Below, piece after piece: positions 1-64,000 of a stretch of DNA of 64,000 bases (position 1 is its first letter; each line of letters starts with the position of its first letter). The stretch is from contig CAYXNX010000004.1 in assembly GCA_964467035.1 (NCBI GenBank), positions 89-64,088 of the forward strand. Direction: 5' to 3'. The translations under genes were made by a program, and so were the position numbers. This DNA is from Candidatus Woesearchaeota archaeon (GTDB taxonomy: Archaea > Nanobdellota > Nanobdellia > Pacearchaeales > GW2011-AR1). The notes beneath the pieces are model-generated. The model searched no databases. It saw nothing but the letters and a program-made list of their open reading frames with translations, and was not told where the DNA came from.

Positions 1-167
1 TTTTGGAGTCAAAAGAAACTATAATGAATTTGTAAATTAAGAGACATAGCTTATTTTTTATTTAAAAATAATGAATATTTTTAGTTAATTCTCGTCGGTA
101 AAATTTTTGTATATCAAATATATTAGATAAATTTAAAAAGAGAATAAATTTAAAATCGTGGAAAAAG

Positions 168-770
168 ATGATGTCACATATAATTTCTTTATTGGTTATG
201 TTGAATCCGTTTGCAATGTTTTTATACTTGAAGCCAGTGATGGAAGAATTGGACAATAAAAAATTTTCTTGGGTATTGTGGAAAGCTAGTTTGATTTCAT
301 TTTTTATATTCACTTTTTTTCTGGTATCTGGAAGTTTTCTTTTCAAGAATATTTTTCAGACAAATTTTGAATCTTTCAGAATTTTTGGAGGAATTGTTTT
401 ATTTTCATTTTCCTATATTTTTATTGTAGGGGGTAGAAAAGCGCTTTTTCAATTAAAAGAAGATTTAGATGATTTAGCTTCGGAAATTGCATTGCCTTTT
501 ATGGTTGGGGCTGGCACTATTTCAATAATTATTTTAATGGCTCATGAACTTAAATTCTTCGAAGGATTTGTTTCTCTAACAATAGTTTTGGGGGGAAATT
601 TCTTTGTTATAACCTCTTTGAAAAATATTAAAGAAAAAATAAATACTAAAAAATTTAGAGTAGCTTTTGATAAAAATATGGAAATTTTGTTGCGGTTAAA
701 TGGTTTTTTCTTAGGAGCTATTGGCATAAATATGATTGTTACAGGTTTTAAAAATCTACAAATTTTTTAG
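168..770 (+). CDS. MarC-family (UPF0056) integral membrane protein
   Basis: 200-aa ORF with multiple hydrophobic helices. N-terminal LLVMLNPFAMF motif resembles the MarC/UPF0056 family. Terminates in TAG. Confidence 0.55.
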   Translation: MMSHIISLLVMLNPFAMFLYLKPVMEELDNKKFSWVLWKASLISFFIFTFFLVSGSFLFKNIFQTNFESFRIFGGIVLFSFSYIFIVGGRKALFQLKEDLDDLASEIALPFMVGAGTISIIILMAHELKFFEGFVSLTIVLGGNFFVITSLKNIKEKINTKKFRVAFDKNMEILLRLNGFFLGAIGINMIVTGFKNLQIF

Positions 771-813
771 ATAATCTTAAAAAGAAAGAATGTTTTTATT
801 TAAAGAGGTATGA

Positions 814-1200
814 ATGAAAATTTCAAAAATTATGAGGAAGGCAATTGTAATAGATAGTTCGATAAGTGTTAAAGATGCTGCTAAAATTATGTCAAAAAAA
901 GGAATTGGATGTTTAATAGTAACAAAAAATAACAAAATAAAAGGAATAATAACAGAAAGAGATATAATAAAAAATATCCCTCATTTAAATTATAAAATTA
1001 GTAAAATTATGAGCAAAAAGGTTAGAACAATAAGTCCTGATGAGAATATTGAAAAAGGAGCTGAAATTTTATCAAAATACAACATAAAAAGATTGCCAGT
1101 TATTGAAAATAGAACATTGAAAGGGATTGTTACAATAACAGATATTTTGGGACATTGTGGCAATATTGAAGAATTAAATGAAGATTTTTTAATTAACTGA
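814..1200 (+). CDS. CBS-domain pair protein
   Basis: 128 aa with two CBS-like repeats (IMSKKGIGCLIVT..IKGIITERDIIK and LSKYNIKRLPVIEN..LKGIVTITDIL). Confidence 0.8.
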   Translation: MKISKIMRKAIVIDSSISVKDAAKIMSKKGIGCLIVTKNNKIKGIITERDIIKNIPHLNYKISKIMSKKVRTISPDENIEKGAEILSKYNIKRLPVIENRTLKGIVTITDILGHCGNIEELNEDFLIN

Positions 1201-1965
1201 TTTTGCTTGTTTTGTTTTAAAAATTGGCAAATTAAATTTTTCCAAAGTTTTTAGAGTTTGATTTTTAATTTCTAAATTTCCAAGACCCTTCCAATCAACT
1301 ATAAACAAATCGACTTTTTCTTTTGTTTTGGAAATTGCTTCTTTAACTAAATATTCTGTTAAAGGCAAATTATATTGTGGAAAGATATAGGAAATTGCGT
1401 ATTTTTTTTCTAATTGAATTTGGTTGAAATTTGGGCAGTAATGAGGTCCGCCAATTCCAATTGCTGTGAGGAAATTTTTTTCCTGAAATGAGGAGAGAGA
1501 ATCTAAGATTGTTTTAGCTATAATTTCTCCTGCTTTTTTGTCTTTCCACTGAGATAAAACTGAACCAATTTCTATAAAAAGGCAAGGGGTTTTTATCAAA
1601 GGTCCGTGGTGTGTTACCTCTAAAGAAATTTCATAATCTAATTTTTTTGAGTTTTTTGAGAGATTTTGGAAAAAATGTTTAGTTAATTTAGAACTGGCAG
1701 GACAAAGCTTTTGTTTTTGTCCTCCGAATTTTGCTTCTCCAAAGTTCCCAACTGTGTGAACTGTTAAAGAAGGAATATTTTTTATAGATTGATGTTTTGA
1801 TGCAAAAATTATAAAATCAGCTTCGAGATTTTCATCTATACTTTCTGCGTGAATTAATTCATTTTCTGTTAAATAAATTGGAATTTTGCAATTGAGTTTT
1901 TTTAAATTTTCAACTATATTCATTCCTGCAGGATCTTTTTTTGATGCAATAATAAGGGGTTTCAT
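1189..1965 (-). CDS. dtdA: D-aminoacyl-tRNA deacylase, archaeal DtdA type
   Basis: 258 aa. N-terminal IIASKKDPAGMNI, SLTVHTVGNFG, EVTHHGP and FIEIGS motifs are as recalled for the archaeal DtdA family. Confidence 0.65.
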   Translation of the reverse strand: MKPLIIASKKDPAGMNIVENLKKLNCKIPIYLTENELIHAESIDENLEADFIIFASKHQSIKNIPSLTVHTVGNFGEAKFGGQKQKLCPASSKLTKHFFQNLSKNSKKLDYEISLEVTHHGPLIKTPCLFIEIGSVLSQWKDKKAGEIIAKTILDSLSSFQEKNFLTAIGIGGPHYCPNFNQIQLEKKYAISYIFPQYNLPLTEYLVKEAISKTKEKVDLFIVDWKGLGNLEIKNQTLKTLEKFNLPIFKTKQAKSVN

Positions 1966-1998
1966 AAGGCTTTTAAATTAAGTTATTTTAAATAAATT

Positions 1999-2223
1999 AT
2001 GAAATACTTATTATCTTTAATTGTTTTATCTTTTGCAATACCTTTGGGGTTTTTTTTAAAAAAAATTACAAAAGAGGAATTAAAGCAAGGAAGAAAATAT
2101 TTTGGGGCTCTTTGGAAATTAAGTTTGATTTTAGGAATTGGAATGATGTTTTTTGAGGTTTATTTGGGTTTTGGATTTTTATTTATATCTGTTGTTAGTT
2201 TTATATCTTGGAAAAATGAATAG
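1999..2223 (+). CDS. small membrane protein (hypothetical)
   Basis: 74-aa ORF with 2-3 hydrophobic helices. No recognisable family. Confidence 0.35.
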   Translation: MKYLLSLIVLSFAIPLGFFLKKITKEELKQGRKYFGALWKLSLILGIGMMFFEVYLGFGFLFISVVSFISWKNE

Positions 2224-2830
2224 AAAAATTGCTTTGGCTCAATTTGAAGAATTGAAGAAATTGAAAAATGAAATGAGGTTGGCGGCGGAGGGGTGGGATG
2301 AAGATTGGAAAACTTTAATTGCTACATTGCTTTCTGCAAGAACAAGAGATGAAAAAACAATTTTGGTTTGTAAAAATCTTTTTGGAAAGTTCTCCTTGAG
2401 AAAATTAGCAAATGCTGATTTGAAAGAAATTGAAAAAGAGATTAGGATTATTAATTTTTACAAAAACAAATCTCGGAATGTTAAAAATTGTGCAAAGGTA
2501 TTGGTTGAAAAATACAAAAGCAGAGTTCCTGAAGAATTTGAAAAACTTATAGAACTTCCAGGAGTAGGAAGAAAAACTGCAAATGTTTTTTTAGCAGTTG
2601 TGGGAAAATCTGAAATTGGAGTAGATACACATGTAACCTATATTTCTAAAAAAATGGGTTGGAGTTCTGGGAACTCTCAAAAGGAAATTGAAAAAGATTT
2701 GAAAAGATTATTCCCAAAAAGAAAATGGAGAGAAATTAATTATGTTTTGGTAGGGTTTGGGAGGAGTTTTAAATCAAAAAAGAAAAAAGATGAAATTTTG
2801 GAAAAATTAATTTCTAGGAATTTTTCTTAA
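2216..2830 (+). CDS. nth: endonuclease III-like HhH-GPD DNA glycosylase (no Fe-S cysteine cluster)
   Basis: Helix-hairpin-helix LPGVGRKTANVFL followed by GVDTHV. Start placed at MNRKIALAQ (2216) to avoid overlap with the upstream ORF. C-terminus lacks the C-x6-C-x2-C-x5-C motif. Confidence 0.7.
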   Translation: MNRKIALAQFEELKKLKNEMRLAAEGWDEDWKTLIATLLSARTRDEKTILVCKNLFGKFSLRKLANADLKEIEKEIRIINFYKNKSRNVKNCAKVLVEKYKSRVPEEFEKLIELPGVGRKTANVFLAVVGKSEIGVDTHVTYISKKMGWSSGNSQKEIEKDLKRLFPKRKWREINYVLVGFGRSFKSKKKKDEILEKLISRNFS

Positions 2831-5182
2831 TCTTTTTTGACTAGTTGGTTTTGTTGGTTGGTAAGAAAAACTAGTATACTTTTTTTTGGGTGTCAGGGTT
2901 TTTTGAGGTGGAGATTTTGGAGGGGTTGGCGGATTTGAGGGGGTTAAAGATTGAGAACTTGAAGAAATATTGCGAGATTCATTATCTTTTTTAACACTTA
3001 AATAAACTAAATACCCAATAATTGCAATTAAGACAATTATAATTAAAATAACTAAAACAGCAATAAGGGGTTTACTTATATCTTTAATTTCTGTGGGGCT
3101 ACATCCTAATTTGTCTTCTTGTAATTCAACCCAATCATTATTGGTACATTCAAATGTTTTGTTTCCTTGACATTTTAATTCACCTTCATTACAAGTAGTA
3201 TCAGGAACTGTTTGGTTTAAAGTTTGGTTTTTAGTTTGGTTTTGAGTTTGGTTTTGAGTTTGGTTTTGGTCTGGGGCAAAAACACATTCTCCACTATAAC
3301 AAGTATAATTCTGTTTACATGTATGCAGTGTAGAATTTATTTCATTTCCTGAGCAAAAATATTCTCTTAATTGACTTCCTTCACAAGTATCTTTTGTTTC
3401 ATTATGAATTCTACCATCTACCAAATAAGTTATTGTTCCTCGTATGCTATAATTTTTCCCCCCATCATCTTCTGAGCAGGATTTTTCAGGAGTTCCTTGA
3501 CATTCTCCTTCACTACATCCTTCAGGACAATAGTATTCCCTAAAAGAGGGGGAATCTCTAATGTCACACATTGATTCATTTAAAGTTGTAGAATTTATAC
3601 AAGTATCATTCACAGCAATCCATGGTTCATTGTCCAAATCTAAAGTATAATTTATGTATCCTTTTTCATAAGCGCCTAATGTTCCTGAAGGGTTAGCATT
3701 TGTTCCTTTGGGTCCGCTATCTGTATCAATACATTTTGGGTCTGTTGAAGTTTGTTCGACACAATTTCCATCTTTACAAATATCATCACATTCTTCAATT
3801 TCAATATAATTATCTGAGGCAGAACATTTAACTTTAAAATAGATTTCATTATTGGAGTTGTCAATATCTTCTTCATGATGACAAAAATTGTCAAAAGTAT
3901 CATGATTACAATAAGGATAAATATCAATTAGTCCTGAACCAGTCCCATCATAATTATTATATAAGCGGTAAAATCCAGAATTTTTTGAGGAGTCATTATA
4001 AACTAAAAATAAATCAGATGAATCAAAAAATCCCATTGAAGGTTGTTTTTTATTTGGGTGAGGTAAATCTTCATAACTTTCATTAAAATTATTTGATATA
4101 TCTCTCAAAATTGGTGTCCCACCATCTCCTGTTCCATCAAAGTTCATTAATTTGTGACTCCCCTCAGATTCAACCCAAATGTGAATTCCTGATTTTTCTA
4201 ATCCTTTTTCTTGAGGAAGATATTCGTTTTTGGAAAAATTCAATAAAACATTTAAGTCATCTTCATTAACTGATCCATCACCATTTAAATCATACTTTGA
4301 ATAAGTTCCTCCTACCTTAGAACCATATTCATATATTAATTTACTAGTATCATTGTGTGAGCCAGATGTATTAAGTTCTAAATTTGTGCTAGGAACAGAA
4401 TACTCAAAATTTCCATATATTAAAGATTCTTTACCTCCTCCAAAATTATCATAAGAATAAACAAGTTTAGGTTCGCCATCAACAATCCCTGAATTATGAA
4501 CATATTCTTCATCATCATCTCCTTTTAATTTTCTTATTATTAAATCTCCACCAGAATTGAAAAGCCAAATTTCTCCTTCAGCAATTCCTGTAAAAGTTCC
4601 TGCAACTGGTTTGAAAGAATCTTCATTTATTTCGCTAAAACTAGATTTATAATCTGAAGTTACATTTTGAGCATCATATTTTCGAGAAGGATTGAATCTA
4701 TAAACATCTCCACTTTCGTACCAAACTTCAATAAAAGTTTCTATGTCATCACCATTGATAATTGGATAAGAATATAAAAATTTAATTTTCTCTTCAGGTA
4801 AATTATAATATTCAGCGTAACTTTCTTGTTTAAAAGTTAGAGAATCCTCTTCAGAGTTTAAAGTTGAAGAGTATATATTTTCATCGGAAAATAAAGCATA
4901 TCTTATCGTTGCAAAATCAGATGTTCTCCCATAAGCTCCAATTCCTTCATAGGGTATATCATCTAAGCGAAGTTTCTTCCAACTTTCTTGGCTATCAATT
5001 TGTTGAAAATTAATGATTCTGGGCAAGGTTTCATTCAAACCAGAAGGTGGACTTAGCGAAACAGGTTTTTCAATATTTGAAACAAAAAATAAAATTCCGA
5101 ATGCAAATACTAATAAAAATGCTAAAGGTAAAGCAGTTTTTTTTGCTAGTTTTTTGTAGTATTTCTTATCACTCTTTCTCAT
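2807..5182 (-). CDS. membrane-anchored surface protein (dockerin-like repeat, Cys-rich modules, N-glycosylation sequon tract)
   Basis: 791 aa. N-terminal TM anchor, DLNGDGSVNEDDLNVLLN, several Cys-rich modules, a QNQTQNQTQNQTKNQTLNQT tract, a C-terminal TM helix and a Pro-rich tail. Confidence 0.6.
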   Translation of the reverse strand: MRKSDKKYYKKLAKKTALPLAFLLVFAFGILFFVSNIEKPVSLSPPSGLNETLPRIINFQQIDSQESWKKLRLDDIPYEGIGAYGRTSDFATIRYALFSDENIYSSTLNSEEDSLTFKQESYAEYYNLPEEKIKFLYSYPIINGDDIETFIEVWYESGDVYRFNPSRKYDAQNVTSDYKSSFSEINEDSFKPVAGTFTGIAEGEIWLFNSGGDLIIRKLKGDDDEEYVHNSGIVDGEPKLVYSYDNFGGGKESLIYGNFEYSVPSTNLELNTSGSHNDTSKLIYEYGSKVGGTYSKYDLNGDGSVNEDDLNVLLNFSKNEYLPQEKGLEKSGIHIWVESEGSHKLMNFDGTGDGGTPILRDISNNFNESYEDLPHPNKKQPSMGFFDSSDLFLVYNDSSKNSGFYRLYNNYDGTGSGLIDIYPYCNHDTFDNFCHHEEDIDNSNNEIYFKVKCSASDNYIEIEECDDICKDGNCVEQTSTDPKCIDTDSGPKGTNANPSGTLGAYEKGYINYTLDLDNEPWIAVNDTCINSTTLNESMCDIRDSPSFREYYCPEGCSEGECQGTPEKSCSEDDGGKNYSIRGTITYLVDGRIHNETKDTCEGSQLREYFCSGNEINSTLHTCKQNYTCYSGECVFAPDQNQTQNQTQNQTKNQTLNQTVPDTTCNEGELKCQGNKTFECTNNDWVELQEDKLGCSPTEIKDISKPLIAVLVILIIIVLIAIIGYLVYLSVKKDNESRNISSSSQSLTPSNPPTPPKSPPQKTLTPKKKYTSFSYQPTKPTSQKRLRKIPRN
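3210..3269. repeat. 5 x 12-bp tandem repeat (gtttggtttNNa) encoding (Q/K/L)NQT sequons on the minus strand
   Basis: Read directly; lies inside CDS 2807..5182. Confidence 0.85.
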
Positions 5183-5232
5183 TGGAAAAATTAAGAAGAA
5201 AATACTTATAAATATTGTGATTATGAAAATAT

Positions 5233-5856
5233 ATGAGTCTTATTGAAGAAATTAATAAATTAAAGAAAACAAGGGTAAAAAATTTGGTTGAGCAAAGGTT
5301 GAGAGAATTTAGGGAGTTTGAGAATCAAGATAAAGAGGGGTGGTTTTCTGAGTTATGTTTTTGTTTGCTTACTGCAAATTCAAGGGCTGAAAGTGCTATT
5401 AAAATTCAAAATCAAATTGGGGGAAGAGGTTTTTTGTTTTCACCAAAAGAAAATATTGCTAGAATTATTAAGATGAATAAGCATAGGTTTCATAACAACA
5501 AGGCAAAGTTTATTGTTGAGGCGAGAAAATTTAGGAATATTAAATTGTGTTTGGAAGGGAAGTCGGAGATTGAAAAAAGAGAGTTTCTTGTTGAAAATAT
5601 TAAAGGATTGGGAATGAAAGAGTCCTCACATTTTTTGAGAAATGTTGGAGTGAAAAATTTGGCGATTTTGGATAGGCATATTTTAAGTGTGTTGTTTGAA
5701 AATGGATTTTTATTGGAAAAACCAAAAACATTGACAACGAAGAAGTATTTAGAGATAGAAGGGACTTTTAATAGGCTGGCTGGGAAAATGGGAATGAGTT
5801 CTGCTGAATTGGACTTGTATATGTGGTATTTGAAAACTGGGAAGGTTTTGAAGTGA
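5233..5856 (+). CDS. ogg: N-glycosylase/DNA lyase, archaeal Ogg-type (HhH-GPD)
   Basis: 207 aa. FCLLTANSRAE, GMKESSHFLRNVG and LAILDRHIL motifs resemble the Methanocaldococcus-type 8-oxoguanine glycosylase. Confidence 0.65.
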   Translation: MSLIEEINKLKKTRVKNLVEQRLREFREFENQDKEGWFSELCFCLLTANSRAESAIKIQNQIGGRGFLFSPKENIARIIKMNKHRFHNNKAKFIVEARKFRNIKLCLEGKSEIEKREFLVENIKGLGMKESSHFLRNVGVKNLAILDRHILSVLFENGFLLEKPKTLTTKKYLEIEGTFNRLAGKMGMSSAELDLYMWYLKTGKVLK

Positions 5857-5992
5857 GATTAAAATGTAAAAAAGGATTTAATAGAAAATTGGGGAAAAAT
5901 CCAAGCAATACATTCGAAAGCAAATCTTTTTTACATGGAAAAATAATTTGGACTTCCATAAATAGAACAACATTCTGAGTAATATTTCGTAT

Positions 5993-6136
5993 AACATCGA
6001 AATTTAACGAAGTCGCCGAAGGCGGTTTGGAAAACCGAAGTACAATAAGGTTTCCGTTAAATTCCTGTTATGTCTCCCGACGACTGAAAGGAGGAGAGCG
6101 CAGCGTGGTCGACCGAAGGGAGAAGCGCAGCGTCCC
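5993..6136 (+). repeat. G+C-rich modular junction element E1 (AACATCG left module, CTGTTAT core at 6065-6071, RM-1 right module)
   Basis: Positions 6060-6108 are identical over 49 nt to 32013-32061. The left part parallels 30515-30589. Hairpins cgcc-gaa-ggcg and aaaacc..ggtttc. Confidence 0.75.
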
Positions 6137-6142
6137 TTTAAG

Positions 6143-6376
6143 TTACGAGCCAGCTTTTTGTTTCCTTATTAAAGAATGTATTCCCCAACCTATGATAAAA
6201 CCTATACTTCCGAATAATACGAATAAAAATATTATTGGTAAAAAATCTGTATTGAATTTAGAAAAATCTATGTGTGTATTAGGTAGCCACAACAATGAAG
6301 ATATTCCAATTAATGCTCCAAACCAACTCCCCCACATTTTGAATGGATTGTATAATTTTTTTATTTTATCTGTCAT
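6143..6376 (-). CDS. small membrane protein (cassette cargo)
   Basis: 77 aa with two hydrophobic helices. Flanked by the perfect 11-bp inverted repeat ttacgagccag (6143-6153) / ctggctcgtaa (6425-6435). Confidence 0.45.
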   Translation of the reverse strand: MTDKIKKLYNPFKMWGSWFGALIGISSLLWLPNTHIDFSKFNTDFLPIIFLFVLFGSIGFIIGWGIHSLIRKQKAGS

Positions 6377-6424
6377 ATTATTTTATTGAATTAAATTAAT
6401 ATAAATAACTTTTTATCTTAAAAA

Positions 6425-6590
6425 CTGGCTCGTAATTTCACTTAACGTTCGCGTGTATGAGAAGTTTGCGAAGTAAATTTGGGAAAATTGCGAGCCGAGG
6501 CATTTTTTCTTTTATCCCTTGTTATATGAGGGTGAGCTTGCGAAAGCGCGTAGCGTCTCAGAGGATTTTTTTGTAGAAAAAACCGCAGAG
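6425..6590 (+). repeat. G+C-rich junction element E2 (degenerate core CTTGTTAT at 6518-6525)
   Basis: GNRA-like hairpins (ttgcgaagtaa, cttgcgaaagcg). The right part (gggtgag..gcgtagcg) resembles 33971-34010. Confidence 0.5.
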
Positions 6591-6703
6591 TTGTTTGAAG
6601 GCACTTGTATTAATTTTAAAAATGTCCATTGGGATGGTGGGTTGTTTGATGCCCATTAAATAAGAGAGATTGTCTTTTTGAAAGTTGGAGGGTGGGAAAA
6701 ATT

Positions 6704-7261
6704 CTATTTTGTATCTGTAAAAAATTCTTTTCTAATTTTTATTTTATCTTTACAAGCTTTCCATAAATGATTTGAAAGTGAAAGCCCAGATTTTCTCTTC
6801 CTATCAGTAAAATATGCAAGAATTACATTTATTCCATCTTCAAATAAATCTTTTATGATTGGAACAAAATCAGTATCAGAAGTTAGAACAATTACATCAG
6901 AAATATTTTCTTGTTTTGGAATCCTTGATAAATCAATTGTTAAAAGAGTATCAACTCCTTTTTGTTGGAAAGTATTATCTATTTTTTGACACCTTCCCTC
7001 TCTAACAATAATCCCAACTTCTTTTAATTTTGAAACAAACTTGTCATAATTTGCTTTTCTCCTATTTTCTTCTTTAGTTGGGGTTGAATCTTGATAAGGC
7101 GGAGCGGTGTAAAAATAGATTTTCTTGCACTCAAGATTTTTAGCCTTTGCAAGATTTTTTGCAAAAACTTCCATTTTGTATTTTAGAGGTTTCCCATTGC
7201 CAAAGAATTTAGAAATAAAGGATAAATAACCTGAGTCGATAAATACAATTGTTTCTGCCAT
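6704..7261 (-). CDS. NYN/LabA-like (DUF88) domain protein
   Basis: VFIDSGYL, YFYTAPP, GVDTLLTIDL and VLTSDTDFVPII motifs. Start uncertain (ATG at 7261 or 7273, GTG at 7294). Confidence 0.65.
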   Translation of the reverse strand: MAETIVFIDSGYLSFISKFFGNGKPLKYKMEVFAKNLAKAKNLECKKIYFYTAPPYQDSTPTKEENRRKANYDKFVSKLKEVGIIVREGRCQKIDNTFQQKGVDTLLTIDLSRIPKQENISDVIVLTSDTDFVPIIKDLFEDGINVILAYFTDRKRKSGLSLSNHLWKACKDKIKIRKEFFTDTK

Positions 7262-7347
7262 TATAAAAAGCATCAGGCAACCCCAAAGGATCACCTGGGA
7301 TTATGTTAATATAAGGAAATATTGGAGATTTATAATACTTTCGGTTG

Positions 7348-7884
7348 CTATTTGGTTTTCTCCCAAATTTTATCAAATACTTGTTTAAATGTTTCTGCAA
7401 AAATCTTGTCTTTTATTAAAAATCCTCTTGGTTGTTTTGTGATAATGTATTGAACATATAGGATATCATCAACAACTCCCCATTCTGCTTCATTTTTTAA
7501 ATCTGTAATTTTAGTCTTTGTATTTTTGTTTTCTCTTTTGGAAGCAAGAGATTTAAACTCTTCGGGAATTAGGATTTTTGCTTTAGCATTAAGTTTATTT
7601 CTTTGTTTATGATGTTCATCGTAAAAAGCAACAAATTTTTCAAAAGCAGGTCTTTTTGTTCCATAAATTCTTTCATTGGAGTTTTTAGTTAAAGAGGAAT
7701 TTATTTCGTGCCACATGGCTTTAATTCCAGAAAGACCTTCAAAGTATTTGTAGTTTGATTGGGGTTCTTCTTTAAGGTCTTTTGTTTTTAGTTTTTTTAC
7801 TAGTTCTTGAATCTCTTGTCTTTCTTGTTCAAGAGATTTTTGTTTTTCAATAAATATTTCGTTTAGAGTTTCAGGACTTTTCAT
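7348..7884 (-). CDS. TrmB-like regulator C-terminal part lacking an N-terminal winged helix
   Basis: Coiled-coil followed by a YFEGLSGIKAMW segment, as seen after the wHTH of TrmB-type proteins. No HTH is present; the start abuts element E3. Confidence 0.35.
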   Translation of the reverse strand: MKSPETLNEIFIEKQKSLEQERQEIQELVKKLKTKDLKEEPQSNYKYFEGLSGIKAMWHEINSSLTKNSNERIYGTKRPAFEKFVAFYDEHHKQRNKLNAKAKILIPEEFKSLASKRENKNTKTKITDLKNEAEWGVVDDILYVQYIITKQPRGFLIKDKIFAETFKQVFDKIWEKTK

Positions 7885-7934
7885 AATTATTAGGGGTATT
7901 GTGAACATTATAAAAGTTTGCCAGTAACCCAATC

Positions 7935-8037
7935 TCTTATAATCGCTGTTAGTTTCTCTGAGGATTGATTTTTAATGCAATATGTCCGAGCGGAATGAAA
8001 TGGAGCGAAGGAGTTGCCCCGAAGCGCGCATTATGGT
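7935..8037 (+). repeat. G+C-rich junction element E3 (core CTGTTAG at 7946-7952, RM-2 right module)
   Basis: The right part aligns with 30597-30650 (gagga-ttgattttta-R-tgcaa..atgYccgaRg). gaatgaaatggagcga also occurs at 33811-33826. Confidence 0.55.
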
Positions 8038-8132
8038 AAAGTTATTAAATAATAAGAATCATTTTGAATATATGGTAAATGAAAACTTCAAAAAAGAAAA
8101 AACTTTAAATAAAATTCTTTTGTAGTTTAAAA

Positions 8133-9926
8133 ATGAGGAGATTTAAAATGAGGTTTAATAATTTAATACAAAAAAGAAATTTTGGAAAAGTATTTCTCCT
8201 GCCTTTCCTGATATTTGTATCCCTTGCTTTTTTCCAATCTGGTTTAGTTTCTGCTGATTGTCCTCCTGATTTTATTAGCTACTGGTCACATGATGAGAAT
8301 TATACTGAAGGCGGAACCTCTCTTGATTTCTATCTTGAAAACGATGGAAACATAAATGGAATGAATGATGGTTCTTTAAATGGTGGAGTAACACAAGGTG
8401 TTGCTGGTAGAATTGGAAATGCTTATTCGTTTGATGGTAGTGATGATTATGTTGAAGTTCCTGATGATGCTTCTTTAAGATTTGATAATGGAGATAAATT
8501 TACAGCACAGGCTTGGGTTAATTTTGATACATTTGATACAGGAAGTATTGACCATTACACATGGATTTCAAAAGGAAATTTTGGTTTATCTAATGGGAAT
8601 TATCAATTTGGTTGGCATGGAAACGATAATGCTTTAAAATTTACACATAAAGAAGGGGGAAATTGGTATGATACTTTAGACACTTCTGGATTTACACCCT
8701 CAACTAATACTTGGTATCATATTGTCATAGTTGTTGATGCAGATAATAATGAAGTTAGTTTTTATGTTAATGGAGAATTAAAAAGCACAGTTTCAAATTC
8801 TGATTTAGATACTTTAACAAGCACAGAACAAGAGAGATTTTTAATTGGTGGGAGATTGAATAATGGATTTCAAGAAGCCGTAAATGGAAAAATAGACGAA
8901 GTAAGAATTTATGATAGGGCTTTATCTGAAGAAGAAATAGAAGGATTATACAACGCAACAGACCACACTGTTGTAAGGGATGAATTAATAGCAGAGTATA
9001 GAATGGAAGAAACTTCTGGCTCTACTGCTTATGATACAAGTTATATTCAATCAGGACAAGTGAATGAAGCTTATGATTTTGATGGAGAAGATGATTATGT
9101 AGAAATACCTGACGATGATAGTTTAGATTTTGGTTCTGGTAATTTTGCTATTTCTGTTTGGAGTAAGACTTCTTGGGAAAGCGATAATTATCAACAATTT
9201 ATAAATAAATATCTTGGAGGCCATGATGGATGGTATTTGGGATTAGACTTTAATCAAGAACCTATTTGGAAAGCAGGAGATGGTGACAATATAGCAGTTA
9301 GATATTCTCAAGATTATGCCGATGGAGAATGGCATCATTATGTAGGTATGAGGGATGGAGATGAATTAATACTTTTTATAGATGGAGAACAAGTTGGAAC
9401 AGCAGACTTTTCTGGAGTGGGAGATGTAGACACTTCAGAGGATTTAATTTTGGGAACAAATGCAGATGCATCTAAAAATTTCTATGGGGGAAAATTAGAC
9501 GAAGTAGCTATCTGGGATAGGGCATTAAGTGAAAGTGAAATTCAAAAGATTTATGATAGAAGTAATGACCCCAGTAATAAGTATTATTGCAATAGTAAAG
9601 CGAATTTAACCTGGGTGGAACCAACTGAAGACATTTATGTTGCTAAAAATAAATTCTGGAATTACAGCCTTAAAGCTACTTGTCCAGAAATAGGTCCTCC
9701 CTGCGGGAAGATAGATGTTACTCTTGACCCTGAGGAGGCTGAGAAATTAAAAGAAGGTAAGAAACTTCAGGTAAGCGGAGGAGAGGTTACAGGAGTTGCC
9801 GGGAATGAAGAAGGTACTGAGGATAAAGAAAATAAAAAAGGAAAAGAAAAAGGTTTTTGGGAGAAGATTACTGGGTTTTTTGTAAATTTATTTAAATCTG
9901 GGGAAGGAGGAAAAAATGAACAATAA
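8133..9926 (+). CDS. secreted protein with two LamG/concanavalin-like lectin domains
   Basis: N-terminal signal/TM segment. Twice repeated pattern G.AY.FDG.DDYVE.PDD ... G..DEV.I.DRALSE.EI. Confidence 0.75.
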   Translation: MRRFKMRFNNLIQKRNFGKVFLLPFLIFVSLAFFQSGLVSADCPPDFISYWSHDENYTEGGTSLDFYLENDGNINGMNDGSLNGGVTQGVAGRIGNAYSFDGSDDYVEVPDDASLRFDNGDKFTAQAWVNFDTFDTGSIDHYTWISKGNFGLSNGNYQFGWHGNDNALKFTHKEGGNWYDTLDTSGFTPSTNTWYHIVIVVDADNNEVSFYVNGELKSTVSNSDLDTLTSTEQERFLIGGRLNNGFQEAVNGKIDEVRIYDRALSEEEIEGLYNATDHTVVRDELIAEYRMEETSGSTAYDTSYIQSGQVNEAYDFDGEDDYVEIPDDDSLDFGSGNFAISVWSKTSWESDNYQQFINKYLGGHDGWYLGLDFNQEPIWKAGDGDNIAVRYSQDYADGEWHHYVGMRDGDELILFIDGEQVGTADFSGVGDVDTSEDLILGTNADASKNFYGGKLDEVAIWDRALSESEIQKIYDRSNDPSNKYYCNSKANLTWVEPTEDIYVAKNKFWNYSLKATCPEIGPPCGKIDVTLDPEEAEKLKEGKKLQVSGGEVTGVAGNEEGTEDKENKKGKEKGFWEKITGFFVNLFKSGEGGKNEQ

Positions 9927-10095
9927 GAGAATTTTTACATTTTTTCAAGTATTTTTATTAATTATGGTTATCTTGGTTTCTTTATCAGTAAGTGCAGATA
10001 TACAAAATATTTCTAATTCCTCTATAACAGGAAAATCAATAGAGGAAGGTGTTGAGGAAGAGACTAAAAAAAAACTAATTTTTCTGAAGGATTAG
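9916..10095 (+). CDS. signal-peptide fragment of the giant surface protein (out of frame with the body)
   Basis: ATG preceded by GGAGG (9906-9910). MNNKRIFTFFQVFLLIMVILVSLSVSA is a classic signal/anchor. The frame stops 21 nt after the A9 tract. Confidence 0.6.
   Translation: MNNKRIFTFFQVFLLIMVILVSLSVSADIQNISNSSITGKSIEEGVEEETKKKLIFLKD
10066..10074 (+). other. A9 homopolymer at the frame switch between the signal peptide ORF and the giant ORF
   Basis: A -1 slip (or a +1A/-2A length change) here joins frame 1 (9916..) to the frame that is open from 10068 to 24692. Confidence 0.7.
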
Positions 10096-13000
10096 TTTCA
10101 GATAATTCTACTTTAAACAAGAGTCCTAATAAAAAAACAGATTTTAATGATACTAAAAATCTAAATGAATCAAATCAAACAGGGATTGACGGAAATAATA
10201 CTCCAATTAACAATACCAATAACAATACTAATCCTAAAATAAACCAGTCCAACCAAACTCTAGGAAACAATACAGATTTTAATGAAACCACAAGTAATGA
10301 AACTCTGGATAATAAAACTCTGGATAATAAAACTCAGGATAATGGGACAATATTAAATCAGACCACTAACAATAAAACTATTGAAAACAGAACAACTGAA
10401 GATGAAACTCCTGATAAGGAAACCTATGAGAATAAGACGTTTGAGAACGAAACCTATGGGAATGAAACTTTTTCTAGAGAAAACAAGAGTCTGTTAGTAA
10501 ATATTACAGAGCCAATTCACGAAGATATTAAAATTGGAGAGAATGTTAAGTGGAATTCTAATTTAATTATTTATAATCCTTACAATCATACCTGGAATAA
10601 TTTTTCTATAAACATAACAAAAAAAATCCCTGAAGATGCTTTTAATATTTCTGTTAATGGAAGTAAAAAGGAAAAAATAATTATTTCAGAAATAGATTCT
10701 CAAGAAGAAATAAAAAAAGATATTGAATTTTACACTTCTCCTGTAAAAATTAATATAACTGAAAACAAGACTCAAACCAGTCTTTTGGATATCTTGCCTC
10801 CTGAAGCAAACAATGTTCAAATAAAAGAAATGAAGAAAGAACAAACAAATACATTAGAAAAAAATATACAGAGTTCAAAAAAAGAAAGCCTAAAACCATC
10901 AGATATAAAAGGGGAAACAATAAGAAAAAATATTGTTTTAGAGCATAATTCAAGTTTACATTATAAAAATTTCTCAATAAATATTGATACAAATTCTTCA
11001 AAAGTCAGAGTAAAGGAAAAAGGGAAAAAAGAAGTTTTGTCTGAAAACAGAAAAGGAAAAATAGAATTAAAAGTTGATAGATTATCAAAAAAAAGTTTTG
11101 TTGTTGAAGAACAAGTTGAAGGATTTTCTGTCCTAAAAAAGAAACATAAGGATATTGAGGTTGGAAAAGATGTAAACTGGAGCATGAATCTAAATTTAAC
11201 TTCTGAAAATAAAATTGTAGAAGTCACATATCAAACACCTCCCCCTGAAAAAGAAGAAGAAAGGATTCCAAATGGGAAAAAAGTTAAAGTTTATTCAAAT
11301 TCTTCAAACCATTATTATAATGTTTCTGCTTCCACAGATATTTCTGAATCAAAGATAAAGCCAAGAATCTATCATTTGATTGATGGAAAAAGGGTGGATA
11401 TTACAAATAAAGAAAAATATAATGTTAGATTTATTGATGAAAACAATAATTCAAAATACGACAGAATTGAATGGAATGTCCCAAAATTATCTGAACAGGA
11501 ATTTGAGATTATTGAAATCTCTGATGCTCTTCATTTAGATGAAAACAGGAATTTTATAAGAGATGTTTATGACAAAGTTAAGGAAAAAGACGATAATTGG
11601 GCAACAATTAATAATTCTCAATATTTAAGAGCAACTTTTGAAGAGAATCTAACAGAAGATAATGATATAACTATTTATGCTAGACCTCTTGAGAGTTCAG
11701 GCTCCATAGATATTTATAAAAAAGGAGAGAATAACATAATAGCCAGTTTTGATAATATAGACAATGAGAAAGAATATAAAACTTACTTAGAGGGAATGAC
11801 AGGTTCCTCAAAAACCTTTGATTTAAAGATGTCAGGAGATATAGAACTTGATTATATTACAGACCCTACTGAAGACCCAATGGGAAATAAAGGGGCTATC
11901 TCAACTACTCCTGGAGACACTCCTTTTTATACAATAGATTCTAATCCGCAGAGTTGCAATTTAGATAGAGGAGAAAGTTGCACATTAACTTGGAGAGTTA
12001 ATGCTACAGGCTCAGAAGACACTCCTTGGAATTTTTATGGTATAATAGATTCAATCCATGATTCAGTAAATAACATGTATTCAGAAATAGTTAATGTCAC
12101 AATAACTTCCCTAAGTATTTCAGAGAGTTTTAATCCAAACCAAAATATAGAGACCAATGAAGTTGTTACTGTTTACGGAAATATTGAAACAAGTGGAGGT
12201 GAGAGAATAGGAAATAATCCTGTTTCAATTTATGCTAATGGAAACTCGCTGGGAACTACTTCAACTGATTCAACAGGTTTTTACGAATTTGATTTTAGTT
12301 TACCCACATCAGGAACATATGATATAAATGTCACAGCTTCAAGAAATAACTTATATACAGACAACTCCAAACAAATTAAAATATGGCCTTCTATTAATGT
12401 TACAGAATCAATTAATCCAGATACTACACAAGTAAAAGAAAATGTTAGTATTTTTGGTCATGTAGAACTTTATAATGGAACTATCTTAGAAAATCATGAC
12501 ATAAGTATTTATATGGGCGAAGATGAATTAAAATACAATTCTTCTTCAGGAATGCTTGAAAAAGACGCTACAGGAGATCTAACTACAGATTCATCAGGAA
12601 ATTACAATTACACTTATCAAATACCTTCAGAAGCAGGAGGAGCATATATTGTAAAAACAAACACTTCATATCACCATGAAAGGACAGGAGAAAGTACAAA
12701 AACCCTCTATGTCCAGTCAGGAGATGAAAAACTGGGAGCTATTCCTGAAACAGAAGGAGCAAAACCTTTCTATACAATAGATTCTAATCCGCAGAGTTGC
12801 AATTTAGATAGAGGAGAAAGTTGCACATTAACTTGGAGAGTTAATGCTACAGGACACCAACATGTGGGATTTTCTTTTTATGGAATTATAGAATCAATCC
12901 ATGATTCAGTTAGTGATGTGGAAAGTTCAAAAAACGATATAACAATAGCAGGAATGAATCTAAGCGAGGATTTCAATAAAGTAAGTGTTGATGAAAACGA

Positions 13001-16000
13001 GAGTACAGTGGAAGTTTACGGTTATTTAAACACTACAGATGGAGAGCCAGTAAAGGACCACAATATTTCAATTTATATTGATGGGAATAGATATTATTAT
13101 AATTCGGGAACAGATAAAATTGAACAAGGAGCTTCAGGACAAACTAAAACAGATTCAAATGGTTTTTATAATTACACATTTACTGTTCCAACAGCCAAAC
13201 ATACAGTTTTTATTAACTCAACACTAAATAATATTTATGCAGAAGAAAATAAAACCTTATTGATGCGTCCTGAGTGGAACTTAACATTAAATGGTGTTTC
13301 GGATAATATAACTATAAGTTCAGGAGAAGAGGTAGATGCAGAGATATCTGTTACAGATCCTTCAGTAGCTAACATGAGCATCTATAGAGAAGGAGTTCTT
13401 AGAGCAGAAGTATATGGAGGAGGAAACTTAACTTACATTGATTCAGATTACATTGAAGACAAATACTATAATATCACTGCTTTTTTTCCTGAACAAGAAG
13501 GTTATCTAAGCGACTCTATAACATATTTCGTTATTGTAGGGCCTGATGCGACAAATCCCGATGTTACTCTCCTCTCTCCCGAGAATAATTCAGAACTATA
13601 CGGAACTACAGAATTCAGGTTTCATGTAAGTGATAACTTCCTTAGACCATTAGACTGTTCTTTATACCTAAATGGAACTAAACAAGAAAATAAGTCAGTC
13701 AGTCCTAACAGCAACCATTCTTTCAATATTAGCTCAGTTCCAACAGGTTTTCCTGGAGAATGGTATGTTAATTGTACAGACGAGGCAGGTAATTCAGATA
13801 AAAGCGAGGTTAGAAATTACAATTTTGATAGTACTAAACCATTCATTAATATAACTTCTCCTTCAAACGGAACACTCTTTTACACTCCTACACCTGAATT
13901 AACTGTTTTTGTAAATGACTCTTATTCTTCAAATTTCAATTATTCCATTTTTATAGAAGGAGAGGTTAATAAAGAGGGTGGCGGTCTTACTACAGGAAGC
14001 AACAATATAACAACAAATCAATTGGAAAATGGAACTTATGAAGTAATAGTACAAGCAATTGATGAGTACGGTAATAAGGCTAATTCAACTCCTAAGTATA
14101 TTGAGGTTGATAATGCTTATGTATCTCTAATCTCCCCGGAGGATAACTTTGTTACCACCAGCCCTACAATTAATTTTGATTACAAATACATAGATGATGA
14201 TTATTCTACAGCTGATTGTTCTTTATATGTAAATGGTGCTCTGGAAGATAGTGAAAGTGATGTGTTAGAAGGCACTGAATCTACATTAACTTATGACCAT
14301 GGACAACAAGGGAGGGATATTAACTGGCTTATTGAGTGTGAAACTCCGAACTACGATAGGTCTAGTGAAAGGGCTATTTCAATAGATTATAAGAATCCAT
14401 GGTATAGTGACATCTCTGAGAATCCTGAAAGTGTTGCTAACTATACAGAAGAAAATAATACATTCAGCATAACTGCTAAAGATAATATTGAAATAGGTTC
14501 TGTTGTAATTGAGCATAATTTTTCAGGAACTCCAGAAAATAAAACCCTTGATTGTAGTGGCAGTGATACAGAAAGAGATTGTTCTTTCAGTAAGCAACTA
14601 TCTCCTGGAAATTATTATTATAAGTATTACATCAATGATAGTTTTGGATTAAAAAACTCTACAGAAGAAATCTCGTACATTGTTCAAAGAGAAACTCCTT
14701 CTTTAACTTTAAATTCAGACCCTTCATGGAATGAAGAACTAGGTACAGAAACAAATATAACCTGTTCTGTTGAGGAAAATGTCAATATTTCTTTGTATAG
14801 GGATGGTGTTTTGATGGGCTCTTCTGTTGGAGGGAGTATCTCTGACATACAATCCTTAGATATTGGAACTTACAATTATGTATGTAATAGTTCTGAGACA
14901 TCTCAATACAGGCCCAACTCGATAAGCAATACTTTAAATATAACTAAGAAAGAAGATAACATAGGTTTATTCCTCAATGGAAATCAAAATAATTTGACTA
15001 TTGCCTATGGAGAAGAAAGTAATGCTACTGCAATTTCCGATTCAGGAACTGAACAATTGTTTAGAGATGGTATTGAGATAAGTAATCCAGATATAAACAA
15101 TTTAGGAGTTGGTTATTATGAGTATTTGGCTAATTCTACAGGAAATTCCAATTATTCTTCTGGCGGTCCTGTTGGATATTATCTAAATGTTACGAGAGCT
15201 CAGACCAATATCAATCTAAGTATAGAACCAGATCATATCTACACTGGACAACAAGCAAATTTTACCTGTAATGTTAATCATAACCAATCTCAAATTACTT
15301 TATATGAAGATGGAGCAGAATTGATTTCAGGTTTTGGGAATATTAGTTACTCAAAAACTTATAGCTCTGAAGATAATTATACAATAACATGTAATACTTC
15401 TGAAAGTCAGAACTATACTTCTTATTCAGAAAGTCAGTTATTGGGTGTTGGGCCTAAATCAAATACAACTCTGGATTTAACAGCTAACCCTTCATGGAAT
15501 GAAGTGTATGGAACTGAAACAACTGTAGATTGTTCTGCGAACCATAATGAAGCAGAACCCAATCTTTTTGTAGGGGGAGAAAGTGTTTCGATACCTCACA
15601 CAACAAAACATCCTGCAGGAGAATATAACTATACTTGTAATATAAGTGAAACTGCAAACTATCAACCTGAAGAGGCATCAAATATAATGAATATAACCAA
15701 GACAGAAGATAACATAGGTTTATTCCTCAATGGAAATCAAAATAATTTGACTATTGCCTATGGAGAAGAAAGTAATGCTACTGCAATTTCCGATTCAGGA
15801 ACTGAACAATTGTTTAGAGATGGTATTGAGATAAGTAATCCAGATATAAACAATTTAGGAGTTGGTTATTATGAGTATTTGGCTAATTCTACAGGAAATT
15901 CCAATTATTCTTCTGGCGGTCCTGTTGGATATTATCTAAATGTTACTAGGGCCACCCCAAACATAACCTTAAATTCAGACCCTTCGTGGAATGAAGAACT

Positions 16001-19000
16001 AGATACAGAAACAAACATAACATGTTCTGTTGAGGAAAATGTCAATATTTCTTTGTATAGGGATGGTGTTTTGATGGGCTCTTCTGTTGGAGGGAGTATC
16101 TCTGACATACAATCCTTAGATATTGGAACTTACAATTATGTATGTAATAGTTCTGAGACATCTCAATACAGGCCCAACTCGATAAGCAATACTTTAAATA
16201 TAACTAAGAAAGAAGATAACATAGGTTTATTCCTCAATGGAAATCAAAATAATTTGACTATTGCCTATGGAGAAGAAAGTAATGCTACTGCAATTTCCGA
16301 TTCAGGAACTGAACAATTGTTTAGAGATGGTATTGAGATAAGTAATCCAGATATAAACAATTTAGGAGTTGGTTATTATGAGTATTTGGCTAATTCTACA
16401 GGAAATTCCAATTATTCTTCTGGCGGTCCTGTTGGATATTATCTAAATGTTACTAGGGCAAGTCCTGGCCTTGAGTTTTCCAGTGAAAATGGATTCAAAA
16501 TATATAAAGGCCAAAATACAACTATTGTATGTAATTCTTCAGATGAAAACCTTCTTGTTAATCTTTATAGGGATGGTTCTTTAGTAAATACATCTAATGG
16601 AAGTGTAAGCGAGTTTGTTGATTTTTCAAGTGGAAGTTATGATTATAAGTGTAACACTACAGGAAATAATAATTATTCTAAAGAGGAGATATCTCAAAAT
16701 CTTAATGTCTCAAATAAAACAGAAACTAAATTAGTCCTTGATTCTAGTGAAGGATGGACCATATCTGAAAAGGAGGAAACTACTCTTTCCTGTGAAATTG
16801 AAAATCATGATGAAACAAATGCCTCTTTATTTATAGATGACACTCTGGTTTCAAGTCCTTATAATTTTAATGATTCTCTAGGAGATTATAGCATAAAGTG
16901 TAATTCAAGTGAAACAGAAAATTATAGTTCAGAAACAAAAACTAAAGAATTAAATGTTAGAGAAGAAGGAAGTTGTAATTTAAGTTTTAGTAAGGATTCT
17001 GCATATAGAAAAGAAAATTTTACTGTTTATTGTAATTGCTTAGGCAATAGCCAAGAGCAATTGTTTAGAGAAGGCAATAATGTAACAGAAGAAATTGGCA
17101 AAAATGTTTCATTGGATAGTGCAGGAACATATGGCTATTTATGTTATGCTAATCAAAGTTCTCAATATCTTTATGCTGAAAATACTTCTTCCTTTACAAT
17201 AACTAAAACTCCTTCGGATATAAATTTAACACTTAATGGGGCAGAAAACAATATAACTGTTAGCCAGGAAGAGAATGTAGATATTGTATCCAGTATGGTT
17301 AACCCCTCTGAAGGAAGTATAACTGTTTTTGAAGACGGAAGTATAATACGGGAAGGAGAAAATAGAGTCTCTTTCCTTAAGGAGTTTAATAATCCAGGCA
17401 AGTATAAAATAACATCAAAATTTTCAGGAAACTCTGACTATAGTTCTACTAATGAAAGTTATTATGTAAATGTTCTTAATACAGAAGCTCCTGAAATTAA
17501 TTTGATTTCTCCTGAAGATAATTCCTGGATTTCCACAACAAGCAAAAATTTCAAATTTTCAGCAGATGATGAAGATGATGAAGTCAATTGTTCTTTATAC
17601 ATTAATGGAGGTGAAATTTCAAGTAAACAGGTTTCAACAGGAACTGAGCAACAATTTAGTTTTAATGGTTTAGATGAAGGAGAGAATCAAAAATGGAGTA
17701 TAGATTGTAAGGATTCTGCAGGAAATTATGCAAATAAATCCAGGAATTTCAATGTTGATTTAACAAAACCAAATGCCACTATTCTTTCTGAGGATATGAA
17801 TGTATCAGACAGTACCCCTACAATAGAAGTAGTTATGGAAGATAACTATGCTTCTAATTTATCCTATGAAATTTATGTGGACGATTTGGATAACACACAA
17901 GGTTTTAAATTAAACAAAGAAGGCTCTGGAATTGAAAACGGAACACCCACAAACATTACTCTAGACCAATTATCAAAAGGGACTTATAAAGTATATGTAA
18001 AAGCTATTGATAACGCAGGCAATACTTTTTCTTCTGAAACAATTACTATAGACATTTCCGGAAGTGTGATGTTCCTATTAAGTCCTGATAATAATTACCA
18101 TAGCAGTGACGATGATATAAACTTTACATTCAGGTTCTCATCTGAAACCCCTGAAATGAACTGCAGTCTTTACATTAACGATACAATTGTTGCTAATAAC
18201 GAATCTACAGAAGAGGGTGTAAATACTACTTTTGAGATATTTGATATTCCTGATTATTTTTCAACAAAATGGAGTGTAAAATGTTTCAAACCCTCGGATC
18301 CAGAAGTTAATGCAAATGATACTTATAATCTAAGAGTTGATACAGAAAAGCCCAAGTGGAAAAATCATAGTAGATACTATAATGCAAGTGAAACAGGTAT
18401 AACATACATTAATGTGACATTTACAGATAATTATGAAGTTGGAGATATTATAATGGAGAATGATTTTGATGGTGGGTGGAAAAACACTACTTTAAATTGT
18501 GAAGGAAACAGGACTTATAAGAAATGTAGCTATTCAGAAAGACTTCATGGAGGAAACCATACATATAGGTTTATTGGAAATGATTCAACAGGACAAGTAA
18601 ATAAAACACCTTACTTTAATCATCTTATTATAGAAAAATACGAATTCCTGTTAAATGATAAGGATTCGGATATTTGGGTGCAACCAGGAGCAGTAGTGAA
18701 GGTATATTCAAATTTTGTAGAGCCGGAATCAGGGGATGTTCATGTTTATAGAGAAGATACAAAAATAGGGACATGCAGTAATGCTAACGGATGTAGTTAT
18801 TATCCTTCTTTTGAAGAACCAGGAGTTTATAACATGACAGCTAATTTTTATAGCAATTATACTGATAAAACATATAAGAGAAACCATCTTGTTTATGTTA
18901 ATGGTACTCCACCTAAAACTAATATCTATAAGAATACATCCCATGTAGAGCAAGGGTATGAAAATATCTACATTAACTGGACAGCCAGTGATTCATTTTT

Positions 19001-22000
19001 AAACAATTCAGAATTTAATATAACTGATCCTGATGGAAATTTAATTTATAATTCTTTTAATAGTGCTGGAGAAGTTATTTTACAGCTTGATAATTTAACT
19101 CGTGAAGGGACCTATGATATAAGATTATATGCAGATGATTATTCAGGTAATAAGAATGAATCGCAGGATACTTTTGAAGTTACAGACTCTATGTCTCCTT
19201 CTCTTTCAATTTTTAAGAACCAATCAGAAGTTGAATATAACGAAGAGTCTATATATATTAACTGGACTTCTACAGACCTTAATCTAGATACAACTGAATT
19301 TAATGTGACTTATCCTAATGGAACTCTTATTTATGAAAGCACTTCAGAAACAGGAGAAATAAATTTAACTCCAGGGGATATTACAGAACTAGGAGATTAT
19401 GAAATTAATTTATGGGCAAATGATACCGCGGGTAATGAAAATTCAATTAGTGAAATTTTTGAGGTGGTAGATTTAGGATCTCCTGAAGTAAATATTCATT
19501 CTCCAGAAAATAAAACTTATGGTATTGAGGAATTGTTAGTTAATATTACTGCTAATGATGAACATGGGATTGACCAAATTTGGTATAATTGGAATGGAAC
19601 AAATGTAACTTATACAAATCCAACTAACGTAACATTTAATCAAGGATTGAACACTCTAAAAGCATGGACAAATGACACTTCGGGAAATATAGCTAAGGAT
19701 AATGTTACATTTACTATAGATACAGTTCCTCTTAATATAAGTATATTAAACCCTGGAAATAATTCTAAATTCAACTATTCTAATATCATTTTCAATGTTT
19801 CTTCAAACAAGGAAATGGAATGGTGTGGAATATCCATTGATGATGGAGATAATATTACAATGGAATTAAATAATTCGGGGACAGGAGCAAATTATTCAGA
19901 TACTTTCGAGGATAGAGAGCATTACTTTGAAGTAAGTTGTAATGATAGTGTTGGGAACACAGACACCTCTGGGAAATATTTCTTCTTAGTTGATACAATA
20001 AATCCTAATCTTTCAATTTTTAAGAATGAAACAGAAGTTGAATATAACGAAGAGTCTATATATATTAACTGGACTTCTACAGACCTTAATCTAGATACAA
20101 CTGAATTTAATGTGACTTATCCTAATGGAAGTGTAGTTTATTCCTCAGGTAATAGTGATGGGGAATTCGGTTTATCTCCTGCAAATCTAACTTCGGTGGG
20201 ATATTATAATGTTAGCTTGTGGGCCAATGACACAACAGGCAATGAAAATTCAATCAACGATAGCTTTGAAGTTTTTGCAGAAGTTGAACTGAATATATCA
20301 AAAACAAGCAATCTTGAAACAATTGATCCTACTGGAGGAGAGTTTAATTATATAATAAATATCTCAAATATTGGTTATGGGGATGCAAAAAATATAACTT
20401 TAGTTGAAAACTATCCTGAAAATGTAACATTTATTAATTCTACCCCTACGCCTGATTCAGGAAACAATACTTGGAATTTTAGTGTTGTGGAAGAAGGAGA
20501 AAATAAAATCATAGATATAATAGTGGATGCAAATTATGGTATTGAAAATGGAACTGAATTAGTAAACATAGTGAACCTTACCTATCTTGGAAGAGATAAA
20601 ACTGAAAAAAATATTAGTGCTATAGAAATAACAAAAATTATTGATGAAAATCTCCCAAGTGCTTTATTAATATCTCCTTCAAATGCTTCCATATTTAATG
20701 AGTCTAATGTTGAATTCATTTGCTCAGGAATGGATAGTGAATCTGTGCAAAAGATAAAGTTGTATGGTAGTTGGGGAAGCGGATGGGAAGTTAAATCTGA
20801 AGAAGAAGTTAATGGAACCTCTACTTCTGCAACATTTAATGAGGATGTTTTAGATGAGGGGAAATATATTTGGAGTTGCGAGGTTATAGATATTGGCGGA
20901 AATAAAGTTATGGCTTCTCAAAATAGAACATTTACAGTAGATGAAACTCCTCCAACAGTAGATTTAATAGACCCTGTAGGAAATAAAACAGTAGGTGATA
21001 AAAATATAGAGCTTACCTATAATGTTAGTGATAATCTTTCGAATGTTGAATCGTGTGAATTGTTTATTGATAATTCTTCTGTTAAATCAAGCAACAATAT
21101 AAATGAAAATTCTGAAAATAATTTCAATGTAAGTTTAAATAACAGGGTATACGAATGGAAAGTATCTTGTATAGATGAAACAGATAATGAAGGATTTTCT
21201 GATACTGAGACATTTAATGTAGAACTTTTGTTAGATGTTACCTTGAACACCCCAAAAAATAATTCTTATCTTAATGATAGTAATGTAGAATTGAATTGTT
21301 CTGCAGAGTCAGGATATCAACTAAGTAATATGACTATTTTTCTGAAAAATGGGACATGGACTAATAAAACATTTAATGTTTCAGGATATACCAACACTTC
21401 AATCTGGGAGGTAGAAAACCTTTCAGAAGGAGAATCTGAATGGTATTGTTCTGCAAGCAATATTGAAGGAAATGAGTCTACCTCTATTAACAAAAATACC
21501 TTTTATGTTGATTTGACAAATCCTTATATTGAGTTAATTGAACCTGGAAATAATAGTATAAAGAATGAAGAAGAAACCACTTTTAAGTATAATGTGACTG
21601 ATAATATATCCCTTATACCAAGATGTGATTTTTATTTGGATGGAGCAAAAAACGAGAGCTTTTTCAATGTAAGTAAGAATACAGTCCAGGAGTTTGGTAA
21701 GGAGGTATCTGAGGGTAGGCATAACTGGAGTATAAATTGTAATGATACTTCAGGCAGGTTAGGTTCTTCTCCTGTATTTTATTTCAATTATACTGGTGCT
21801 AGGTATACTGTTAATATAACCAATCCTTACACAGATATATATGAATCGCATTTCCATCTCCCTCCAACCGAATCCTGGTTTAGTAATTATACAGAAGCAT
21901 ATTTTAACAAAACCTATGATGTTAATGCTACAATAGATGTATTCAAATCAATATATGGTTGTTCCGCAAGTCTTATTATTAAACCAGACAATTTAACATA

Positions 22001-24692
22001 TATTAATAAAACAAAATATATTGGAGATATAGCAAAGGGTGAAGAAGAGGTTGTTTCTTGGGATGTAAACATCACTGATGCAGGAGTCTATAATAAAAGA
22101 TATAATTTTTCAGTTAATGTTTCTTGTAGTAATGCAGAAAAAAGAAATGACACTCTAAAAATATTTGCTTTACATAATTGGAAATCTCAATGTAATCATT
22201 CAAGAGAACATCCTGAAAACATCAATGAAACTTTTTATCAATATGAAGAAATTCCTGTAGATTGTTGGTTTTATAAAAACGGTAAATTAGCAGATCCTTA
22301 TGATATTACAATCCAATTGATGGGTACAGATACCTCTAAAGAGAGAAATGTTTGGAGAATTCATAGTTATGATAATAAAACTGATGAAGAAGTTAATGAA
22401 ATGATGCATAATGTGGCAAATATGTATTTGCCTGATGCGTTTTTTCAACCTCAACGGAAAGATCAGTTTTTTATTATAGAAAATTCTTCAGGCAATTTTG
22501 AGAGAGAAGGCGTTGGACATTACAAGACAGCGTTTTCCACTGATTATTTTAGTAACCCTAATAATTATTTTGTTCATTTTCAGGCAAATATATATGATGA
22601 TGAAGGAAATTGGTTAGATTATGCACCTCATGAAGACTTTTGGTTATTACCTCCAAAACCTTGTGTTTTTAGAGGAAACGGAACTATTGGTGAAAGAACA
22701 CTAAGATCCGGAGATGTAATTTCTGCTTATGATGCTAATGGAACTAAATGCGGAAACACTACAGTAACAGAGGAAAATAAATATGAATTATATTGTAGTG
22801 GAGACAACCAGGATTCTTCAGAAGATGAAGGAGCCAGACCAGGAGACAATATTAGTTTTGAAGTAAATGGTATGTCAGCTGAAACAGAAGGAGACGCAAT
22901 ATGGGAAACTAAGGAGATTAAGAATGTAAACTTATCTGTTGGTGCAATCTTTGATTTAGTCTCTCCCCCGAACAATACTTTTACCCAGAACAGAACATTT
23001 AATTTTAATTGGATGCATCCAAACACCACAGAGAGGAAGTTTGATTTATTGGTAGCAAATGATAGTTCTTTTAATGATATTGTTTTAAATGAACCTGCAA
23101 ATGAAACAGAATATCAAACAAACAGTTCTCAAAACTTATCTGATGGATATTATTTCTGGAGAGTGGATGCTTTTGATAATTCGTGGAATTTCTTAAACAA
23201 AACTGAATATTGGCATTTGATTGTTGACAATGTTGCTCCAGATATAATTTCTATTAATGTAACTCCTAAAATCGTAGAACCATTAAACCCTATTAATGTG
23301 AGTGCTAATATATCTGACAACAGAAAAATGGACAGAGTTGTTTTAAATATGACTTCTCCTGAAGGTTTGATAAAGAGATCCTGGGAGATGAATATTTCTG
23401 AAGGTCTTTATAAATTTATTATCCCGGAGGATGAAGTAGATAGGTTCGGACAATTTAACCTTACTATTTCTGCTTATGATAAAGCAGATAATTTGAACAG
23501 AACTAACTCTAGCTTTACTGTTGCAGAAGAAGGAGTTGCAGATGTTAATATTACCAACCCTGAAGATGATTCTGCAGTTGAACCAAATACTTCTTTTAAT
23601 TTAACTGCTAATATAACAGCTCTTCTAAAAAATATAAATGGATGTAATGCAACCTTGTTAATATCAAATCAATCTCTAATAAACAAAACACCAAATGAAA
23701 ATTACACAAAATCTATTGGCAGTTTGTCTAAAGATGAATCTATATCAGAATTATGGAATCTTTCAACTGAGAATAAAACCGGAAAAACTGAATTAACTGT
23801 AGAAACATCCTGCACTGATGGAGTTAGCGATAGTGAAACTATAACTCTTCATTTGATTAGAGATAAAATTTCTTACCCTTTTAATCTTAGTGCAGAAGTT
23901 CTTCCTAACCAGAAAGATATAAAAGTTAATTGGAGTGAAGTTCCTGGAGCAGATAGCTATAATATCTACCTGTCTCAGGATATAGACAATTTCGATTCTA
24001 GCCCTAATGTAACAGGAATTTCAGGAACTGCATGGAACCATACTTCTGCTGAACAAGATCAATACTATTTCTATAAAGTAGGGGCTGTAAGAAACACTTT
24101 TGTTAATATCTCTGAAGAAACAGTAGGAAAATTTACTTTTGAATATATTGCAAGCCAAGATGGAACTAAAGGATACAATTTTATAAGCCTCCCACTTAAT
24201 GTAAGTTATGATTCAGAAACTTTTTTGGAAGATATACCTTCTGATTATAATCCTGTAATATCAGAGTTAGATAGAAGTGATCCTGAAAAAGAAGAATGGA
24301 CTCCTCATGTTAAAGGTACAGAAAAGAATATGTTTAATCTAAGTTTAGGAGAAGGTTATATGATTAATGTGAATCATAATTATAGTCATACAATTGCAGG
24401 AGATGCAATAAATACTCCAACAAATCTTAGTTTAATTTCAAGTTCAGATGGAACTAAAGGATACAATGCTATTGGAATACAATATCATGCAGAGAATTAT
24501 GATTCAGAAACTTTTTTGGAAGATATACCTTCTGATTATAATCCTGTAATATCAGAGTTAGATAGAAGTGATCCTGAAAAAGAAGAATGGACTCCTCATG
24601 TTAAAGGTACAGAAAAGAATATGTTTAATCTAAGTTTAGGAGAAGGTTATATGATTAATGTGAATCATAATCATTCAATGATAATAGAATAA
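10068..24692 (+). CDS. giant cell-surface protein body (Ig-like/adhesin repeats, N-X-S/T rich); frame open from 10068, no ATG until far downstream
   Basis: I translated 10077-10800 codon by codon and found no stop, so the frame continues into the 4,635-aa track ORF. Many repeats of about 85-100 aa. No N-terminal signal of its own. Confidence 0.8.
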   Translation, partial: KKTNFSEGLVSDNSTLNKSPNKKTDFNDTKNLNESNQTGIDGNNTPINNTNNNTNPKINQSNQTLGNNTDFNETTSNETLDNKTLDNKTQDNGTILNQTTNNKTIENRTTEDETPDKETYENKTFENETYGNETFSRENKSLLVNITEPIHEDIKIGENVKWNSNLIIYNPYNHTWNNFSINITKKIPEDAFNISVNGSKKEKIIISEIDSQEEIKKDIEFYTSPVKINITENKTQTSLLDILPPEANNVQIKEMKKEQTNTLEKNIQSSKKESLKPSDIKGETIRKNIVLEHNSSLHYKNFSINIDTNSSKVRVKEKGKKEVLSENRKGKIELKVDRLSKKSFVVEEQVEGFSVLKKKHKDIEVGKDVNWSMNLNLTSENKIVEVTYQTPPPEKEEERIPNGKKVKVYSNSSNHYYNVSASTDISESKIKPRIYHLIDGKRVDITNKEKYNVRFIDENNNSKYDRIEWNVPKLSEQEFEIIEISDALHLDENRNFIRDVYDKVKEKDDNWATINNSQYLRATFEENLTEDNDITIYARPLESSGSIDIYKKGENNIIASFDNIDNEKEYKTYLEGMTGSSKTFDLKMSGDIELDYITDPTEDPMGNKGAISTTPGDTPFYTIDSNPQSCNLDRGESCTLTWRVNATGSEDTPWNFYGIIDSIHDSVNNMYSEIVNVTITSLSISESFNPNQNIETNEVVTVYGNIETSGGERIGNNPVSIYANGNSLGTTSTDSTGFYEFDFSLPTSGTYDINVTASRNNLYTDNSKQIKIWPSINVTESINPDTTQVKENVSIFGHVELYNGTILENHDISIYMGEDELKYNSSSGMLEKDATGDLTTDSSGNYNYTYQIPSEAGGAYIVKTNTSYHHERTGESTKTLYVQSGDEKLGAIPETEGAKPFYTIDSNPQSCNLDRGESCTLTWRVNATGHQHVGFSFYGIIESIHDSVSDVESSKNDITIAGMNLSEDFNKVSVDENESTVEVYGYLNTTDGEPVKDHNISIYIDGNRYYYNSGTDKIEQGASGQTKTDSNGFYNYTFTVPTAKHTVFINSTLNNIYAEENKTLLMRPEWNLTLNGVSDNITISSGEEVDAEISVTDPSVANMSIYREGVLRAEVYGGGNLTYIDSDYIEDKYYNITAFFPEQEGYLSDSITYFVIVGPDATNPDVTLLSPENNSELYGTTEFRFHVSDNFLRPLDCSLYLNGTKQENKSVSPNSNHSFNISSVPTGFPGEWYVNCTDEAGNSDKSEVRNYNFDSTKPFINITSPSNGTLFYTPTPELTVFVNDSYSSNFNYSIFIEGEVNKEGGGLTTGSNNITTNQLENGTYEVIVQAIDEYGNKANSTPKYIEVDNAYVSLISPEDNFVTTSPTINFDYKYIDDDYSTADCSLYVNGALEDSESDVLEGTESTLTYDHGQQGRDINWLIECETPNYDRSSERAISIDYKNPWYSDISENPESVANYTEENNTFSITAKDNIEIGSVVIEHNFSGTPENKTLDCSGSDTERDCSFSKQLSPGNYYYKYYINDSFGLKNSTEEISYIVQRETPSLTLNSDPSWNEELGTETNITCSVEENVNISLYRDGVLMGSSVGGSISDIQSLDIGTYNYVCNSSETSQYRPNSISNTLNITKKEDNIGLFLNGNQNNLTIAYGEESNATAISDSGTEQLFRDGIEISNPDINNLGVGYYEYLANSTGNSNYSSGGPVGYYLNVTRAQTNINLSIEPDHIYTGQQANFTCNVNHNQSQITLYEDGAELISGFGNISYSKTYSSEDNYTITCNTSESQNYTSYSESQLLGVGPKSNTTLDLTANPSWNEVYGTETTVDCSANHNEAEPNLFVGGESVSIPHTTKHPAGEYNYTCNISETANYQPEEASNIMNITKTEDNIGLFLNGNQNNLTIAYGEESNATAISDSGTEQLFRDGIEISNPDINNLGVGYYEYLANSTGNSNYSSGGPVGYYLNVTRATPNITLNSDPSWNEELDTETNITCSVEENVNISLYRDGVLMGSSVGGSISDIQSLDIGTYNYVCNSSETSQYRPNSISNTLNITKKEDNIGLFLNGNQNNLTIAYGEESNATAISDSGTEQLFRDGIEISNPDINNLGVGYYEYLANSTGNSNYSSGGPVGYYLNVTRASPGLEFSSENGFKIYKGQNTTIVCNSSDENLLVNLYRDGSLVNTSNGSVSEFVDFSSGSYDYKCNTTGNNNYSKEEISQNLNVSNKTETKLVLDSSEGWTISEKEETTLSCEIENHDETNASLFIDDTLVSSPYNFNDSLGDYSIKCNSSETENYSSETKTKELNVREEGSCNLSFSKDSAYRKENFTVYCNCLGNSQEQLFREGNNVTEEIGKNVSLDSAGTYGYLCYANQSSQYLYAENTSSFTITKTPSDINLTLNGAENNITVSQEENVDIVSSMVNPSEGSITVFEDGSIIREGENRVSFLKEFNNPGKYKITSKFSGNSDYSSTNESYYVNVLNTEAPEINLISPEDNSWISTTSKNFKFSADDEDDEVNCSLYINGGEISSKQVSTGTEQQFSFNGLDEGENQKWSIDCKDSAGNYANKSRNFNVDLTKPNATILSEDMNVSDSTPTIEVVMEDNYASNLSYEIYVDDLDNTQGFKLNKEGSGIENGTPTNITLDQLSKGTYKVYVKAIDNAGNTFSSETITIDISGSVMFLLSPDNNYHSSDDDINFTFRFSSETPEMNCSLYINDTIVANNESTEEGVNTTFEIFDIPDYFSTKWSVKCFKPSDPEVNANDTYNLRVDTEKPKWKNHSRYYNASETGITYINVTFTDNYEVGDIIMENDFDGGWKNTTLNCEGNRTYKKCSYSERLHGGNHTYRFIGNDSTGQVNKTPYFNHLIIEKYEFLLNDKDSDIWVQPGAVVKVYSNFVEPESGDVHVYREDTKIGTCSNANGCSYYPSFEEPGVYNMTANFYSNYTDKTYKRNHLVYVNGTPPKTNIYKNTSHVEQGYENIYINWTASDSFLNNSEFNITDPDGNLIYNSFNSAGEVILQLDNLTREGTYDIRLYADDYSGNKNESQDTFEVTDSMSPSLSIFKNQSEVEYNEESIYINWTSTDLNLDTTEFNVTYPNGTLIYESTSETGEINLTPGDITELGDYEINLWANDTAGNENSISEIFEVVDLGSPEVNIHSPENKTYGIEELLVNITANDEHGIDQIWYNWNGTNVTYTNPTNVTFNQGLNTLKAWTNDTSGNIAKDNVTFTIDTVPLNISILNPGNNSKFNYSNIIFNVSSNKEMEWCGISIDDGDNITMELNNSGTGANYSDTFEDREHYFEVSCNDSVGNTDTSGKYFFLVDTINPNLSIFKNETEVEYNEESIYINWTSTDLNLDTTEFNVTYPNGSVVYSSGNSDGEFGLSPANLTSVGYYNVSLWANDTTGNENSINDSFEVFAEVELNISKTSNLETIDPTGGEFNYIINISNIGYGDAKNITLVENYPENVTFINSTPTPDSGNNTWNFSVVEEGENKIIDIIVDANYGIENGTELVNIVNLTYLGRDKTEKNISAIEITKIIDENLPSALLISPSNASIFNESNVEFICSGMDSESVQKIKLYGSWGSGWEVKSEEEVNGTSTSATFNEDVLDEGKYIWSCEVIDIGGNKVMASQNRTFTVDETPPTVDLIDPVGNKTVGDKNIELTYNVSDNLSNVESCELFIDNSSVKSSNNINENSENNFNVSLNNRVYEWKVSCIDETDNEGFSDTETFNVELLLDVTLNTPKNNSYLNDSNVELNCSAESGYQLSNMTIFLKNGTWTNKTFNVSGYTNTSIWEVENLSEGESEWYCSASNIEGNESTSINKNTFYVDLTNPYIELIEPGNNSIKNEEETTFKYNVTDNISLIPRCDFYLDGAKNESFFNVSKNTVQEFGKEVSEGRHNWSINCNDTSGRLGSSPVFYFNYTGARYTVNITNPYTDIYESHFHLPPTESWFSNYTEAYFNKTYDVNATIDVFKSIYGCSASLIIKPDNLTYINKTKYIGDIAKGEEEVVSWDVNITDAGVYNKRYNFSVNVSCSNAEKRNDTLKIFALHNWKSQCNHSREHPENINETFYQYEEIPVDCWFYKNGKLADPYDITIQLMGTDTSKERNVWRIHSYDNKTDEEVNEMMHNVANMYLPDAFFQPQRKDQFFIIENSSGNFEREGVGHYKTAFSTDYFSNPNNYFVHFQANIYDDEGNWLDYAPHEDFWLLPPKPCVFRGNGTIGERTLRSGDVISAYDANGTKCGNTTVTEENKYELYCSGDNQDSSEDEGARPGDNISFEVNGMSAETEGDAIWETKEIKNVNLSVGAIFDLVSPPNNTFTQNRTFNFNWMHPNTTERKFDLLVANDSSFNDIVLNEPANETEYQTNSSQNLSDGYYFWRVDAFDNSWNFLNKTEYWHLIVDNVAPDIISINVTPKIVEPLNPINVSANISDNRKMDRVVLNMTSPEGLIKRSWEMNISEGLYKFIIPEDEVDRFGQFNLTISAYDKADNLNRTNSSFTVAEEGVADVNITNPEDDSAVEPNTSFNLTANITALLKNINGCNATLLISNQSLINKTPNENYTKSIGSLSKDESISELWNLSTENKTGKTELTVETSCTDGVSDSETITLHLIRDKISYPFNLSAEVLPNQKDIKVNWSEVPGADSYNIYLSQDIDNFDSSPNVTGISGTAWNHTSAEQDQYYFYKVGAVRNTFVNISEETVGKFTFEYIASQDGTKGYNFISLPLNVSYDSETFLEDIPSDYNPVISELDRSDPEKEEWTPHVKGTEKNMFNLSLGEGYMINVNHNYSHTIAGDAINTPTNLSLISSSDGTKGYNAIGIQYHAENYDSETFLEDIPSDYNPVISELDRSDPEKEEWTPHVKGTEKNMFNLSLGEGYMINVNHNHSMIIE
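11928..12010 (+). repeat. 83-nt exact repeat, copy 1 (copy 2 at 12771-12853), inside the giant gene
   Basis: Encodes YTIDSNPQSCNLDRGESCTLTWRVNATG in both copies. Confidence 0.9.
14709..16453 (+). repeat. near-identical intragenic repeats: 485-nt copies at 14709-15193 and 15969-16453, plus a third 243-nt copy at 15704-15946
   Basis: The 243-nt unit starts at 14951, 15704 and 16211 (agaagataacataggtttattcc...). The flanking 240 nt is shared only by copies 1 and 3, with a few substitutions. Confidence 0.9.
24206..24671 (+). repeat. C-terminal tandem duplication (period 291 nt); 175 nt identical at 24206-24380 and 24497-24671
   Basis: Encodes YDSETFLEDIPSDYNPVISELDRSDPEKEEWTPHVKGTEKNMFNLSLGEGYMINVNHN twice. 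Confidence 0.9.
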
Positions 24693-24734
24693 AAATAATA
24701 AATTTATAAATAATGATAAATAAGAATAAATAAG

Positions 24735-27700
24735 ATGCCAAGGGTAAAAAAAGGGGAATACAATAGAATAAAAAAGAAACTACTTTTAAATATATTTACT
24801 TTGATGTTTTTTATTATTATTTTATCAGGTCTTGTTTTAGCTGGAGGGAATAAGGCTGTTTGGACTTATGTAAACAAACCAAATGGAGACCCTGCTGAAG
24901 GAGCTAATGCAACCTACCGTGTTTTTTTAGAAGGCGATACAGGAGGATTCCCCGAATCTGAACAGTGTTACTGTGTTTCTTATCCAGGTGAAACTGCTTC
25001 TGATGGAAGTATGGTGGATGATCTAAGAAATTTAAAATATGAATCAACTTGTGCTTTTGGAGGAAGAGAAAAAGGAGATAGCTGTGGCTTACATTGGTCA
25101 GAAGGAGATCCAATATGGATTTTAGCAGATGGAAGTACAATGGATCCCCCGTTAGGAACAGGCAATGTTTCAGATACAATAGATGCATTTGGAACACAAA
25201 AGCTAGACAACATAACTCTTAGCTCAGGGCCAAATAATCCTCCGAATATTGACAGTGTTTCTCCTGGTTCGGGAAATTGGTATAATGAGTCTTCTTCCCA
25301 AGGTATTTCAGTAGAGGTTAATACTAATGAAGATTCAACATGTAGATGGAGTAAAAGCCCTATGGACTATTCATCAAAACCATATGATTTTACAGGAACA
25401 CAGTTAACTCATAATTATATCCTGGATTTGTGGCAAGAAAATGCAAATAATATTTACATAACTTGTCAGGATTCAGAAGGAGCTAATAGTGATGAGTATC
25501 ATTTAATACTGAACAAGGATACTACTTCTCCTGTTACTGATGATGATTATTCTTATAATGGGGGTTGGTATAATCAAAATGCAATTATTAATTTGAATGA
25601 GCAAGATTCTGGCTCAGGTGTAGATACTACCTATTATTGCATTGATGACTCAGATACATGTTCTCCTTCTCAAATATATAGTGATTCAGTTAATATCTCT
25701 GATGAGGGAACGAGTTACTTAAGATATTATTCAATAGACAATGTTGGAAATATCCAGGAAACCCAGTCTGTTGAAGTAAAAATAGAAAAAAATGCTCCGA
25801 TTACAGAAACAAACTTTACTAATAATAATACATGGGTGAATACAACCCAGTATGTCTGGCTGAACTATACTGATTCTGGCAATGTTTCAGGAAAAGATTG
25901 GACAAAGTATTGCACAGATGCTGGTTGTGATCCTTCAAGTGGAACAGATTATACAAGCCAGGTAGAATTTTCATCTGATCAAGAAACTAGCTTCAGGTAT
26001 GCAAGTAAAGATAATGCAGGAAATATTGAGACAACAAACGAATTAATTATAAAAATAGATAAAACACCTCCTACTACATCAGACGATTACACTCATGATG
26101 GAAGTTGGTATAACGACAATGCAGATATAACTCTTAATGAAAATTGTGATATTTCAGGATGTGAGTGGACAAAATACTGCACAGGAGAAGAATGTAATCC
26201 AAACACTGATTATACAGGAGAAACTATTGACTTTTCTGAAAATGGAACTCTAAGATATTATTCAAAAGATAATGCAGGCAATATCCAAGATGTTAGAGAG
26301 ACAACCATACTTATAGATAAAAAAGCTCCAGATATAAATGACGATTATGCCTATGATGATTTTTGGATAAATCATTCAACAGGAACAATAACATTAACCC
26401 CGAGTGATGCCGGAGGAAGTGGGTTAGAAAATGATCCTGATGCTGTTAAAATATGTGGGGGAGATGGGTGTGACCCTGAATCAACAAGTGGAATAAATTC
26501 TCCTTATGAATTAGATTATAGTTCTGAACAAGAAACTGTTTATAGATATCAATCATATGATAAAGCAGGAAGTGGCTCAGAAATAGGGAATTTTACAGTA
26601 AAAATAGATAAAACACCTCCAAATACCTATGATGATTATGCCTATAATGATACTTGGAATAATAAAAATGCTTCAATAAATTTAATTGAATCAGACCTTC
26701 CAGATCCTGCAAATTCAGGAATAAATATTACTTATTATTGTACTACAGATAATCTCAATGATTCCTGTGTTCTTGAAACAAAATATATAGGAGAAAAAAT
26801 AAATTTTTTTGAAAGCGGAGTTCTTAGGTACTATTCAAAAGATAATGCAGGCAATACTCAGAATGCTAAAGAAGCAATCATTAAAATTGATAAACAGAAT
26901 ATCTCAATTGCAAATGCCTCTGTTTTAATAGAAAATGGTTCAACTTATTCTACAGAAACAACTCTCCATTTTGATTATTTTGGATTTGAAGATCAAGCGC
27001 AACTTTCAGGAATAGATGGTTATTATTATAATTTTTCAAACAATGAAGGAACAACTTCAGGAAGCTGGGATACAGACCAAAATGGAGTTCTATCCGGAGC
27101 TAGCCAAGGGAATGTGAGTGTTTATGTATGGGGTAAGGATAAAGCAGGGAATATAGGTCCTGCAGTAAGTGATTCTATTATAGTAGATTCTGTCAATCCG
27201 GTTTTTTCTAATTGGAATAATTCTCAAATAAAAATGTCTGATTCAGGACCAATGAATATCAATGTAACTATAACAGATGAAACTTCTGGGGTAAAAGGAA
27301 TGCCTTCTATAAGATATAAATATGGAGAAGATAGTTGGTCTGAATGGAAAAATATAAGTTTGGTTTCCGGACAAAACTACACTTATGATATACCTGACCC
27401 AAATGGATGGTATGATTATTACAATGAAAACGTTTCTTGGCAGGTTAGAGCTAGAGATAATGCAGGAAATGAAGTAGATTCATCTATACATACTTTTCTT
27501 ATAGGCAGTGATGAACCAGCACCCATTGTAATACAAAAGAAACTAGAGTTTTTGAATGAAACAAAAGATTTTGTAAGATATAAAATAACAGATAAGGTAC
27601 ATAATACATTAAACAATACAGATATGTCTGATGTCCAGTTTGGAGATGGAGATATAATTCAGAATATAACACCGCCTGAAGACACATTTGACATAATTAA

Positions 27701-29000
27701 AGGAGAAGTTAAGATAAAAGAGAATAATGTTAAAATAGAGAAAGATTCTAAAAATAAAAACCATACATTTGAAACTGCTTATGCAGAATGGAATGGACAC
27801 ACATACAGATCTGTTATCCATGAAGTCGTTATCCCGGGTTATGGTGGTCCTTTTGATATAGGTGTAGATACTCCTCCTTCAGTCAAGCCTTCTGATGATG
27901 TAAGGGGAGACATAAACCTCATTAATATGAATCTAGATATTGGTAAAGATGTGGAAGTTAATTATTGGATAACTGATACAGAAAATAATGTAATAAACGG
28001 GTTAGAAGGGCAGAAAATGGTTTTTGCGGGGTCATTAGAAAATACATCTACTTTTGGGAAATTGAACTCTCCGTCTATTGAAGGAAATTATAGATTTTGG
28101 GCAGCAGTTACCTGGGCAGATGGGCATAATGCTAGTGCTTTTGATAGTTTTAAGGTAGAATCTGGAGGAGATGAAGGGGGTGGAGGCGGAGGTAGTGCAG
28201 GAGGAATTATAGGGAGTGTGGTGGAAGAACCGGAAAAAGAAACAGAAAAGAAAAAATACTTTGAGTTTGATATAAGTTTACCTCTTAAGAGAATAGAAAG
28301 AAATGAAATATTGTCGATATTAACAGGAATAGAAAATTTAGAACATAATACTTCTAGAGAAGTATCTATTGATTATACTATTGTAGATGAAAATAACAAT
28401 AGTATAATTAATGAAGGGGAAACAAAAACAGTAAATATTTCGAAATGTTTTTCTAAAAATATTTTGATTACCAATCAAACAGAAATAGGAGAATATACTG
28501 TTATAGCAGAATTGAATTATGGAGATTTTTCAACAATTTCAAGGGCAACTTTTGAAATAGTACCTGAAAAGACAAAAAATGTCATTAAAGAAAGTAAAAA
28601 TGTATCCTGTTGTCTTTGGTGTATAATAAGTGTCATATTGCTTTTGATAATAATCATTTATTATTTGTGGAGAATAAACAGGAATAACAACCAGATGGAT
28701 GATTCAGAAATTAAAGAGATTTTAAAAGAATCCATATCTGAAGTAAAATCTAAAATAGATCAAATCAAACCAAATAAACAAATATTAGAGAGGATGTTAT
28801 TAATAGAAAAAGAGGGTAAAAACAGAAAAAATATGAAGAAGACTTTAAAGAAATATATGCAAGAATCCATTTATACAAAACATAATAAAAAAATAGAGAT
28901 CATTTGTTTAATAGCTATAATTGCATTTATAATTTTAGGTTTTATATTATTCTGTTTAAGACCTGAAACATTATGTATTGGAGAAATTATATGGAATTAA
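24735..29000 (+). CDS. large surface protein with repeated Ig-like modules of about 95 aa and C-terminal TM helices
   Basis: N-terminal anchor LLLNIFTLMFFIIILSGLVLAGG. At least 5 modules DDY..(D/N)G.WYN...(Y/K)YC...LRYYS(K/I)DNAGN. A Gly-rich linker and two C-terminal hydrophobic helices. Confidence 0.65.
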   Translation: MPRVKKGEYNRIKKKLLLNIFTLMFFIIILSGLVLAGGNKAVWTYVNKPNGDPAEGANATYRVFLEGDTGGFPESEQCYCVSYPGETASDGSMVDDLRNLKYESTCAFGGREKGDSCGLHWSEGDPIWILADGSTMDPPLGTGNVSDTIDAFGTQKLDNITLSSGPNNPPNIDSVSPGSGNWYNESSSQGISVEVNTNEDSTCRWSKSPMDYSSKPYDFTGTQLTHNYILDLWQENANNIYITCQDSEGANSDEYHLILNKDTTSPVTDDDYSYNGGWYNQNAIINLNEQDSGSGVDTTYYCIDDSDTCSPSQIYSDSVNISDEGTSYLRYYSIDNVGNIQETQSVEVKIEKNAPITETNFTNNNTWVNTTQYVWLNYTDSGNVSGKDWTKYCTDAGCDPSSGTDYTSQVEFSSDQETSFRYASKDNAGNIETTNELIIKIDKTPPTTSDDYTHDGSWYNDNADITLNENCDISGCEWTKYCTGEECNPNTDYTGETIDFSENGTLRYYSKDNAGNIQDVRETTILIDKKAPDINDDYAYDDFWINHSTGTITLTPSDAGGSGLENDPDAVKICGGDGCDPESTSGINSPYELDYSSEQETVYRYQSYDKAGSGSEIGNFTVKIDKTPPNTYDDYAYNDTWNNKNASINLIESDLPDPANSGINITYYCTTDNLNDSCVLETKYIGEKINFFESGVLRYYSKDNAGNTQNAKEAIIKIDKQNISIANASVLIENGSTYSTETTLHFDYFGFEDQAQLSGIDGYYYNFSNNEGTTSGSWDTDQNGVLSGASQGNVSVYVWGKDKAGNIGPAVSDSIIVDSVNPVFSNWNNSQIKMSDSGPMNINVTITDETSGVKGMPSIRYKYGEDSWSEWKNISLVSGQNYTYDIPDPNGWYDYYNENVSWQVRARDNAGNEVDSSIHTFLIGSDEPAPIVIQKKLEFLNETKDFVRYKITDKVHNTLNNTDMSDVQFGDGDIIQNITPPEDTFDIIKGEVKIKENNVKIEKDSKNKNHTFETAYAEWNGHTYRSVIHEVVIPGYGGPFDIGVDTPPSVKPSDDVRGDINLINMNLDIGKDVEVNYWITDTENNVINGLEGQKMVFAGSLENTSTFGKLNSPSIEGNYRFWAAVTWADGHNASAFDSFKVESGGDEGGGGGGSAGGIIGSVVEEPEKETEKKKYFEFDISLPLKRIERNEILSILTGIENLEHNTSREVSIDYTIVDENNNSIINEGETKTVNISKCFSKNILITNQTEIGEYTVIAELNYGDFSTISRATFEIVPEKTKNVIKESKNVSCCLWCIISVILLLIIIIYYLWRINRNNNQMDDSEIKEILKESISEVKSKIDQIKPNKQILERMLLIEKEGKNRKNMKKTLKKYMQESIYTKHNKKIEIICLIAIIAFIILGFILFCLRPETLCIGEIIWN

Positions 29001-29443
29001 AATTTGTATATTCAAGAGTTTATTTCAGACATCTGACTAAATACAAAAAAGCAAATAAAGATTGGAAAGAAGTCAGAAAAATAGGAAAAGAATTTGAAGA
29101 AAAATATAAATCTGAGATAAACAAAATTATAAAAATAATTCCAAAAATTGTTAGAAAGCCTTGGAGAAAAAAAGAAATAGATGTTTATATTGTTGATTGG
29201 GTAGGTCCAAGTTTTTCTCATCCATTAACATTAAAAGTTCGTGAAGATTTATTATTAATGTTAGTTATTTTAACTCACGAACTTTTACATCAATTCTATA
29301 TGGAGGATTTTTATTTAGATGAAGAAGGAAATGAAGCTAAAATCAATGAGGATGTGAAAGAAGTTTTTGAAAAACTTGGACTTGATGTAAAAAAACAATT
29401 AAAAATATTGCAAAGTTATCACAATAAAAGGTTTTCCAAATAG
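28991..29443 (+). CDS. hypothetical protein with HExxH motif
   Basis: About 150 aa with an LTHELLHQF motif. No other recognisable feature. Start uncertain (28973 or 28991). Confidence 0.35.
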   Translation: MELKFVYSRVYFRHLTKYKKANKDWKEVRKIGKEFEEKYKSEINKIIKIIPKIVRKPWRKKEIDVYIVDWVGPSFSHPLTLKVREDLLLMLVILTHELLHQFYMEDFYLDEEGNEAKINEDVKEVFEKLGLDVKKQLKILQSYHNKRFSK

Positions 29444-29469
29444 GTGCACAGAAAATTGATTTTATTATA

Positions 29470-29540
29470 TTAAGCCCTGTTAAATCCGCCGACGAACGAA
29501 GTGAGGAGAATGACATACTCCCTGGCCTAAAGGCAGGGGT
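29470..29540 (+). repeat. junction element E4 (core CTGTTAA at 29477-29483, RM-1-like cgacgaacgaagtgaggaga, bulged hairpin 29518-29539)
   Basis: aagccCTGTTAAATCC is shared with 33626-33641. The RM-1 motif is shared with 34978-34997. Confidence 0.6.
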
Positions 29541-30170
29541 ATCTCTTTAAGAAGTTACAAAGTTGTTTGTCTTAAATCTTTAAATTCAAAATTCCATTCT
29601 TCTTGGGAATACTTAATGTATTGTTCAATTACTTCAGCAGTTACTGCTCCAACACTTCGGAAAAATTTTCCAGGGCTCCATAAATGAGGTTTAACTGTTC
29701 CGTCTCTACTAAAAAAAGCATACCATTGAGTACACTTTTTGAAAAAAATTCTCGCGCTTCCTCCTTTCAAAAATTGTAAAGTCATACTCACCGAAATTGT
29801 CGACGGAACTTGTGCAAAACAATGCACATGGTCTGGCATAACTTTTAACTCAATAATTTCTATTTTATGTTTTTTTGCAACTTGTTTGATTGCATCTTCA
29901 CAAATTTTCCGAGGGTATTCTTTTTTGAAAACCGATACATTGTATTTTGGTCTCCAAACAAAGTGATAAGCACTTTGTCCTATTGCGTGTTTTGTATGTT
30001 TTAATTCCATTTTTCTCCATAGCTTTCGCGCACGAAAGCAAACATTTATTTAGTTTGAGAAAGTTTCAACTAGGCAATTTTATGGCGGTTTAACCGCCTT
30101 CTTTCTCGTAATAAATAAGTTTTTTAGAAATAAATACATTTGCACCTCGTCTTAAAAGACGAGGCAGCAG
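29500..30170 (-). mobile_element. IS200-like element (tnpA only); ends approximate
   Basis: Y1 transposase ORF flanked by subterminal hairpins: 29518-29539 downstream, and 30022-30039, 30084-30098 and 30145-30164 upstream. No tnpB/iscB. Confidence 0.5.
29555..30010 (-). CDS. tnpA: IS200/IS605-family Y1 (HUH) transposase TnpA
   Basis: 151 aa. YHFVWRPKY start, HUH motif PDHVHCF, LKGGSARIF, LWSPGKFFRSVG and the catalytic-Tyr region VIEQYIKYS. Confidence 0.85.
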   Translation of the reverse strand: MELKHTKHAIGQSAYHFVWRPKYNVSVFKKEYPRKICEDAIKQVAKKHKIEIIELKVMPDHVHCFAQVPSTISVSMTLQFLKGGSARIFFKKCTQWYAFFSRDGTVKPHLWSPGKFFRSVGAVTAEVIEQYIKYSQEEWNFEFKDLRQTTL

Positions 30171-30241
30171 ATATATTGTAGCGCAGCGGAGTGCGGAGTG
30201 AAACGGAGCAAGTTTTTCCTTTGGCGTTTTGAATACAAAAT

Positions 30242-30249
30242 TTTAAATA
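30242..30249 (+). promoter_or_regulatory. TATA-box-like element about 30 nt upstream of ATG 30272 (leaderless layout)
   Basis: tttaaata. The same spacing is seen at four other cassette genes. Confidence 0.4.
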
Positions 30250-30271
30250 TAACTTAGAATTCTTTAATACC

Positions 30272-30487
30272 ATGGCATTATTAACAGAAACTTCTGCAAA
30301 ATTATTGGAGGAAATGTGCGAAGATAGAACGGGAAAATCATTACAAGAATTTTCAGAACAAGATTTTCCAAGAGATTACTCTCCCGAATTAGAACAGAAA
30401 AGAGCAGAAGTTTCAAAATACAGATTAACCAAACCATCTACAACGCCATGGTATAATCCTCAAAGAATTCTAAGACATTTTAGATAG
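30272..30487 (+). CDS. hypothetical small protein
   Basis: 71-aa ORF with a TATA at -30. Terminates in TAG. No recognisable family. Confidence 0.4.
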   Translation: MALLTETSAKLLEEMCEDRTGKSLQEFSEQDFPRDYSPELEQKRAEVSKYRLTKPSTTPWYNPQRILRHFR

Positions 30488-30514
30488 TTTATAGCCAAAT
30501 GAAAAATTTCGTTG

Positions 30515-30660
30515 AACATCGCGATTAAACGAAGTCGCCTAAGGCGATTTGGGTGGAGAAACCTGCAAGGTTTCGGAACCGTTAAATTCCTGTTAGTTTC
30601 GTCCGAATATTTAGAGGACTTGATTTTTAGTGCAACGATGCCGAAGGCAAAAAATCAAAG
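30515..30660 (+). repeat. junction element E5 (AACATCG left module, core CTGTTAG at 30590-30596, RM-2 right module with hairpin 30620-30660)
   Basis: The left part parallels E1 and 33533-33630. The hairpin is repeated in inverse orientation at 56190-56229. Confidence 0.7.
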
Positions 30661-30796
30661 TTTTTGGATTACTGATAAATTTCGACCGCAGAGAGTATAT
30701 ATGTCCAAAGGAAGAGAGAGTAGGGTGTCTTGTTTTGGTTCTTTTCTAAAAGAACATTTAGGGTCGTCATTTGTCATTTTCTGGGCTACCAAAAGA

Positions 30797-30804
30797 TTTA
30801 TATA
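30797..30804 (+). promoter_or_regulatory. TATA-box-like element about 30 nt upstream of ATG 30829
   Basis: tttatata. Overlaps the left inverted-repeat arm at 30788-30800. Confidence 0.4.
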
Positions 30805-30828
30805 GTAATTGTATTATTGATTATACAT

Positions 30829-31419
30829 ATGTATAAAAAGATAAGATTTACAGAAAATACCTTGCAAGTATTATCTTTATTTACGAACGATTTTAATAGA
30901 GAATATTATATTCGAGAAGTTGAAAAATTACTAAAAATTAGTCCGAGAACATCACAGCTTATTCTTGAGGATTTGGAAAATAAAGGAGTGATAGAATCAA
31001 AAACTAAGGGCAAGATTAAAACATTTAAATTAAATCCAAGCGAGTTCACTAAAAGGTATCTTGCTTTCGTAGAACAATATAAAGCGATTGCATTTTTAGA
31101 AAAGAAACTTTTGATTAAAGAAATAATAGAAAAGATCATTCCCAATATTAAAGGAATCGGCATAATTTTTGGAAGTTATGTTAAAGGATTAGAAAAAGAA
31201 GGTTCTGATTTGGATATTTTTATTGTAGGAAGTTATAACAATGACGAAATAAAAAAAATTTCAAAAAATTTAGGTATAGAGATAAGTATTAAATGTTATC
31301 CTCTGAAAACATTTGAGAAGAATCTAAAAAAAGATATCCTTCTGAAAGAAGTTTTAAAAAATCATGTAGTTTTTCTAAATGTAGAACAATTTATACAGAA
31401 GGTCTTCAAAAATGGATAA
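30829..31419 (+). CDS. nucleotidyltransferase (MNT-like) with N-terminal winged helix
   Basis: GSYVKGLEKEGSDLDIFIVGS matches the minimal nucleotidyltransferase signature. N-terminal wHTH-like segment. Overlaps the HEPN gene by 8 nt. Confidence 0.75.
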   Translation: MYKKIRFTENTLQVLSLFTNDFNREYYIREVEKLLKISPRTSQLILEDLENKGVIESKTKGKIKTFKLNPSEFTKRYLAFVEQYKAIAFLEKKLLIKEIIEKIIPNIKGIGIIFGSYVKGLEKEGSDLDIFIVGSYNNDEIKKISKNLGIEISIKCYPLKTFEKNLKKDILLKEVLKNHVVFLNVEQFIQKVFKNG

Positions 31420-31894
31420 AATAAAATGGTGTGCTGAGAAAAAAGGAGGATTAAGTTTAGTTGAGCCAAACTCTGATCTCGCAAATGCTTATATCAAGAA
31501 AGCGGAAGAAGCACTTGAATCAATGAGGGTAAACATAATTAAAGATTGGAAAATCTCAACAGCATACTATACAATCTATTTCTCATTATACGCTGTCTTG
31601 ATGAAATTGGGTATAAAATGTAAGATTCATTCTTGTACTATTGAATTTGCAAAAAGATTCCTCGAAGAATATTTTGAAGAAGCAGAGTTAAATTTTACTG
31701 AGGACTCATTAAAAGCTAGAGTCGATTCCCAATATTATATAGACCGAACTGTTCCAGATGAGCAATATAACAAAATGATTCAAAAAGCTCCTGAATTTCT
31801 AGTTAAGTGCAAATCTGTTATTATCAAATTAAACGAGAAAAAGGTTAATGAGATAAGAGATAAATTTCAAAAGGAAATAAGCAAGAGGAGATAA
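31412..31894 (+). CDS. HEPN-domain protein (partner of the MNT)
   Basis: 160 aa, helical. N-terminal AYIKKAEEALESMR is typical of HEPN. Translationally coupled to the upstream nucleotidyltransferase. Confidence 0.7.
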   Translation: MDKIKWCAEKKGGLSLVEPNSDLANAYIKKAEEALESMRVNIIKDWKISTAYYTIYFSLYAVLMKLGIKCKIHSCTIEFAKRFLEEYFEEAELNFTEDSLKARVDSQYYIDRTVPDEQYNKMIQKAPEFLVKCKSVIIKLNEKKVNEIRDKFQKEISKRR

Positions 31895-31956
31895 TTAAAT
31901 GAATACTAAACAGATAATTAACAAGAAAGCTGAATATTGGAAAAAGTGATTACCAG

Positions 31957-32141
31957 TAAATCTTTTGGTTTCAAATTATATTTCTATTTAGCCCGAATTC
32001 TGAATTAGACATAATTCCTGTTATGTCTCCCGACGACTGAAAGGAGGAGAGCGCAGCGTGGCAAAATCCGAAGGATTTTGAGTTCAGAATTCGGGCGTAT
32101 TTGATATTAACTTCAGAGTAGTAAAAGAACCGAAAGATTTA
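31957..32141 (+). repeat. junction element E6: nested-stem structure with core CTGTTAT at 32018-32024
   Basis: Stems 31957-31970/32128-32141 (13 of 14), 31991-32004/32083-32096 (14/14), 32007-32014/32021-32028 (8/8) and 32062-32069/32073-32080 (8/8). Confidence 0.8.
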
Positions 32142-32145
32142 TAAA
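32138..32145 (+). promoter_or_regulatory. TATA-box-like element 30 nt upstream of ATG 32168
   Basis: tttataaa. Overlaps the inverted-repeat arm at 32128-32141. Confidence 0.4.
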
Positions 32146-32167
32146 GATTAGACTTATTCTAAAATAC

Positions 32168-32461
32168 ATGAAAAAAGAAATAATCCCAAGGTATAATATT
32201 GAAGTTCCAACACTAGAGGAACAGCTAAAAGAAGAAGGATTCAAAAGAGTAGCTGAACTTGAAGCAAGAGCTGATGGAAGAGTGGAACTTCCAATTGATT
32301 TAGTCCCAAATACAAAGGGCGGAAAAAATATTTTTGGTAAACCTTACGCGGAATTGAGAATTGTAAATGCGAGAGAAGTTAGCCCATTTGAAAAGAGCGA
32401 TAGAAAATATTTTGTTTACCAAAAAATAGAAGAAAGCCCATATGTATTTGAACAAGAATAA
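32168..32461 (+). CDS. hypothetical protein (cassette cargo)
   Basis: 97-aa ORF with a TATA at -30. Bracketed by perfect inverted repeats. Confidence 0.5.
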   Translation: MKKEIIPRYNIEVPTLEEQLKEEGFKRVAELEARADGRVELPIDLVPNTKGGKNIFGKPYAELRIVNAREVSPFEKSDRKYFVYQKIEESPYVFEQE

Positions 32462-32600
32462 ATCTTTCGGTTTCTATCTTTTAGCCCGAATTCTGATTAG
32501 ACATAATCGCTGTTATACGCCCCGACGAGTGAAACGAGGAGAGCCTGCAAGGCGTGGTCGGAGCGAAGCGACGAAGAAGTGGTGTGAGTTTTCGTTAAAT
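32459..32600 (+). repeat. junction element E7 (core CTGTTAT at 32510-32516)
   Basis: The left part gcccgaattctga-ttagacataat equals the E6 left part. Positions 32539-32570 are identical over 32 nt to 33666-33697. Confidence 0.75.
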
Positions 32601-32603
32601 GAT

Positions 32604-33062
32604 TTAGAGTAGCCTTCGTTTTATTTTTATTAATAAAAAAGTTAATACTATATAAAAAAATCCGATGCAAATTATATAGTAATTTGGAAATGTTTTAAAA
32701 AAAAGAAAAAATCCAAAAGCGTAAGCTATTCCTAAAAAGATTCCTGAAGATGTCCTTAAAATATTATTGCCTTTGGATTTTTTAAAAGCAGATATTGACC
32801 AATCAATTAAAGCAAATATGGGGAAAAAAGCAATTACAAAATAATATAAATTTTTATTTGGTATTTGAAAAGTTAATAACACTATTCCTAAGAGAATTCC
32901 TAAATATACTCCAAGACAACGAGAACAAAAAGCAATTTGTTTATTTTTAATTTTAAATAAATAGCATTTATAATAATCTTCTTTTTTATGATGAGAAAGA
33001 ATATACTTAGAGACTTCACTTAATCCCCTTTTTAATTCTTTTAGTAAATAATTTAGTCCCAT
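32604..33062 (-). CDS. DUF2085-like membrane protein
   Basis: 152 aa with CSRCLGVYLG followed by 4 hydrophobic helices. Confidence 0.5.
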   Translation of the reverse strand: MGLNYLLKELKRGLSEVSKYILSHHKKEDYYKCYLFKIKNKQIAFCSRCLGVYLGILLGIVLLTFQIPNKNLYYFVIAFFPIFALIDWSISAFKKSKGNNILRTSSGIFLGIAYAFGFFLFFKTFPNYYIICIGFFYIVLTFLLIKIKRRLL

Positions 33063-33093
33063 ATTATTAACTAAATATAAGTAGAATAAAAAT

Positions 33094-33432
33094 TTATCCG
33101 TATTTTGCTTTAAATGCAGAATCGGTCATTGTTAAATAAATTATTCCTTCAATTAAACCAATTATTGCAGGAATGAAAGTCCAAAAAAAACACAAATACA
33201 AAATTCCCATTCCAATATCTTCTAAATAAAATTTGTGTGCACCGATTCCGCCAAGTAAAATTCCTAAAAGGCCTGCGGCAACTTTGTTTTTTTCCCTTCC
33301 AGAAAATGAATGATGACTTCTTTGTCTAACGCCACATTTTGGGCATATTTCTGCTTCTTTTTTTATAACTTCTCCACAAGAAGAGCAATAAGCTTCATCG
33401 GATTTTTTTTCTTTCTTGTCTTTTTGAACCAT
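33094..33432 (-). CDS. zinc-ribbon plus TM2-domain membrane protein
   Basis: CSSCG..x..CPKCG zinc ribbon, then AGLLGILLGGIGAHKFYL, which is typical of the TM2 domain. Confidence 0.7.
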   Translation of the reverse strand: MVQKDKKEKKSDEAYCSSCGEVIKKEAEICPKCGVRQRSHHSFSGREKNKVAAGLLGILLGGIGAHKFYLEDIGMGILYLCFFWTFIPAIIGLIEGIIYLTMTDSAFKAKYG

Positions 33433-33532
33433 ATTTATATTTAAAGAAATATAGAACTTTATAAACTTTTTTATTTTTTAAGGGGGCTACTCTTCTAACG
33501 AAGATGTCTAGAAAATTCACACTATTGCAATT

Positions 33533-33720
33533 AACATCGCGATTAAGGAAAGTTAATTTCTCCCGCGAGTGTAACGAGCTGGCTGAGAAATTAATTTAGG
33601 AAAATCCTGCAAGGATTTTCTGTTTAAGCCCTGTTAAATCCTCTGAACAAAATCTTTGATTTTGTGAGAGCCTGCAAGGCGTGGTCGGAGCGAAGCGGAG
33701 GGCGTAAGTCCCAATCTCCA
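33533..33720 (+). repeat. junction element E8 (AACATCG left module, core CTGTTAA at 33631-33637)
   Basis: Hairpins 33553-33562/33585-33594 (10 bp) and 33599-33620 (gaaaatcc-tgcaa-ggattttc). Shares a 32-nt block with E7. Confidence 0.7.
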
Positions 33721-33832
33721 TTATATTCTCAAACTTCCAAAAAATAGAATCTTTGATTCGTCATTTTTTGAGGATGTTTGGCGAGCATCTTTTCGATGCG
33801 AAGAGTCGCGAAATGAAATGGAGCGATTGGAT

Positions 33833-33960
33833 ATAAGGGGTGTTAATCGACCCCAAATACTTGGAGAGGCACGAGTTCTTCAGATATTTGTTGGAAGTGA
33901 GTTTTGCGTTGGGCGGGGTCTTGATAATAGAAGGGTTGTGGGGAGCAAAATTTTGATTAA
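33833..33960 (+). repeat. L repeat copy 1 (noncoding element of about 125 nt)
   Basis: About 90% identical by eye to 34840-34964 and 36134-36259. Indels between copies break any reading frame. Confidence 0.9.
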
Positions 33961-34015
33961 CCCCTGTTATACAGGGGGTGAGGAGCGTAGCGACGAAAGC
34001 GTAGCGTTCCATTGC
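33961..34015 (+). repeat. junction element E9 (core CTGTTAT at 33964-33970 inside the hairpin cccctgt-tat-acagggg)
   Basis: Followed by gtgaggagcgtagcgacgaaagcgtagcg, a gcgtagcg..cgaaag..gcgtagcg hairpin-like tract. Confidence 0.6.
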
Positions 34016-34031
34016 GTCAAGAAATTGGGCA

Positions 34032-34775
34032 TTACTTCTTCTTAAACTTGAACAAAATAAAAGTTGGCAAAGTTGTTGTTAATCTATATTTTTCAGAATC
34101 ATATTTTTTAGATATTTTAGTTGGCTCAGCATCTTTATAATCGATTAATTCAAATCCATTATTTATTCCTGCTTTAATCAGTGTTTCATAGGTAAAATTA
34201 CAAAGTTCCACTTTTCCTAAACTTCCTAAATCATTTGGTTTTGGGGTTTCATCAAAATAATTGCCAAAAATTATTCTTTTTCTATAAGATTGTTTTTTTA
34301 CACCAATCATGTGTTCCTTAGTTTGATTGATTAGATTAAAAATTGGGTGGCCTGTTGAAAAACAAAAAATCCCTTTTTTCTTTAAAACACGATTTACTTC
34401 TTTGAATAATTTGTTAATGTCTTTGATGTAATGTATTGCTAAACTTGAATAAACAATATCAAAAGTTGAATCTTCATGTTTTAACTTTTTACTCATATCT
34501 CCAACATAGAAATTAGAATCAGGAATTTTTTGTTGATTTGCAAATTTGACTAATTCTTTACTAATGTCAAATCCAACCAATTTTTTATAATTTTGCTTAG
34601 ATAATTTTTGAGCATGATCCCCAAAACCACAACCCATATCTAGAATAACTTTGTTTTTTACATCACCAATGATTTTAATTAAAGCAGGAACTTCAATATC
34701 TCGATTATAATCAAATCGCGTTTTATCTTTTCTTCGCTCTAAATAATGCTGAGCCAATTTATCATATTCTGCCAT
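34032..34775 (-). CDS. class I SAM-dependent methyltransferase
   Basis: VILDMGCGFGDH (motif I), DIVYSSLAIHY and KKGIFCFS motifs. Confidence 0.85.
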   Translation of the reverse strand: MAEYDKLAQHYLERRKDKTRFDYNRDIEVPALIKIIGDVKNKVILDMGCGFGDHAQKLSKQNYKKLVGFDISKELVKFANQQKIPDSNFYVGDMSKKLKHEDSTFDIVYSSLAIHYIKDINKLFKEVNRVLKKKGIFCFSTGHPIFNLINQTKEHMIGVKKQSYRKRIIFGNYFDETPKPNDLGSLGKVELCNFTYETLIKAGINNGFELIDYKDAEPTKISKKYDSEKYRLTTTLPTFILFKFKKK

Positions 34776-34839
34776 ATATATAGACTACTTTGCCAACAAT
34801 ATAAATCTTTTTGTTCTGAGCCCAATTTCTTGATTTCGT

Positions 34840-34964
34840 ATAAGGGTGTTAATCGACCCCAAATACTTGGAGAGGCACGAGTTTTTCAGATATTTGTTTG
34901 AGTGAGTTTTGCATTGGGGGTGTCTTGACAATAGAAGGGTTGTGGGAAGCAAAATTTTGATTAA
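34840..34964 (+). repeat. L repeat copy 2
   Basis: See copy 1. Immediately followed by tcgCTGTTAT (core at 34968-34974). Confidence 0.9.
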
Positions 34965-35042
34965 TCGCTGTTATCTGTCCCGAACGAAGTGAGGAGAGTG
35001 CAACGTGCCCGAGCCGAAGGCGAAAGAGTTTTTGAAAATGCC
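34965..35042 (+). repeat. junction element E10 (core plus RM-1-like cgaacgaagtgaggagag; gagccgaaggc hairpin)
   Basis: Read directly. Ends in the inverted-repeat arm at 35029-35042. Confidence 0.6.
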
Positions 35043-35105
35043 GTTCATCAAGGACGAAGTCCCATTAGTTTAAAGAATCAAGGTGTAAACTCAAGAAGCA
35101 CAATG

Positions 35106-35113
35106 TTTATAAT
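35106..35113 (+). promoter_or_regulatory. TATA-box-like element 30 nt upstream of ATG 35136
   Basis: tttataat. Confidence 0.4.
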
Positions 35114-35135
35114 AATTCATAATTTCCACTAATTT

Positions 35136-35801
35136 ATGGCTTCAAATTTAGAGAATCTTCATCAGTGGGCATCTTCAAAATATGAGAATTATCTATCTAT
35201 GATAGCTATTGGTTCAATTGCGGTGGGAGATGCTTGGATTGAGGGAAGAAGCGATCATGACATTCTTCTTGTTTTTGAAGAATATCCTCAAAGCATTGCT
35301 TCAGATTTAGAAGGATATCTTCAAAATTCTGAATTTGATGAAACTTACCTATTCACACCATTACCAAAATCTGTGTTAATAGGCCCAAAAAATCATAGTC
35401 ATGATTTCTCAAACAAATTCAGAAGTAAGACTCTCTATGGAATTGATTTAATCCCTGAAGTTAAATTACCAACAGATGAAGTGATTAAATCATTGTATGA
35501 AAGTGGTTTAGAGAGTGTTACGAGAAGAATGTCGCATAGAATTGCCCACGCTTCTTTATGGACTGATGAAAAAGCCAGAAATGTTTTTTGGAAATTATTC
35601 AAGCATTCATTTATGAATTTAGCAATAAGAGCTTATGCAACATCTGGAAATTATCCAAGAAAAAGGGAAGATGTTGTAAAACATTATGATTCTGATGAAT
35701 TAAAAGTCGTATTAGAAACATTGAATACAATTAATGAACAACCAAGAGAAAATATTGTTTCTGCTGCGAAAGGATTGGTTGGCTATATTAAGCGACTTTG
35801 A
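35136..35801 (+). CDS. putative nucleotidyltransferase-fold protein
   Basis: GSIAVGDAWIEGRSDHDILLVF matches the G-S-x(9-11)-D-x-D nucleotidyltransferase pattern. The rest is helical. Confidence 0.5.
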   Translation: MASNLENLHQWASSKYENYLSMIAIGSIAVGDAWIEGRSDHDILLVFEEYPQSIASDLEGYLQNSEFDETYLFTPLPKSVLIGPKNHSHDFSNKFRSKTLYGIDLIPEVKLPTDEVIKSLYESGLESVTRRMSHRIAHASLWTDEKARNVFWKLFKHSFMNLAIRAYATSGNYPRKREDVVKHYDSDELKVVLETLNTINEQPRENIVSAAKGLVGYIKRL

Positions 35802-35821
35802 GTTTACCTCATTCTATTTTA

Positions 35822-35915
35822 GGCATTTTCAAAAATTGGATTTAATGCCTGTTATAATCTCCCGTTAGTGACGAGGGATAGCTGCAAGCGGTTTTTTGCG
35901 AAGCAAAAAAATCCT
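35822..35915 (+). repeat. junction element E11 (core CTGTTAT at 35849-35855)
   Basis: Hairpins gctgcaagc and ttttttgcgaagcaaaaaa. Begins with the inverted-repeat arm at 35822-35835. Confidence 0.6.
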
Positions 35916-35935
35916 GAAGAGTTGAATTTAGAAAC

Positions 35936-36082
35936 TTACTTCTTTTTTAATGAGAAGAAAGCGAAGAATGCAAAAAATCCGAAGAATCCGAAAAGCTCGT
36001 AATTTTGAGTAGGTATGCCTAGCAATCCTAATAATCCAAAGATACCAAAATATCCAGCTTTCCATTTATTATCATCTTTCAT
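35936..36082 (-). CDS. small hydrophobic protein (48 aa; below the ORF-track cutoff)
   Basis: My translation is MKDDNKWKAGYFGIFGLLGLLGIPTQNYELFGFFGFFAFFAFFSLKKK. Bracketed by the perfect 14-bp inverted repeat 35922-35935/36114-36127. Confidence 0.4.
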   Translation of the reverse strand: MKDDNKWKAGYFGIFGLLGLLGIPTQNYELFGFFGFFAFFAFFSLKKK

Positions 36083-36133
36083 AATATTTCTGAGGTTCTA
36101 TTTGTTTATTAAAGTTTCTAAATTCAATTGATT

Positions 36134-36259
36134 ATAAGGGGTGTTAATCGACTTCGAATACTTGGAGAGGCACGAGTTCTTCAGATATTTGTTTGAGTGA
36201 GTTTTGCATTGGGGGTGTCTTGACAATAGAGGGGTTGTGGGGAGCAAAATTTTGATTAA
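36134..36259 (+). repeat. L repeat copy 3 (adjacent to the recombinase gene; not followed by CTGTTA)
   Basis: Ends gattaaCAG, so TTAACAG (the reverse complement of CTGTTAA) sits at 36256-36262. Confidence 0.9.
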
Positions 36260-36304
36260 CAGACTTTTAACGAACTCAGTTAATATTTGATAGTTAAAAG
36301 TCTG
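36260..36304. repeat. perfect 12-bp inverted repeat cagacttttaac-N21-gttaaaagtctg upstream of the recombinase gene
   Basis: Arms at 36260-36271 and 36293-36304, read directly. Confidence 0.85.
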
Positions 36305-36367
36305 AAAGAAGCAAAATTAGGTTCAGGGTCTAGAAAAAATTACTATTGTTGAATTGTAAAATATATT

Positions 36368-36377
36368 TTTAAATATA
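36368..36377 (+). promoter_or_regulatory. TATA-box-like element about 27 nt upstream of ATG 36395
   Basis: tttaaatata. Confidence 0.4.
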
Positions 36378-36394
36378 TAGTGTTTAGTGTTATA

Positions 36395-37234
36395 ATGGTT
36401 TATATTCCTTATGACTGGGAAACTTGTTTAAGGAGAAAATGTAAAAGATATAGGTATTCTGACAAAAATGTGAAAAATTATAGTTACTGGATTCAAAGAT
36501 TTTTGAAATGGAATGGGAAGGAATTGAAGTATATTTCAAAAAAAGATGTTAGTGCTTTTTTGCAAAAATTAGATAATCAAAATCTTTCAGGAAATACCTT
36601 AAATCAATGTCATATGACGCTTAAATTCTTATTTGAAGATGTTATGGATAAAAAGATGTAGATAAATATTAAGTATGCAAAAGTGCCTAAAAGAATTCAA
36701 AAAGTTTTGAAAAAAGAAGAAATAAAATTATTAATTAAAAACATTAAAAATTCTAAACACAAAATTATGATTGCTTTGATGTACTCAGCAGGTTTAAGAG
36801 TAAGTGAGTTAATTAATTTAAAAGTTGAAGATTTAGAATTAAAAAATAGATATGGATTTGTGAGAAATGGAAAGGAAGGAAAAGATAGATTATTTATTAT
36901 TTCTGAAAGACTGGCACCTGTTTTAAAACAAATTATTTTAGATAATAATTTGGGAAAAGAAGATTATTTATTTTTAAGTAGAAGAAATAAAAAATATAGT
37001 GTAAGAACAATACAGAAAATTGTTAAGGATGCAAGTAAAAAAGCTGGTCTTGATTTTAAAGAAATTCACCCACATACATTAAGACATAGTTTTGCAACTC
37101 ATTTAATTGAACAAGGAGATTGTGTTGGAGATGTGCAAGCAATGTTAGGACATAAATCTCAGGAAACTTCTTTAAACTATATCCATTCATCAGGGAAAAT
37201 GTTAAATATAAAAAGTCCTTTTGACAGATTATAA
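36395..37234 (+). pseudogene. Xer-like tyrosine recombinase interrupted by one in-frame TAG (36659-36661)
   Basis: The N-terminal SAM-like domain (36395-36658) and the catalytic domain (36662-37234) are in the same frame. Catalytic signature: R in GLRVSEL, HPHTLRH, LGH and Y in LNYIH. No IntI-type insertion. Confidence 0.75.
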
Positions 37235-37235
37235 A

Positions 37236-37928
37236 ATGGTATTTTATTTAATTGGATTGGGATTGGATGAGCGAGGAATTTCAATTCATGGCAAGAGTTT
37301 GATAAGAAATTGTAAAAATGTTTATTTGGAAAATTATACAGTGGATTTTCCCTACACAAAGAAAAAGTTAGAGAAGCAATTAAAAATTAAACTAAAAGAT
37401 GCGCCTCGAGAACTTGTTGAAAGTGAGGAGTTAATTAAATTAGCTAAAAAAGAAAATGTTTGTTTGTTAGTTTATGGAGCTCCCATGAGTGCGACAACAC
37501 ATATTTCTTTGATAGATGATTGTAAAAAAAATAAAGTGAAGTATAAAATTGTTTATGCTGGGAGTATTTTTGATGCTGTTGCTGAAAGTGGGTTAAGTTT
37601 GTATAAATTTGGAAAAACAACATCTTTACCAAAATGGGAAAAAAATTTTGAGCCTAAAAGTTTTATGGAAGTAATAGAGAATAATCAAAAAATTGGAGCA
37701 CACACTTTATTACTTGTGGATATTGGTTTAGAGTTTGAGAAGGCAAGAGATGAAATGGAAAAGGCAGGATTTCAAGGAAAAGTGGTAGTATGTTCAAGAA
37801 TAGGGATTAGAAGTAGATTTTATTTTGGAGAATTAAATGAAATTAAAAGTGAAAAAGTGAAACAACCGTATTGTTTTATTGTTCTTGGAAAACTAAGTAA
37901 AGATGAAGAAGAGAATTTAATTAAGTAA
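37236..37928 (+). CDS. dph5: diphthine synthase
   Basis: MVFYLIGLGLDERGISIHG, VYLENYT and LVYGAPMSATTH motifs. The start lies 1 nt after the recombinase stop. Confidence 0.8.
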   Translation: MVFYLIGLGLDERGISIHGKSLIRNCKNVYLENYTVDFPYTKKKLEKQLKIKLKDAPRELVESEELIKLAKKENVCLLVYGAPMSATTHISLIDDCKKNKVKYKIVYAGSIFDAVAESGLSLYKFGKTTSLPKWEKNFEPKSFMEVIENNQKIGAHTLLLVDIGLEFEKARDEMEKAGFQGKVVVCSRIGIRSRFYFGELNEIKSEKVKQPYCFIVLGKLSKDEEENLIK

Positions 37929-38021
37929 AACTTAAAAACCCATTTTTTCTTAAATAAAGATGGCTATAAACCAAACGAATAAGATTGGAATTATTTCTAT
38001 TATAGCTATTATTATTTGATT

Positions 38022-38043
38022 GCGCAAATTTTTAAATTTGCGC
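38022..38043. promoter_or_regulatory. perfect 10-bp palindrome gcgcaaattt-tt-aaatttgcgc upstream of ORF 38056
   Basis: Read directly. G+C-clamped and 12 nt upstream of the ATG. Could be an operator or a terminator hairpin. Confidence 0.4.
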
Positions 38044-38055
38044 GCAGGAGTTTAA

Positions 38056-38319
38056 ATGAGTTATAGATTTATTGCGCAAGATGAAGGAGAATTATATAGT
38101 GAAGCTTGTGCTAGGGTTTTGAGAAATTATATTGAAAGCAATGGAAGAAGAGAGGAAATATTGAAAAAAGATGATGTTAAAGAAGCAATAGAATTTTTTT
38201 TTAGTTGGCATTGTCCAATCCAGCAAAGAACATTGTTTGGGCAGGAAATCTGTGAAGAAATGTATAATTCGGAAAACAGAAATTTAATAAATAGAGTTTT
38301 GTACAAAGATAAATGCTAG
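38056..38319 (+). CDS. hypothetical protein
   Basis: 87-aa ORF with GGAG upstream. Overlaps the ileS start by 7 nt. Confidence 0.4.
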   Translation: MSYRFIAQDEGELYSEACARVLRNYIESNGRREEILKKDDVKEAIEFFFSWHCPIQQRTLFGQEICEEMYNSENRNLINRVLYKDKC

Positions 38320-41204
38320 ATTTAAAACAAATTGAGAAAGATACGAGAAAGTTTTGGAAAGAAAACAAAATAGAAGAAAAATTACTTAATAAAAATAAAA
38401 AAAAGGAACCATATTTTCTCTTAGATGGGCCCCCATATGCTAATTTTACACCTCATGTTGGACATATAAAAAATACAGTTTTCAAAGATTTGTTAATAAG
38501 AATTGCTTTGATGAAGGGATATAATACATTTTTCCAACCAGGGTTTGATACTCACGGACTTCCTGTGGAAAATATGGTTGAACATAAACTTAATTTGAAA
38601 AGTAAAAAAGATATTGAAAAATTGGGGATTAAAAAGTTTATGAAAGAGTGTAAGAAAAGTGCTGTTGAAAATAAAGATAATTGGATGAAAGCTTATAAAA
38701 AATTAGGTAGCTTATATGATGGAAAAGAACCTTATTTAACATATGAAAATTATTATATTGATAGTGCTTGGTGGGCTTTTTCTCAAATGTATAATAAAGA
38801 AATGGTTTATGAAGGTGAAAAACCACTTATGTGGTGTCCGCATTGTGAAACAAGTTTAGCAGGTTATGAAGTAACTGATAGTTATAAAGAAGTTACAGAT
38901 CCAGGAGTTTATGTTTTGTTTAATTTAAAAGATAGTGATGAGAGTTTATTAGTTTATACAACAACTCCTTGGACCCTTCCTGCAAATGTTGCTATTGCAA
39001 TTGCTCCTAAAGAAGATTATGCAACAGTAGAGGTAACTGGAAAAAATATAATTATTGCTAAAAATCTTTTGAAAAAATTAAGTGATAATGAAATGGGTTA
39101 TTTAATAAAAAGAGAGTTTAAAGGAAAAGAATTAGTTGGAAAAAAATATGAACCTTTGTTAGATGTTCCATTGCAAAAAGAATTGGGAAAGGGGGAATTA
39201 GGAAAGGCGCATAAGGTTATTTCTTCTATACCTTTGTTGAAGGAGAGAGTTGCAAGTAAGATGAGGACAAAAAAAGGTTCTGAGGGGGAAGATGTGTTTG
39301 AAGAATTTGTAACTGTGGAAGAAGGAACTGGTTTGGTTCATTGTGCTCCAGGACATGGTAAAACTGATTATGAAGTAGGACAACACTATGGATTAGCTTG
39401 TGTTTCTCCATTAGATGAAAAGTGCAAATTTAAAGAAGAGGCAGGATTTCAAGGTTTTGTTAAATATGCGGATAAAGATATCATAGAATATCTTGAAAAT
39501 GAAGGAAAACTTTTGTTTAAAGAAAAAGTAAATCACAATTATCCTTTATGTTGGAGATGTAAAAATCCTTTGATTTTTAGATTAAGCAATCAATTATTTT
39601 TCAAAGTTAGCAAAGTTAAAAAAACAATACAAAGGGAAAACAAGAAAGTTACATGGTATCCTGAATTTGCTAGAGAAAGATTTGATAATTGGGTAGCTAA
39701 TGCTGAGGATTGGAATATTTCAAGACAAAGATATTGGGGAATCCCAATTCCAATTTGGAAAAGTGAAGATGGGGAGAAAATTGTGATTTCAAATTCCAAA
39801 GAATTAGAAAAACTTTATGGAAAAAAGATAAAAGATTTGCATGTTGTTGAGAATGTTAGTTTTAAGAAAAATGGAAAGGAGTTTAAGAAAGTAAAGGGAA
39901 TTTTGGATGTTTGGTTTGATTCTGGAGTTGCTCCTTTTGCAAGCTGGGGTTATCCTCACAAGAATAAAGAATTGTTTGAGAAAAATTTTCCTGTTTCAAG
40001 GATTAATGAAGCACAGGATCAGATTAGAGGGTGGTTTTATTCTTTGATGTTTTCATCAGCAGCTGTTTTTGAAAAACCTGCGTATAAAGAAGTTTCAATG
40101 ACTGGATGGGTTTTAGATAAAAACGGGAACAAAATGTCAAAATCTTTGGGAAATGTAACTACTGGAAATGAAGCGTTAGATACATATGGGGGTGATATGT
40201 TAAGATTTTATTATTGCTGGGATGTTGCGCCTTATGAAACTCAAAAATTTAATGGAGACATTATGCAAAAAGAAGTTGGGAAAATTTTCAATGTTTTGTG
40301 GAATATGAGAAATCTTTGTGAAAAGGGAAAAGTTATTGCAAAAGACAAAGGAGATGAATGGATTTTATCAAAACTTGAAAGTATGACAAAAAAGTATGAA
40401 AAAAATATGGACGAATTTGAATTTAGTGAAGCTTTTAGAGAATTAACTGATTTTATTCTTAATAGTTTATCGAGACAGTATATTCAAATGAATAGAGAGA
40501 AAAACAAAGGAGCAATTATTGGGCATTGTATTAAAAGAATTGTGAATTTGCTTGCCCCGGTATCTCTTTTTATTAGTGAAATGATTTGGCAAGATTTAAG
40601 AGAAAAAGAAATTGTAAAAGAAAAAAGTGTTCATCTTTGTGATTGGCCAAAAGCTAATGAGAAAAAAATTGATGTTTCCTTAGAAAGCAAATTTGAATTT
40701 GTTTTTAAGATAATTGAAAAAGGACTTTATGAAAGGGATAAAAATAAAATTGGTTTAAAATGGCCTTTAACAAAAATTACTGTTTATTCGAATAATGAAG
40801 AAAGTGTTTTTGAATTAAAGGATATAATTAAAAATCAACTAAATGTAAAAGAAATTATTTTTGAAAATTCAACAAACAAGGAAATAGAAGTTAATCTTGA
40901 TACTGAAATAACTCCTGAACTTGAAACCGAGGGTTTTGTGAGAAATATTGCAAGAGCTGTTCAATCATTAAGGAAAAAGAAAAAACTTGTTAAGGAAAAT
41001 AAGATTGCTTTGGTGATTGTTTGCGAAAAAGAAATGGCACTAAGATTAACTGACTTTAAAGAAAATTTGAAAGAAAAAACTAATGCAAAAGAACTTGAAA
41101 TTTTAACAGAAAAAAAAGAATTAAAAGATTTTGCTGAAGATGAAATTAAAATTAAAGGGATAAAATTTAATTTATTTTTAAAAAAATTGAGTATTAACTA
41201 TTGA
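38313..41204 (+). CDS. ileS: isoleucyl-tRNA synthetase
   Basis: GPPYANFTPHVGH (HIGH region), WCPHCETSLAGYEV, GTGLVHCAPGHG and KMSKSLGN motifs. Confidence 0.8.
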   Translation: MLDLKQIEKDTRKFWKENKIEEKLLNKNKKKEPYFLLDGPPYANFTPHVGHIKNTVFKDLLIRIALMKGYNTFFQPGFDTHGLPVENMVEHKLNLKSKKDIEKLGIKKFMKECKKSAVENKDNWMKAYKKLGSLYDGKEPYLTYENYYIDSAWWAFSQMYNKEMVYEGEKPLMWCPHCETSLAGYEVTDSYKEVTDPGVYVLFNLKDSDESLLVYTTTPWTLPANVAIAIAPKEDYATVEVTGKNIIIAKNLLKKLSDNEMGYLIKREFKGKELVGKKYEPLLDVPLQKELGKGELGKAHKVISSIPLLKERVASKMRTKKGSEGEDVFEEFVTVEEGTGLVHCAPGHGKTDYEVGQHYGLACVSPLDEKCKFKEEAGFQGFVKYADKDIIEYLENEGKLLFKEKVNHNYPLCWRCKNPLIFRLSNQLFFKVSKVKKTIQRENKKVTWYPEFARERFDNWVANAEDWNISRQRYWGIPIPIWKSEDGEKIVISNSKELEKLYGKKIKDLHVVENVSFKKNGKEFKKVKGILDVWFDSGVAPFASWGYPHKNKELFEKNFPVSRINEAQDQIRGWFYSLMFSSAAVFEKPAYKEVSMTGWVLDKNGNKMSKSLGNVTTGNEALDTYGGDMLRFYYCWDVAPYETQKFNGDIMQKEVGKIFNVLWNMRNLCEKGKVIAKDKGDEWILSKLESMTKKYEKNMDEFEFSEAFRELTDFILNSLSRQYIQMNREKNKGAIIGHCIKRIVNLLAPVSLFISEMIWQDLREKEIVKEKSVHLCDWPKANEKKIDVSLESKFEFVFKIIEKGLYERDKNKIGLKWPLTKITVYSNNEESVFELKDIIKNQLNVKEIIFENSTNKEIEVNLDTEITPELETEGFVRNIARAVQSLRKKKKLVKENKIALVIVCEKEMALRLTDFKENLKEKTNAKELEILTEKKELKDFAEDEIKIKGIKFNLFLKKLSINY

Positions 41205-41273
41205 TAAAAAGTAAAAACTATTCATTATAAATAAATGAAATACAAAAAGATTTAAATACTCAAACTATTTAAT

Positions 41274-42113
41274 ATGATTAATAAAATGATAGTTAAAGAG
41301 GAATTTTTAAGTCGGTTAAGAAAGATTTTTGATCTAAACCTTTACGAGGTTAAAGTGTGGACAGCTCTCTTGTCAAGAGGTGTTTCAACAGCAGGAGAGT
41401 TAAGCAATATTTCAGATGTCCCTCGTTCAAGAACATATGATATTTTGGAAAGTTTGGAGAAAAAAGGATTTATTGTTATGAAGTTGGGAAAACCAATCAA
41501 GTTTGTTGCTTTAAAACCTGAAGAGGTTATTGAAAGAGTTAAGAAAAATTTAATGAGTGGTGCAAAAGAAAAAACAAAGAGGCTTGAAAGTTTAAAGGGG
41601 GATGAAGTTCTTGAAGAATTAAGTTCTTTATTTAGCCGAGGAGTTAAATATGTTGAACCTAGTGATTTATCAGGGAGTTTAAGGGGACGAAGCAATCTTT
41701 ATAATCATTTAGATATGTTGATTAATAGTGCTGAAAAAACAATAACTATTGTTACAACAACAGAAGGGTTAAATAGAAAAATGGAAGTTTTAATGCCTTC
41801 ATTTAATAAAGCAAGAAAAAAAGGTGTTAAAGTTAGAATTGCAGCTCCTATTGATTCTTCTAATGAAAATGTTGCAAAAGAACTTGCAAATGTTGCTGAA
41901 GTGAGAAGTATGAAAAGTTTTAGTGGAAGGTTTACAATTATTGATAGCGAACAAATAATGTTTATGTTATTGGATGATAAAGAGGTTCATCCAAATTATG
42001 ATGTGGGTGTTTGGATTAATACTCCTTTTTTTGCCCAATCGTTGGAACAAATGTTTGAACTTGCTTGGAAAAGTTTTAAGCCAATAAAACCTTCAAAAAT
42101 CAAAAAGAAATAA
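41274..42113 (+). CDS. TrmB-family transcriptional regulator
   Basis: N-terminal wHTH YEVKVWTALLSRGVSTAGELSNISDVPRSRTYDILESLEKKGF plus a TrmB-type C-terminal domain. Confidence 0.8.
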   Translation: MINKMIVKEEFLSRLRKIFDLNLYEVKVWTALLSRGVSTAGELSNISDVPRSRTYDILESLEKKGFIVMKLGKPIKFVALKPEEVIERVKKNLMSGAKEKTKRLESLKGDEVLEELSSLFSRGVKYVEPSDLSGSLRGRSNLYNHLDMLINSAEKTITIVTTTEGLNRKMEVLMPSFNKARKKGVKVRIAAPIDSSNENVAKELANVAEVRSMKSFSGRFTIIDSEQIMFMLLDDKEVHPNYDVGVWINTPFFAQSLEQMFELAWKSFKPIKPSKIKKK

Positions 42114-42333
42114 TTCTTAAAATAATTTATTTGGGGAATAAAGATTTGAACATGCAAATATCAAGAGGCCTTGTTAAACTTTTTTATTGCAAGTGAGTTG
42201 AATTTGAAAAGACAGTAATTCTAAAAATTTTTATGAGAAAATTGATTGAAAAATAAAAAAAATTTTACAACAAAATTTTTATTGCAAAATTTGAAAAATT
42301 AATAAATAAAAAATAAAATAAATAAATTTAAGT

Positions 42334-42558
42334 TTAACTTAGTGAATCTACAATAGCAAGGATTGCTCCAACAATTGTTGCAATAATAACTACCCATCCT
42401 GCAATTTGATTAACTACGCCTAAGTAAGGTACAGACAATGTTCCTCCAGTAAGTGCAAAACCTACAGCTAAAGAAACAATCACACCTGTTAACCAAGCAA
42501 CAAAAGTAACTAGTTTGCTTAAAGCTCCTGTATTATTTTTAGCTTTCTTTTTTTTCAT
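42334..42558 (-). CDS. small membrane protein
   Basis: 74 aa with two hydrophobic helices. Confidence 0.4.
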   Translation of the reverse strand: MKKKKAKNNTGALSKLVTFVAWLTGVIVSLAVGFALTGGTLSVPYLGVVNQIAGWVVIIATIVGAILAIVDSLS

Positions 42559-42642
42559 AAAGACCTCCTTTCACCTCTTTAATAATATTTGAATATAGAT
42601 AGCCCAGTATATAAATGTTTTCTTTGTAGGAAAATTTATTGA

Positions 42643-44295
42643 TTACATTTCTTCCATTACTTCAATACCCAGAAGATATAAAGAATTTTTTATTGTGTTT
42701 CGAAACGACTGCACTAATTTTAATCTAAATTTTTCTTCGGGTGTATCAAGAACTTTGGAGTTATGATAAAATTCGTTAAAAATTTTTGATAAATTAAAAG
42801 AGTAGTTTGCGATTAAACTTGGGGAAAATTTTTTTCCTGCTTGTTCCACTATGTCTGGAAACTCTGCTAATTTTTTAATTAGTTGAAATTCTGAGGAAGA
42901 AATATCTTCGGGAAATTCGAGAGCGGGAGAAAATTTTGATTTTTTTAAAATTGAAGATGCTCGGGCGTAAGAATATTGTAAATAAGGTCCGGAATTTCCT
43001 TCGAAGTTTAAACTTTGTTCCCAAGAGAAGATTATGTTTTTTTCGTTGTCATTTCTTAGCATTGCGTATTTAATTGCCCCAACTGCTATTTTTTTAGGGT
43101 CACCTTTAGTTTTTCTTTTTTCAATTTCTTGTTTTGCTTTTTTTATTGTTTCTTCGAAAAATTGTTCTAACAAAACCAGTTCTCCACGACGAGTTGACAT
43201 TTTTGTTGCTTTTTTTTCAGTTTGCAAAAGAACAAAAGAATAGTGAACAACATTTGGAGATTCGTGACCCAAAAGTTTTAGAGCTTCGGAAATTTGTTCA
43301 AAGTAATTTTTTTGGTCTTCACCCAAAACAATTATGTTTTTTCCGTGTTTCATTTTTTCTATTGTATAAGCTATATCTCTTAAACCATAAAGTCCTGTGC
43401 CATTACTTCTTGCAAGAACAAAATAAGGGGCTTTCATTTTTTTGATTAAGGGTGTTGTTGATTGGTCTAAAACTAAACGATTATCTTTGTCTTCAAACAG
43501 CCTGCCTGTTTTTTCAAATTTTTTTAAAAGCTCTTGGGAGGATTTTCCAATATATTTTGATTCATAATCAAAATAGTCAAAATCAATTCCAAACTGGTTG
43601 AATATTTTCTTTTGCCCTTCAACAGCTGTGTCAACTATTTTTCTGAAAAGTTTAGTTGTTTGTTTATCTTTATTTTCAAATTTTTCTAATAATTCAAAAA
43701 TTTTTTTTTCAAGTTTGGGATTTTTTTCTATTTTTTGTGAAATTTCTATATATTTTTTTAGTAAATCGTTAAAAGTATCTTCTTCATTGAAGTTGAGAGC
43801 GAGCATTGCGATTTGTTTGCTGACATCATTAATATAATAATGAGTCTCAACTTTATTTCCTTGAAATTTTAAAATTCTTACAATTGAATCTCCAACTATT
43901 GCATTTCTTGCTCTTCCGACATGGGGTGAAGCATTGGGGTTTACTGAAGTGTGTTCTACTAAAATTTTTTCCCCTTTTTTTGAACTGCCATAGTTTTCAT
44001 TTGAAGCATGAGTTAAAACTTCTTTTGCAAAATGTTTTTTTGAAACAAAGAAATTTATGTAAGGTCCATTTTGTTGAATTGAAGAAATTTTACTGAGGGG
44101 TTCTTTTTTTAATTTTCTTGTAATTTCTAAAGCAATTTCTTGAGGTGGTTTTTTGTAAGATTTAGATAAAATAAAACAAGGAAATGCATAATCCCCCATT
44201 TCTTGGGAAGGAGGTATTTCTAAATTTTGCTCAATATCTTTTATTGGAAATTTGGTTTCTTTATGTAATAATTCTATTATTGTTTTTTTCATCAA
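42643..44295 (-). CDS. argS: arginyl-tRNA synthetase
   Basis: 550 aa. HTSVNPNASPHVGRARN (HIGH-like region) and a DALR-type anticodon-binding C-terminus ending in M. Confidence 0.8.
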   Translation of the reverse strand: MMKKTIIELLHKETKFPIKDIEQNLEIPPSQEMGDYAFPCFILSKSYKKPPQEIALEITRKLKKEPLSKISSIQQNGPYINFFVSKKHFAKEVLTHASNENYGSSKKGEKILVEHTSVNPNASPHVGRARNAIVGDSIVRILKFQGNKVETHYYINDVSKQIAMLALNFNEEDTFNDLLKKYIEISQKIEKNPKLEKKIFELLEKFENKDKQTTKLFRKIVDTAVEGQKKIFNQFGIDFDYFDYESKYIGKSSQELLKKFEKTGRLFEDKDNRLVLDQSTTPLIKKMKAPYFVLARSNGTGLYGLRDIAYTIEKMKHGKNIIVLGEDQKNYFEQISEALKLLGHESPNVVHYSFVLLQTEKKATKMSTRRGELVLLEQFFEETIKKAKQEIEKRKTKGDPKKIAVGAIKYAMLRNDNEKNIIFSWEQSLNFEGNSGPYLQYSYARASSILKKSKFSPALEFPEDISSSEFQLIKKLAEFPDIVEQAGKKFSPSLIANYSFNLSKIFNEFYHNSKVLDTPEEKFRLKLVQSFRNTIKNSLYLLGIEVMEEM

Positions 44296-44435
44296 AATAG
44301 TAAAATTAAGAAGTTAATAAATTTATTGAAAAAAACTACAAATTTGTTCAGATTTATATTTAACAAATCTTGCAAATGAAGTAAGTTGAATCAATAATAA
44401 AAATATAAAAATTAATAGAAAATTGGAACTGTTAA

Positions 44436-44693
44436 TTATTCTTTCTTTTTTCTAAAACATTCATTACAATAGACTGGTCTGTCTTGAGATGGTTTAAAGG
44501 GAACTTCGCATTCCTTACCACATTCTGCACAAACTGCTTTATGCATTTTACGTGGACCAAAGCTTTTTCTAAATCCTCTTCCGCCTTCACTAAAACTTTT
44601 GTTTCCAGGTCTGTTTCCAGGTCTGTTTCCAGGTCTGTTTCCTTGAAACTTTTTTCTCGGCCTTTCAGAACCATGTTCTGTATTTTCTTTCAT
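44436..44693 (-). CDS. CxxC-x17-CxxC zinc-binding protein with (GNRP)3 repeat
   Basis: C-terminal MHKAVCAECGKECEVPFKPSQDRPVYCNECF. The repeat is encoded by a 3 x 12-nt tandem at 44601-44636. Confidence 0.6.
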   Translation of the reverse strand: MKENTEHGSERPRKKFQGNRPGNRPGNRPGNKSFSEGGRGFRKSFGPRKMHKAVCAECGKECEVPFKPSQDRPVYCNECFRKKKE

Positions 44694-45203
44694 TTATTTA
44701 CTCCTTTGCCCTGAGGCATTCCTAAAATAAATAAAGAGGGTTTATAAATGATTGGAATAAAATTAACAAAGTTTAGGATTATACATTTAGGGTAAAAATA
44801 GGGAGTTTATAAAAAACTAAAGATTTGAATATTGTAGAAAATTATTGGAAGTGTATTTGTTTAAATTCAGAATTAAAGAAATTTCAAGCAGTATAATTAT
44901 ATGAAAAAGGGTGTTTAAATTTTATTAAAGTAGAATAATTTGAAAATAATTTTAAGAATAGGATGTAGAGAGTAGCAAGGTTTTGATGTTTTGGGATTAA
45001 GGTGCAGAGTTTAAAAAATGATAGGGATTATACAAGAGTTAATTGATAGTGTTGATAAGATAAAGAAATTATTAATAGTAACTTTTAAAACCCCTTTATA
45101 ATTCTATGAAATATACTAGATAGGAAGAAATGCCTAAAAATAAATGCTTTGCGATTTTCATTCGTCTAAAATTCCGGTTTCGAATGAGTAATCGAACAAT
45201 TAT

Positions 45204-45287
45204 GTGGGAGTGCCGGAGTGGTCAAACGGGACGGACTTAAGATCCGTTAGCTTAGTGCTTACGCAGGTTCGAATCCTGCCTCCCACA
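45204..45287 (+). tRNA. tRNA-Leu (anticodon UAA)
   Basis: Cloverleaf folded by hand. Acceptor GUGGGAG/CUCCCAC, anticodon stem ACGGA/UCCGU with loop CUUAAGA, long variable arm, T arm GCAGG-UUCGAAU-CCUGC, discriminator A, no encoded CCA. Confidence 0.9.
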
Positions 45288-45339
45288 TTTTTAGAAAGTT
45301 TTATAATAGATTCTATCTTTTATTTCAAAAGAGGCAAAT

Positions 45340-45993
45340 ATGTCAGATTTCGGTGAAATTATAAATGTTGTATTCCAAGAAACAATTGTTAAAGGACTTA
45401 ATATTGTTTCAAGTGCAATTCCTGAAGAATATAGAGTTTATATTAATCTAGGGTTAATATTAATTGCTATTACTTTGTATGGAATTTTTGTTTGGAATTT
45501 TTATAGGTTTTTAGCAAAAAGAGATTTGCTTGATTTAAATTTAAACCAATATAATAAAACAAACGACCCGAGTTTCTATAAATTACTTGCTACTTTGTTG
45601 TTTATTTTAGAGTATATTATTATTTTGCCAGTAGTGGTGTTTTTTTGGTTTGTTATAATGGCAAGTTTAATTTTTGTTTTAGCTGAAGATTTACAAAATG
45701 ACCCTTCTACAATTCTTTTAATTTCTACTGGAATTATCGGAGCTGTAAGAATTACTGCTTATTATAACGAAGATTTGTCAAAAGATATTGCAAAAACTTT
45801 TCCATTTACACTTTTAGCTATTGCACTAACCGCGCCAGGATTTTTTAAATTTGACACTATAAGAAGTATTGGACATTTAGGAGATTTATTACCAAATATT
45901 TTTGTTTATTTATTGGTTGTTATAATTGTTGAATTTATATTAAGAATGTTGTATTTAGTTTCGCCAAAAGCTAAAAATAAAGAGAAGGCTTAA
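45340..45993 (+). CDS. integral membrane protein (hypothetical)
   Basis: 217 aa with about 6 hydrophobic helices. Confidence 0.45.
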   Translation: MSDFGEIINVVFQETIVKGLNIVSSAIPEEYRVYINLGLILIAITLYGIFVWNFYRFLAKRDLLDLNLNQYNKTNDPSFYKLLATLLFILEYIIILPVVVFFWFVIMASLIFVLAEDLQNDPSTILLISTGIIGAVRITAYYNEDLSKDIAKTFPFTLLAIALTAPGFFKFDTIRSIGHLGDLLPNIFVYLLVVIIVEFILRMLYLVSPKAKNKEKA

Positions 45994-46130
45994 TGAGGTT
46001 CATTGGTTTTGGGTGGTTACAAAAAATGTTTTCTCGACGACAAAAATACTTTTAAAGAGCAAAGCTTTAAGATTATAATCAATAACAAATAATTTTCAAT
46101 ATTGAGTGAAAGGAGGTATAAAAAAAAGAA

Positions 46131-48041
46131 ATGAAATTAAAAAATTTAACATTGATTTTGATGTTAGGAGTTATTTTAGCTACAGGTTTTGTTAGTGCTA
46201 TAGGATGCAATATTGATATTACAAACCCAAATAATGATTTCGTTGATGACAGCTTGAATATTACTTGGGAAGTTAGTGGAGAGAGTTGTGTTTCAATAGA
46301 TTATGATATCTATTTATTAGATAAAGATGAATACAATTGTAACGATTTGGATGATCGGAGAAATTACTCTGAAGAAATTGGCAATGATGTTCCTTTCAGT
46401 GAACAACCTGTTTCTTTAAATTTGGAAGAAAAAGAGGAAGGAGATTATTGTGTCTTAGTTTCTTCTGAAAACGATATTATTTCTCCAGATTCAGAGGTAA
46501 GTGATTTTACTGTAGACCATACTGCACCAGAGATTAATTACTTTGAGGAAAATTTACCAGAATCAAAGAGTATTGAAAGTGATACTTGGAGTTCTGATAC
46601 AAGAACCCTAGTAAATATTGATGCAGAAGACAATGAAGGAATTGTTTTTTGTGAAATAGAGTGGGGAGATGGAAAAACAAAAAATTGTTCAGAAGATTAC
46701 TCGGAGAAAAATTATGGACACCAATACAAAGACAGCGGAGAATATGAACTAACTTTAACTGTAAGAGATGCTGTAGGACATGAGGCAACTGAAACAACAA
46801 ATGTTGAGGTAGAAAATGTTAATCCAGAGGTTGAACAAGAAATAGAAGCTCCAAATCAAGAAGACGATAATGGAAATGGACTAAAAGAAGCATCAGTTGG
46901 AGAAGTAGTTAAATTTACTGCTAAGGGTTCAGATGTTAAAGCAGATGTTGAAGCAGGTTTAACTTGTATTTGGACATTTGATAATGGAACAGAAGAAACA
47001 ACTGCTGATGAAAATGGAAATTGCGAAGTTAATCACACTTGGAGTGAAGCAAGTATTCACACTGTTGATTTAACAATTGAAGACAAAGATGGCGGTTCTG
47101 TAGATGCAGAGATTTTTGAACTTGAAATTTTGGAACCAATACTTATGACACCTACACAAAAAGGAGTTATAAATCAAGTTTTCAAATTTGATTTAGATGA
47201 ACCTTGGGATGTACCAAGTAAAAAGAGATTCAAAACAGATTTTTCAAAGCTTGTAGAATGTCAAGAAACTGTGACTCCTAATGGAATGAATGTAACTCAA
47301 CAAGGACCTGAGAATAGATGTCAAGTTGATTGGACTCCTTCTGAAGAGCAAAAAGGAAAACATTTAACAATCATAAAAGTGATGAATAAAACTTCTAATG
47401 AAATTGAATATTATTCATTTGAAACAATTGTTTACAGCTGGGGTATTGAATTAGAAGAAGGATGGAACTTGATTTCAATTCCTTATATGCCTACAGATAC
47501 AAGTATTGATTCTGTATTTGGAGGAATTGTTGAAAATATTGTCTATGACAGTGAGGTTTGGAGTGTTTTCCAATATGATGCAGTTGAAGGAAAATGGCTG
47601 AAAAATAGACCTTATTCAAACCACGATGGATTTTACTCAAGTAGAAGTTTGCAAAAAATTGTTCCAGGATACGGATATTGGGTAAAAATGGAAAATGAAG
47701 ACACTCTTTATGGAGTTGAAGAAAACTTCCCAATAGATACAACACCTGGAGAAACTGGAATTGATTTAGCTACTGAAAGTTGGAATTTAGTTGGAAGATA
47801 TGGTGCAAAAAATGAATCACTTGATTGGGAGATAGCTTTTAAATCATTAAGACATCCATTCTATGATGATAACTATGTAGGTTCTGATTTAGGAATTTAT
47901 GAATTAGATTCTGTTACTGCAAATGGAGATACTACATGGAGTAGTGCCTCAAACATAGTTGTTGCACAAGGATACTGGGTTAGAACTGCTGCAGGAAGTG
48001 AAGGAAGAGAAAAGGTATTTTACGAGCCTAACACAATTTAA
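46131..48041 (+). CDS. secreted protein with PKD-like domains
   Basis: Signal peptide. WGDGKT...YGHQYKDSGEYELTLTVRDAVGHE and WTFDNGTE...HTWSEASIHTVDLTIEDKDGG resemble PKD repeats. Confidence 0.65.
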   Translation: MKLKNLTLILMLGVILATGFVSAIGCNIDITNPNNDFVDDSLNITWEVSGESCVSIDYDIYLLDKDEYNCNDLDDRRNYSEEIGNDVPFSEQPVSLNLEEKEEGDYCVLVSSENDIISPDSEVSDFTVDHTAPEINYFEENLPESKSIESDTWSSDTRTLVNIDAEDNEGIVFCEIEWGDGKTKNCSEDYSEKNYGHQYKDSGEYELTLTVRDAVGHEATETTNVEVENVNPEVEQEIEAPNQEDDNGNGLKEASVGEVVKFTAKGSDVKADVEAGLTCIWTFDNGTEETTADENGNCEVNHTWSEASIHTVDLTIEDKDGGSVDAEIFELEILEPILMTPTQKGVINQVFKFDLDEPWDVPSKKRFKTDFSKLVECQETVTPNGMNVTQQGPENRCQVDWTPSEEQKGKHLTIIKVMNKTSNEIEYYSFETIVYSWGIELEEGWNLISIPYMPTDTSIDSVFGGIVENIVYDSEVWSVFQYDAVEGKWLKNRPYSNHDGFYSSRSLQKIVPGYGYWVKMENEDTLYGVEENFPIDTTPGETGIDLATESWNLVGRYGAKNESLDWEIAFKSLRHPFYDDNYVGSDLGIYELDSVTANGDTTWSSASNIVVAQGYWVRTAAGSEGREKVFYEPNTI

Positions 48042-48121
48042 TTTTTCAAAAATTTATTTTTATTTCTTTGTTTTTTTATTTTTTTCATTAATTTATTAAA
48101 TATCTCTTTTCTAATTATTTT

Positions 48122-48688
48122 ATGAAAATTGTGATTACAGGTCCAAGGTCTGTTGGAAAAACAACAATTTCCAAAATTCTTGCAAAAAAATTGAATTTAA
48201 AGTATATTTCTACTGATGAAATAGGCGAAAAATACACCCAAGAATATGAGGGATTAGATAAAGCAATAAAATCAGGAAAAATAAATGAATTCATTAGGGA
48301 AAAAGGATTTACATTAATTATTTCTACTTTTGAAAGCAATAAAGATTTTGTTTTAGATTTATTAGGAGGTTCAATTACTTCAAGAAAATTTAAAGAACAA
48401 AGCAGAAAATTAAGAAACAAAATTAAAAGAGATGCCATAATTGTTGGACTTCTCCCTTCTAAAAATTCAAAAGAATCAATAGAATTTTTATTTAATAGAG
48501 AAAAAAATAGAAAACATTTTAGAAAAACAAACGAAAAGGAATTATTTGAAAAAGTAAAGAAAGATTATCTAAAATTTCCAAAGATATTAAAACAATTTTG
48601 CAATAAAATAATTTATGTTCAAGATAAAAATAAGGAAGAAATTATGAAAGAAATAGGAGAGTTTTTAAATGCCCCTCCTAATTCATAA
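48122..48688 (+). CDS. P-loop NTPase / small-molecule kinase-like protein
   Basis: Walker A ITGPRSVGKTT at the N-terminus. Size and layout resemble shikimate or adenylate kinase-type proteins. Confidence 0.5.
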   Translation: MKIVITGPRSVGKTTISKILAKKLNLKYISTDEIGEKYTQEYEGLDKAIKSGKINEFIREKGFTLIISTFESNKDFVLDLLGGSITSRKFKEQSRKLRNKIKRDAIIVGLLPSKNSKESIEFLFNREKNRKHFRKTNEKELFEKVKKDYLKFPKILKQFCNKIIYVQDKNKEEIMKEIGEFLNAPPNS

Positions 48689-48770
48689 TTTTTCACTAAA
48701 TATAAATAATAACAAAAATCATTTCCTCGACGACAACAATATTTTTAAATAATGCAAATTTGAAGAGAAT

Positions 48771-49694
48771 ATGAAAAAGGCAATTATTTTGATATTTAGT
48801 ATTTTTGTTGTAAGTTTTGTATTCGGATTATCTTGTCCTATGAACCCTCCAGTTTATTACCAAGGGAATATTTCATACAATGATTCTTTATTAGAGGGAA
48901 ATTACAATTTAAATGCAATTTTAAATGGAGATATAAATGGAAGTATTATTGGACAAACAGAATTATCTGCTGGAGAATATTATATAGAAGTCTCTCCCTG
49001 CCAAGGTGTAACTTCTGGAACAATAAGTTTTGTTGTTAATGGGATTGAGGCAAATGAACAAACAAACTATAATGGCGAAGATTTTGGGGGGGAATTTAAT
49101 CAAAGTTTAACATTGAACGAGTTGCCACCTGAAGAAAATGTTTGCGGGAATGGAGAAATTAATGTAGGGGAGGAGTGTGATGATGGGAATACAAATAGTT
49201 CTGATGGATGTTCAGAAATGTGTGAAGTAGAATTTGGATATTCTTGTACTGGTCAACCAAGCGTATGTAATGAAACAGGATTTTGTGGAGATAATCAATG
49301 TAGGGGGGATGAAACATGTGAAACATGCCCTCAAGATTGTGGAAAATGCAAAGATGATGGAGATGATAATAACAATGGGAGAGGGAGTAGTGGAGGCGGA
49401 GGTGGGGGTGAAGGAGAAGGTGAAGGTGAAGGAGAAAGCGAAGATGAAGTAGAAAATTTAACAATTAAATCAACAACTGAAAATATAACTGAAAATACAA
49501 CCAAAAATACAAAAGTTGATGAAAATAAAGAAGAAAGTTTTTTCCCAAGAATTACAGGAGCAGTTACAGGATTTACAAAATCGAAACAGGGCATAGGGAT
49601 TATATCTTTGATTGCTATATTGGTGGGAGGATTATTTGTAATCAAAACTTTGAATAATAAAAAAATAAATAAAAATAATAAAAATGAAGAATAA
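48771..49694 (+). CDS. secreted Cys-rich-repeat protein with C-terminal TM anchor
   Basis: Signal peptide, CGNGEINVGEECDDGNTNSSDGCSEMCEVE (Cys-rich repeat), a GGGGGEGEGEGEGE linker and a C-terminal helix. Confidence 0.6.
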   Translation: MKKAIILIFSIFVVSFVFGLSCPMNPPVYYQGNISYNDSLLEGNYNLNAILNGDINGSIIGQTELSAGEYYIEVSPCQGVTSGTISFVVNGIEANEQTNYNGEDFGGEFNQSLTLNELPPEENVCGNGEINVGEECDDGNTNSSDGCSEMCEVEFGYSCTGQPSVCNETGFCGDNQCRGDETCETCPQDCGKCKDDGDDNNNGRGSSGGGGGGEGEGEGEGESEDEVENLTIKSTTENITENTTKNTKVDENKEESFFPRITGAVTGFTKSKQGIGIISLIAILVGGLFVIKTLNNKKINKNNKNEE

Positions 49695-51063
49695 AAAAAT
49701 ATGGGGTTTGATATTAATTCTTCTTTTAGTTACTCCGGTTTTTGCTTTGTTAAATAATCCTCAAGGAGATTATGATAATGATGGGGTAAAAAATAAAGAT
49801 GATAATTGTTATTTTGTTTACAATCCTTTTCAAACAGATTCAGATGGTGATGGGGTAGGAAATTGTTGTGATGCTGATTATATAATGGGAGATAATAGTG
49901 GATGGTGTGATTCTCCGGATAACGACTCAGAGGAACCACCAGAAAGTATTTGTGAAAATGGGATTATTGAAGGAGATGAAGTTTGTGATGATGGGAATTT
50001 AAATGGAAAAACTTGTGAAACACAGGGTTTTGATGGGGGAAGTTTGAGTTGTGCCGATGATTGTTTATCTTTTGATACAAGTAATTGTTTTAATGATGAA
50101 GAGGATGAGGAAATGTTTAAAGATGCTTCTCAGTGTGATTCAAAAAATGAAAATATTGAAATTAAAATTAGAGAGCCAGATGATAGAGATTCTTTTGAAG
50201 TGGGAGAAAAGATTGATGTAGAAGTTGAGATTGAGAATGAATTTGAAGAAGATAGGGATTTTAATATTGAAGCAGTTTTATATGATTTAGATGAGGAAGA
50301 AAATTTAGAAGAAAAAAGTGATGAAAAAGAGATTGATGAAGGGGAAGAAGAAACTTTTGAATTTGGGATTGAAATACCTGAAGATGTTGAGAATAATGAT
50401 TTTGTTGTTTATGTTTATGTTGAATCTGAGGATGAATGCAACAGTGATTATGTTGAAATAGAAATTGAAAGGATTAATAATAAAGTTGTGATTAAAAATT
50501 TTGAGATAAATCCTTCTGAATTGAAAGTAGAAGATTATGCAAATTTTGAAGTTGATATTGAAAACTGGGGAGAGGAAGAACAAGATTGTGTGGTGAAAAT
50601 TTTTAATGAGGAGTTGAGATTAGATATTGAAAGTGAAGAATTTGAGATTGAGGAATATGGAGAGGATGATTCTGAAACAAAAAGATTTGATTTTAAAATT
50701 CCAAATGTTGAAGAAGATATTTATGATGTGAAAGCTGAATTGAATTGTGATGGGGAAATTGAGGAAGAAACTCAAAGCTTGACTGTTAAAAAAAGAGGTG
50801 TTTTAATTAGTTCTAATAAGACTATAAATTTAAATGAAGAAAGAAAAGATTATACAGGGGAAATTGAAGAGATTAATTTGAATAAAGAGTTTGTTAAAGA
50901 TGCTAAGGAAGAAAAAGAAGATGAGAAAGTAAGTAAAAAAGGATTTAAAGATATTAGATTTGACCTTGGAAATTATTTTCTTCTCCATGTTTTAAACGGG
51001 GTTATGTTTTTAGCCATTGTTGTTTTTATTTGGAGGATTATTTTTATGTTAAAATTTTGGTAA
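49684..51063 (+). CDS. secreted protein with thrombospondin-type-3-like Ca-binding repeats, a Cys-rich repeat, an acidic region and a C-terminal TM anchor
   Basis: DNDGVKNKDDNC..NPFQTDSDGDGVGNCCD, CENGIIEGDEVCDDGNLNGKTCE, long D/E-rich repeats and a C-terminal helix. Confidence 0.6.
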   Translation: MKNKKIWGLILILLLVTPVFALLNNPQGDYDNDGVKNKDDNCYFVYNPFQTDSDGDGVGNCCDADYIMGDNSGWCDSPDNDSEEPPESICENGIIEGDEVCDDGNLNGKTCETQGFDGGSLSCADDCLSFDTSNCFNDEEDEEMFKDASQCDSKNENIEIKIREPDDRDSFEVGEKIDVEVEIENEFEEDRDFNIEAVLYDLDEEENLEEKSDEKEIDEGEEETFEFGIEIPEDVENNDFVVYVYVESEDECNSDYVEIEIERINNKVVIKNFEINPSELKVEDYANFEVDIENWGEEEQDCVVKIFNEELRLDIESEEFEIEEYGEDDSETKRFDFKIPNVEEDIYDVKAELNCDGEIEEETQSLTVKKRGVLISSNKTINLNEERKDYTGEIEEINLNKEFVKDAKEEKEDEKVSKKGFKDIRFDLGNYFLLHVLNGVMFLAIVVFIWRIIFMLKFW

Positions 51064-51099
51064 GAAAAAACTTAAAAACTTGCTAATTTTAGTGTAATT

Positions 51100-51358
51100 G
51101 TAGACCAGACCGGCGCGTTAGCTCTGCGCCATTTGCAAGTGAGCTCTAGGCAGGTCGCAAGGGGGTAAGTGATTCTTTTTACAAAGAGTCTTTGCCTGGA
51201 CTGTGATATTTTGTCCTATTTGACCTTGCTCCTGCAAACCGGGTCAGACCTTGATCGGAGCAGCCCTAAACAGGAAACAAGGTGCTTATAGGGTAGCAAA
51301 ATTGAGAAAGGGTAGAGGTAGCTTTTTGTGGAAAGGAGAGCAAACCCCTGTGGTCTAC
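51100..51358 (+). ncRNA. probable SRP (7S) RNA
   Basis: G+C-rich noncoding island. The 5' GUAGACCA pairs with the 3' UGGUCUAC. Alu-like hairpin 51112-51130 has loop AGCUC complementary to GAGCU at 51141-51145. GGGUCAGACC..GGAGCAGCC (51241-51265) resembles the helix-8 motif GGUCAGGUCCGGAAGGAAGCAGCC. A T-rich tract follows. Confidence 0.65.
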
Positions 51359-51573
51359 ACTGTAATGTTTCTTTTTGGGGTTTTCTCGTTTCGTCGTAAA
51401 CTCCGAAGGAGCAAACCCCTGTGGTCTACACTGTAATGTTTCTTTTTGAGGTTTTCTCGTTTCGTCGTAAACTCCGAAGGAGCAAACCCCTGTGGTCTAC
51501 ACTGTAATGTTTCTTTTTGAGGTTTTCTCGTTTCGTCGTAAACTCCGAAGGAGCAAACCCCTGTGGTCTACAT
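51338..51573 (+). repeat. 71-bp tandem repeat: three full units plus a partial fourth unit of about 23 nt
   Basis: Units start at 51338, 51409, 51480 and 51551. Each unit is the last 21 nt of the putative SRP RNA plus a T-rich tract and a spacer. There is one substitution between unit 1 and units 2-3. Confidence 0.9.
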
Positions 51574-51594
51574 TGTAAAAAGAACCTAAGGTTC

Positions 51595-51720
51595 TCTTTA
51601 CGAACTCTCCTCAGATAGGACAGCAAAGCTGTCTTGTTATTGGAATTATAAAAAGAGTTACTTTGGTTTTCTTTACGAACTCTCCTCAAATAGGACAGCA
51701 AAGCTGTCTTGTTATTGGGA
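51595..51720 (+). repeat. 2 x ~51-nt direct repeat (period 75) with hairpin gacagc-aaa-gctgtc followed by CTTGTTAT
   Basis: Copies at 51595-51645 and 51670-51720, with 2 substitutions. Confidence 0.85.
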
Positions 51721-51785
51721 TTTTTTATTAAAAATATATTTTGATTTATAACAAATGTTAAAAAGGAAATTCCATTTTTTGGGGA

Positions 51786-52070
51786 ATGAGAGATGAAATA
51801 AAAATTAGCAATATAAATTTGAAAACATATGCAAGGACTAAAGGATTTGATGAACAATCTATTGAATATGGGGGTTTATTTGTGGAGGGAGGTAGTTATA
51901 GCCAAGCAAATTTAAAATTAAAAGAAGAAGCAAAAAGAAAAGGATATGAAGAAGTTATTAATGTTACAGATATTCCTCCTTATGAAATTCAGTGCAGAAA
52001 TAACCCAGAAAAAAGAAAAGTTTTTGGGGTGCGGGCACTTGGAGTTAGAATAAAAAGAGAAAAAGAATAA
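51786..52070 (+). CDS. hypothetical protein
   Basis: 94-aa ORF with no recognisable family. Confidence 0.4.
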   Translation: MRDEIKISNINLKTYARTKGFDEQSIEYGGLFVEGGSYSQANLKLKEEAKRKGYEEVINVTDIPPYEIQCRNNPEKRKVFGVRALGVRIKREKE

Positions 52071-52179
52071 ACTATTTATAATCTGATTTCTATTATTATT
52101 TGAGGTGTTATTATACCCAATATGCCGATGTCATCCCATCACTTGAAATTAAATAAGGAAAAAATAGCCAAGTAATAAA

Positions 52180-52572
52180 ATGCCACACCAATGCGTTCAT
52201 TGTAGCAAAGTTTATCCAGATGGTTCAAAAGAATTATTGGAAGGTTGTAGTTGTGGAAGTCATTTTTTCTTTTATATAAGAGAAGAACAAATTGAAAAGA
52301 TGAAAGAAAAATCCGAAGAGATGGATTTAAGTGATGAAGAAAAAAAGAAAATTGAGCAAGATGTTAGAGAAATTATAAAATCAGAGGGAGATGATACTCC
52401 TGTTGTTCTTGATTTGGAGAGTATTAGAATTCTAAAACCAGGTAAATTTGAAATTGATATTACAAACCTTTTTAATGAAAAAAAACCAGTCATATATAAA
52501 TTAGAAGAAGGCAAATATGTTATTGATATTGCTTCAACGATGAAGAAAAGAAAAAATGAAAAAAATACTTGA
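52180..52572 (+). CDS. Zn-ribbon-containing protein
   Basis: N-terminal CVHC..x..CSCG zinc ribbon followed by an acidic helical region. Confidence 0.5.
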   Translation: MPHQCVHCSKVYPDGSKELLEGCSCGSHFFFYIREEQIEKMKEKSEEMDLSDEEKKKIEQDVREIIKSEGDDTPVVLDLESIRILKPGKFEIDITNLFNEKKPVIYKLEEGKYVIDIASTMKKRKNEKNT

Positions 52573-53845
52573 ACAAGAATTTAATAAAATTGATATTTCA
52601 GATAAAAGTGAAGAATATTTGAAAGGAATTGCAAAAAAAACAATTGATAATTTGAAAATTAAATTAAATAAGAAAAATATTGATGCTACACCTTTTATTG
52701 GCGGGAGTTTGGCTAAAGGGACTTTAATTAGAAAAAAGAAACAAGATATTGATATTTTTGTTAGATTTAATCAAAAATATTCAGAAGAGGAGATAGGATA
52801 TTTATTTAAGAAAATATTTTTTTGGTTTAGGATTCCGGGTGAGAGAATTAAAGTAAAAAGACACCATGGTTCAAGAGATTACTATAAAATAATATTTAAA
52901 AAAAGCGGAGTTATTGTAGAAATTGTGCCTACTGTTAGAATTTCAAAACCTGAAAATGCGAGAAATTTAACAGATTTGTCTTATTTTCATGTAAATTATG
53001 TAAAGAATAAAATTAACCAAGGCAAAAATCTTGATAAAGAAATTAAAATTGCAAAATCCTTTGTGCATGGACAAAATTGTTATGGTGCTGAATCATATAT
53101 TAAAGGATTTTCAGGTTATTTGATTGAACTTTTAGTTATACATTATAAAAGTTTTAGGAGGTTTTTGACTGAGATTTCAAAAGCAAAAACCCAAATTGTT
53201 TTAGATCCTGAAAAACATTACAAAAATAAAGAAGATATTTTTAAAAAAATGAATAAAACGAAAATCAGTTCTCCAATTGTTTTTATTGATCCAACTTATA
53301 AAGACCGGAATGCTGCACGAGCTCTTTCTGGGGAAACTTTAAGAAAATTTCAAAAAAAGGCAAAGGAATTTTTAGAAAAACCTGATGAGGAATTTTTTTA
53401 TCCTAAAAAAATAGATATTTATAGAATAAGAGAAAAGGCGTATGAAAGCAAAGGAATTTTTGTGATTTTTGAAATTTCAACAAAAAAACAGCCAGGAGAT
53501 ATTGCTGGAACAAAATTATTCAAATTTTCCAATTTTTTGAAAAAAGAAGTTAGCAAATATTATGGGGTTGAAGAATGGCAGTTTGATTATCCGGGGCTGA
53601 AAAAAGCAAGAGTTTATGGAGTTTTGAAAAGAAAAAAAGAAATTGTTTTTGAAGGTCCAAGAATTGAAATGGAAGATGCTGTGAAAAATTTTAAAAAAGT
53701 CCACCCTATTTGGTATGTTGAAGAGGGCAAAATAAAAAGTGCTATGCCTACTGATATTCCTGTTAAAAGATTTTTGAAAGAATTTAAGAAAGCTCATAAA
53801 AAAACTATGAAACAAATGGGGACTAAAAAAATCAAGATTGTGTAG
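52556..53845 (+). CDS. cca: CCA-adding tRNA nucleotidyltransferase, archaeal class I
   Basis: 429 aa. IGGSLAKGTLIRKKKQDIDIFVRF signature near the N-terminus; size and layout are typical. Confidence 0.65.
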   Translation: MKKILEQEFNKIDISDKSEEYLKGIAKKTIDNLKIKLNKKNIDATPFIGGSLAKGTLIRKKKQDIDIFVRFNQKYSEEEIGYLFKKIFFWFRIPGERIKVKRHHGSRDYYKIIFKKSGVIVEIVPTVRISKPENARNLTDLSYFHVNYVKNKINQGKNLDKEIKIAKSFVHGQNCYGAESYIKGFSGYLIELLVIHYKSFRRFLTEISKAKTQIVLDPEKHYKNKEDIFKKMNKTKISSPIVFIDPTYKDRNAARALSGETLRKFQKKAKEFLEKPDEEFFYPKKIDIYRIREKAYESKGIFVIFEISTKKQPGDIAGTKLFKFSNFLKKEVSKYYGVEEWQFDYPGLKKARVYGVLKRKKEIVFEGPRIEMEDAVKNFKKVHPIWYVEEGKIKSAMPTDIPVKRFLKEFKKAHKKTMKQMGTKKIKIV

Positions 53846-54461
53846 TCCAAATTTTTGAGGTTAAATTACTAATCTTATTTCTAAGGCCTGATTTTGCAGA
53901 ATTTGCAATTCTTTTTAGAGATGCAAGATTGTATTTATCTAAAGATTTAGGGTTTATTGAATCTACTAATTCTTCCGAAGATTTATTAAGAAACTGATAA
54001 CCATTTATTTCATCTCTTTCTTCGAAACCATATGCTTTTCTTTCTAATTCATAAATCATCCTGTCATCTTTTTCCCATTGTTTTCTGTCTGAAGTAGAAT
54101 TTTTTCCAGGATAGGGAAAAGAATGTTTTTCTTTATTTATATCTTCTCTTTTATCTTCAGAGAGTTTAAGCAAAGCATAATGTTGGTTCCTTAAATAAGT
54201 TGTTAAAATTCTCCCTACTTTGTCTGCTTTTGACTTATCAATAGTGTTAGATTTAACAGATTTAGAGATTAAACATTTGTAAGAGTTATTATGGGAGCCA
54301 TCTACCAAGTTTCTTATTCTTTTATATTCTGAAAGAGTTAAATTTTCTGATTCGTTGTTTAAATAATCTAATAATTTGTCCAAAATTTGATTTGTATCTG
54401 GGTCAGAACTATTTAATTGGTTTAAAATTTTTTCAAGTTCTGAGGAGTTATTATTTTTCAT
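53832..54461 (-). CDS. hypothetical protein
   Basis: 209-aa ORF with no recognisable family. Confidence 0.4.
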   Translation of the reverse strand: MKNNNSSELEKILNQLNSSDPDTNQILDKLLDYLNNESENLTLSEYKRIRNLVDGSHNNSYKCLISKSVKSNTIDKSKADKVGRILTTYLRNQHYALLKLSEDKREDINKEKHSFPYPGKNSTSDRKQWEKDDRMIYELERKAYGFEERDEINGYQFLNKSSEELVDSINPKSLDKYNLASLKRIANSAKSGLRNKISNLTSKIWTTQS

Positions 54462-54684
54462 TTTTTGAATAATATGATTCTATTTCCTCAAAAACATCAT
54501 CTGGGAAATTGCTTAATGCTCTTTCATTTTCATTTATTGAATCCCGGACTCCTTGATTTGGATTTTTTGTTAAATATGGTCTTTTTAAGTTTAGTTCAAA
54601 ACCAAAAAAATCAAAAGGAGTGTAAACTTTTGATTTGTAAGCACCTAGCAAAGTTCTTTTTGTAATAGTTCTAATTCTTGGCAT
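54451..54684 (-). CDS. hypothetical protein
   Basis: 77-aa ORF overlapping the downstream gene by 11 nt (operon-like). Confidence 0.35.
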   Translation of the reverse strand: MPRIRTITKRTLLGAYKSKVYTPFDFFGFELNLKRPYLTKNPNQGVRDSINENERALSNFPDDVFEEIESYYSKNEK

Positions 54685-54735
54685 TGTTCATTAATATAAT
54701 GTAAATACATTGATAATGTTTTTTTAAATATATTG

Positions 54736-55518
54736 TTAATATTTTTTTGTTGCTAAGTCAAATAAACTTGTGAAAGTTTGAACAAAAAATGGAGATGAAA
54801 ACCAAATAGCAAGTTGTTCATTTTTATCTTCTGATTGGTTTAACATAAAAACGATTTCATTTTTGTCTGCAATATAAAAATGAGATTTTAAATCTACTTT
54901 TTTTGCTTTGATTCCTAATTTTTCATTTAATTCATTTATTTCTTCATCTGAACCATTGACTGCTATTAATTTTTTTACTCCTTTTTTATCTAATTCTTGG
55001 AAAAGAGGGGCAAATAATTTTTGCTTTTTATTTAACTCTTGAGCAGAAGTGCAGATTATTGCTTCTTTTTGAGCTAAACTTAAAGTGTCTGAAATTTGGG
55101 AGTTAATATTTAATTTTCCCTTAATTGTTCCAGAGATATCTTGTTTTTTAATTAAATCATTGTTTGATTTATGAAGTAATTCAAGTTCTTTGTATTCTTG
55201 TGTGTCTTTAATATTTGAAAGAGTTTTTACTTTTTCGTTCATTTGCTCCATTGCATTTTTCTTTAGTTTATCTACAACTTGGATAGGTTTAACTGCAAGA
55301 TATTTTACTGGCTTGCCAATTTTTTGAACAGCAAAACCTTGTTTTTCTAAAGATTCTAAAACATCATAAGTTCTTGATCTTGGAACTCCTGAAATTTCTG
55401 CTATTTCGCCTGCTGAAGCCATTCCTTTTTGAAGTAGGGCTACCCAAACTTTTGTTTCGTAAATATTTAAATTAAAATAATTCTTTACCTTATCTATTGT
55501 ATCTTGTTTAATATTCAT
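54736..55518 (-). CDS. TrmB-family transcriptional regulator
   Basis: wHTH YETKVWVALLQKGMASAGEIAEISGVPRSRTYDVLESLEKQGF. Start placed at MNIKQDT. Confidence 0.8.
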   Translation of the reverse strand: MNIKQDTIDKVKNYFNLNIYETKVWVALLQKGMASAGEIAEISGVPRSRTYDVLESLEKQGFAVQKIGKPVKYLAVKPIQVVDKLKKNAMEQMNEKVKTLSNIKDTQEYKELELLHKSNNDLIKKQDISGTIKGKLNINSQISDTLSLAQKEAIICTSAQELNKKQKLFAPLFQELDKKGVKKLIAVNGSDEEINELNEKLGIKAKKVDLKSHFYIADKNEIVFMLNQSEDKNEQLAIWFSSPFFVQTFTSLFDLATKKY

Positions 55519-55909
55519 TTTTATCCTTAACCTCTGGTAGAGCATCAAAATCTGAAGAATCAAATTGACTGAAATGAGAATCAAGAACATTGTATTTTCC
55601 AGATAATGTATTTAGAATTTCTGTAGGATTTCTTGCTTTTGGACCATAAATTTTTATCTCTGAATTTTCAAAATCGATAGCAAAGATATTTCCATCAGAA
55701 TCTTCGTTACTAAAGTAAAATTCTCTTGTAGATTGATATCCTCCGGGTAGAGAAACTTTTGAAGTAGCTCTTTGTAATCTTTTAGCTGTTTGTTCATTAA
55801 ATCCTAAGGAGTTAGTTATATCATAAAATTCCTCATTAGTTAAACTCCGAGGTTTTCCAAATGTTACTGGTTTTCCCAATTTGATTGTATATGATTGATT
55901 TTGTGTCAT
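55508..55909 (-). CDS. hypothetical protein
   Basis: 133-aa ORF overlapping the start of the TrmB gene. Confidence 0.4.
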   Translation of the reverse strand: MTQNQSYTIKLGKPVTFGKPRSLTNEEFYDITNSLGFNEQTAKRLQRATSKVSLPGGYQSTREFYFSNEDSDGNIFAIDFENSEIKIYGPKARNPTEILNTLSGKYNVLDSHFSQFDSSDFDALPEVKDKNEY

Positions 55910-56189
55910 TACTTCAAAATGAATTAAGCATTTATAAATGTTGCGGTTGTGTTATTCTTTAATAGTAGGCACAAAGATAAGAAAGAATAATCTCGCGAAG
56001 TTAGTTTAATTAAAATTCTTTTTTTCAATTCGGAAATTCATTGTTTTTATTTTAACTAATTTCTCAAAATTTCTTACTTAATGATATAGATGATGTTTTC
56101 CTTTCTAGGAAGAAGAAAGCGTGCGTCTCTCTAACCCATCTCCCCCAAAAAAATATTATTTCAAAATACTAAAACAGCATTCTCAAAAA

Positions 56190-56229
56190 CTTTGATTTTT
56201 TGCCTTCGGCATCGTTGCACTAAAAATCA
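56190..56229 (-). repeat. solitary inverse copy of the RM-2 hairpin (40 nt identical to the reverse complement of 30621-30660)
   Basis: ctttgattttttgccttcggcatcgttgcactaaaaatca, read directly. Confidence 0.85.
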
Positions 56230-56374
56230 GCCAATATCGAAGCAATTATTATTAATTAAAAACTCAAAACATTTTTAATTTTTCTATTAAGATTTTTTCT
56301 GATTTTACTCAAAAATTCTAAAACAAATAAGCTTATAAATAATAAAAAACATTTTATTTAATAAAAGAGGAAAA

Positions 56375-56662
56375 ATGGAAAAAAAGAATAAGGGGTATGA
56401 GAATATTAATTTAAAAAATAAATTAATTAGTCATAAAAAATTAGCACAAGAAAGAACAAACTTAGCTAATGAAAGAAACACTCTTGCTTATATACGAACT
56501 GGTTTTTCTTCTTTTGTTTTGGGAATTGCTTTAATAAAATTATTTGAAGAACACATCAGATATGTTTACGCAGGTTATAGTGCATTAAGTATTGGGATAA
56601 TTTTAATAATATTTGGGATAATTTATTATCCATTAAGAAAAAGGAAAATTTTATCTTATTAA
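56375..56662 (+). CDS. DUF202/YidH-like membrane protein
   Basis: LAQERTNLANERNTLAYIRTG motif followed by two helices. Confidence 0.65.
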   Translation: MEKKNKGYENINLKNKLISHKKLAQERTNLANERNTLAYIRTGFSSFVLGIALIKLFEEHIRYVYAGYSALSIGIILIIFGIIYYPLRKRKILSY

Positions 56663-56711
56663 TTAAAGACCAAAAAATTTAAAAAAGTGTGTTTTTTGGT
56701 TTTAGAATAAA

Positions 56712-57467
56712 ATGGAAAAATCAGAGGATAAACAAAAAGAATTGGATAAAAACAACCAGAGTTTTTGGAAGTATGGGGTTATTTTGGTTTTAGCTGTTTT
56801 GATCGTTGGAAGTTTTATAATTTTTTCTGATAAAGATAATAATTCTAGTTTAACAGGAAATACTGTTGCAACAATAAATGGAGAAGAAATAACTTCTGGA
56901 GAAGTTGAAAATATTCAACAGATAATTGGACAACAAGGTCAACAAATCTCTGAGGAAGATGCTTTAGAGCAAATCATAAATCAAAAGTTGATTTCGCAAG
57001 AAGTAGAAAAAGGAGATTATTCTATTTCAAATGAGGAAGTAGAATCAATAATTGAACAGCAAATTTCAATGCAAAACATGTCTTTAGAAGATTTTAAAGA
57101 ACAACTTTCTCAACAAGGAATTTCTTATGAAGAACAAAAAGATTCTATTAAAGAAGAATTAGCAATTCAAAAATATTTAGAAACCCAACTTGAAGAAGAA
57201 TCTTTTGAAGTTAGCGAAGAAGAAGCTCAAGAATTTTATGAAATGAATAAAGAACAATCTCCTGAAGAAATTCCTCCCTATGAAGAATCAAAATCTCAAA
57301 TAATTTCATTATTAGAGCAACAAAAACAACAAGAATTAATTAGTTCTTTAATTCAAGAACTTCGGGCAAATGCTGAAATAGAGTATTTGCAAGAGTTAGA
57401 ATCTGAAGCAACACAAATAGAGGGAATGCCTACGGGTGAAGAAATTCCTGTTGAAATTGAGGAATAA
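56712..57467 (+). CDS. membrane-anchored SurA-N-like chaperone-domain protein
   Basis: N-terminal TM helix, VATINGEEITSGEV... and Q/E-rich helical repeats. No obvious PPIase domain. Confidence 0.4.
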   Translation: MEKSEDKQKELDKNNQSFWKYGVILVLAVLIVGSFIIFSDKDNNSSLTGNTVATINGEEITSGEVENIQQIIGQQGQQISEEDALEQIINQKLISQEVEKGDYSISNEEVESIIEQQISMQNMSLEDFKEQLSQQGISYEEQKDSIKEELAIQKYLETQLEEESFEVSEEEAQEFYEMNKEQSPEEIPPYEESKSQIISLLEQQKQQELISSLIQELRANAEIEYLQELESEATQIEGMPTGEEIPVEIEE

Positions 57468-57692
57468 AAAATCCAATATAAAGCGCATAATTTTATTTGA
57501 AGTTAGTTTTCTTTTTATGAATTTGTAATATTTTAGTGTATGGCTGAAAGACAAAATAATGTAAGCAGACAATGACGCAAGGTAGCACACTATCTTTAAA
57601 CATTGTGAAAAACAAATTAGAAACTAGGAGTTATTTATTAAATAAATACAGAAGTATTTCTTTTTTAGGTTATAATTATATTAAAAATATTG

Positions 57693-58658
57693 TTAAACAT
57701 AAAGATGCAAAAGATAACCAGCTAAAATTCCAATAAATAATCCTGATGAAATGAAAGGCATTGCAGGGTAAAATTTTCCTTTTTTTGACATCATAAATAG
57801 CCCAAAAAGAGCAAGAGTTCCTCCAACAATAACAGCGATAGAAGGAATTAATCCCCAAAGTCTAAAAATAATTCCTGCAGTAATTATTGGAAAAACAACA
57901 TCTCCTCCTCCGAGAATCGCCATATTAACCCTCATTGAAACTTTTTTATCAGATTTTTCTTTAGATTCTTTAGATTTTTCACGAAGTTTTTTTAATTTAT
58001 TTTTTTGATATTTTGAAAGATAAGGCACTAAAAATCCCCCAAAAACTTTCATCTCTTTCATTTGAAATTTAGCCATCTTTTGCATAATTCCAGAGTGCCA
58101 AACAGCCCACATGTCATAAATTGAGATTAGTATTAGTAAAATGATTATAGAAATCAATCCTAAAAGAGGAATAAAAACTGCTGCAATTCCAGGGTAAATT
58201 AAAAGTTCTGTAAAGTTGTGAGCGATTATACTTCCTTTAAAAATTTTCAAATATGCTAAAGGAAGAGCTATTAAAACAGGGATGATTAAGGCAAGATTAT
58301 AAGGAATTTCCCAAGGAATCAAAATTTCAAATGCATAAAAACTCACTGACAAAACCAAAATTACAACTAAAAAAAACCAGATTTTTAGAAAATTAACTGA
58401 TTGGAATTTCATTAAAAGAAAAATTACTGCTATTGCAATTATAAAAGAAATAAGTATTGAAAATAAAGAAACATTTTGGTCTGATTCAGAGGTTTCAAGA
58501 CCATAAGGCAGAGGGTTAGTCGTGATGTTTTGAACAGTTCCATTAACCTCAATTTGTTGGATATTTGGGGTATAAGCATGAACAACTAGAAGACCTATAA
58601 ACTGGGTTAATAAAAACATAGATATTAAAATTGCTGTAATTTTTAGATTATGTTTCAC
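57693..58658 (-). CDS. presenilin / signal-peptide-peptidase homologue (GxGD aspartyl protease)
   Basis: Polytopic membrane protein with a YD motif (ISIYDMW), a GxGD motif (LGGGDVVFP) and a PAL-like PAMP motif. Confidence 0.75.
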   Translation of the reverse strand: MKHNLKITAILISMFLLTQFIGLLVVHAYTPNIQQIEVNGTVQNITTNPLPYGLETSESDQNVSLFSILISFIIAIAVIFLLMKFQSVNFLKIWFFLVVILVLSVSFYAFEILIPWEIPYNLALIIPVLIALPLAYLKIFKGSIIAHNFTELLIYPGIAAVFIPLLGLISIIILLILISIYDMWAVWHSGIMQKMAKFQMKEMKVFGGFLVPYLSKYQKNKLKKLREKSKESKEKSDKKVSMRVNMAILGGGDVVFPIITAGIIFRLWGLIPSIAVIVGGTLALFGLFMMSKKGKFYPAMPFISSGLFIGILAGYLLHLYV

Positions 58659-58708
58659 TTTCTAAGACCTCTCTTTAATATGATGGGAAAATTAGTTTTT
58701 AAAATATT

Positions 58709-60586
58709 TTATTTCAACCTCAATGTTTCTAAATTCCTTGGAACATTTGTTTCAATATGTTGGTTTTTGTAAATTGTGCTAGCTAAGTCCAAAGATTTTG
58801 AAACTTCTCCGTGATTGATAACAACTCTTTTTGGTTTTGGTTTTGAATTTTTTATAAAGTTTAATAGTTCGTTCCTTCCTGCATGGGCTGAAAAACCATC
58901 TATTTTACTTACTTCTAAATTTATTTCTATTGTTTCTCCTGCTTCTGTTTGATAATGTTTAGCTCCCTCTGAAACCTCTCTTCCCAAAGAACCCACTCCT
59001 TGATAACAGACAAAAATTACTGAATTATCTTTATAAGGGGCAAAATATTTGAAATATTCTGTTGATGCTCCACCTACCAACATTCCAGAAGTTGCAAGAA
59101 CTACGCAAGGTCCTCCGTCGATAACTTCTTTTCTTTCAAGAGTTGAGCCAACTCTTTTAAAAGTATCTGAAACAAAAGGATTATTGTCTTGAAAAATTTG
59201 AGCTCGAACAGAGTGTGAAAGAAAATCTGGATAAGCTGTATGGATTGCGTTGATATCCCAAATCATCCCATCTATGTAAACAGGGATTTTTGGCAATTTT
59301 CCTGATTTTATTGCATCATCTATTATTAACATTGTTTCTTGAGCTCGCCCCAAACCCAATTCTGGAATGAGAACCTTCCCCCCCCTATCAATTGTCTTTT
59401 TTATTTTTTCAAGCAAATCATTTTCTGATTCAATTCTTGGAGGCAAGACATCATTTTTGCTTCCATAAGTTGATTCCACAATAGTTGTTTCAATACGTGG
59501 AAAACTTGTAACTGCTTGATTAAGTAAACGAGTTTTTGTATATTTAATATCTCCAGAATAAAGAAGATTATGTGCCCCATTACCAATGTTTATATGAGCC
59601 ATTGCTGAACCAAGAGCATGTCCAGAATTATAAAGAGTTAATCTTATATCAGGAGTTATATCTGTTACTTCATTAAAATTTAGGGAGATACTATGTTTAA
59701 CCATTTCCTTTACATCTGTTGAGCTAAAAAGTGGGGAGGATGCTTGTTTATATGCAACACCAATAAAATCCAAAGCTAAAAGAGAGGCAATATCTCTTGT
59801 TGGCGAAGTCATATAAACTGGGCCCTTGTAACCCATTTTATAAAGATAAGGAACTAAGGCACAATGATCTAGGTGGGCGTGAGAAAGAATTATTGCGTCA
59901 ATAGTTGACAAGTCAAATTCTGGAATGTTGAAATAAGGAAATTTATCATCTCCTTGAGAAGCAACATCTACCCCACAATCAAGCAGTATTTTGGATTGAG
60001 GTGTTTGAAGCAAAAAGGCACTTCGACCAACTTGTCTACCTGAACCAAGAACAGTTAATCTTACCCAAATGTCTTGTTTTTCAGGAGACCAATCTTTGTA
60101 AATTTTCTTACCTACTTCGTTTAAAAATTTTCTTCTGTAATTATTATTTGCATAAAGAACACTCCTTATATTATCAGTTATTTTGCTTTCTAGGGAAGCA
60201 CTTCTTTGAACTTGGGGTGTCCAAAAAACCTTGCTTTTTATTTCTTTTAACAAAGAACCTTGTTTCCCAATTACTAGTCCTGGTTTTTTGGCTTCAATTA
60301 CTACAATACTTCTTTGAACATCAAAAAGAATATTTTGCACATCTGCTTCAGCTGGAACAATTTCCTTTATAATTTTGCGAACCTTATCTTCAGATTCTAG
60401 TATTTTTTTATCTGCCCTGAGTTCAATACGTTTTTTGAATTGATTCACAAGTTCTTTAATTTGAGATTCTCCTGAAAGAAAAAACTCAGGACTATCAGTG
60501 TAGAGAACTATATTTGCTCCTTCAAAATACGATTCACTTACAACCTTTGGTAAGGCGTCAGTCACTTGTTTTAGAATGTCTGCCAT
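58709..60586 (-). CDS. fttA: aCPSF1/FttA beta-CASP ribonuclease (KH + metallo-beta-lactamase + beta-CASP)
   Basis: 625 aa. N-terminal KH-like domains, HAHLDHCALVPYL, and beta-CASP motifs downstream. Confidence 0.85.
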   Translation of the reverse strand: MADILKQVTDALPKVVSESYFEGANIVLYTDSPEFFLSGESQIKELVNQFKKRIELRADKKILESEDKVRKIIKEIVPAEADVQNILFDVQRSIVVIEAKKPGLVIGKQGSLLKEIKSKVFWTPQVQRSASLESKITDNIRSVLYANNNYRRKFLNEVGKKIYKDWSPEKQDIWVRLTVLGSGRQVGRSAFLLQTPQSKILLDCGVDVASQGDDKFPYFNIPEFDLSTIDAIILSHAHLDHCALVPYLYKMGYKGPVYMTSPTRDIASLLALDFIGVAYKQASSPLFSSTDVKEMVKHSISLNFNEVTDITPDIRLTLYNSGHALGSAMAHINIGNGAHNLLYSGDIKYTKTRLLNQAVTSFPRIETTIVESTYGSKNDVLPPRIESENDLLEKIKKTIDRGGKVLIPELGLGRAQETMLIIDDAIKSGKLPKIPVYIDGMIWDINAIHTAYPDFLSHSVRAQIFQDNNPFVSDTFKRVGSTLERKEVIDGGPCVVLATSGMLVGGASTEYFKYFAPYKDNSVIFVCYQGVGSLGREVSEGAKHYQTEAGETIEINLEVSKIDGFSAHAGRNELLNFIKNSKPKPKRVVINHGEVSKSLDLASTIYKNQHIETNVPRNLETLRLK

Positions 60587-60595
60587 TTTCTTAAA

Positions 60596-61252
60596 TTATT
60601 TTAGAATAGACTCAATTTCTTGACTTACTTCTTTTTTAATTCCATCTTTTGTTAAAGTAAATACATCTATCCCGTATCCGCTTCCAACATCTCTTTGTGT
60701 GGATGCCTTTAAACAATCAATTGCTAATTGAACACCTTCTTTAACAGAAATGTCTTTTTTCCAACTTTTTTCCAATACTCCCAAAATATAAGGAACTCCA
60801 CTTGAAAAATTTGCATCATAATCTTTAACTTCTGATACAGCTCCTGCAGGCTCTATTGAAAATAGTTTTGCTGAACCATCTTCATCAACTCCTGCGATTA
60901 AAGTTCCTACGATAGAAGGAATCATTGTTGGTTGACGAATATTTCTGAAGGTAATTGAGGAAATTAAATTTGAAGATTCTTTAACTGTTGAAGGCCTATG
61001 TGCTTTTAATTCTTTGAGTTTAAGTTCTGCTGCTGCGATTTTTAACAAATATTGGGCATCTGAAACACCACCTGTGAAAGCAACTAACAGATTATCTCTT
61101 ACTGGGAATATTTTGTTGAATGCTTTTCCAACTACCAAATTTCCTGCTGTGACTTGACGGTCTGCAGCAAGAACTACCCCATCACTACAAACAATCCCAA
61201 CAAGACTTGTGCTGGATTTTAACATGGACTTATTTAAATCTTCGGAGTTCAT
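60596..61252 (-). CDS. psmB: proteasome subunit beta
   Basis: Propeptide then TSLVGIVCSDGVVLAADRQVT. Length is typical. Confidence 0.85.
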   Translation of the reverse strand: MNSEDLNKSMLKSSTSLVGIVCSDGVVLAADRQVTAGNLVVGKAFNKIFPVRDNLLVAFTGGVSDAQYLLKIAAAELKLKELKAHRPSTVKESSNLISSITFRNIRQPTMIPSIVGTLIAGVDEDGSAKLFSIEPAGAVSEVKDYDANFSSGVPYILGVLEKSWKKDISVKEGVQLAIDCLKASTQRDVGSGYGIDVFTLTKDGIKKEVSQEIESILK

Positions 61253-61395
61253 TTAACCTCTAAATTCTTTTAGAACTTATTTTAATAAATTTAGTATGTT
61301 GAGAGGTTTTATAAAGTTTTCGGGGTTATATTTTTAGTATTCTTAATCTAATTTTAAAGCAATAGATTTATAACTGATATAAAAATTGAAAAATT

Positions 61396-61965
61396 ATGGC
61401 AAGAAAAATTCCAGAAGAAGTTAAAGAGGAGATTGTTAGATTATATGATAATGGAAATGGGTTAAATCCTAGGCAGATCTCTGAAAGAATTGATGTTTCA
61501 TATTCTACTGTCTATAAATTAACAAGATTAAAAGAAAGAATGAACCCTTTTACTTTAAAGATTTTTGAATCAGATAAAGAATACAAAGAATTTTTTGCAC
61601 ATACAAATGGATTTAAAAGTTATAAAGAATATGAAAATTATAGGGCAAGGGCAAATGGATTTAGGTCACGCGCTTCATATAATCGGGCGATTGAAAAAGG
61701 TAGAAAACTTAAAATTAAAAATGAAAAAAGAAAGCAAGAAGAAGAAAAGAGGAAAATAATAAAACAGAATTTAGGGGATTTAATTTTGAAAAGATTGGAA
61801 GAATTTGGTAAGACTAAAACTTGGTTGGCTAAAGAAGTAGGGGTTACAAGGGAGGCAATTTCTAAATACTCTCGAGGAATTTACTTGCCAGGTGATGAGG
61901 ACATTTTACAAAATCTTTTTTCTGCTTTAGATGTTGATTATAAAAATTTAGATGATTTATTGTGA
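61396..61965 (+). CDS. DNA-binding protein with two HTH motifs
   Basis: N-terminal LNPRQISERIDVSYSTVYKL and C-terminal KTWLAKEVGVTREAISKYSRG, separated by a basic linker. Confidence 0.45.
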   Translation: MARKIPEEVKEEIVRLYDNGNGLNPRQISERIDVSYSTVYKLTRLKERMNPFTLKIFESDKEYKEFFAHTNGFKSYKEYENYRARANGFRSRASYNRAIEKGRKLKIKNEKRKQEEEKRKIIKQNLGDLILKRLEEFGKTKTWLAKEVGVTREAISKYSRGIYLPGDEDILQNLFSALDVDYKNLDDLL

Positions 61966-62006
61966 ATAATAAAAATGTTTAAATAATATATTTGATTTAA
62001 AAAGAG

Positions 62007-62270
62007 ATGAAAGATTATATGATTAAAAGAAGTATTTATTATGTTTTTTTTAACGAAAATGATGTTACAATACAATCTCTGGGGGAAAAAGATGTTTGGG
62101 GATTGGGGAACATAATGTCAAGAAGAATAGTTGAAAAGGGATTTAATGCAGAAGAGTTTTTTCCAGAATTTAAGGAGCGTATAGAAGAAATTAGAAAAAT
62201 ACAGGAAGAACCGAATTATAGAATAATTGGAATGGATTCAATAACCTGCAATTCTCACTATACTTTATAA
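62007..62270 (+). CDS. hypothetical protein
   Basis: 87-aa ORF. Confidence 0.35.
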   Translation: MKDYMIKRSIYYVFFNENDVTIQSLGEKDVWGLGNIMSRRIVEKGFNAEEFFPEFKERIEEIRKIQEEPNYRIIGMDSITCNSHYTL

Positions 62271-62274
62271 ATTA

Positions 62275-64000
62275 TTAAACAATTTTTGAAACATTATTTT
62301 GTTTTTCCAATTTTATTACATTTTCTACAAAAGTTTCGATTTTTGGGTCGTGAGAAACTATTATTAATTGTTCAACCTCTAACTGAGATAAAACGTCGCG
62401 CATTTTGTCTAGTTGTTTTTGGGAAAAACCATCAGTGGGTTCATCTAAGATTACAACTCCTTTTGTTTTTATTTCACTTAAAACTGAGTTAATTGTTTGA
62501 TTCAAAGCTAATCGATAAGCTAAAGCTACTGCTGTTTTTTCTCCTCCTGAAAGAAAAGAGTAATCAAGTTGATAATCCTTTTGTTCAATTATCGGGGTAA
62601 ATTCTTCATCTAATCGAACATTAAAAGTATCTGGAACTAAGGTTGAAAACCATTGATTAAAAAGTCTTGAGAATTCATGGCGAAGTTTAGACAAAACATT
62701 TTTTTCAATAAGGGTAATTGAAGGAAGAAACATCGAACTTATCCAATTATTCAATTCTGTTAAGTAATGTACTTGTTTTTTAATTTGTTCTTTTTGTTTA
62801 ATTTTTTCATTCAAGGAATTTATTTCCTTTTTTGTCATATCTGATTCTTTTTCTGTTTGAGCTTTTTTTATTTCCAAATCCTTATTTTGAGATTTTAGTT
62901 CAGAAAGTTCTTTTTCTTTTATAGAATAAGTGTTTTCATATTTTTTCAAAGAAAAAAGAGATTGTTTAATCCTTTTTATTTGTTCATCCAATAAATAAGA
63001 ATCATTTTCTAAAGAAATTTTTTCTTTTTCTAAATTCGAGGTTTTCTCAGATTCTGATTTCAAAGAATCTATTTTAAATTTAAGAGAATCAAAAAATTTT
63101 GTCCTATCTGTCAATATTTTTATTTGCTCTTCTAAATAATTTAATTTATTTTGTAAAGAGGATTTTTCTGATAAATGGCTATTTTTTTCAAAAGTTAACT
63201 TTGCTATTTCTTTTTCTGTTTGATCAAATAAATTGTTTTTATGAAAAGAACTTACTTGTTGAAGACAAGTAGGGCATTTTTTTAAATTAGAAATTTTACC
63301 TACTAAAGAGTTTAGTTCAACAATTCTTTTAGTTAACGAATCAATCTTCAAAGATAGTTCTATTACTTTATTGTTTTTTTGGTTTTTGTCTACTAAAAAA
63401 TTCTCTAAATCAGAATTTATTTTATCAAACTCTTTTTGGTCAAAATTATTTTTAGTTTCTTCAATATTTTTGTTTATTTCATTTATTTGTTTAGTTATTT
63501 CTTGTATTCTTTGTCTTTTTGTAGATAATAAAATATTTATCTTTTCAATCTCATTTTCCAATTTGTTTTTTTCATCAATTTTTGATTTTATTTCAGAAAG
63601 TTCTTTGTCTTTTTTTAAAATTTGAGAATTTGAATTTGAAAGATTTGAATTTAATTCCCTGATTTTTATTTTTAATTCTTTTATATAACTTTGTTTTTCA
63701 GAAATATTTTCTTTCAAATAATCTAAATCTAAAATTTCTCCTTGTTTTAATTTTGAAATTTCTTTAATTTTAGAGATTAAAATTTGGGAGTTTTCTTTTA
63801 TTCTTTTATATTTGTCAATTCCAAAAACATGACGCAATGTGTTGAGTCTTGTTTCAGAGTTTTCCAAAATAATCTGTTTCATTTCTTCTTGAGGAGTGTA
63901 AACTGTGAATTTGTATAAAAGGTTTATTTTTTTGGAAAATTCCTTAGGATAATTTATTAAATTTAAAATTTTATTTTTTATTTCAGTTACAGATTTTTCT
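62275..64000 (-). CDS. rad50: Rad50-type SMC ATPase (N-terminus runs off the window)
   Basis: Long coiled coil with a CPTC zinc hook, signature LSGGEKTAVALAYRLAL, Walker B VVILDEPT and SHD. The frame stays open from 63883 to 64000. Confidence 0.8.
   Translation of the reverse strand, partial: EKSVTEIKNKILNLINYPKEFSKKINLLYKFTVYTPQEEMKQIILENSETRLNTLRHVFGIDKYKRIKENSQILISKIKEISKLKQGEILDLDYLKENISEKQSYIKELKIKIRELNSNLSNSNSQILKKDKELSEIKSKIDEKNKLENEIEKINILLSTKRQRIQEITKQINEINKNIEETKNNFDQKEFDKINSDLENFLVDKNQKNNKVIELSLKIDSLTKRIVELNSLVGKISNLKKCPTCLQQVSSFHKNNLFDQTEKEIAKLTFEKNSHLSEKSSLQNKLNYLEEQIKILTDRTKFFDSLKFKIDSLKSESEKTSNLEKEKISLENDSYLLDEQIKRIKQSLFSLKKYENTYSIKEKELSELKSQNKDLEIKKAQTEKESDMTKKEINSLNEKIKQKEQIKKQVHYLTELNNWISSMFLPSITLIEKNVLSKLRHEFSRLFNQWFSTLVPDTFNVRLDEEFTPIIEQKDYQLDYSFLSGGEKTAVALAYRLALNQTINSVLSEIKTKGVVILDEPTDGFSQKQLDKMRDVLSQLEVEQLIIVSHDPKIETFVENVIKLEKQNNVSKIV

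Follow-up and report, generated by a model that had tools for sequence, protein, structure and literature searches.

Inverted repeats bracketing gene cassettes as a probable structural part of recombination sites in a XerA-linked array of a DPANN archaeon

We analysed a 64-kb stretch of DNA (the window) from a DPANN archaeon, in which a series of gene cassettes precedes a XerA-type tyrosine recombinase gene. Most of the cassettes are bracketed by perfect inverted repeats (IRs). Judging from sequence comparison, these IRs belong, with somewhat better than even probability, to the built-in structure of the recombination site in this XerA-linked array. Each unit begins with a 6-nt spacer S, followed by the R arm of a dif-like site (~10 nt, TTAnnnnn..), a GC-rich module of about 55 nt ending in AG (median 70 nt in the site-to-site intervals with an anchored IR), the left IR arm X' (13-16 nt), the payload, the right IR arm X, and the L arm (~10 nt, ..nnnnnTAA), which X touches with zero gap. 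The units are arranged head to tail upstream of xerA. Payload genes are found on both strands and the payloads carry their own TATA promoter (Table 1).

Table 1. Features of the cassette array in the window. The dif-like sites are written as L arm, spacer, R arm.
Feature	Coordinates	Strand	Details
Distal unit	6052..6451	+	site ttccgttaaa TTCCTG ttatgtctcc (6052-6077), module, small payload; X' 6143-6153, X 6425-6435; L tttcacttaa (6436-6445)
dif-like site	29464..29489	+	attatattaa GCCCTG ttaaatccgc
Unit with transposase	29474..30586	+	IS200/IS605 Y1 transposase (29555-30010, -), orf71 (30272-30487)
dif-like site	30577..30602	+	aaccgttaaa TTCCTG ttagtttcgt
Cassette A	30587..32014	+	MNT (30829-31419), HEPN (31412-31894); IR 30788-30800/31957-31969
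dif-like site	32005..32030	+	ttagacataa TTCCTG ttatgtctcc
Cassette B	32015..32506	+	orf97 (32168-32461); canonical outer IR 32083-32096/32484-32496, inner IR 32128-32142/32458-32472
dif-like site	32497..32522	+	ttagacataa TCGCTG ttatacgccc
Cassette C	32507..33627	+	DUF2085 (32604-33062, -), TM2/zinc-ribbon (33094-33432, -); nested IRs 32606-32614/33485-33493 (9 bp), 32632-32643/33464-33475 (12 bp), 32654-32667/33396-33409 (14 bp)
dif-like site	33618..33643	+	ttctgtttaa GCCCTG ttaaatcctc
Unit D	33628..33836	+	no ORF; imperfect local hairpin CAAAAAATAGAATC-ttt-GATTCGTCATTTTTTG; terminal L arm ttggatataa
Empty unit, first copy	33837..33960	+	
dif-like site	33951..33976	+	ttttgattaa CCCCTG ttatacaggg
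Cassette E	33961..34843	+	S CCCCTG, R ttatacaggg, module, L tttcgtataa (34834-34843); SAM methyltransferase by Pfam (34032-34775, -); X' 34017-34030, X 34820-34833 (14-bp perfect)
Empty unit, second copy	34844..34964	+	
dif-like site	34955..34980	+	ttttgattaa TCGCTG ttatctgtcc
Cassette F	34965..35845	+	S TCGCTG, R ttatctgtcc, module, L ttggatttaa (35836-35845); 221-aa ORF (35136-35801); X' 35029-35042, X 35822-35835; inner IR 35085-35094/35798-35807
dif-like site	35836..35861	+	ttggatttaa TGCCTG ttataatctc
Cassette G	35846..36137	+	S TGCCTG, R ttataatctc, module, L ttgattataa (36128-36137); 48-aa ORF (35936-36082, -); X' 35922-35937, X 36112-36127 (16-bp perfect), X abuts L, AG before X'
Empty unit nearest the recombinase	36138..36259	+	GGGGTG, ttaatcgact, module, TTTTGC, 37-nt loop, GCAAAA, L ttttgattaa
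Recombinase-proximal site (attI-like)	36250..36275	+	variable L ttttgattaa, spacer CAGACT, chromosomal R tttaacgaac
Palindrome	36260..36304	.	CAGACTTTTAAC / GTTAAAAGTCTG (36260-36271 / 36293-36304)
XerA-type tyrosine recombinase gene	36380..37234	+	Phage_int_SAM_4 + Phage_integrase

All nine IR pairs listed in an earlier note on this DNA are perfect and correctly placed. Two of them, the inner pair of cassette B (15 bp) and the pair of cassette G (16 bp), are longer than had been recorded, and one more bracketing pair, 30253-30265/30462-30474, encloses orf71. Perfect IRs in the region 30500-36300 with a span of 100-1400 nt were counted and compared with 300 dinucleotide-preserving shuffles. 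Twenty are at least 11 bp long (7.2 +/- 2.9 in the shuffles), 13 at least 12 bp (2.0 +/- 1.4), 11 at least 13 bp (0.57 +/- 0.75, maximum 4), and 6 at least 14 bp (0.16, maximum 2), so that chance is ruled out. A minimum length of 13 bp is reached by 30 perfect IRs in the whole window; 12 of these are within 30.25-36.13 kb, and the remaining ones mostly consist of A and T only.

The earlier note held that every cassette is bracketed. This is true of most cassettes, but the DUF2085/TM2 unit (cassette C) has only nested pairs of 9-14 bp, with X and L kept apart by a ~125-nt 3' extension. Unit D and three ~124-nt elements, described previously as 130-nt junction elements, are themselves empty units with short hairpins, and thus the right IR arm abuts an L arm with zero spacing. 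The copies of the empty unit (33837-33960 and 34844-34964) share 91-94% identity. In cassette B, it is the outer IR that abuts L (ttagacataa); the backbone and this IR recur in the related locus L017 around another gene. Cassette A has a second X-type arm at its 3' end (31991-32004, abutting L at 32005-32014) and a 5' module with 97% identity to a module of L012. Cassette E contains further concentric IRs (34121-34132/34746-34757 and 34166-34178/34678-34690).

The dif-like sites between cassettes all have one orientation and the 10-6-10 form of archaeal dif. What had been taken for a CTGTTA core is actually the end of the spacer and the start of the R arm. Across the loci, 116 sites are on the + strand and 4 on the - strand (62 and 1 in the replicate). 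S is inseparable from R: GGGGTG-TTAATCGAC is found after three different L arms. The L arm ttttgattaa precedes three different S-R pairs, and the identity between copies of a duplicated cassette in L073 spans S to L. The boundary between units is invariably at L|S, and this is the exchange point despite non-matching spacers. The L arm of the site at 30577..30602 is similar to the chromosomal R arm in complementary form and so may be the original left arm of the site. The CAGRCT-TTTAACGAA half of the recombinase-proximal site is kept in ~18-20 related loci, with a variable left arm. The palindrome at this site provides an intrastrand partner for the chromosomal spacer and R arm, and such a partner of at least 7 nt was found in 8 of 18 loci.

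The same pattern was observed in related genomes. In 80 GTDB loci, perfect IRs of at least 13 bp bracket 61 of 311 ORFs at most 7 kb upstream of the recombinase gene and 3 of 508 ORFs downstream of it. In 26 independent JGI metagenome loci, IR-bracketed ORFs number 28 of 170 upstream versus none of 204 downstream. Anchored IRs of at least 10 bp were found in 37 of 80 site-to-site intervals; among these, X is at offset 0 from L in 33, and 33 have AG before X'. About two-thirds of the units of related loci have a clear cognate IR (52 of 79, versus 8 of 78 for non-cognate ends). About one third have no clear stem, which counts against the main reading. Non-cognate pairs of equal IR length occur in only 3 of 80 cases, and complementarity spanning a junction is rare.

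Each cassette has IR arms of its own, in which the majority of base changes are compensated. The paired change noted earlier between cassettes A and B, ACCAAAAGATTTA/TAAATCTTTTGGT versus ACCGAAAGATTTA/TAAATCTTTCGGT, is genuine, and three more families with paired changes were found in related genomes (L012/L055, L031/L041, L063/L081). Almost each cassette has its own arm sequence, in agreement with the previous statement that these are not the terminal inverted repeats (TIRs) of a single transposon family. Homologous methyltransferase cassettes in L081, L013 and L018 each have a different perfect IR; they retain complementary ends, and so this comparison does not contradict the proposal. The same arms surround unrelated genes in L001, L039, L020 and window cassettes A and B; the arms belong to a reusable unit backbone and travel with it rather than with the gene.

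Thus the IRs could have come down from a hairpin of the backbone without having been selected. One possibility, which we consider unlikely, is that they arise from cassette construction and have no role in recombination. The base element would be an empty unit with a short hairpin beside L, and genes would be inserted at the hairpin tip. Alternatively, genes would be caught between two TIR-bearing backbone copies and excised by XerA, and the split arms would flank the payload. Indeed, there are empty units with X'-loop-X hairpins, unrelated genes share identical arms and backbones, nested IRs resemble successive captures, and the arms at window junction J2 are complementary across the junction. 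However, this leaves unexplained why stems are perfect over 13-16 bp in loaded units (median 13 bp) but have 6-7 bp in empty ones, and why substitutions are compensated. Nor does it explain the absence of arm divergence, as the L073 duplicates have no mismatches in 123 positions of backbone and arms against 59 in 787 (7.5%) in the payload, or the arm covariation and strand asymmetry described below. Junction-spanning complementarity is limited to the 3 of 80 cases above, no transposase recurs consistently, the diversity of the arms exceeds what a single transposase could serve, and target-site duplications were not seen. Among loaded units, longer payloads do not have longer stems, which counts against the main reading. 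Construction may describe the origin of the IRs and not their function, and is therefore compatible with a structural role.

The L and R arms of one cassette also tend to be complementary, as in cassette G (GATTATAA/TTATAATC). In 41% of cassettes, 5 or more of the 7 variable positions are complementary, compared with 7.8% for junction-adjacent arms and 3.9% for random pairs (p = 3e-11); in the replicate loci the values are 41% and 4.8%. Pairing in the L:R helix reaches 94%, and 6 of its 8 pairs show double changes. In alignment A4 the X:X' helix was chosen for perfection, and therefore L:R is the sole unbiased test of covariation. G.T mismatches outnumber A.C mismatches, 63 to 20 (replicate, 27 to 8). 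Mini-hairpins GCGN(N)AGC occur in the arrays 137 times on the + strand and 11 times on the - strand (controls, 59 and 72; replicate loci, 77 and 15), and in 25 of 27 junctions folding gives a more stable structure for the top strand than for the bottom one. DNA mini-hairpins of this type have been documented (PMC13037366, PMC3201870). The covariation, the one-strand mini-hairpins and wobbles, and the constant exchange at L|S lend further support to the attC-like logic suggested earlier.

The loop motifs are also compatible with RNA folding of the + strand. A long + strand transcript of the array could fold with a helix (R:L plus X':X) flanking each cassette, an arrangement that we regard as improbable. 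An equally improbable role for it would be the processing, stabilisation or circularisation of cassette RNA, similar to the processing stems of archaeal rRNA. The fold is one-strand-specific, has G.U-compatible wobbles and GNRA-like loops, and is on the strand of the recombinase gene. However, no Rfam family matches it, the bulge-helix-bulge motif is absent, payload genes on both strands each have their own TATA box, and the transcript of the cassette's own gene does not include the upstream arm in cassettes E, F and G. Moreover, the pairing involves precisely those arms that bind the recombinase in a DNA site with a fixed exchange point, and GCGNAGC loops are the classic single-stranded DNA mini-hairpin.

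It is very doubtful that the arms act as insulators of transcription or as boxes for protein binding, with a symmetry that works at the duplex level. T makes up 53% and A 27% of the outer 8 nt of X', and the arms enclose promoter plus gene; the T-rich outer halves might, though this too is very doubtful, block read-in from either side as archaeal oligo-T terminators. However, T runs suffice for terminators, with no need for exact cassette-specific complementarity over 13-16 bp with a GC clamp; compensatory changes and L:R covariation would stay unexplained, and unique sequences are incompatible with a common protein-binding site. Fortuitous matches in AT-rich DNA or errors of assembly, suggested by the low-complexity AT-rich IRs elsewhere in the window, have negligible probability given 11 IRs where 0.57 are expected, their fixed positions with respect to the sites, and recurrence in more than 100 independent assemblies.

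With modest confidence, we prefer the explanation that the IR serves as the clamp for a recombination site made of folded single-stranded DNA, with attC-like logic and run by XerA. We infer single-stranded folding and hairpin-dependent recombination as follows. Firstly, the + strand (the sense strand of xerA) would fold as single-stranded DNA. X would pair with X', a conserved A-T pair and a T.G wobble prolonging the helix, and each L arm would pair with its own R arm immediately beside this helix. The module would collapse to highly stable GNA-loop mini-hairpins. Secondly, the junction in the folded array would be a single-stranded spacer between two duplex arms, and therefore XerA would exchange the top strand only, at TAA|S, with spacer homology unneeded. 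Finally, replication would complete the product, as it does for CTX phage and the attC sites of integrons. The cassette-specific stem of 13-16 bp, with its GC clamp on the payload side, would be a zipper joining the cassette ends across about 0.2-3 kb, and mispairing with neighbouring cassettes would be prevented because the stem is unique; in empty units 6-7 bp would be enough.

The earlier note placed the conserved site at the apex and not at the base. This would hold for the excised circle, where the exchange point is at the tip of the L-S-R hairpin, but in the folded integrated array it would be at the base of a panhandle with the gene as its loop. Overall, that interpretation is partly supported: the IRs are not due to chance, the changes are paired and the logic is attC-like, whereas details had to be corrected. 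Two further points speak against the clamp. Folding of an integrated cassette would need 0.3-3 kb of exposed single strand, and we know of no source of such a long exposed strand in these archaea. The L:R hairpin of the excised circle supplies just one duplex arm for integration.

The window recombinase is XerA-type, without the IntI insertion. Its top PDB match is full-length to XerA (4a8e), and it scores 206.7 bits against NF040815 (recomb_XerA_Arch, cutoff 220); the alignment of IntI4 is confined to residues 18-178. At 36659-36661 the gene carries an in-frame TAG in place of the Trp of its homologs. This nonsense codon in the window's own recombinase is a point against the main reading.

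Similarities to integrons include an array of mostly single-gene cassettes adjoining a tyrosine recombinase gene, sites conserved in structure and not in sequence, intrastrand, strand-specific pairing, payloads mostly of unknown function or toxin-antitoxin-like, and a conserved chromosomal attI-like half-site. One-strand exchange after ..AA| without spacer homology would also be shared, and therefore resolution by replication is implied, as in integrons. In contrast to integrons, a XerA-type recombinase without the IntI insertion is present, and the gene is inside the paired arms, in place of the variable terminal loop of attC, and not outside. Further differences are a conserved TAA/TTA pair at the exchange end of a 10-6-10 dif-like site, perfect stems without extrahelical bases, cassettes in both orientations with their own promoters, and a GC-rich mini-hairpin module in each site.

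IMEX at dif, such as CTX phage with its attP(+) hairpin and XerCD, likewise exploit a housekeeping-type Xer and a dif-like site, integrate in tandem at one chromosomal site, and use a folded single strand as the site (as is likely here); a single strand pair is exchanged, replication resolves the product, and full spacer homology is unneeded. However, they are phages or genomic islands and not single-gene cassettes of 0.1-3 kb; the archaeal host, XerA, the site beside xerA and the cassette-specific clamp stem across the entire payload are peculiar to the present system. The pdif modules of Acinetobacter plasmids are also small gene modules between Xer sites, but pdif orientation alternates whereas here almost all sites are direct, and module-specific stems or a 5' structured module have no counterpart there. 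The strand-biased circularizing integrative elements (SEs) of Vibrio are tyrosine-recombinase elements with a circle formed from one strand; as far as the accessible part of the source goes (PMC9345347), they are large, with several dedicated recombinases and neither cassette arrays nor folded dif-like sites. The Thermococcales dif (Cortez et al. 2010, PMC2958812) is an archaeal XerA site with imperfect inverted arms and a 6-bp spacer, and inverted repeats and AT-rich conserved sequence were reported on its flanks. Unlike the sites considered here, it is a single site at the chromosomal terminus, away from xerA and without cassettes.

No prior description of such a cassette system was found in the literature. 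The design is common to more than 100 related genomes, and it looks like an undescribed integron-like gene-capture system that would operate on folded single-stranded DNA.

The nine inverted-repeat (IR) pairs listed in the earlier note are all perfect in the window. Their lengths stand for most pairs, but two are longer than stated, 15 and 16 bp. An extra bracketing pair, absent from that list, surrounds orf71. As a check on the note, perfect IRs spanning 100-1400 nt were counted in the region 30500-36300 and in 300 dinucleotide-preserving shuffles. The observed counts lie above the shuffled ones at all four minimal arm lengths, from 11 to 14 bp (table). Across the whole window there are 30 perfect IRs of at least 13 bp; twelve fall within the 6-kb array, and the remainder are mostly A/T-only. 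The ends of the same cassette have a mean local complementarity score of 28, as against 20.9 +/- 3.7 for ends of different cassettes. Extra perfect IRs of 12-14 bp, roughly concentric with the bracketing one, were observed inside the payloads of the methyltransferase and DUF2085/TM2 units.

Features of the array and its surroundings (window coordinates)
Feature	Position	Observation
Perfect IRs, at least 11 bp	30500-36300	20 observed; 7.2 +/- 2.9 shuffled
Perfect IRs, at least 12 bp	30500-36300	13 observed; 2.0 +/- 1.4 shuffled
Perfect IRs, at least 13 bp	30500-36300	11 observed; 0.57 +/- 0.75 shuffled (max 4)
Perfect IRs, at least 14 bp	30500-36300	6 observed; 0.16 shuffled (max 2)
Lengthened IR	32128-32142/32458-32472	15 bp
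Lengthened IR	35922-35937/36112-36127	16 bp
Extra bracketing IR	30253-30265/30462-30474	around orf71
Concentric IRs	34121-34132/34746-34757, 34166-34178/34678-34690	methyltransferase unit, within coding sequence
Concentric IRs	32632-32643/33464-33475, 32654-32667/33396-33409	DUF2085/TM2 unit
Module	30589-30666	97% identical to L012; payloads differ
Module	32012-32148	89% identical to L017; payloads differ
TTCCTG-TTATGTCTCCC	6062, 32015	different L arms in front
Palindromic motif AACATCGCGATTAA	~30519-30535, ~33533-33547, ~5995-6010	in long 3' extensions of units
Site and module with X'-like arm	7933-8027	arm TTGCCCCGAAGCGCGC at 8012-8027
Stretch with giant ORFs	8133-29443	21 kb; 4635 aa and 1421 aa; next site at 29464
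IS200/IS605-family Y1 transposase	29555-30010 (-)	inside one array unit
Chromosomal half-site palindrome	36260-36271/36293-36304	12 bp
Tyrosine recombinase gene	36380-37234	Phage_int_SAM_4 and Phage_integrase
In-frame TAG	36659-36661	within the recombinase gene
Rfam Bacteria_small_SRP match	51207-51305	40.2 bits, threshold 40

The same feature was found in related loci around homologous recombinase genes. In 80 GTDB loci, 61 of 311 ORFs upstream of the recombinase are bracketed by perfect IRs of at least 13 bp, as opposed to 3 of 508 downstream. The corresponding numbers in 26 independent JGI metagenome loci are 28 of 170 and 0 of 204 (p = 7e-11). Runs of five to seven consecutive bracketed cassettes are present in L013, L081, L018 and L024. 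In local alignments, cognate ends are clearly complementary in 52 of 79 units and non-cognate ends in 8 of 78. Thus the claim that every cassette is bracketed holds for most of them, whereas a third of the units lack a clear stem. We are highly confident that the IR-bracketed cassette is a real and widespread feature. Two or more sites occur in at least 20 of the 40 loci with at least 2 kb of upstream sequence. In ~25 of the 80 GTDB contigs and in many JGI contigs the sequence stops 50-370 nt upstream of the recombinase gene, as we would expect of a repetitive and variable array; DPANN assemblies seem to be interrupted systematically in this region. A window-specific 22-mer, used to seek close strain variants, had no match in metagenome contigs, and neither the module pattern nor the proximal-site pattern matched viral contigs.

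The array ends ~120 nt upstream of the tyrosine recombinase gene; the GC content of the window is ~30%. The recombinase has 2135 homologs of ~279 aa, the named ones mostly from DPANN MAGs (Nano-, Pace- and Woesearchaeota). The closest solved structures are the archaeal XerA proteins 4a8e and 5hxy, matched over the full length. The homolog P0001, 76% identical to the window protein, aligns to 4a8e over residues 22-266, and the alignment of IntI4 (2a3v) to P0001 is confined to N-terminal residues 18-178. The best NCBIfam model is recomb_XerA_Arch (NF040815), with 206.7 bits, just below the curated cutoff of 220; the integron integrase model TIGR02249 scores 181 bits in two stretches, its cutoff being 265. 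The Pfam catalytic domain matches without an insertion. The full-length structural matches and the best NCBIfam model thus mark the enzyme as probably XerA-type, and not an integron integrase. A bacterial (CPR) origin with a classic integron was rejected, as the named homologs are mostly from DPANN archaea and the IntI insertion is absent. In the window gene an in-frame TAG replaces a tryptophan present in all 23 aligned homologs (KKMWIDIKY). It could be a nonsense mutation, in which case the array is perhaps frozen in this genome, a sequencing error, or a case of recoding. Elsewhere in this otherwise archaeal genome, the Bacteria_small_SRP match probably picks up a domain conserved in archaeal SRP RNA.

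Candidate sites were located by a PWM and arm variants by a context-anchored search, as looser regex and near-match searches returned mostly noise. Each site comprises two 10-nt arms around a 6-nt spacer (S): a left arm (L) that ends in TAA and a right arm (R) that starts with TTA. This is the archaeal dif format, with imperfect inverted arms and a 6-bp spacer (PMC2958812). The "CTGTTA core" of the earlier note is composed of the spacer end and the start of the R arm. There are many sites per locus, and they adjoin xerA; the Xer/dif system has a single site at the replication terminus, where it resolves chromosome dimers. The cumulative GC skew climbs monotonically along the window and does not switch where the array lies. 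The compact arrays of L018 and L013 define the canonical unit as S, R, a ~55-nt GC-rich module ending in AG, the IR arm X' (13-16 nt), the payload, the IR arm X, and L. An anchored IR of at least 10 bp is present in 37 of 80 site-to-site intervals. In 33 of these 37, X abuts L at offset 0, and in 33 of 37, X' follows the AG. The median distance from the spacer start to X' is 70 nt. Non-cognate pairings attain 10 bp in 3 of 80 cases.

The 130-nt "junction element" does not stand as a separate element. It is an empty unit consisting of GGGGTG, ttaatcgac.., the module, TTTTGC, a 37-nt loop, GCAAAA and ttttgattaa, and hence window cassettes B (outer IR), E, F and G fit the canonical rule. Since it has its own S, R, module, hairpin and L, its interpretation as an RNA gene or an intron remnant was rejected. 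Empty units also occur in L055 (111-nt tandem units), L026 (two of 120 nt) and L080 (one of 82 nt, reading AG-TTTTTCC-cgta-GGAAAAA-L). The stem is 6-7 bp long in empty units versus a median of 13 bp in loaded ones; among the latter, its length does not correlate with payload length. The outer part of X' is T/A-rich (53% T, 27% A), and the inner, payload-side end is GC-rich (70% G+C). The palindromic motif AACATCGCGATTAA, which recurs in long 3' extensions of some units in the window and also in L081, resembles a dif-like site of another kind, its spacer being different. In one backbone family (L001, L020, L039) a G-rich motif GGGYGGGG is found on both sides of the payload in direct orientation, between the outer and inner IR arms (~5003-5011 and 5894-5902 in L001).

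The distribution of arms and spacers indicates what moves as a unit. The spacer always goes together with the R arm: GGGGTG-TTAATCGAC is preceded by three different L arms, and TTCCTG-TTATGTCTCCC occurs twice in the window behind different ones. The L arm ttttgattaa precedes three S-R pairs, one of them the chromosomal CAGACT-TTTAACGAAC. The chromosomal half CAGRCT-TTTAACGAA is conserved in ~18-20 loci, and the arm to its left is variable. In L073 a cassette is duplicated within one array (113-1031 and 4070-4988, 93% identity), the identity spanning S to L. The constant S-R linkage and this duplicate place the exchange point between TAA and S on the + strand, the sense strand of xerA. Spacers differ within a single array (e.g. 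TTCCTG, TCGCTG, GCCCTG, GGGGTG, CAGACT). Given the mechanism of tyrosine recombinases, unmatched spacers argue against normal two-strand exchange. In integrons and CTX phage, a single strand pair is exchanged and the product is completed by replication. The unmatched spacers, we infer, favour such an exchange here. One site and module in the window has an X'-like arm with no partner there; a 21-kb stretch with giant ORFs precedes the next site. A large insertion or a rearrangement may have divided the array. Interpretation of the whole stretch 7943-29473 as a single cassette was rejected, since the X'-like arm is unpaired in the window.

Several observations indicate that pairing matters. The compensatory change noted earlier between the arms of window cassettes A and B indeed keeps them perfectly complementary, and a search of related genomes yielded three more families whose differing arms still pair perfectly, L012 TAAATTTGAAGTCC with L055 TAAATTTGGAGTCC, L031 with L041, and L063 with L081, the last with two substitutions. 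The one uncompensated change is at an arm terminus (L017 compared to the inner IR of window B). The L073 duplicates have 0 mismatches in 123 positions of backbone and arms versus 59 in 787 positions of the payload (7.5% divergence). The R arm at the 5' end of a unit is complementary to the L arm at its own 3' end. At least five of the seven variable positions pair in 41% of cassettes, versus 7.8% for junction-adjacent arms and 3.9% at random (p = 3e-11); the JGI replicate gives 41% versus 4.8%. In 27 aligned junctions, where X:X' was selected to be perfect and L:R was unselected, pairing in the 8-bp L:R helix reaches 94%, and six of its eight pairs show double changes. The X:X' helix is extended by a conserved T-A pair and a T.G wobble, and no unpaired base separates the two helices on the X-L strand.

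The arms belong to the backbone of the unit. A link between arms and gene was rejected, as L001 and L039 share arms (the inner IR GAAGGCAGTGC and flanks) and encode unrelated proteins. Similarly, L001 and L020 have a common outer IR and module and different payloads, window cassettes A and B have common arms and 3' flanks and unrelated genes, and L017 carries the same backbone and outer IR as window cassette B. Homologous cassettes do not lose complementary ends: methyltransferase payload homologs (~35% identity) are present in the window, L081, L013 and L018, and all four are bracketed by a perfect IR, a different one in each case. Species that share only ~55-60% identity in their recombinases have 5' modules that are 89-97% identical, which points to active horizontal spread; judging from sequence comparison, backbones appear to have passed between species. 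Hairpins of the backbone, loaded with payloads, could be the source of the arms, but such loading may describe the origin of the cassettes rather than compete with a function of the stems.

The arrays are strand-asymmetric. Mismatches in L:R are G.T rather than A.C in 63 versus 20 cases (27 versus 8 in the replicate), the background ratio being ~1.6:1. The motif GCGN(N)AGC occurs in the arrays 137 times on the + strand and 11 times on the - strand (replicate 77 and 15; window array 8 and 1), whereas downstream controls have 59 and 72. The motif xC-GNA-Gx' has 297 and 69 occurrences in the arrays. Extraordinarily stable DNA mini-hairpins share the consensus GCGN(N)AGC (PMC13037366; for d(GNA) loops, PMC3201870). 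Single-stranded folding of the predicted circular junctions with DNA parameters, a check raised by the earlier note, gave the same cloverleaf: a closing X:X' stem, an L:R hairpin that holds S in its loop, and a module folded into one or two hairpins. In 25 of 27 simulated own-junction folds the top strand is more stable than the bottom strand. On these sequence-based grounds we lean slightly towards a mechanism acting on a folded single strand.

By this mechanism, every cassette would fold up when the + strand is single-stranded. The X:X' stem (13-16 bp, GC-clamped at the payload side) would zip the cassette ends together, L:R would form a duplex XerA-binding arm stacked on it, and the module would compact into mini-hairpins. 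Each junction of the folded array would then present two duplex arms around a single-stranded spacer, so that only the top strand would be cleaved and exchanged between TAA and S, without spacer homology. The excised product would be a single-stranded circle in which the L-S-R hairpin has the exchange point at its tip and the cassette-specific stem forms the base, as pictured in the earlier note. The L:R hairpin of the circle would yield only one duplex arm for the integration step. Since stems are unique, the ends of a cassette would pair with each other rather than with those of neighbouring cassettes. The chromosomal S and R arm can pair with a downstream copy through a palindrome, and 8 of 18 related loci have such a partner of at least 7 nt; it may serve the same role for the chromosomal half-site. 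Folding of an integrated cassette would require 0.3-3 kb of exposed single strand.

The payloads include MNT+HEPN, an orphan orf97, DUF2085+TM2, a SAM methyltransferase, an orphan 221-aa protein and a 48-aa membrane peptide, with genes on both strands. Each payload gene has an AAAGnTTTATAWA box ~30 nt upstream of the ATG, presumably a BRE/TATA promoter giving a near-leaderless mRNA. Pairing of the arms at the RNA level instead of in single-stranded DNA is a weakened alternative. Pairing of the mRNA 5' and 3' ends was rejected, since in cassettes E, F and G the upstream arm precedes the TATA box. A known RNA family was rejected as well, as the array has no Rfam match at gathering thresholds, and relaxing the limit to E up to 5 adds only noise.

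The folded single-strand mechanism can be compared with known systems. We infer that the attC-like logic proposed earlier is that of integron attC sites and CTX-type IMEX integration. However, integrons have an IntI-clade integrase with an additional domain around patch III, whereas the window recombinase is best matched by XerA and has no insertion. An attC site is a local imperfect hairpin of ~60-140 nt 3' of the gene, with exchange between G and TT in R', whereas here the paired arms span the gene and complementarity spans the junction in 3 of 80 cases. Integron cassettes are promoterless, in one orientation and expressed from Pc, whereas here genes on both strands have their own TATA-like box. 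With integrase, site anatomy and cassette expression all different, the arrays fall outside the integron family. Archaeal XerA/dif, with two ~11-bp inverted arms around a 6-bp spacer, is matched by the 10-6-10 sites (..TAA N6 TTA..). IMEX are mobile elements without a recombinase of their own that insert at the host dif and have dif-like sites on their flanks. The same holds for these units, which lack a recombinase and lie between direct dif-like sites at the xerA-proximal site, the duplicated unit being bounded by sites. The pdif modules have oppositely oriented Xer sites, whereas PWM sites upstream of the recombinase number 116 on the + and 4 on the - strand in GTDB loci (62 and 1 in JGI); site orientation thus sets the arrays apart from pdif.

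Transposon readings fail. MITE and other TIR transposons have target-site duplications and family-specific TIRs that a single transposase recognises, whereas here, in line with the earlier statement that the IRs are not TIRs of one family, the arms differ in nearly every cassette; the outer IR flanks are always the module-end AG and the L-arm TT, not duplications, and no transposase is consistently linked to the arrays. IS200/IS605 elements have a Y1 HUH transposase and subterminal hairpins at both ends, whereas here there is one IS200-like TnpA inside one window unit, and none among the genes of the few related loci that were looked at. This Y1 transposase gene has small GC-rich hairpins on its flanks; the presence of a single-strand transposase in a putative single-strand recombination array is perhaps more than coincidence.

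The archaeal integrons known to date possess canonical IntI and attC (PMC9668308), and no description of XerA-linked cassette arrays with such stems was found in the literature. We rate the platform as integron-like and Xer-driven. Chances seem even that DPANN archaea (Woese-, Pace-, Nano- and Aenigmatarchaeota) have an integron-independent gene-capture platform, with XerA in the role of IntI and with each cassette bringing a single-stranded, structure-specific site of four parts: its own L:R helix, the mini-hairpin module, a unique 13-16-bp gene-spanning clamp, and reusable empty backbones loaded with genes. If so, cassette recombination through folded DNA would have been solved a second time, by convergence, and the frequent breaks in DPANN MAG assemblies just upstream of xerA would be explained. 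The platform could also be a living model of how integron integrases arose from Xer-like ancestors, making the question of their origin experimentally approachable. The hundreds of unrelated stems with the same geometry are a natural data set on tyrosine recombinases reading folded DNA. If this reading is right, ultra-small symbiotic archaea, in which gene gain is poorly understood, would have a cassette platform working like an integron on a different recombinase and site architecture.

Follow-up and report, generated by a model that had tools for sequence, protein, structure and literature searches.

What is the palindrome at 31957-32141, which lies between a HEPN gene and the small open reading frame orf97 in the genome of a woesearchaeal archaeon? 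The window, meaning the whole 64,000-nt stretch of DNA that was analysed, is archaeal chromosome of 30% GC and encodes aCPSF1, an archaeal CCA enzyme, diphthine synthase (dph5), IleRS, and ArgRS. Within it, small genes alternate with copies of a recurrent module and a recombinase gene stands at the end, so that the layout is that of a cassette array (Table 1). The array occupies approximately 7 kb (29.46-36.3 kb) and holds at least eight junction sites, all in a single orientation, between small cassettes. Its cargo comprises a 71-aa ORF with an IS200-like insertion, MNT with HEPN, orf97, DUF2085 with TM2, a 247-aa ORF, and a 221-aa ORF. A second pair of sites is located near 6 kb of the window. 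A covariance model of the core arm and the GA-rich module that follows it gives matches at 29474, 32015, 32507, 33628, 33961, and 34965, all on the + strand; by this model the window holds seven full module copies, all + and six of them within 29.47-34.97 kb, and one 49-nt stretch, AATTCCTGTTATGTCTCCCGACGACTGAAAGGAGGAGAGCGCAGCGTGG, occurs three times. The 185-base palindrome is probably where two mobile gene cassettes meet, in an integron-like array carried on the chromosome of a DPANN-type archaeon, and it has a 28-bp Xer-type core site at its center.

Table 1. Positions in the window of the features discussed in the text.
Feature	Position	Strand	Basis
Cassette array	29463..36310	+	Sequence reading, Pfam for some ORFs, covariance-model matches
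L1, outer stem left arm TAAATCTTTTGGTTT; start of the 3' module of the MNT/HEPN cassette	31957..31971	+	Reading, folding
L2 AGCCCGAATTCTGAA, left arm of the 14-bp stem, with the 8-bp palindrome AGAATTCT inside it	31990..32004	+	Reading, folding
Left 11-bp arm, R''-type box ATTAGACATAA	32004..32014	.	Invariant end of the left module
Central region TTCCTG, putative crossover region, with G|TT boundary	32015..32020	.	Consensus YCCYTG
Right 11-bp arm, R'-type box TTATGTCTCCC	32021..32031	.	GTTRRRY-like together with G32020
GA-rich module CCCGACGA-[CTGAAAG]-GAGGAG-A-[GCGCAGC]-GTGG	32029..32061	+	Two mini-hairpins, GNA triloops
Variable third hairpin CAAAATCC-GAA-GGATTTTG, the second 8-bp hairpin of the initial annotation	32062..32080	+	Folding, copy comparison
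R2 TTCAGAATTCGGGC, right arm of the 14-bp stem and element of the orf97 cassette's 5' module	32083..32096	+	Reading, folding
R1, outer stem right arm GAACCGAAAGATTT, overlaps the BRE/TATA-like box CGAAAG-ATTTATAAAG	32127..32146	+	Comparison of 22 cassettes
orf97, cargo ORF of the downstream cassette	32168..32461	+	Sequence reading
Next junction: L1 32459-32473, L2 32484-32496, core 32496-32523, variant GA-rich module 32521-32557	32459..32557	+	Sequence reading, covariance model
XerA-like tyrosine recombinase gene, array end	36380..37234	+	tblastn, translation, NCBIfam, alignment

The initial annotation had described four nested stems at this position, and reading of 31000-33500 recovers all of them. 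The outer stem pairs 31957-31970 with 32128-32141 at 13 of 14 positions, T31966 standing opposite G32132, and encloses a perfect 14-bp stem (31991-32004 with 32083-32096). Inside these lie one hairpin with the arms AGACATAA and TTATGTCT (32007-32014 and 32021-32028) around the loop TTCCTG, and another at 32062-32080. Folded as single-stranded DNA, the + strand of 31957-32141 reaches a minimum free energy of -38.1 kcal/mol, compared with -14.9 +/- 2.9 for 200 dinucleotide shuffles, the reference for all z-scores given here (z -8.0; 0 of 200 as good). The same strand as RNA reaches -64.6 kcal/mol (z -7.2), and the - strand as DNA reaches -35.8 kcal/mol (z -7.9). The structures predicted for DNA and for RNA both consist of exactly the four stems. 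The proposal that the flanks of the site pair with each other is borne out. In an independent assembly, the Logan contig from SRR11308339 (L155), the sequence from HEPN to the junction is base-for-base identical up to the contig end inside the repeat, which indicates that the junction is not an assembly artefact.

The four-stem palindrome is real, yet it is not a dedicated structure. In 45 of the 46 junctions, which come from 44 species genomes, the left module, consisting of L1 and L2 followed by ATTAGACATAA, does not lead into its complementary right module, and the two modules are adjacent at a single junction among the 46, the focal one. Since the complementary right module is missing from the other 45, the full nested fold is not a conserved unit. 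Two further metagenome hits carry cognate arms, one without the left module and the other as degenerate copies fused to a deleted xerA. The long stems consist of the 3' module of the upstream cassette paired with the 5' module of the downstream cassette, and the full fold is incidental, arising where two cassettes of the same skeleton adjoin through a short site. The same fold would be expected where a cassette of this family closes into a circle. A search for compensatory changes between L1 and R1, for which one junction is testable, found C/T and G/A variants at a paired position that are unmatched within cassettes. Because L1, L2, R1, and R2 are conserved and their changes one-sided, covariation provides no evidence for the long-stem pairing.

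At the next junction, the initial annotation had seen the same left half, a foreign right half, and a core hairpin broken exactly after CTG/TTAT. The left half is indeed the same, whereas the right half is not wholly foreign, as it carries a variant of the GA-rich module (CCCGACGA-GTGAAAC-GAGGAG..., 67% identical over 49 nt). The exact break does not hold, since the loops already differ, TTCCTG at the focal site and TCGCTG in the next core, ATTAGACATAA-TCGCTG-TTATACGCCCC. No sequences that pair with the left half are present, and in the comparison of folds the + strand of 32459-32643 as DNA (minimum free energy -15.9, z +0.26) is no better than its shuffles. The 5' end of the cassette family that lies downstream of this junction recurs in three other loci (L037, L094, and L110). 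The next junction is not broken: it belongs to the site family as a regular member and leads into a cassette of another family.

The modules on either side of the focal core belong to a skeleton that recurs around unrelated genes. Sequences with the left module, CCCGAATTCTGA(N)TTAGACATAA in the 44 species genomes, come nearly all from Woesearchaeota, Pacearchaeota, or Nanoarchaeota. Unrelated ORFs in 22 DPANN cassettes have their stop codon followed by a 3' module of the form (N)TAAATCTTTCGGTTTC, and the order of elements is R2 (TTCAGAATTCGGGC), R1 (ACCGAAAGATTT) with ATAAA, cargo, L1 (TAAATCTTTCGGT), and L2 (GCCCGAATTCTGA). Within these cassettes, R1 starts 44-48 nt (usually 46) past the start of R2, and L2 starts 24-33 nt (most often 24) past that of L1, while 238-491 nt of cargo separate the starts of R1 and L1. 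The succession of R1 and ATAAA is typical, with three variants found by eye (L143, L084, and L136). A forward ORF ends exactly at the TAA of the module in 19 of the 22 cassettes, and its ATG lies 26-39 nt after R1 in 16 of these 19, most often 27 nt. The distance from TATA to ATG is fixed. Among the 19 ORFs compared, a single pair has homologous products. The cassette of orf97 conforms to this skeleton, with an ATG 27 nt beyond R1 and a stop codon, TAA, that forms the first three bases of the next L1 module. The orf97 product has no Pfam match and no exact protein copy on record; in an exact-protein look-up for orthologous loci, orf97 was absent and the HEPN protein was found solely on a 1.4-kb contig. 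Judged by archaeal promoter architecture, CGAAAG-ATTTATAAAG looks like a BRE/TATA box placed for transcription to start at or near the ATG. The cassette is bounded by a 3' module (stop codon, L1, and L2) and a 5' module (GA-rich module, R2, and R1 with the putative promoter) that are inverted repeats of each other.

At the center of the focal palindrome, the 28-bp sequence ATTAGACATAA-TTCCTG-TTATGTCTCCC (32004-32031) consists of two inverted 11-bp arms around 6 bp, the arms being complementary at 8 of 8 inner positions and at 8 of 11 over their full length. What had been described as a core hairpin has the anatomy of a Xer/dif-type core site. The dif site of Pyrococcus abyssi used in vitro is ATTGGATATAA TCGGCC TTATATCTAAA (PMC2958812), and it is matched at 16 of 22 arm positions, 9 of 11 in the left arm (against ATTGGATATAA) and 7 of 11 in the right. 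A perfect ACATAA-N6-TTATGT occurs once in the window, at the focal site. Across 75 distinct junctions, the consensus is a left arm that ends in TAA or TAT followed by YCCYTG|TTAYRYGY-CCC, with T at position 5 of the central region in 71 junctions and G at position 6 in 73. Outer boxes of the attC type are present as AGACATAA(t)...GTTATGT at 32007-32026, the base after ATAA at the focal site being T and not the C of RYYYAAC; over 113 copies, the R' box also appears as GTTATAC, GTTAGAC, GTTAAAC, and GTTAGGC. The edge TG|TTA corresponds to the G|TTRRRY crossover box of integrons. A tyrosine recombinase of the Xer/IntI family would bind the 11-bp arms and carry out strand exchange where they border on the central 6 bp, one such border being TG|TTA; in this way cassettes would be excised, inserted, or reshuffled. 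The initial suggestion of a recombination site at the cassette junction, with crossover near CTG/TTAT, was broadly right, and the left and right halves do vary independently between genomes around this motif.

The site exists in a short and a long form. In 11 of the 46 junctions, including the focal one, ATTAGACATAA is followed by exactly 6 nt and then TTA, which defines the short form. In about 20 of the 46, the same arms are split by a segment L''-VTS-L' of 60-130 nt, giving the attC layout in the order C-UCS-L''...VTS...L'-UCS-GTTA. The remaining junctions are array ends, several of them approximately 100 nt from the ATG of the recombinase. An L''/L' pair with spacer and VTS was sought at the focal site, where only TTCCTG lies between the boxes, and it is likewise lacking at 32507-32512; sites that bear L''/L' are found in the window at 5988-6075, 30514-30600, and 33524-33646. 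L'' and L' are perfectly complementary in several long sites (by eye), one family (the L086 type) has an extra T in L', and the extra bases of the L box are missing from most long sites examined by eye. As single-stranded DNA, the long sites of the window fold weakly (z -1.6, -1.6, -3.2, and +0.8), so that the attC-like reading is not thermodynamically compelling; each long site can be read equally well as two inverted double-strand dif-like sites. The focal site would represent the short, double-strand dif-like form, and the split arms of its neighbors would be attC-like. The short form, which the initial annotation took at the focal site for an intact (unrecombined) one, could be derived, by deletion of L''-VTS-L', as well as ancestral.

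The halves of these sites assort independently at each edge of the central region. Where that edge is TG|TTA, one left module is joined to many different right halves, and the right family TTAGTTTCGTC comes after a long site in the window (30593) as well as after a short one in L124. Where it is ATAA|C, three loci (L015, L150, and L143) combine the R'' box AGACATAAC with an L''/VTS/L'/R' that belongs to a different family.

The GA-rich module that follows the right arm is widely conserved. Its general form is CCCGACGA-[CTGAAAG]-GAGGAG-A-[GCGCAGC]-GKGG-[variable hairpin]-AGTY, it starts always 9 nt after GTT (113 copies), and its copies come from at least 119 species genomes, which include Archaea and Bacteria of many phyla. 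One hit was obtained in 2.9 million viral contigs, and no match among the PLSDB plasmids. The third hairpin is replaced in other copies, for example by CAC-GAA-GCGTAGC-GGA-GTG or TGC-GAA-GTGAAAC-GGA-GCA. The closing pair of the first mini-hairpin in 106 copies is CG in 98, GC in 3, AT in 1, TG in 1, and CA in 3, and a variant, ACGAAGT, replaces its whole loop; the second mini-hairpin varies as GC..GC, GT..AC, AT..AT, or an extended GCC-TGCAA-GGC. The evidence for pairing within the module comprises four base pairs in all. GNA triloops and tandem G.A pairs are features of unusually stable DNA mini-hairpins of the d(GCGAAGC) type, and the flanks of the module could form alternating C-G pairs and tandem G.A pairs. 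Folded alone under standard energy models, the module is not significantly stable (z -1.6 to 0), and its pairing is thus treated as putative. As the module is the sole strongly asymmetric element beside a near-palindromic site, it is suggested that it may act as an asymmetric single-stranded DNA element that sets the polarity of the site. Two coding interpretations of the module were rejected. AAGGAGG...GTGG is not read as a Shine-Dalgarno sequence with a GTG start or a leader peptide, because many copies have GGGG, GAGG, or AGGG and neither the reading frames downstream nor their stops agree. A gene on the opposite strand was dismissed because all codon positions are invariant across domains and the changes that occur are paired.

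The enzyme that most likely acts on these sites, judging by gene position and protein similarity, is the XerA-like recombinase at the end of the array, which lacks the IntI-specific domain. In the window, its gene contains an in-frame TAG at 36659-36661, and the 183-aa C-terminal ORF has recomb_XerA_Arch as its best NCBIfam match at 159 bits, the cutoff of 220 bits applying to the whole protein. The homologue in L011 reaches 238 bits against the same model (NF040815; cutoff 220). With the integron integrase model TIGR02249 (cutoff 265 bits), the match scores 212 bits and covers only positions 1-181 and 239-315 of the profile. Among solved structures, XerA of P. abyssi is the best match, VchIntIA being aligned in two stretches, and alignments with IntI1 contain 42-66 gap positions for full-length hits in every locus. 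The catalytic residues R..K..HxxR..H..Y are conserved in the alignment. A homologue of the recombinase lies within 23 of 156 loci, and in 20 of these 23 co-oriented sites are found upstream, often 100-900 nt from the ATG. An IntI with the specific insertion is absent from all 155 site-bearing stretches. In a reverse search that started from homologues of the recombinase, the module model gave no hit in 80 loci, which were mostly ordinary bacterial Xer/IntI, the close CPR/DPANN relatives lying 30-600 nt from a contig end.

Two readings of the palindrome as a structure in its own right were weighed against that of a cassette joint. The fold could be a structured RNA, either a small RNA or an element that acts between cassettes as a terminator or insulator. 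The RNA fold energy, the position of the site as a GC-rich island in a genome of 30% GC, and some covariation in the mini-hairpins all agree with this, but it is very unlikely: folding is as strong on one strand as on the other, compensatory changes are absent from the long stems, other genomes do not keep the nested arrangement, and R1, on the right side of the outer stem, overlaps the promoter-like box of the downstream gene. Rfam 15, which contains no attC family, was scanned for the window and for both repeat regions and returned nothing, either at the gathering threshold or with E relaxed to 10. GNA triloops and runs of tandem G.A are also generally known to suit DNA better. The least credible alternative, considered highly improbable, is that the region is a foldback or MITE-like element, or a hairpin element whose mobility depends on the IS200-like Y1 transposase encoded nearby (29555-30010). 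It would account for the long terminal inverted repeats, yet the left-then-right order of a MITE occurs in 1 of 46 junctions, and elsewhere the order is right module, ORF, left module. A MITE or foldback element is rejected by this order of modules around ORFs, and derivation from IS200/IS605 by the fact that the single Y1 gene of the window belongs to an insertion sequence that interrupts one of the GA-rich modules. In those related loci that were read, no gene for a Y1 transposase was seen.

The other alternatives accept site-specific recombination and differ from the reading of mobile cassettes with a Xer-type core in the role given to the site and its enzyme. One holds that the array is a canonical CALIN, in which a true IntI encoded elsewhere or acting in trans recombines folded bottom strands of attC, the short form is a dead remnant, and the XerA-like gene is a housekeeping dimer resolvase. 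The R''-UCS-L''...L'-UCS-R' layout of neighboring sites and the GTTRRRY-like boxes speak for it, and so do the published archaeal CALINs without IntI and the activity of a Nanoarchaeota attC with IntI1. It is nonetheless considered unlikely, as no insertion-bearing IntI occurs in the 155 stretches while the short recombinase is linked and, in 20 of 23 cases, co-oriented. Moreover, the long sites fold weakly and, in most of those examined by eye, the L box has no extra bases, and exact 6-nt spacing in 11 independent short junctions is not expected of random decay. Alternatively, the focal core could be the chromosomal dif for dimer resolution, exploited through Xer by IMEX-like integrants, with the palindromic flanks as its accessory or flanking repeats. 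The dif-like anatomy and the resemblance to P. abyssi dif would fit, the XerA-like recombinase is chromosomal by its proximity to dph5 and ileS, and the dif of Thermococcales also has flanking inverted repeats (PMC2958812). This explanation appears improbable, however, given at least eight sites in 7 kb with a further pair at approximately 6 kb in place of a single one, and the presence of the same modules across many bacterial phyla. Throughout the window, GC skew stays positive, with no inflection and no terminus-type switch, and Thermococcales dif does not adjoin xerA (PMC2958812).

The reading of a mobile cassette joint can be placed among known systems. Clusters of attC with zero IntI have been described in Nanoarchaeota MAGs, and a Nanoarchaeota attC with the R boxes ACATAAC/GTTATG is recombined by IntI1 (Ghaly et al., 2022, PMC9668308). 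That tested site and the present ones have the R box ACATAAC/GTTATG in common, and the present arrays probably belong to the same class of attC clusters. None of the present contigs appears by accession in the supplement of that study, and the linked XerA-like gene is not noted in it (PMC9668308). The arrays resemble integrons and CALINs in having small, mostly orphan ORFs, including the toxin-antitoxin-like MNT/HEPN, between imperfect palindromes. Resemblance extends to outer boxes like RYYYAAC/GTTRRRY with a conserved G|TT boundary, to the assortment of halves between genomes, and to the similarity of sites across domains. They differ from integrons in that the focal site has 6 nt between its boxes in place of L''-VTS-L', and most long sites (by eye) have no extrahelical bases in the L box. 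The adjacent recombinase, without the IntI-specific domain, lies downstream of the array and is co-oriented with it, the cassettes appear to carry their own promoter, and a conserved GA-rich module follows R'.

In comparison with archaeal XerA/dif (Cortez et al., 2010, PMC2958812), the present system shares a 28-bp site of 11 + 6 + 11 bp, with the arm identities to P. abyssi dif given above, a single XerA-type recombinase, and inverted repeats around the core. It departs from archaeal XerA/dif in its many tandem sites that bound cassettes, as opposed to one at the terminus, in the adjacency of sites and recombinase gene without a skew switch, and in the occurrence of its site modules in many bacterial phyla. 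The pdif modules of Acinetobacter (e.g., PMC6449649) likewise contain genes, including toxin-antitoxin genes, bounded by inversely oriented Xer-type sites, and these double-strand sites have a 6-bp center and allow modules to be shuffled between replicons; the cassette ends described here are also inverted repeats (TTATGTCT...AGACATAA). However, pdif modules are mainly found on plasmids, although some chromosomal dif-associated modules have been reported, whereas the present array is chromosomal and has no PLSDB match. They are bacterial and served by two recombinases (XerC/XerD) instead of one on an archaeal chromosome, and they lack hairpin (long-form) sites, the GA-rich module, and a shared promoter and stop-codon skeleton.

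In CTX-phi attP(+), two inverted dif-like halves approximately 90 nt apart fold as single-stranded DNA into a Xer substrate, and the long-form sites described here could fold likewise. CTX-phi is a phage genome and not a cassette, and the focal site needs no folding.

The origin of integrons from Xer-type recombinases and the formation of cassettes are both open questions. As a tentative proposal that is somewhat doubtful in its full form, the system may represent a Xer-driven "proto-integron", common to DPANN, CPR, and other phyla, in which a XerA-type recombinase without the IntI insertion both captures and reshuffles promoter-bearing cassettes through double-strand dif-like and hairpin attC-like sites. 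A GA-rich single-stranded DNA module would confer polarity, the role played by extrahelical bases in true integrons. The natural system found here, with a recombinase that has no IntI domain beside dif-like and attC-like sites, would then offer a concrete intermediate for the origin of integrons and would explain the archaeal attC clusters reported without integrases. It also bears on cassette formation, as a precise skeleton of promoter, ORF, and stop codon is common to unrelated genes and, if the proposal is true, would be a trace of how cassettes are made. Finally, the comparison points to the GA-rich element itself, which extends over approximately 50 nt and is almost invariant from Woesearchaeota to Gammaproteobacteria.

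A single skeleton is common to 22 DPANN cassettes (the related loci L123-L152, L037, L039, L066, L084, L086 and L111, together with window positions 32082-32496). In these cassettes, the distance from the BRE/TATA-like box of the 5' module to the ATG is fixed at 27 nt (mode), and the stop codon TAA is supplied by the opening three bases of the 3' module, which is the L1/L2 end of the cassette. The ORFs enclosed by this skeleton are nearly all unrelated to one another, and the skeleton looks like a standard expression frame that receives genes.

Within the main array, a GA-rich module, the conserved element next to the right arm of the core site, is interrupted by an IS200-like Y1 transposase element (29523-30174). 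The left part of the module, GCCGACGA-ACGAAGT-GAGGAG, ends at about 29511, and the module resumes at 30175 with AGCGCAGCGGAG-TGCGGAGTGAAACGGAGCA-AGTT. The window has a second mini-array at 5986-6560, 23 kb upstream of the main array.

Features of the IS200-like element and the second mini-array (window coordinates)
Feature	Position	Strand	Remark
tnpA (Y1 transposase)	29555-30010	minus	IS200-like element
GA-rich module accompanying a long attC-like site	6062-6140		second mini-array
Small membrane ORF		minus	second mini-array (5986-6560)
Further site	~6530		second mini-array; terminates in GTTATATGA

A 121-nt repeat also occurs three times in the window (33838-33958, 34844-34964, and 36139-36259). 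Two of these copies show 95% identity, and the third shows 64% to the reference copy. At its ends, the repeat resembles paired site halves (ATAAGGGGTGTTAATC ... GATTAAYC-CCT/GCT-GTTAT), but the middle of about 100 nt does not fold (z +0.8). Immediately upstream of the main array, two giant repeat-rich ORFs of 4635 and 1421 aa (10785-29000) probably encode surface proteins.

The XerA-like recombinase gene of the window contains an in-frame TAG at 36659-36661. The ORFs on either side (36380-36661 and 36683-37234) share one frame, and homology continues past the TAG. The gene could be a pseudogene, the TAG could come from a sequencing error, or the stop could be read through. In L238 (metagenome contig Ga0315295_10219348, ~700-1100), the same short, dif-like site as in the window, flanked by degenerate modules, is joined to the final ~15 codons of xerA, followed by dph5. 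L238 is a deletion variant in which the xerA-dph5 synteny of the window is retained. In CPR bacteria, the genes for close homologs of the recombinase (L156-L162, L165, L166, and L188) lie 30-600 nt from a contig end, which suggests that repeats are present upstream of them. The upstream regions of these genes have motifs in common, such as CTCCTTTCTATACGAA and GTATATTATACGAAT, which may represent a recombinase-proximal site.

Elsewhere in the window, a borderline match to SRP RNA of the bacterial type (40.2 bits) was found at 51207-51305, in a genome that is otherwise archaeal. Directly 3' of this match, a 71-nt unit is repeated ~3.4 times with 98-100% identity (51338-51578).

Follow-up and report, generated by a model that had tools for sequence, protein, structure and literature searches.

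A noncoding repeat in a dif-site array beside a XerA-like recombinase gene of a Woesearchaeota archaeon is probably a cargo-less module

Results

An array of dif-type sites upstream of a recombinase gene

The window (the whole 64-kb stretch of DNA that was analysed) contains an array of co-oriented dif-type sites at 29462..36275 on the forward strand, followed on the same strand by a gene for a tyrosine recombinase (36395..37234; Phage_int_SAM_4 and Phage_integrase domains). The spacers of the array sites start at 29474, 30587, 32015, 32507, 33628, 33837, 33961, 34844, 34965, 35846, 36138, and 36260. A typical site has an arm of 11-12 nt that ends in TAA, a 6-nt spacer (NNNCTG), and an arm that begins with TTA, and five central arm positions vary from module to module. 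The dif site of P. abyssi is ATTGGATATAA-TCGGCC-TTATATCTAAA (PMC2958812). It is nearly identical to the array sites, and arms such as ATTGGATATAA match the P. abyssi dif arm exactly. The layout AATTGnnnnnTAA-N6-TTAnnnnn occurs 12 times in the window and also in more than 20 other genomes. (A looser regular expression for the arms was discarded because it was of no use in an AT-rich genome.) The CTGTTAT “core” of the initial annotation is, by its sequence, half of an archaeal dif-type site; the layout of arm, 6-nt spacer, and arm fits a XerA/dif-type site better than an integron core.

After each array site come about 60 nt that can form hairpins; the hairpins lie beside the core and not between the arms. 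Running RNAalifold on a MAFFT alignment of the module-start sequence gave no pairs because hairpins of unequal length misalign. Folding z-scores for whole modules (as DNA) were modest on both strands. Counting perfect hairpins directly did prove informative.

The modules between the sites carry an IS200-type transposase, an NTase+HEPN pair, a 97-amino-acid ORF, DUF2085 and TM2 proteins, a SAM methyltransferase, a 221-amino-acid ORF, and a 48-amino-acid membrane peptide; there are also gene-less units, including the repeat described below. Two more array-type sites lie 28-30 kb upstream on the same strand (6050..7959, spacers at 6062 and 7943), and the first of these (6062) has the start module of the site at 32015. 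The GC skew of the window does not switch at 36 kb. The large number of sites argues for an added role beyond dimer resolution.

The L repeat is a noncoding unit bounded by dif-type sites

Three copies of a repeat, L, lie within the array on the forward strand: copy 1 at 33837..33960 (124 nt), copy 2 at 34844..34964 (121 nt), and copy 3 at 36138..36259 (122 nt). The limits of copy 1 were taken from the adjoining dif-type sites. A repeat finder returned a family of three copies (33838-33958, 34844-34964, and 36139-36259), which agrees with the places given in the initial annotation. The copies are 93-94% identical to each other (90-93% if gap columns are counted). Two 1-nt insertions set copy 1 apart, and copy 2 lacks one G at its left edge, where its spacer is just 5 nt (GGGTG). 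Three copies of about 122 nt that are over 90% identical and lie inside 2.4 kb cannot be due to chance. Because the 52-60 nt on each side of the copies are unrelated (10-37% identity), the boundaries are sharp.

The repeat had been described as noncoding, and we agree. Six-frame translation found no reading frame that is common to the three copies, and copy 3 has no equivalent of the ORFs of at least 50 amino acids that run across copies 1 and 2. We also considered a minus-strand frame that is open in copies 2 and 3, but it lacks a start codon and is broken in copy 1, so a coding L was rejected. Overall, L is a real, noncoding unit of about 122 bases, and dif-type sites delimit both of its ends exactly.

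Every copy has a dif-type site on either side (all on the forward strand). To the left of copy 1 is GATTGGATATAA-GGGGTG-TTAATCGACCC (33825..33853), whose left arm matches the P. abyssi dif arm (ATTGGATATAA) and forms the end of the 209-nt gene-less module before copy 1; to its right is AATTTTGATTAA-CCCCTG-TTATACAGGGG (33949..33977), which includes the CTGTTAT. Copy 2 lies between GATTTCGTATAA-GGGTG-TTAATCGACCC (34832..34859, with the 5-nt spacer) and AATTTTGATTAA-TCGCTG-TTATCTGTCCC (34953..34981). Copy 3 has AATTGATTATAA-GGGGTG-TTAATCGACTT on its left (36126..36154) and abuts the recombinase-proximal site on its right. As had been noticed, copies 1 and 2 end with GATTAA-NNN-CTGTTAT and then continue into different modules, while copy 3 ends with GATTAA|CAG, which places TTAACAG at 36256-36262. 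The description of L as fused to a core on its right holds for copies 1 and 2, but it missed the core-type site at the left edge of each copy (TATAA-GGGGTG-TTAATCGA). Similarly, the GGGG/CCCC stem that was reported for copies 1 and 2 is present in copy 1 and is disrupted in copy 3 (GGGG, CAG), as stated, but it is not present in copy 2 (GGG, TCG).

The L unit has four parts: a 6-nt spacer with the start arm TTAATCGA; about 30 nt that are similar to the usual module start (the first ~32 nt of L align to a subfamily of module-start sequences); a short unique stretch inside a small inverted repeat (AGTTTTGC / GCAAAATT); and the end arm AATTTTGATTAA, which is the reverse complement of the start arm. 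For example, copy 1 reads as spacer GGGGTG, start arm TTAATCGACCC, unique interior, and end arm AATTTTGATTAA. The ends of L form an inverted repeat (TTAATCGA / TTGATTAA), as do those of other modules in the array. In general, a module begins with 8 nt that are reverse-complementary to the 8 nt at its end (68 intervals). At the five variable positions, the two ends of a module are complementary at 3.49 on average, compared with 1.94 ± 0.14 when the partners were shuffled (5000 shuffles, maximum 2.43). In 37 intervals, at least four of the five positions are complementary (6.7 expected); L has four of five.

The modules beside L are intact up to its edge. The module between copies 1 and 2 (33961..34843, forward strand) starts with TTATAC and ends with GTATAA, and its methyltransferase gene (34032-34775, minus strand) is flanked by a 14-nt inverted repeat (tcaagaaattgggc / gcccaatttcttga). 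The module before copy 3 (35846..36137, forward strand), with the gene for the 48-amino-acid membrane peptide on the minus strand, has perfectly self-complementary ends (TTATAATC / GATTATAA). A separate contig of 942 nt corresponds to 33932-34873 and ends 29-30 nt inside copies 1 and 2, and a k-mer assembly of run SRR11308339, in which the methyltransferase module is identical, breaks within the same two copies. We sought alternative junctions by looking up two of the cassette proteins by exact match, which returned only short, co-linear contigs from the same sample.

Elsewhere in the window there are no copies of L, and no tRNA or tmRNA lies nearer to it than 45203. A two-anchor pattern for L had no match in genome contigs or metagenome contigs, and neither did a blastn search against plasmids and phages. 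A 17-mer match to L in viral contigs was dismissed as chance. A looser motif that is common to L and a short unit at locus L026 (see below) found only the L026 organism and chance matches.

The recombinase is XerA-like and lies next to a fixed, inverted site

The recombinase has about 279 amino acids. Its best family model is NF040815 (recomb_XerA_Arch), with 206.7 bits against a cutoff of 220, and its best matches in the PDB are the XerA proteins of P. abyssi and T. acidophilum (4a8e, 6e-40; 5hxy, 1.6e-36), above IntI4 (2a3v). The integron integrase model TIGR02249 gives a split match (model positions 5-179 and 239-315; 181 bits against a cutoff of 265) in which positions 180-238 are missing. 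Judging from these comparisons, the recombinase is XerA-like and is without the extra domain that defines integron integrases. An in-frame TAG (36659-36661) replaces a near-invariant Trp.

The site nearest to the recombinase gene (36248..36304, forward strand) comprises a variable arm, AATTTTGATTAA, which is the end of copy 3; the spacer CAGACT; a fixed arm, TTTAACGAAC; 21 nt; and an inverted copy, GTTAAAAGTCTG. This includes the 12-nt inverted repeat of the initial annotation (CAGACTTTTAAC at 36260-36271 and GTTAAAAGTCTG at 36293-36304), which does end 90 nt before the ATG at 36395. The consensus, TAA|CAGNCT|TTTAACGAA ... GTTAAAAGTCTG, is conserved in at least 35 of 76 loci, at about 135 nt from the ATG (mostly 133-159; range 106-224), and the sequence similarity between genomes ends exactly at TAA|CAG. 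Read on the minus strand, the proximal site has the form of an array-type site, and in every genome its orientation is opposite to that of all array sites.

By sequence, then, the attI-like fixed end of the array is the proximal site and not L. The suggestion that L itself is attI-like was rejected because what at least 35 related loci have in common is the adjoining half-site with the inverted repeat, to the right of copy 3. What speaks for a recombinase-proximal L is that in two genomes one copy of the L family lies against the proximal site, and that short gene-less units take up this position in five others, but the conserved proximal element is not L. We also considered TTTCGTTGAA|CAGACT as a signature of an empty site and dropped it, as locus L018 carries it yet has modules upstream.

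Similar arrays and short gene-less units in other DPANN archaea

We compared 20-kb pieces of related genomes. Arrays were found in about 23 genomes of Woese-, Pace-, and Aenigmarchaeota. An HMM search for the site plus its module, which covered 308 kb upstream and 634 kb downstream of recombinase genes, identified 53 site-plus-hairpin modules. Fifty of these are upstream of the recombinase gene and on the same strand, three are downstream on the opposite strand, and none are upstream on the other strand or downstream on the same strand. An array of swappable gene modules beside a XerA-like gene in many DPANN archaea is apparently undescribed.

A profile of L (nhmmer) had no significant matches in 940 kb of related loci. 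The initial annotation had asked if L-like sequences always lie next to a recombinase: L itself is absent from these loci, and the sole relative, a shorter unit at locus L073 that was found via its termini, is indeed linked to a recombinase gene. This unit is gene-less, has 76 nt and L-type termini (TGTTAAGCGAC...AAATTTTGATTAA), and is present in three identical copies, of which two are in tandem and one abuts the proximal site. No other relatives of L were found in the related loci or in the contig, plasmid, and phage searches. Gene-less units of 72-120 nt also abut the proximal site at loci L028 (two perfect tandem copies), L011, L025, L026, and L050.

Discussion

L as a probable empty cassette

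The initial annotation had tied L to CTGTTA cores and to the recombinase as part of a cassette-like architecture, and this is borne out; neither dispersed copies in the 64 kb nor a match to an RNA family in Rfam turned up. We think that L is probably an “empty cassette”, a module without cargo, in a chromosomal array whose modules are separated by XerA/dif-type sites and which lies beside a XerA-like gene. This reading builds on what was observed: the limits of the unit, a site on either side of it, self-complementary ends, arrays linked to the recombinase gene in many genomes, and the multi-copy relative in a second genome.

If so, the recombinase would cut out L and re-insert copies at flanking sites, giving the three copies; alternatively, the copies could arise by unequal exchange between sister chromosomes at the flanking sites. 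L would have no product and would persist as little more than a recombination site. As a small and efficient unit, one copy would tend toward the most active position, against the fixed proximal site, and L units joined head to tail would again form a palindromic dif-like site (TTGATTAA-N6-TTAATCGA). In CTX, the folded single strand is the substrate, and a folded single-strand substrate is one possible explanation of the self-complementary arms here.

The mobility of L is deduced from structure alone, as no excised circle, empty site, or alternative L junction was seen. The simple picture has a difficulty: as the proximal site faces the other way from the array sites, simple insertion of double-stranded circles there would yield oppositely oriented arrays. 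A double-stranded circle of 122 bp would also be very stiff, which counts against this reading. In this genome the array may now be frozen, given the stop codon in the recombinase gene, the 6-7% divergence of the L copies, and the damaged 5-nt spacer in one of them.

Alternative explanations for L

Short units, L-like ones among them, recur at precisely the proximal position and have weak internal motifs in common, such as GTTTGAG-N-AGTT at -193 to -207 from the ATG in four genomes. This is a hint that L may act in cis and not be purely passive. In a broader scenario, which we put forward tentatively and consider possible but doubtful, these arrays are an undescribed archaeal gene-capture system in which a housekeeping-type XerA, beside the fixed half-site, would store and shuffle single-gene modules via dif-like sites acting as folded single strands, with self-complementary arms specific to each module and hairpins with GAA loops. 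This would be a functional integron built on Xer, and L-type units would be either cis-acting landing pads or the most active cassettes, kept proximal.

A narrower possibility, somewhat unlikely in our estimation, is that L serves the recombination platform in cis, as a landing pad or accessory arm that would assist the recombinase at the proximal site, with the distal copies as by-products of adjacent insertions. Parallels would be the accessory sequences in cer/psi and the additional integrase-binding repeats in attI. In both genomes with L-family units (this one and L073), one of the copies does abut the proximal site, and short gene-less units occupy that position at the five other loci listed above. 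These short units have the blocks GGTTGCGAGTT ... TGTTTGAG(C)AAAGTTT in common, at a roughly fixed distance from the ATG, and when each unit was left out of the HMM in turn, the omitted unit was the best or second-best new match in about 1 Mb for four of five units. But such a unit is not required, as many adequately long loci have an ordinary gene-bearing module at the proximal position. Also, L matches the other units weakly (HMM E-values of 0.5-11, and an unrelated match in the window scores higher), its interior is very different from that of its relative in L073 (122 versus 76 nt), and two of the three copies are 1.3-2.4 kb from the proximal site.

It is improbable that L is a small noncoding RNA, or a promoter, terminator, or regulatory RNA element for the neighboring genes. 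Gene-less integron cassettes can carry promoters or small RNAs; the forward strand of L is G-rich and could form hairpins with G-U pairs; and the TATAA arm at its left edge could in principle be a TATA box. Copy 3 has an RNA folding z-score of -2.25 on this strand, but copies 1 and 2 reach just -1.2 and -0.6, and the minus strand shows no structure. Three copies are too few to reveal covariation, and the indels of copy 1 lie in predicted stems. A search of 28000-38000 against Rfam 15 on both strands had no match with E ≤ 1, so the structured RNA of the initial annotation was not supported. Furthermore, some of the adjacent genes face L and others face away from it, they have AT-rich upstream boxes of their own, and the relative in L073 keeps the termini but not the interior.

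Least of all do we expect L to be a MITE-like element that depends for its movement on a transposase, for instance the IS200/IS605-type enzyme of the array (a Y1 transposase gene at 29555-30010), with a target preference for cores: L is small, multi-copy, and has terminal inverted repeats (TTAATCGA / TTGATTAA), but target-site duplications are lacking (on either side lie the complete ends of neighboring modules), IS200/IS605 elements are not known to have terminal inverted repeats, this transposase was seen in the array of the window, the one array examined for it, all copies of L are confined to that array, and gene-carrying modules in over 20 genomes have the same end architecture with the XerA-like gene as the constant partner.

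Comparison with known systems

The archaeal Xer/dif system (XerA; Cortez et al. 2010, PMC2958812) likewise has inverted arms of 11-12 nt and a 6-nt spacer, and its XerA proteins are the best structural matches of the recombinase here, whose score for the XerA family model lies below the cutoff. In contrast, here a dozen co-oriented sites within 7 kb separate accessory genes, and the array is directly upstream of the recombinase gene, whereas the dif sites of Thermococcales are not beside xerA.

The pdif modules of Acinetobacter (XerC/XerD) are also alike in that accessory genes (toxin-antitoxin-like pairs and enzymes) are arranged in arrays between Xer-type sites, in modules without a recombinase of their own. 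Their sites are of 28 bp, and the ends of a module are inverted copies of each other (e.g., PMC6449649, PMC11705084), which is true of the array described here as well. However, pdif sites alternate in orientation (XerC/D, then XerD/C), are served by two recombinases, and are mostly plasmid-borne. Here, by the polarity of the spacer (NNNCTG), the sites are in direct orientation except for the last one; the array is chromosomal and anchored at the recombinase gene; a conserved hairpin module follows each site; and a single XerA-like enzyme is implied.

Integrons, including archaeal ones (Ghaly et al. 2022, PMC9668308), resemble the array in having a tyrosine recombinase gene by a fixed site and co-oriented cassettes, mostly of single genes. 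The core G|TTA resembles GTTRRRY, the cargo is typical, some cassettes are gene-less or duplicated, and each cassette has, at its end, a sequence complementary to its start, like a core and inverse core. But the recombinase here is without the IntI-specific domain around patch III, and the complementary arms are 6 nt apart instead of forming an attC, which is a single hairpin of 57-141 nt (R''-L''...L'-R'). Also, the proximal site faces the opposite way from the array, and the cassette genes occur in both orientations. The published example of an archaeal attC is a canonical attC (PMC9668308), and CTGTTA is absent from the supplementary data of that study.

Finally, IMEX (integrative mobile elements exploiting Xer, such as the CTX and TLC phages and the gonococcal island; PMC9226527) are elements without an integrase that sit in tandem at a Xer site with dif-like flanks. 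They are phages or islands of several kb, with few per genome, while the units here are archaeal and numerous, consist of single genes or 72-124 nt of noncoding DNA, and have a common module-start sequence.

Implications

DPANN archaea have tiny genomes, and how they acquire accessory genes is not well understood; few archaeal integrons are known, and these have canonical integron integrases. If the arrays are truly built and shuffled by XerA, then gene-cassette platforms evolved at least twice from Xer-like recombinases, and an enzyme of chromosome resolution would also be the engine of gene capture in a major archaeal group. L-type units, with little beyond a recombination site, would be the smallest natural substrates of the system and its most convenient biochemical handles.

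Shuffling would also explain why assemblies frequently break just upstream of the recombinase gene. Among 73 contigs, 23 end within 300 nt upstream of the gene and 4 downstream, a pattern consistent with repeats or strain variation on the upstream side.

L is a discrete unit between dif-type sites

L is a discrete non-coding unit, about 122 nt long, that is bounded by XerA/dif-type sites. The initial annotation had noticed three copies, and we recovered all of them on the + strand: L1 at 33837-33960 (with two single-base insertions), L2 at 34844-34964 (with one G lost at the left edge), and L3 at 36138-36259. Excluding gap columns, the copies are 93-94% identical to each other. Their flanks are unrelated (10-37% identity over 50-60 nt per side), so the ends of L are sharp. 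A 942-nt contig (L091, from Logan) from an independent assembly of SRR11308339, which is a public sequencing run containing the window's organism, is identical to 33932-34873. Its ends fall 29-30 nt within L1 and L2, consistent with L being genuinely repeated in the source DNA. No reading frame is common to all three copies, and L3 has no equivalent of the mechanical ORFs over L1 and L2; those over L1 are spurious, as had been proposed.

The CTGTTAT core that was reported to be fused to L makes up the right-hand half of a site laid out as in Xer/dif: a 12-nt arm that ends in TAA is followed by a 6-nt spacer (NNNCTG) and then by an arm beginning with TTA (for example, AATTAGACATAA-TTCCTG-TTATGTCTCCC). 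The experimentally used dif site of Pyrococcus abyssi is ATTGGATATAA-TCGGCC-TTATATCTAAA (PMC2958812). Within 29.47-36.27 kb there are 12 dif-type sites, every one of them on the + strand; two further sites are at 6062 and 7943. The fusion to the core is real at the right edge of L1 and L2, but the initial annotation overlooked a second dif-type site, which borders each copy on the left (…TATAA-GGGGTG-TTAATCGA…; for L1, it reads gATTGGATATAA-GGGGTG-TTAATCGA).

Module arrays lie upstream of XerA-like genes

The recombinase gene to the right of L3 (ATG at 36395, to 37234) encodes Phage_int_SAM_4 and Phage_integrase domains. It has over 2,000 relatives of about 279 amino acids, from assemblies of Nanoarchaeota, Woesearchaeota, and Pacearchaeota, and the best of these are 55-76% identical. 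Among solved structures, the recombinase matches those of P. abyssi and T. acidophilum XerA best; among NCBIfam models, the archaeal XerA model scores highest (206.7 bits, below the cutoff of 220). The integron-integrase model matches in two pieces, and model positions 180-238, which are the IntI-specific domain, are absent. There is an in-frame TAG at 36659-36661, where tryptophan is near-invariant in 17 aligned relatives. At face value, the gene in the window is a pseudogene and may be inactive, or the TAG may be a sequencing error. A diphthine synthase gene lies downstream, as it does in the closest related contig.

We compared 79 loci around recombinase relatives from species-representative genomes, along with four from metagenome assemblies. 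Co-oriented sites (AATTGnnnnnTAA-NNNCTG-TTAnnnnnCCCGA) lie upstream of a fixed recombinase-proximal site. The ~60 nt after each of them contain hairpins and a GYGCARCG motif that is conserved. A profile of the site plus this module start had 53 matches (E < 1e-3), in a search that covered twice as much downstream DNA as upstream DNA. Fifty of the matches were upstream of the recombinase on its strand, three were downstream on the opposite strand, and none were in the other two arrangements (upstream on the other strand or downstream on the same strand). Across many DPANN genomes, both where the array lies and which way it points are linked to a XerA-like gene.

In 10 of 40 modules (0.63 expected), the GYGCARCG motif is followed by a perfect stem of 6 bp or longer. 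These stems have unrelated sequences; of the 14 stems that are at least 5 bp long, 11 have a GAA loop. Because whole-module folding energies were unremarkable on both strands and RNAalifold gave no consensus structure for the plain module alignment, the claim of hairpins rests on this stem count and on inspection.

The two ends of a module are related to each other. In the 68 intervals between consecutive sites, the start of the module matched the reverse complement of its own end at an average of 3.49 of the 5 variable arm positions, as compared to 1.94 ± 0.14 if the partners were shuffled (maximum 2.43 in 5,000 shuffles). Four or five positions matched in 37 of the 68 intervals (6.7 expected). 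Also, the same start modules occur in different genomes attached to different left arms. Module-specific self-complementary arms would imply that the two ends pair at some stage, perhaps in a cruciform or in a folded single strand like those of integron attC sites or CTX phage.

L shares these self-complementary ends: its start (TTAATCGA) and its end (TTGATTAA) are reverse complements at 7 of 8 positions. Over its first ~32 nt, L aligns with a particular subfamily of module starts (TTAGTTTCGTCCGAATACTTGGAGGAC), the right end is a standard end arm, and a small inverted repeat (AGTTTTGC / GCAAAATT) flanks a 35-nt G-rich core. Given this module-type start, end arm, and inverted repeat, L has the layout of a module without cargo. 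By inspection of the alignment of L to module starts, the GYGCARCG motif and GAA hairpin are absent from L. The modules to the left of L1 (TTAAATCC…GGATATAA), L2 (TTATAC…GTATAA), and L3 (TTATAATC…GATTATAA) are each complete to their own end arm, so L is an independent unit inserted between whole modules.

The interior of L3 (36205-36245, + strand) has three runs of four or five Gs (GGGGG-N15-GGGG-N4-GGGG). Runs of at least three Gs are kept at the same places in L1 (interrupted) and L2 (shorter).

The conserved recombinase-proximal element

The initial annotation suggested that L could be an attI-like or recombinase-proximal element. Across genomes, what is conserved next to the recombinase is TAA-CAGNCT-TTTAACGAA, which is present in at least 35 of 76 loci, mostly 133-159 nt before the ATG (range 106-224). 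Several loci have an inverted copy (GTTAAAAGTCTG) 20-40 nt further on, and in two loci (L003 and L004), both sides of this inverted repeat have changed together. The 12-nt inverted repeat that was described near L3 is present, but it belongs to this site. Similarity between genomes ends exactly at TAA-CAG, and the left arm differs in each genome. Judging from sequence conservation, the proximal element is this site and not L. In every genome, it is a site of the array type that faces the other way (AGNCTG-TTA…); if circles simply inserted there as double strands, the resulting arrays would have the opposite polarity.

Profile and BLAST searches of about 940 kb of related loci did not detect L itself, and neither did searches of plasmid, phage, viral, genome, and metagenome collections. 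Searching by its termini did uncover a shorter relative in another Woesearchaeota genome (L073): a 76-nt gene-less unit, TACTTG-TTAAGCGACC…AAATTTTGATTAA, with three identical copies. Two are in tandem (8650-8801) and one (9770-9845) lies directly against the proximal site (TAA-CAGTTC-ATATACGAA), which is the same pattern as for L in the window. The G-rich stretch of L is missing from this relative.

Short gene-less units also adjoin the proximal site in five other loci: L028 (two perfect tandem copies of 120 nt, 9608-9847), L011 (at least two tandem copies of 72 nt, 1-126), L025 (97 nt plus part of a preceding copy, 1-114), L026 (109 nt), and L050 (89 nt). Two of the contigs for the first three begin inside the tandem copies, which points to repeats of this kind as a cause of assembly breaks. 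Contigs end within 300 nt of the recombinase gene on the upstream side for 23 of 73 loci (L005-L083), versus 4 on the downstream side, and the nine upstream-ending contigs with a locatable site reach just 3-75 nt past TAA-CAG.

Explanations for L

We propose that L was multiplied at its flanking sites, either because the recombinase excised and re-inserted it or through unequal exchange. L would have no product, and its small size would explain why it often occupies the proximal position. The main alternative is that L-type units may serve the proximal site as accessory elements in cis, which would fit their recurrent position there and the weak internal blocks that they have in common. The likeness of these blocks to L is less convincing (E = 0.5-11). 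Speaking against this alternative, the interiors of the units are variable, and many arrays lack such units altogether.

A minor alternative, with no positive support, is that L is an RNA gene. There were no Rfam matches (E ≤ 1) on either strand of 28-38 kb, and the window's sole tRNA is at 45203. For the + strand, single-sequence RNA folding gave z-scores of -1.2, -0.6, and -2.25 for copies 1, 2, and 3; those for the - strand were about 0 to -1.1. DNA folding was not better than for shuffles. The GGGG/CCCC pairing that had been ascribed to copies 1 and 2 is present in copy 1 only. Similarly, nothing positive supports L being a transposase-driven MITE.

Relation to known systems

Archaeal Xer/dif, with the same site layout and probably the same enzyme family, and IMEX elements are among the closest relatives of the array. 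The pdif modules of Acinetobacter are also Xer-bounded with inverted ends, but their sites alternate in orientation, which those of the array do not. Integrons share the overall logic, yet the array lacks both the IntI domain and attC; published archaeal integrons, with canonical IntI and attC, look different. Full-text literature searches turned up no account of archaeal module arrays linked to XerA, although this does not prove that none exists. Within this system, L is a minor yet informative component.

Other contents of the array

The window's modules carry genes on either strand: an IS200/IS605-type Y1 transposase (29555-30010, - strand), a toxin-antitoxin-like pair of a nucleotidyltransferase and a HEPN protein (30730-31894), DUF2085 and TM2 membrane proteins, a SAM methyltransferase, and small unknown ORFs. 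Other arrays also have NTase/HEPN and methyltransferase genes, and pairs similar to the window's are in the array of locus L021. Two giant ORFs (4,635 and 1,421 amino acids; 10785-29000) lie between the sites at 6062 and 7943 and the group from 29474 onward, so the variable region upstream of the recombinase may span about 30 kb.

At 30503-30592 and 5990-6066, a palindrome, AAATTTCGTTGAA-CATCGCGA-TTAAACGAAG, whose arms are like the proximal site's fixed arm, precedes a gene-less unit of about 65-70 nt (TTTAACGAAGTCGCC…CCGTTAAA). The window has two examples of this second type of mini-module. Finally, a perfect 32-nt repeat (GAGAGCCTGCAAGGCGTGGTCGGAGCGAAGCG, at 32539-32570 and 33666-33697) is a single module start on two different modules.
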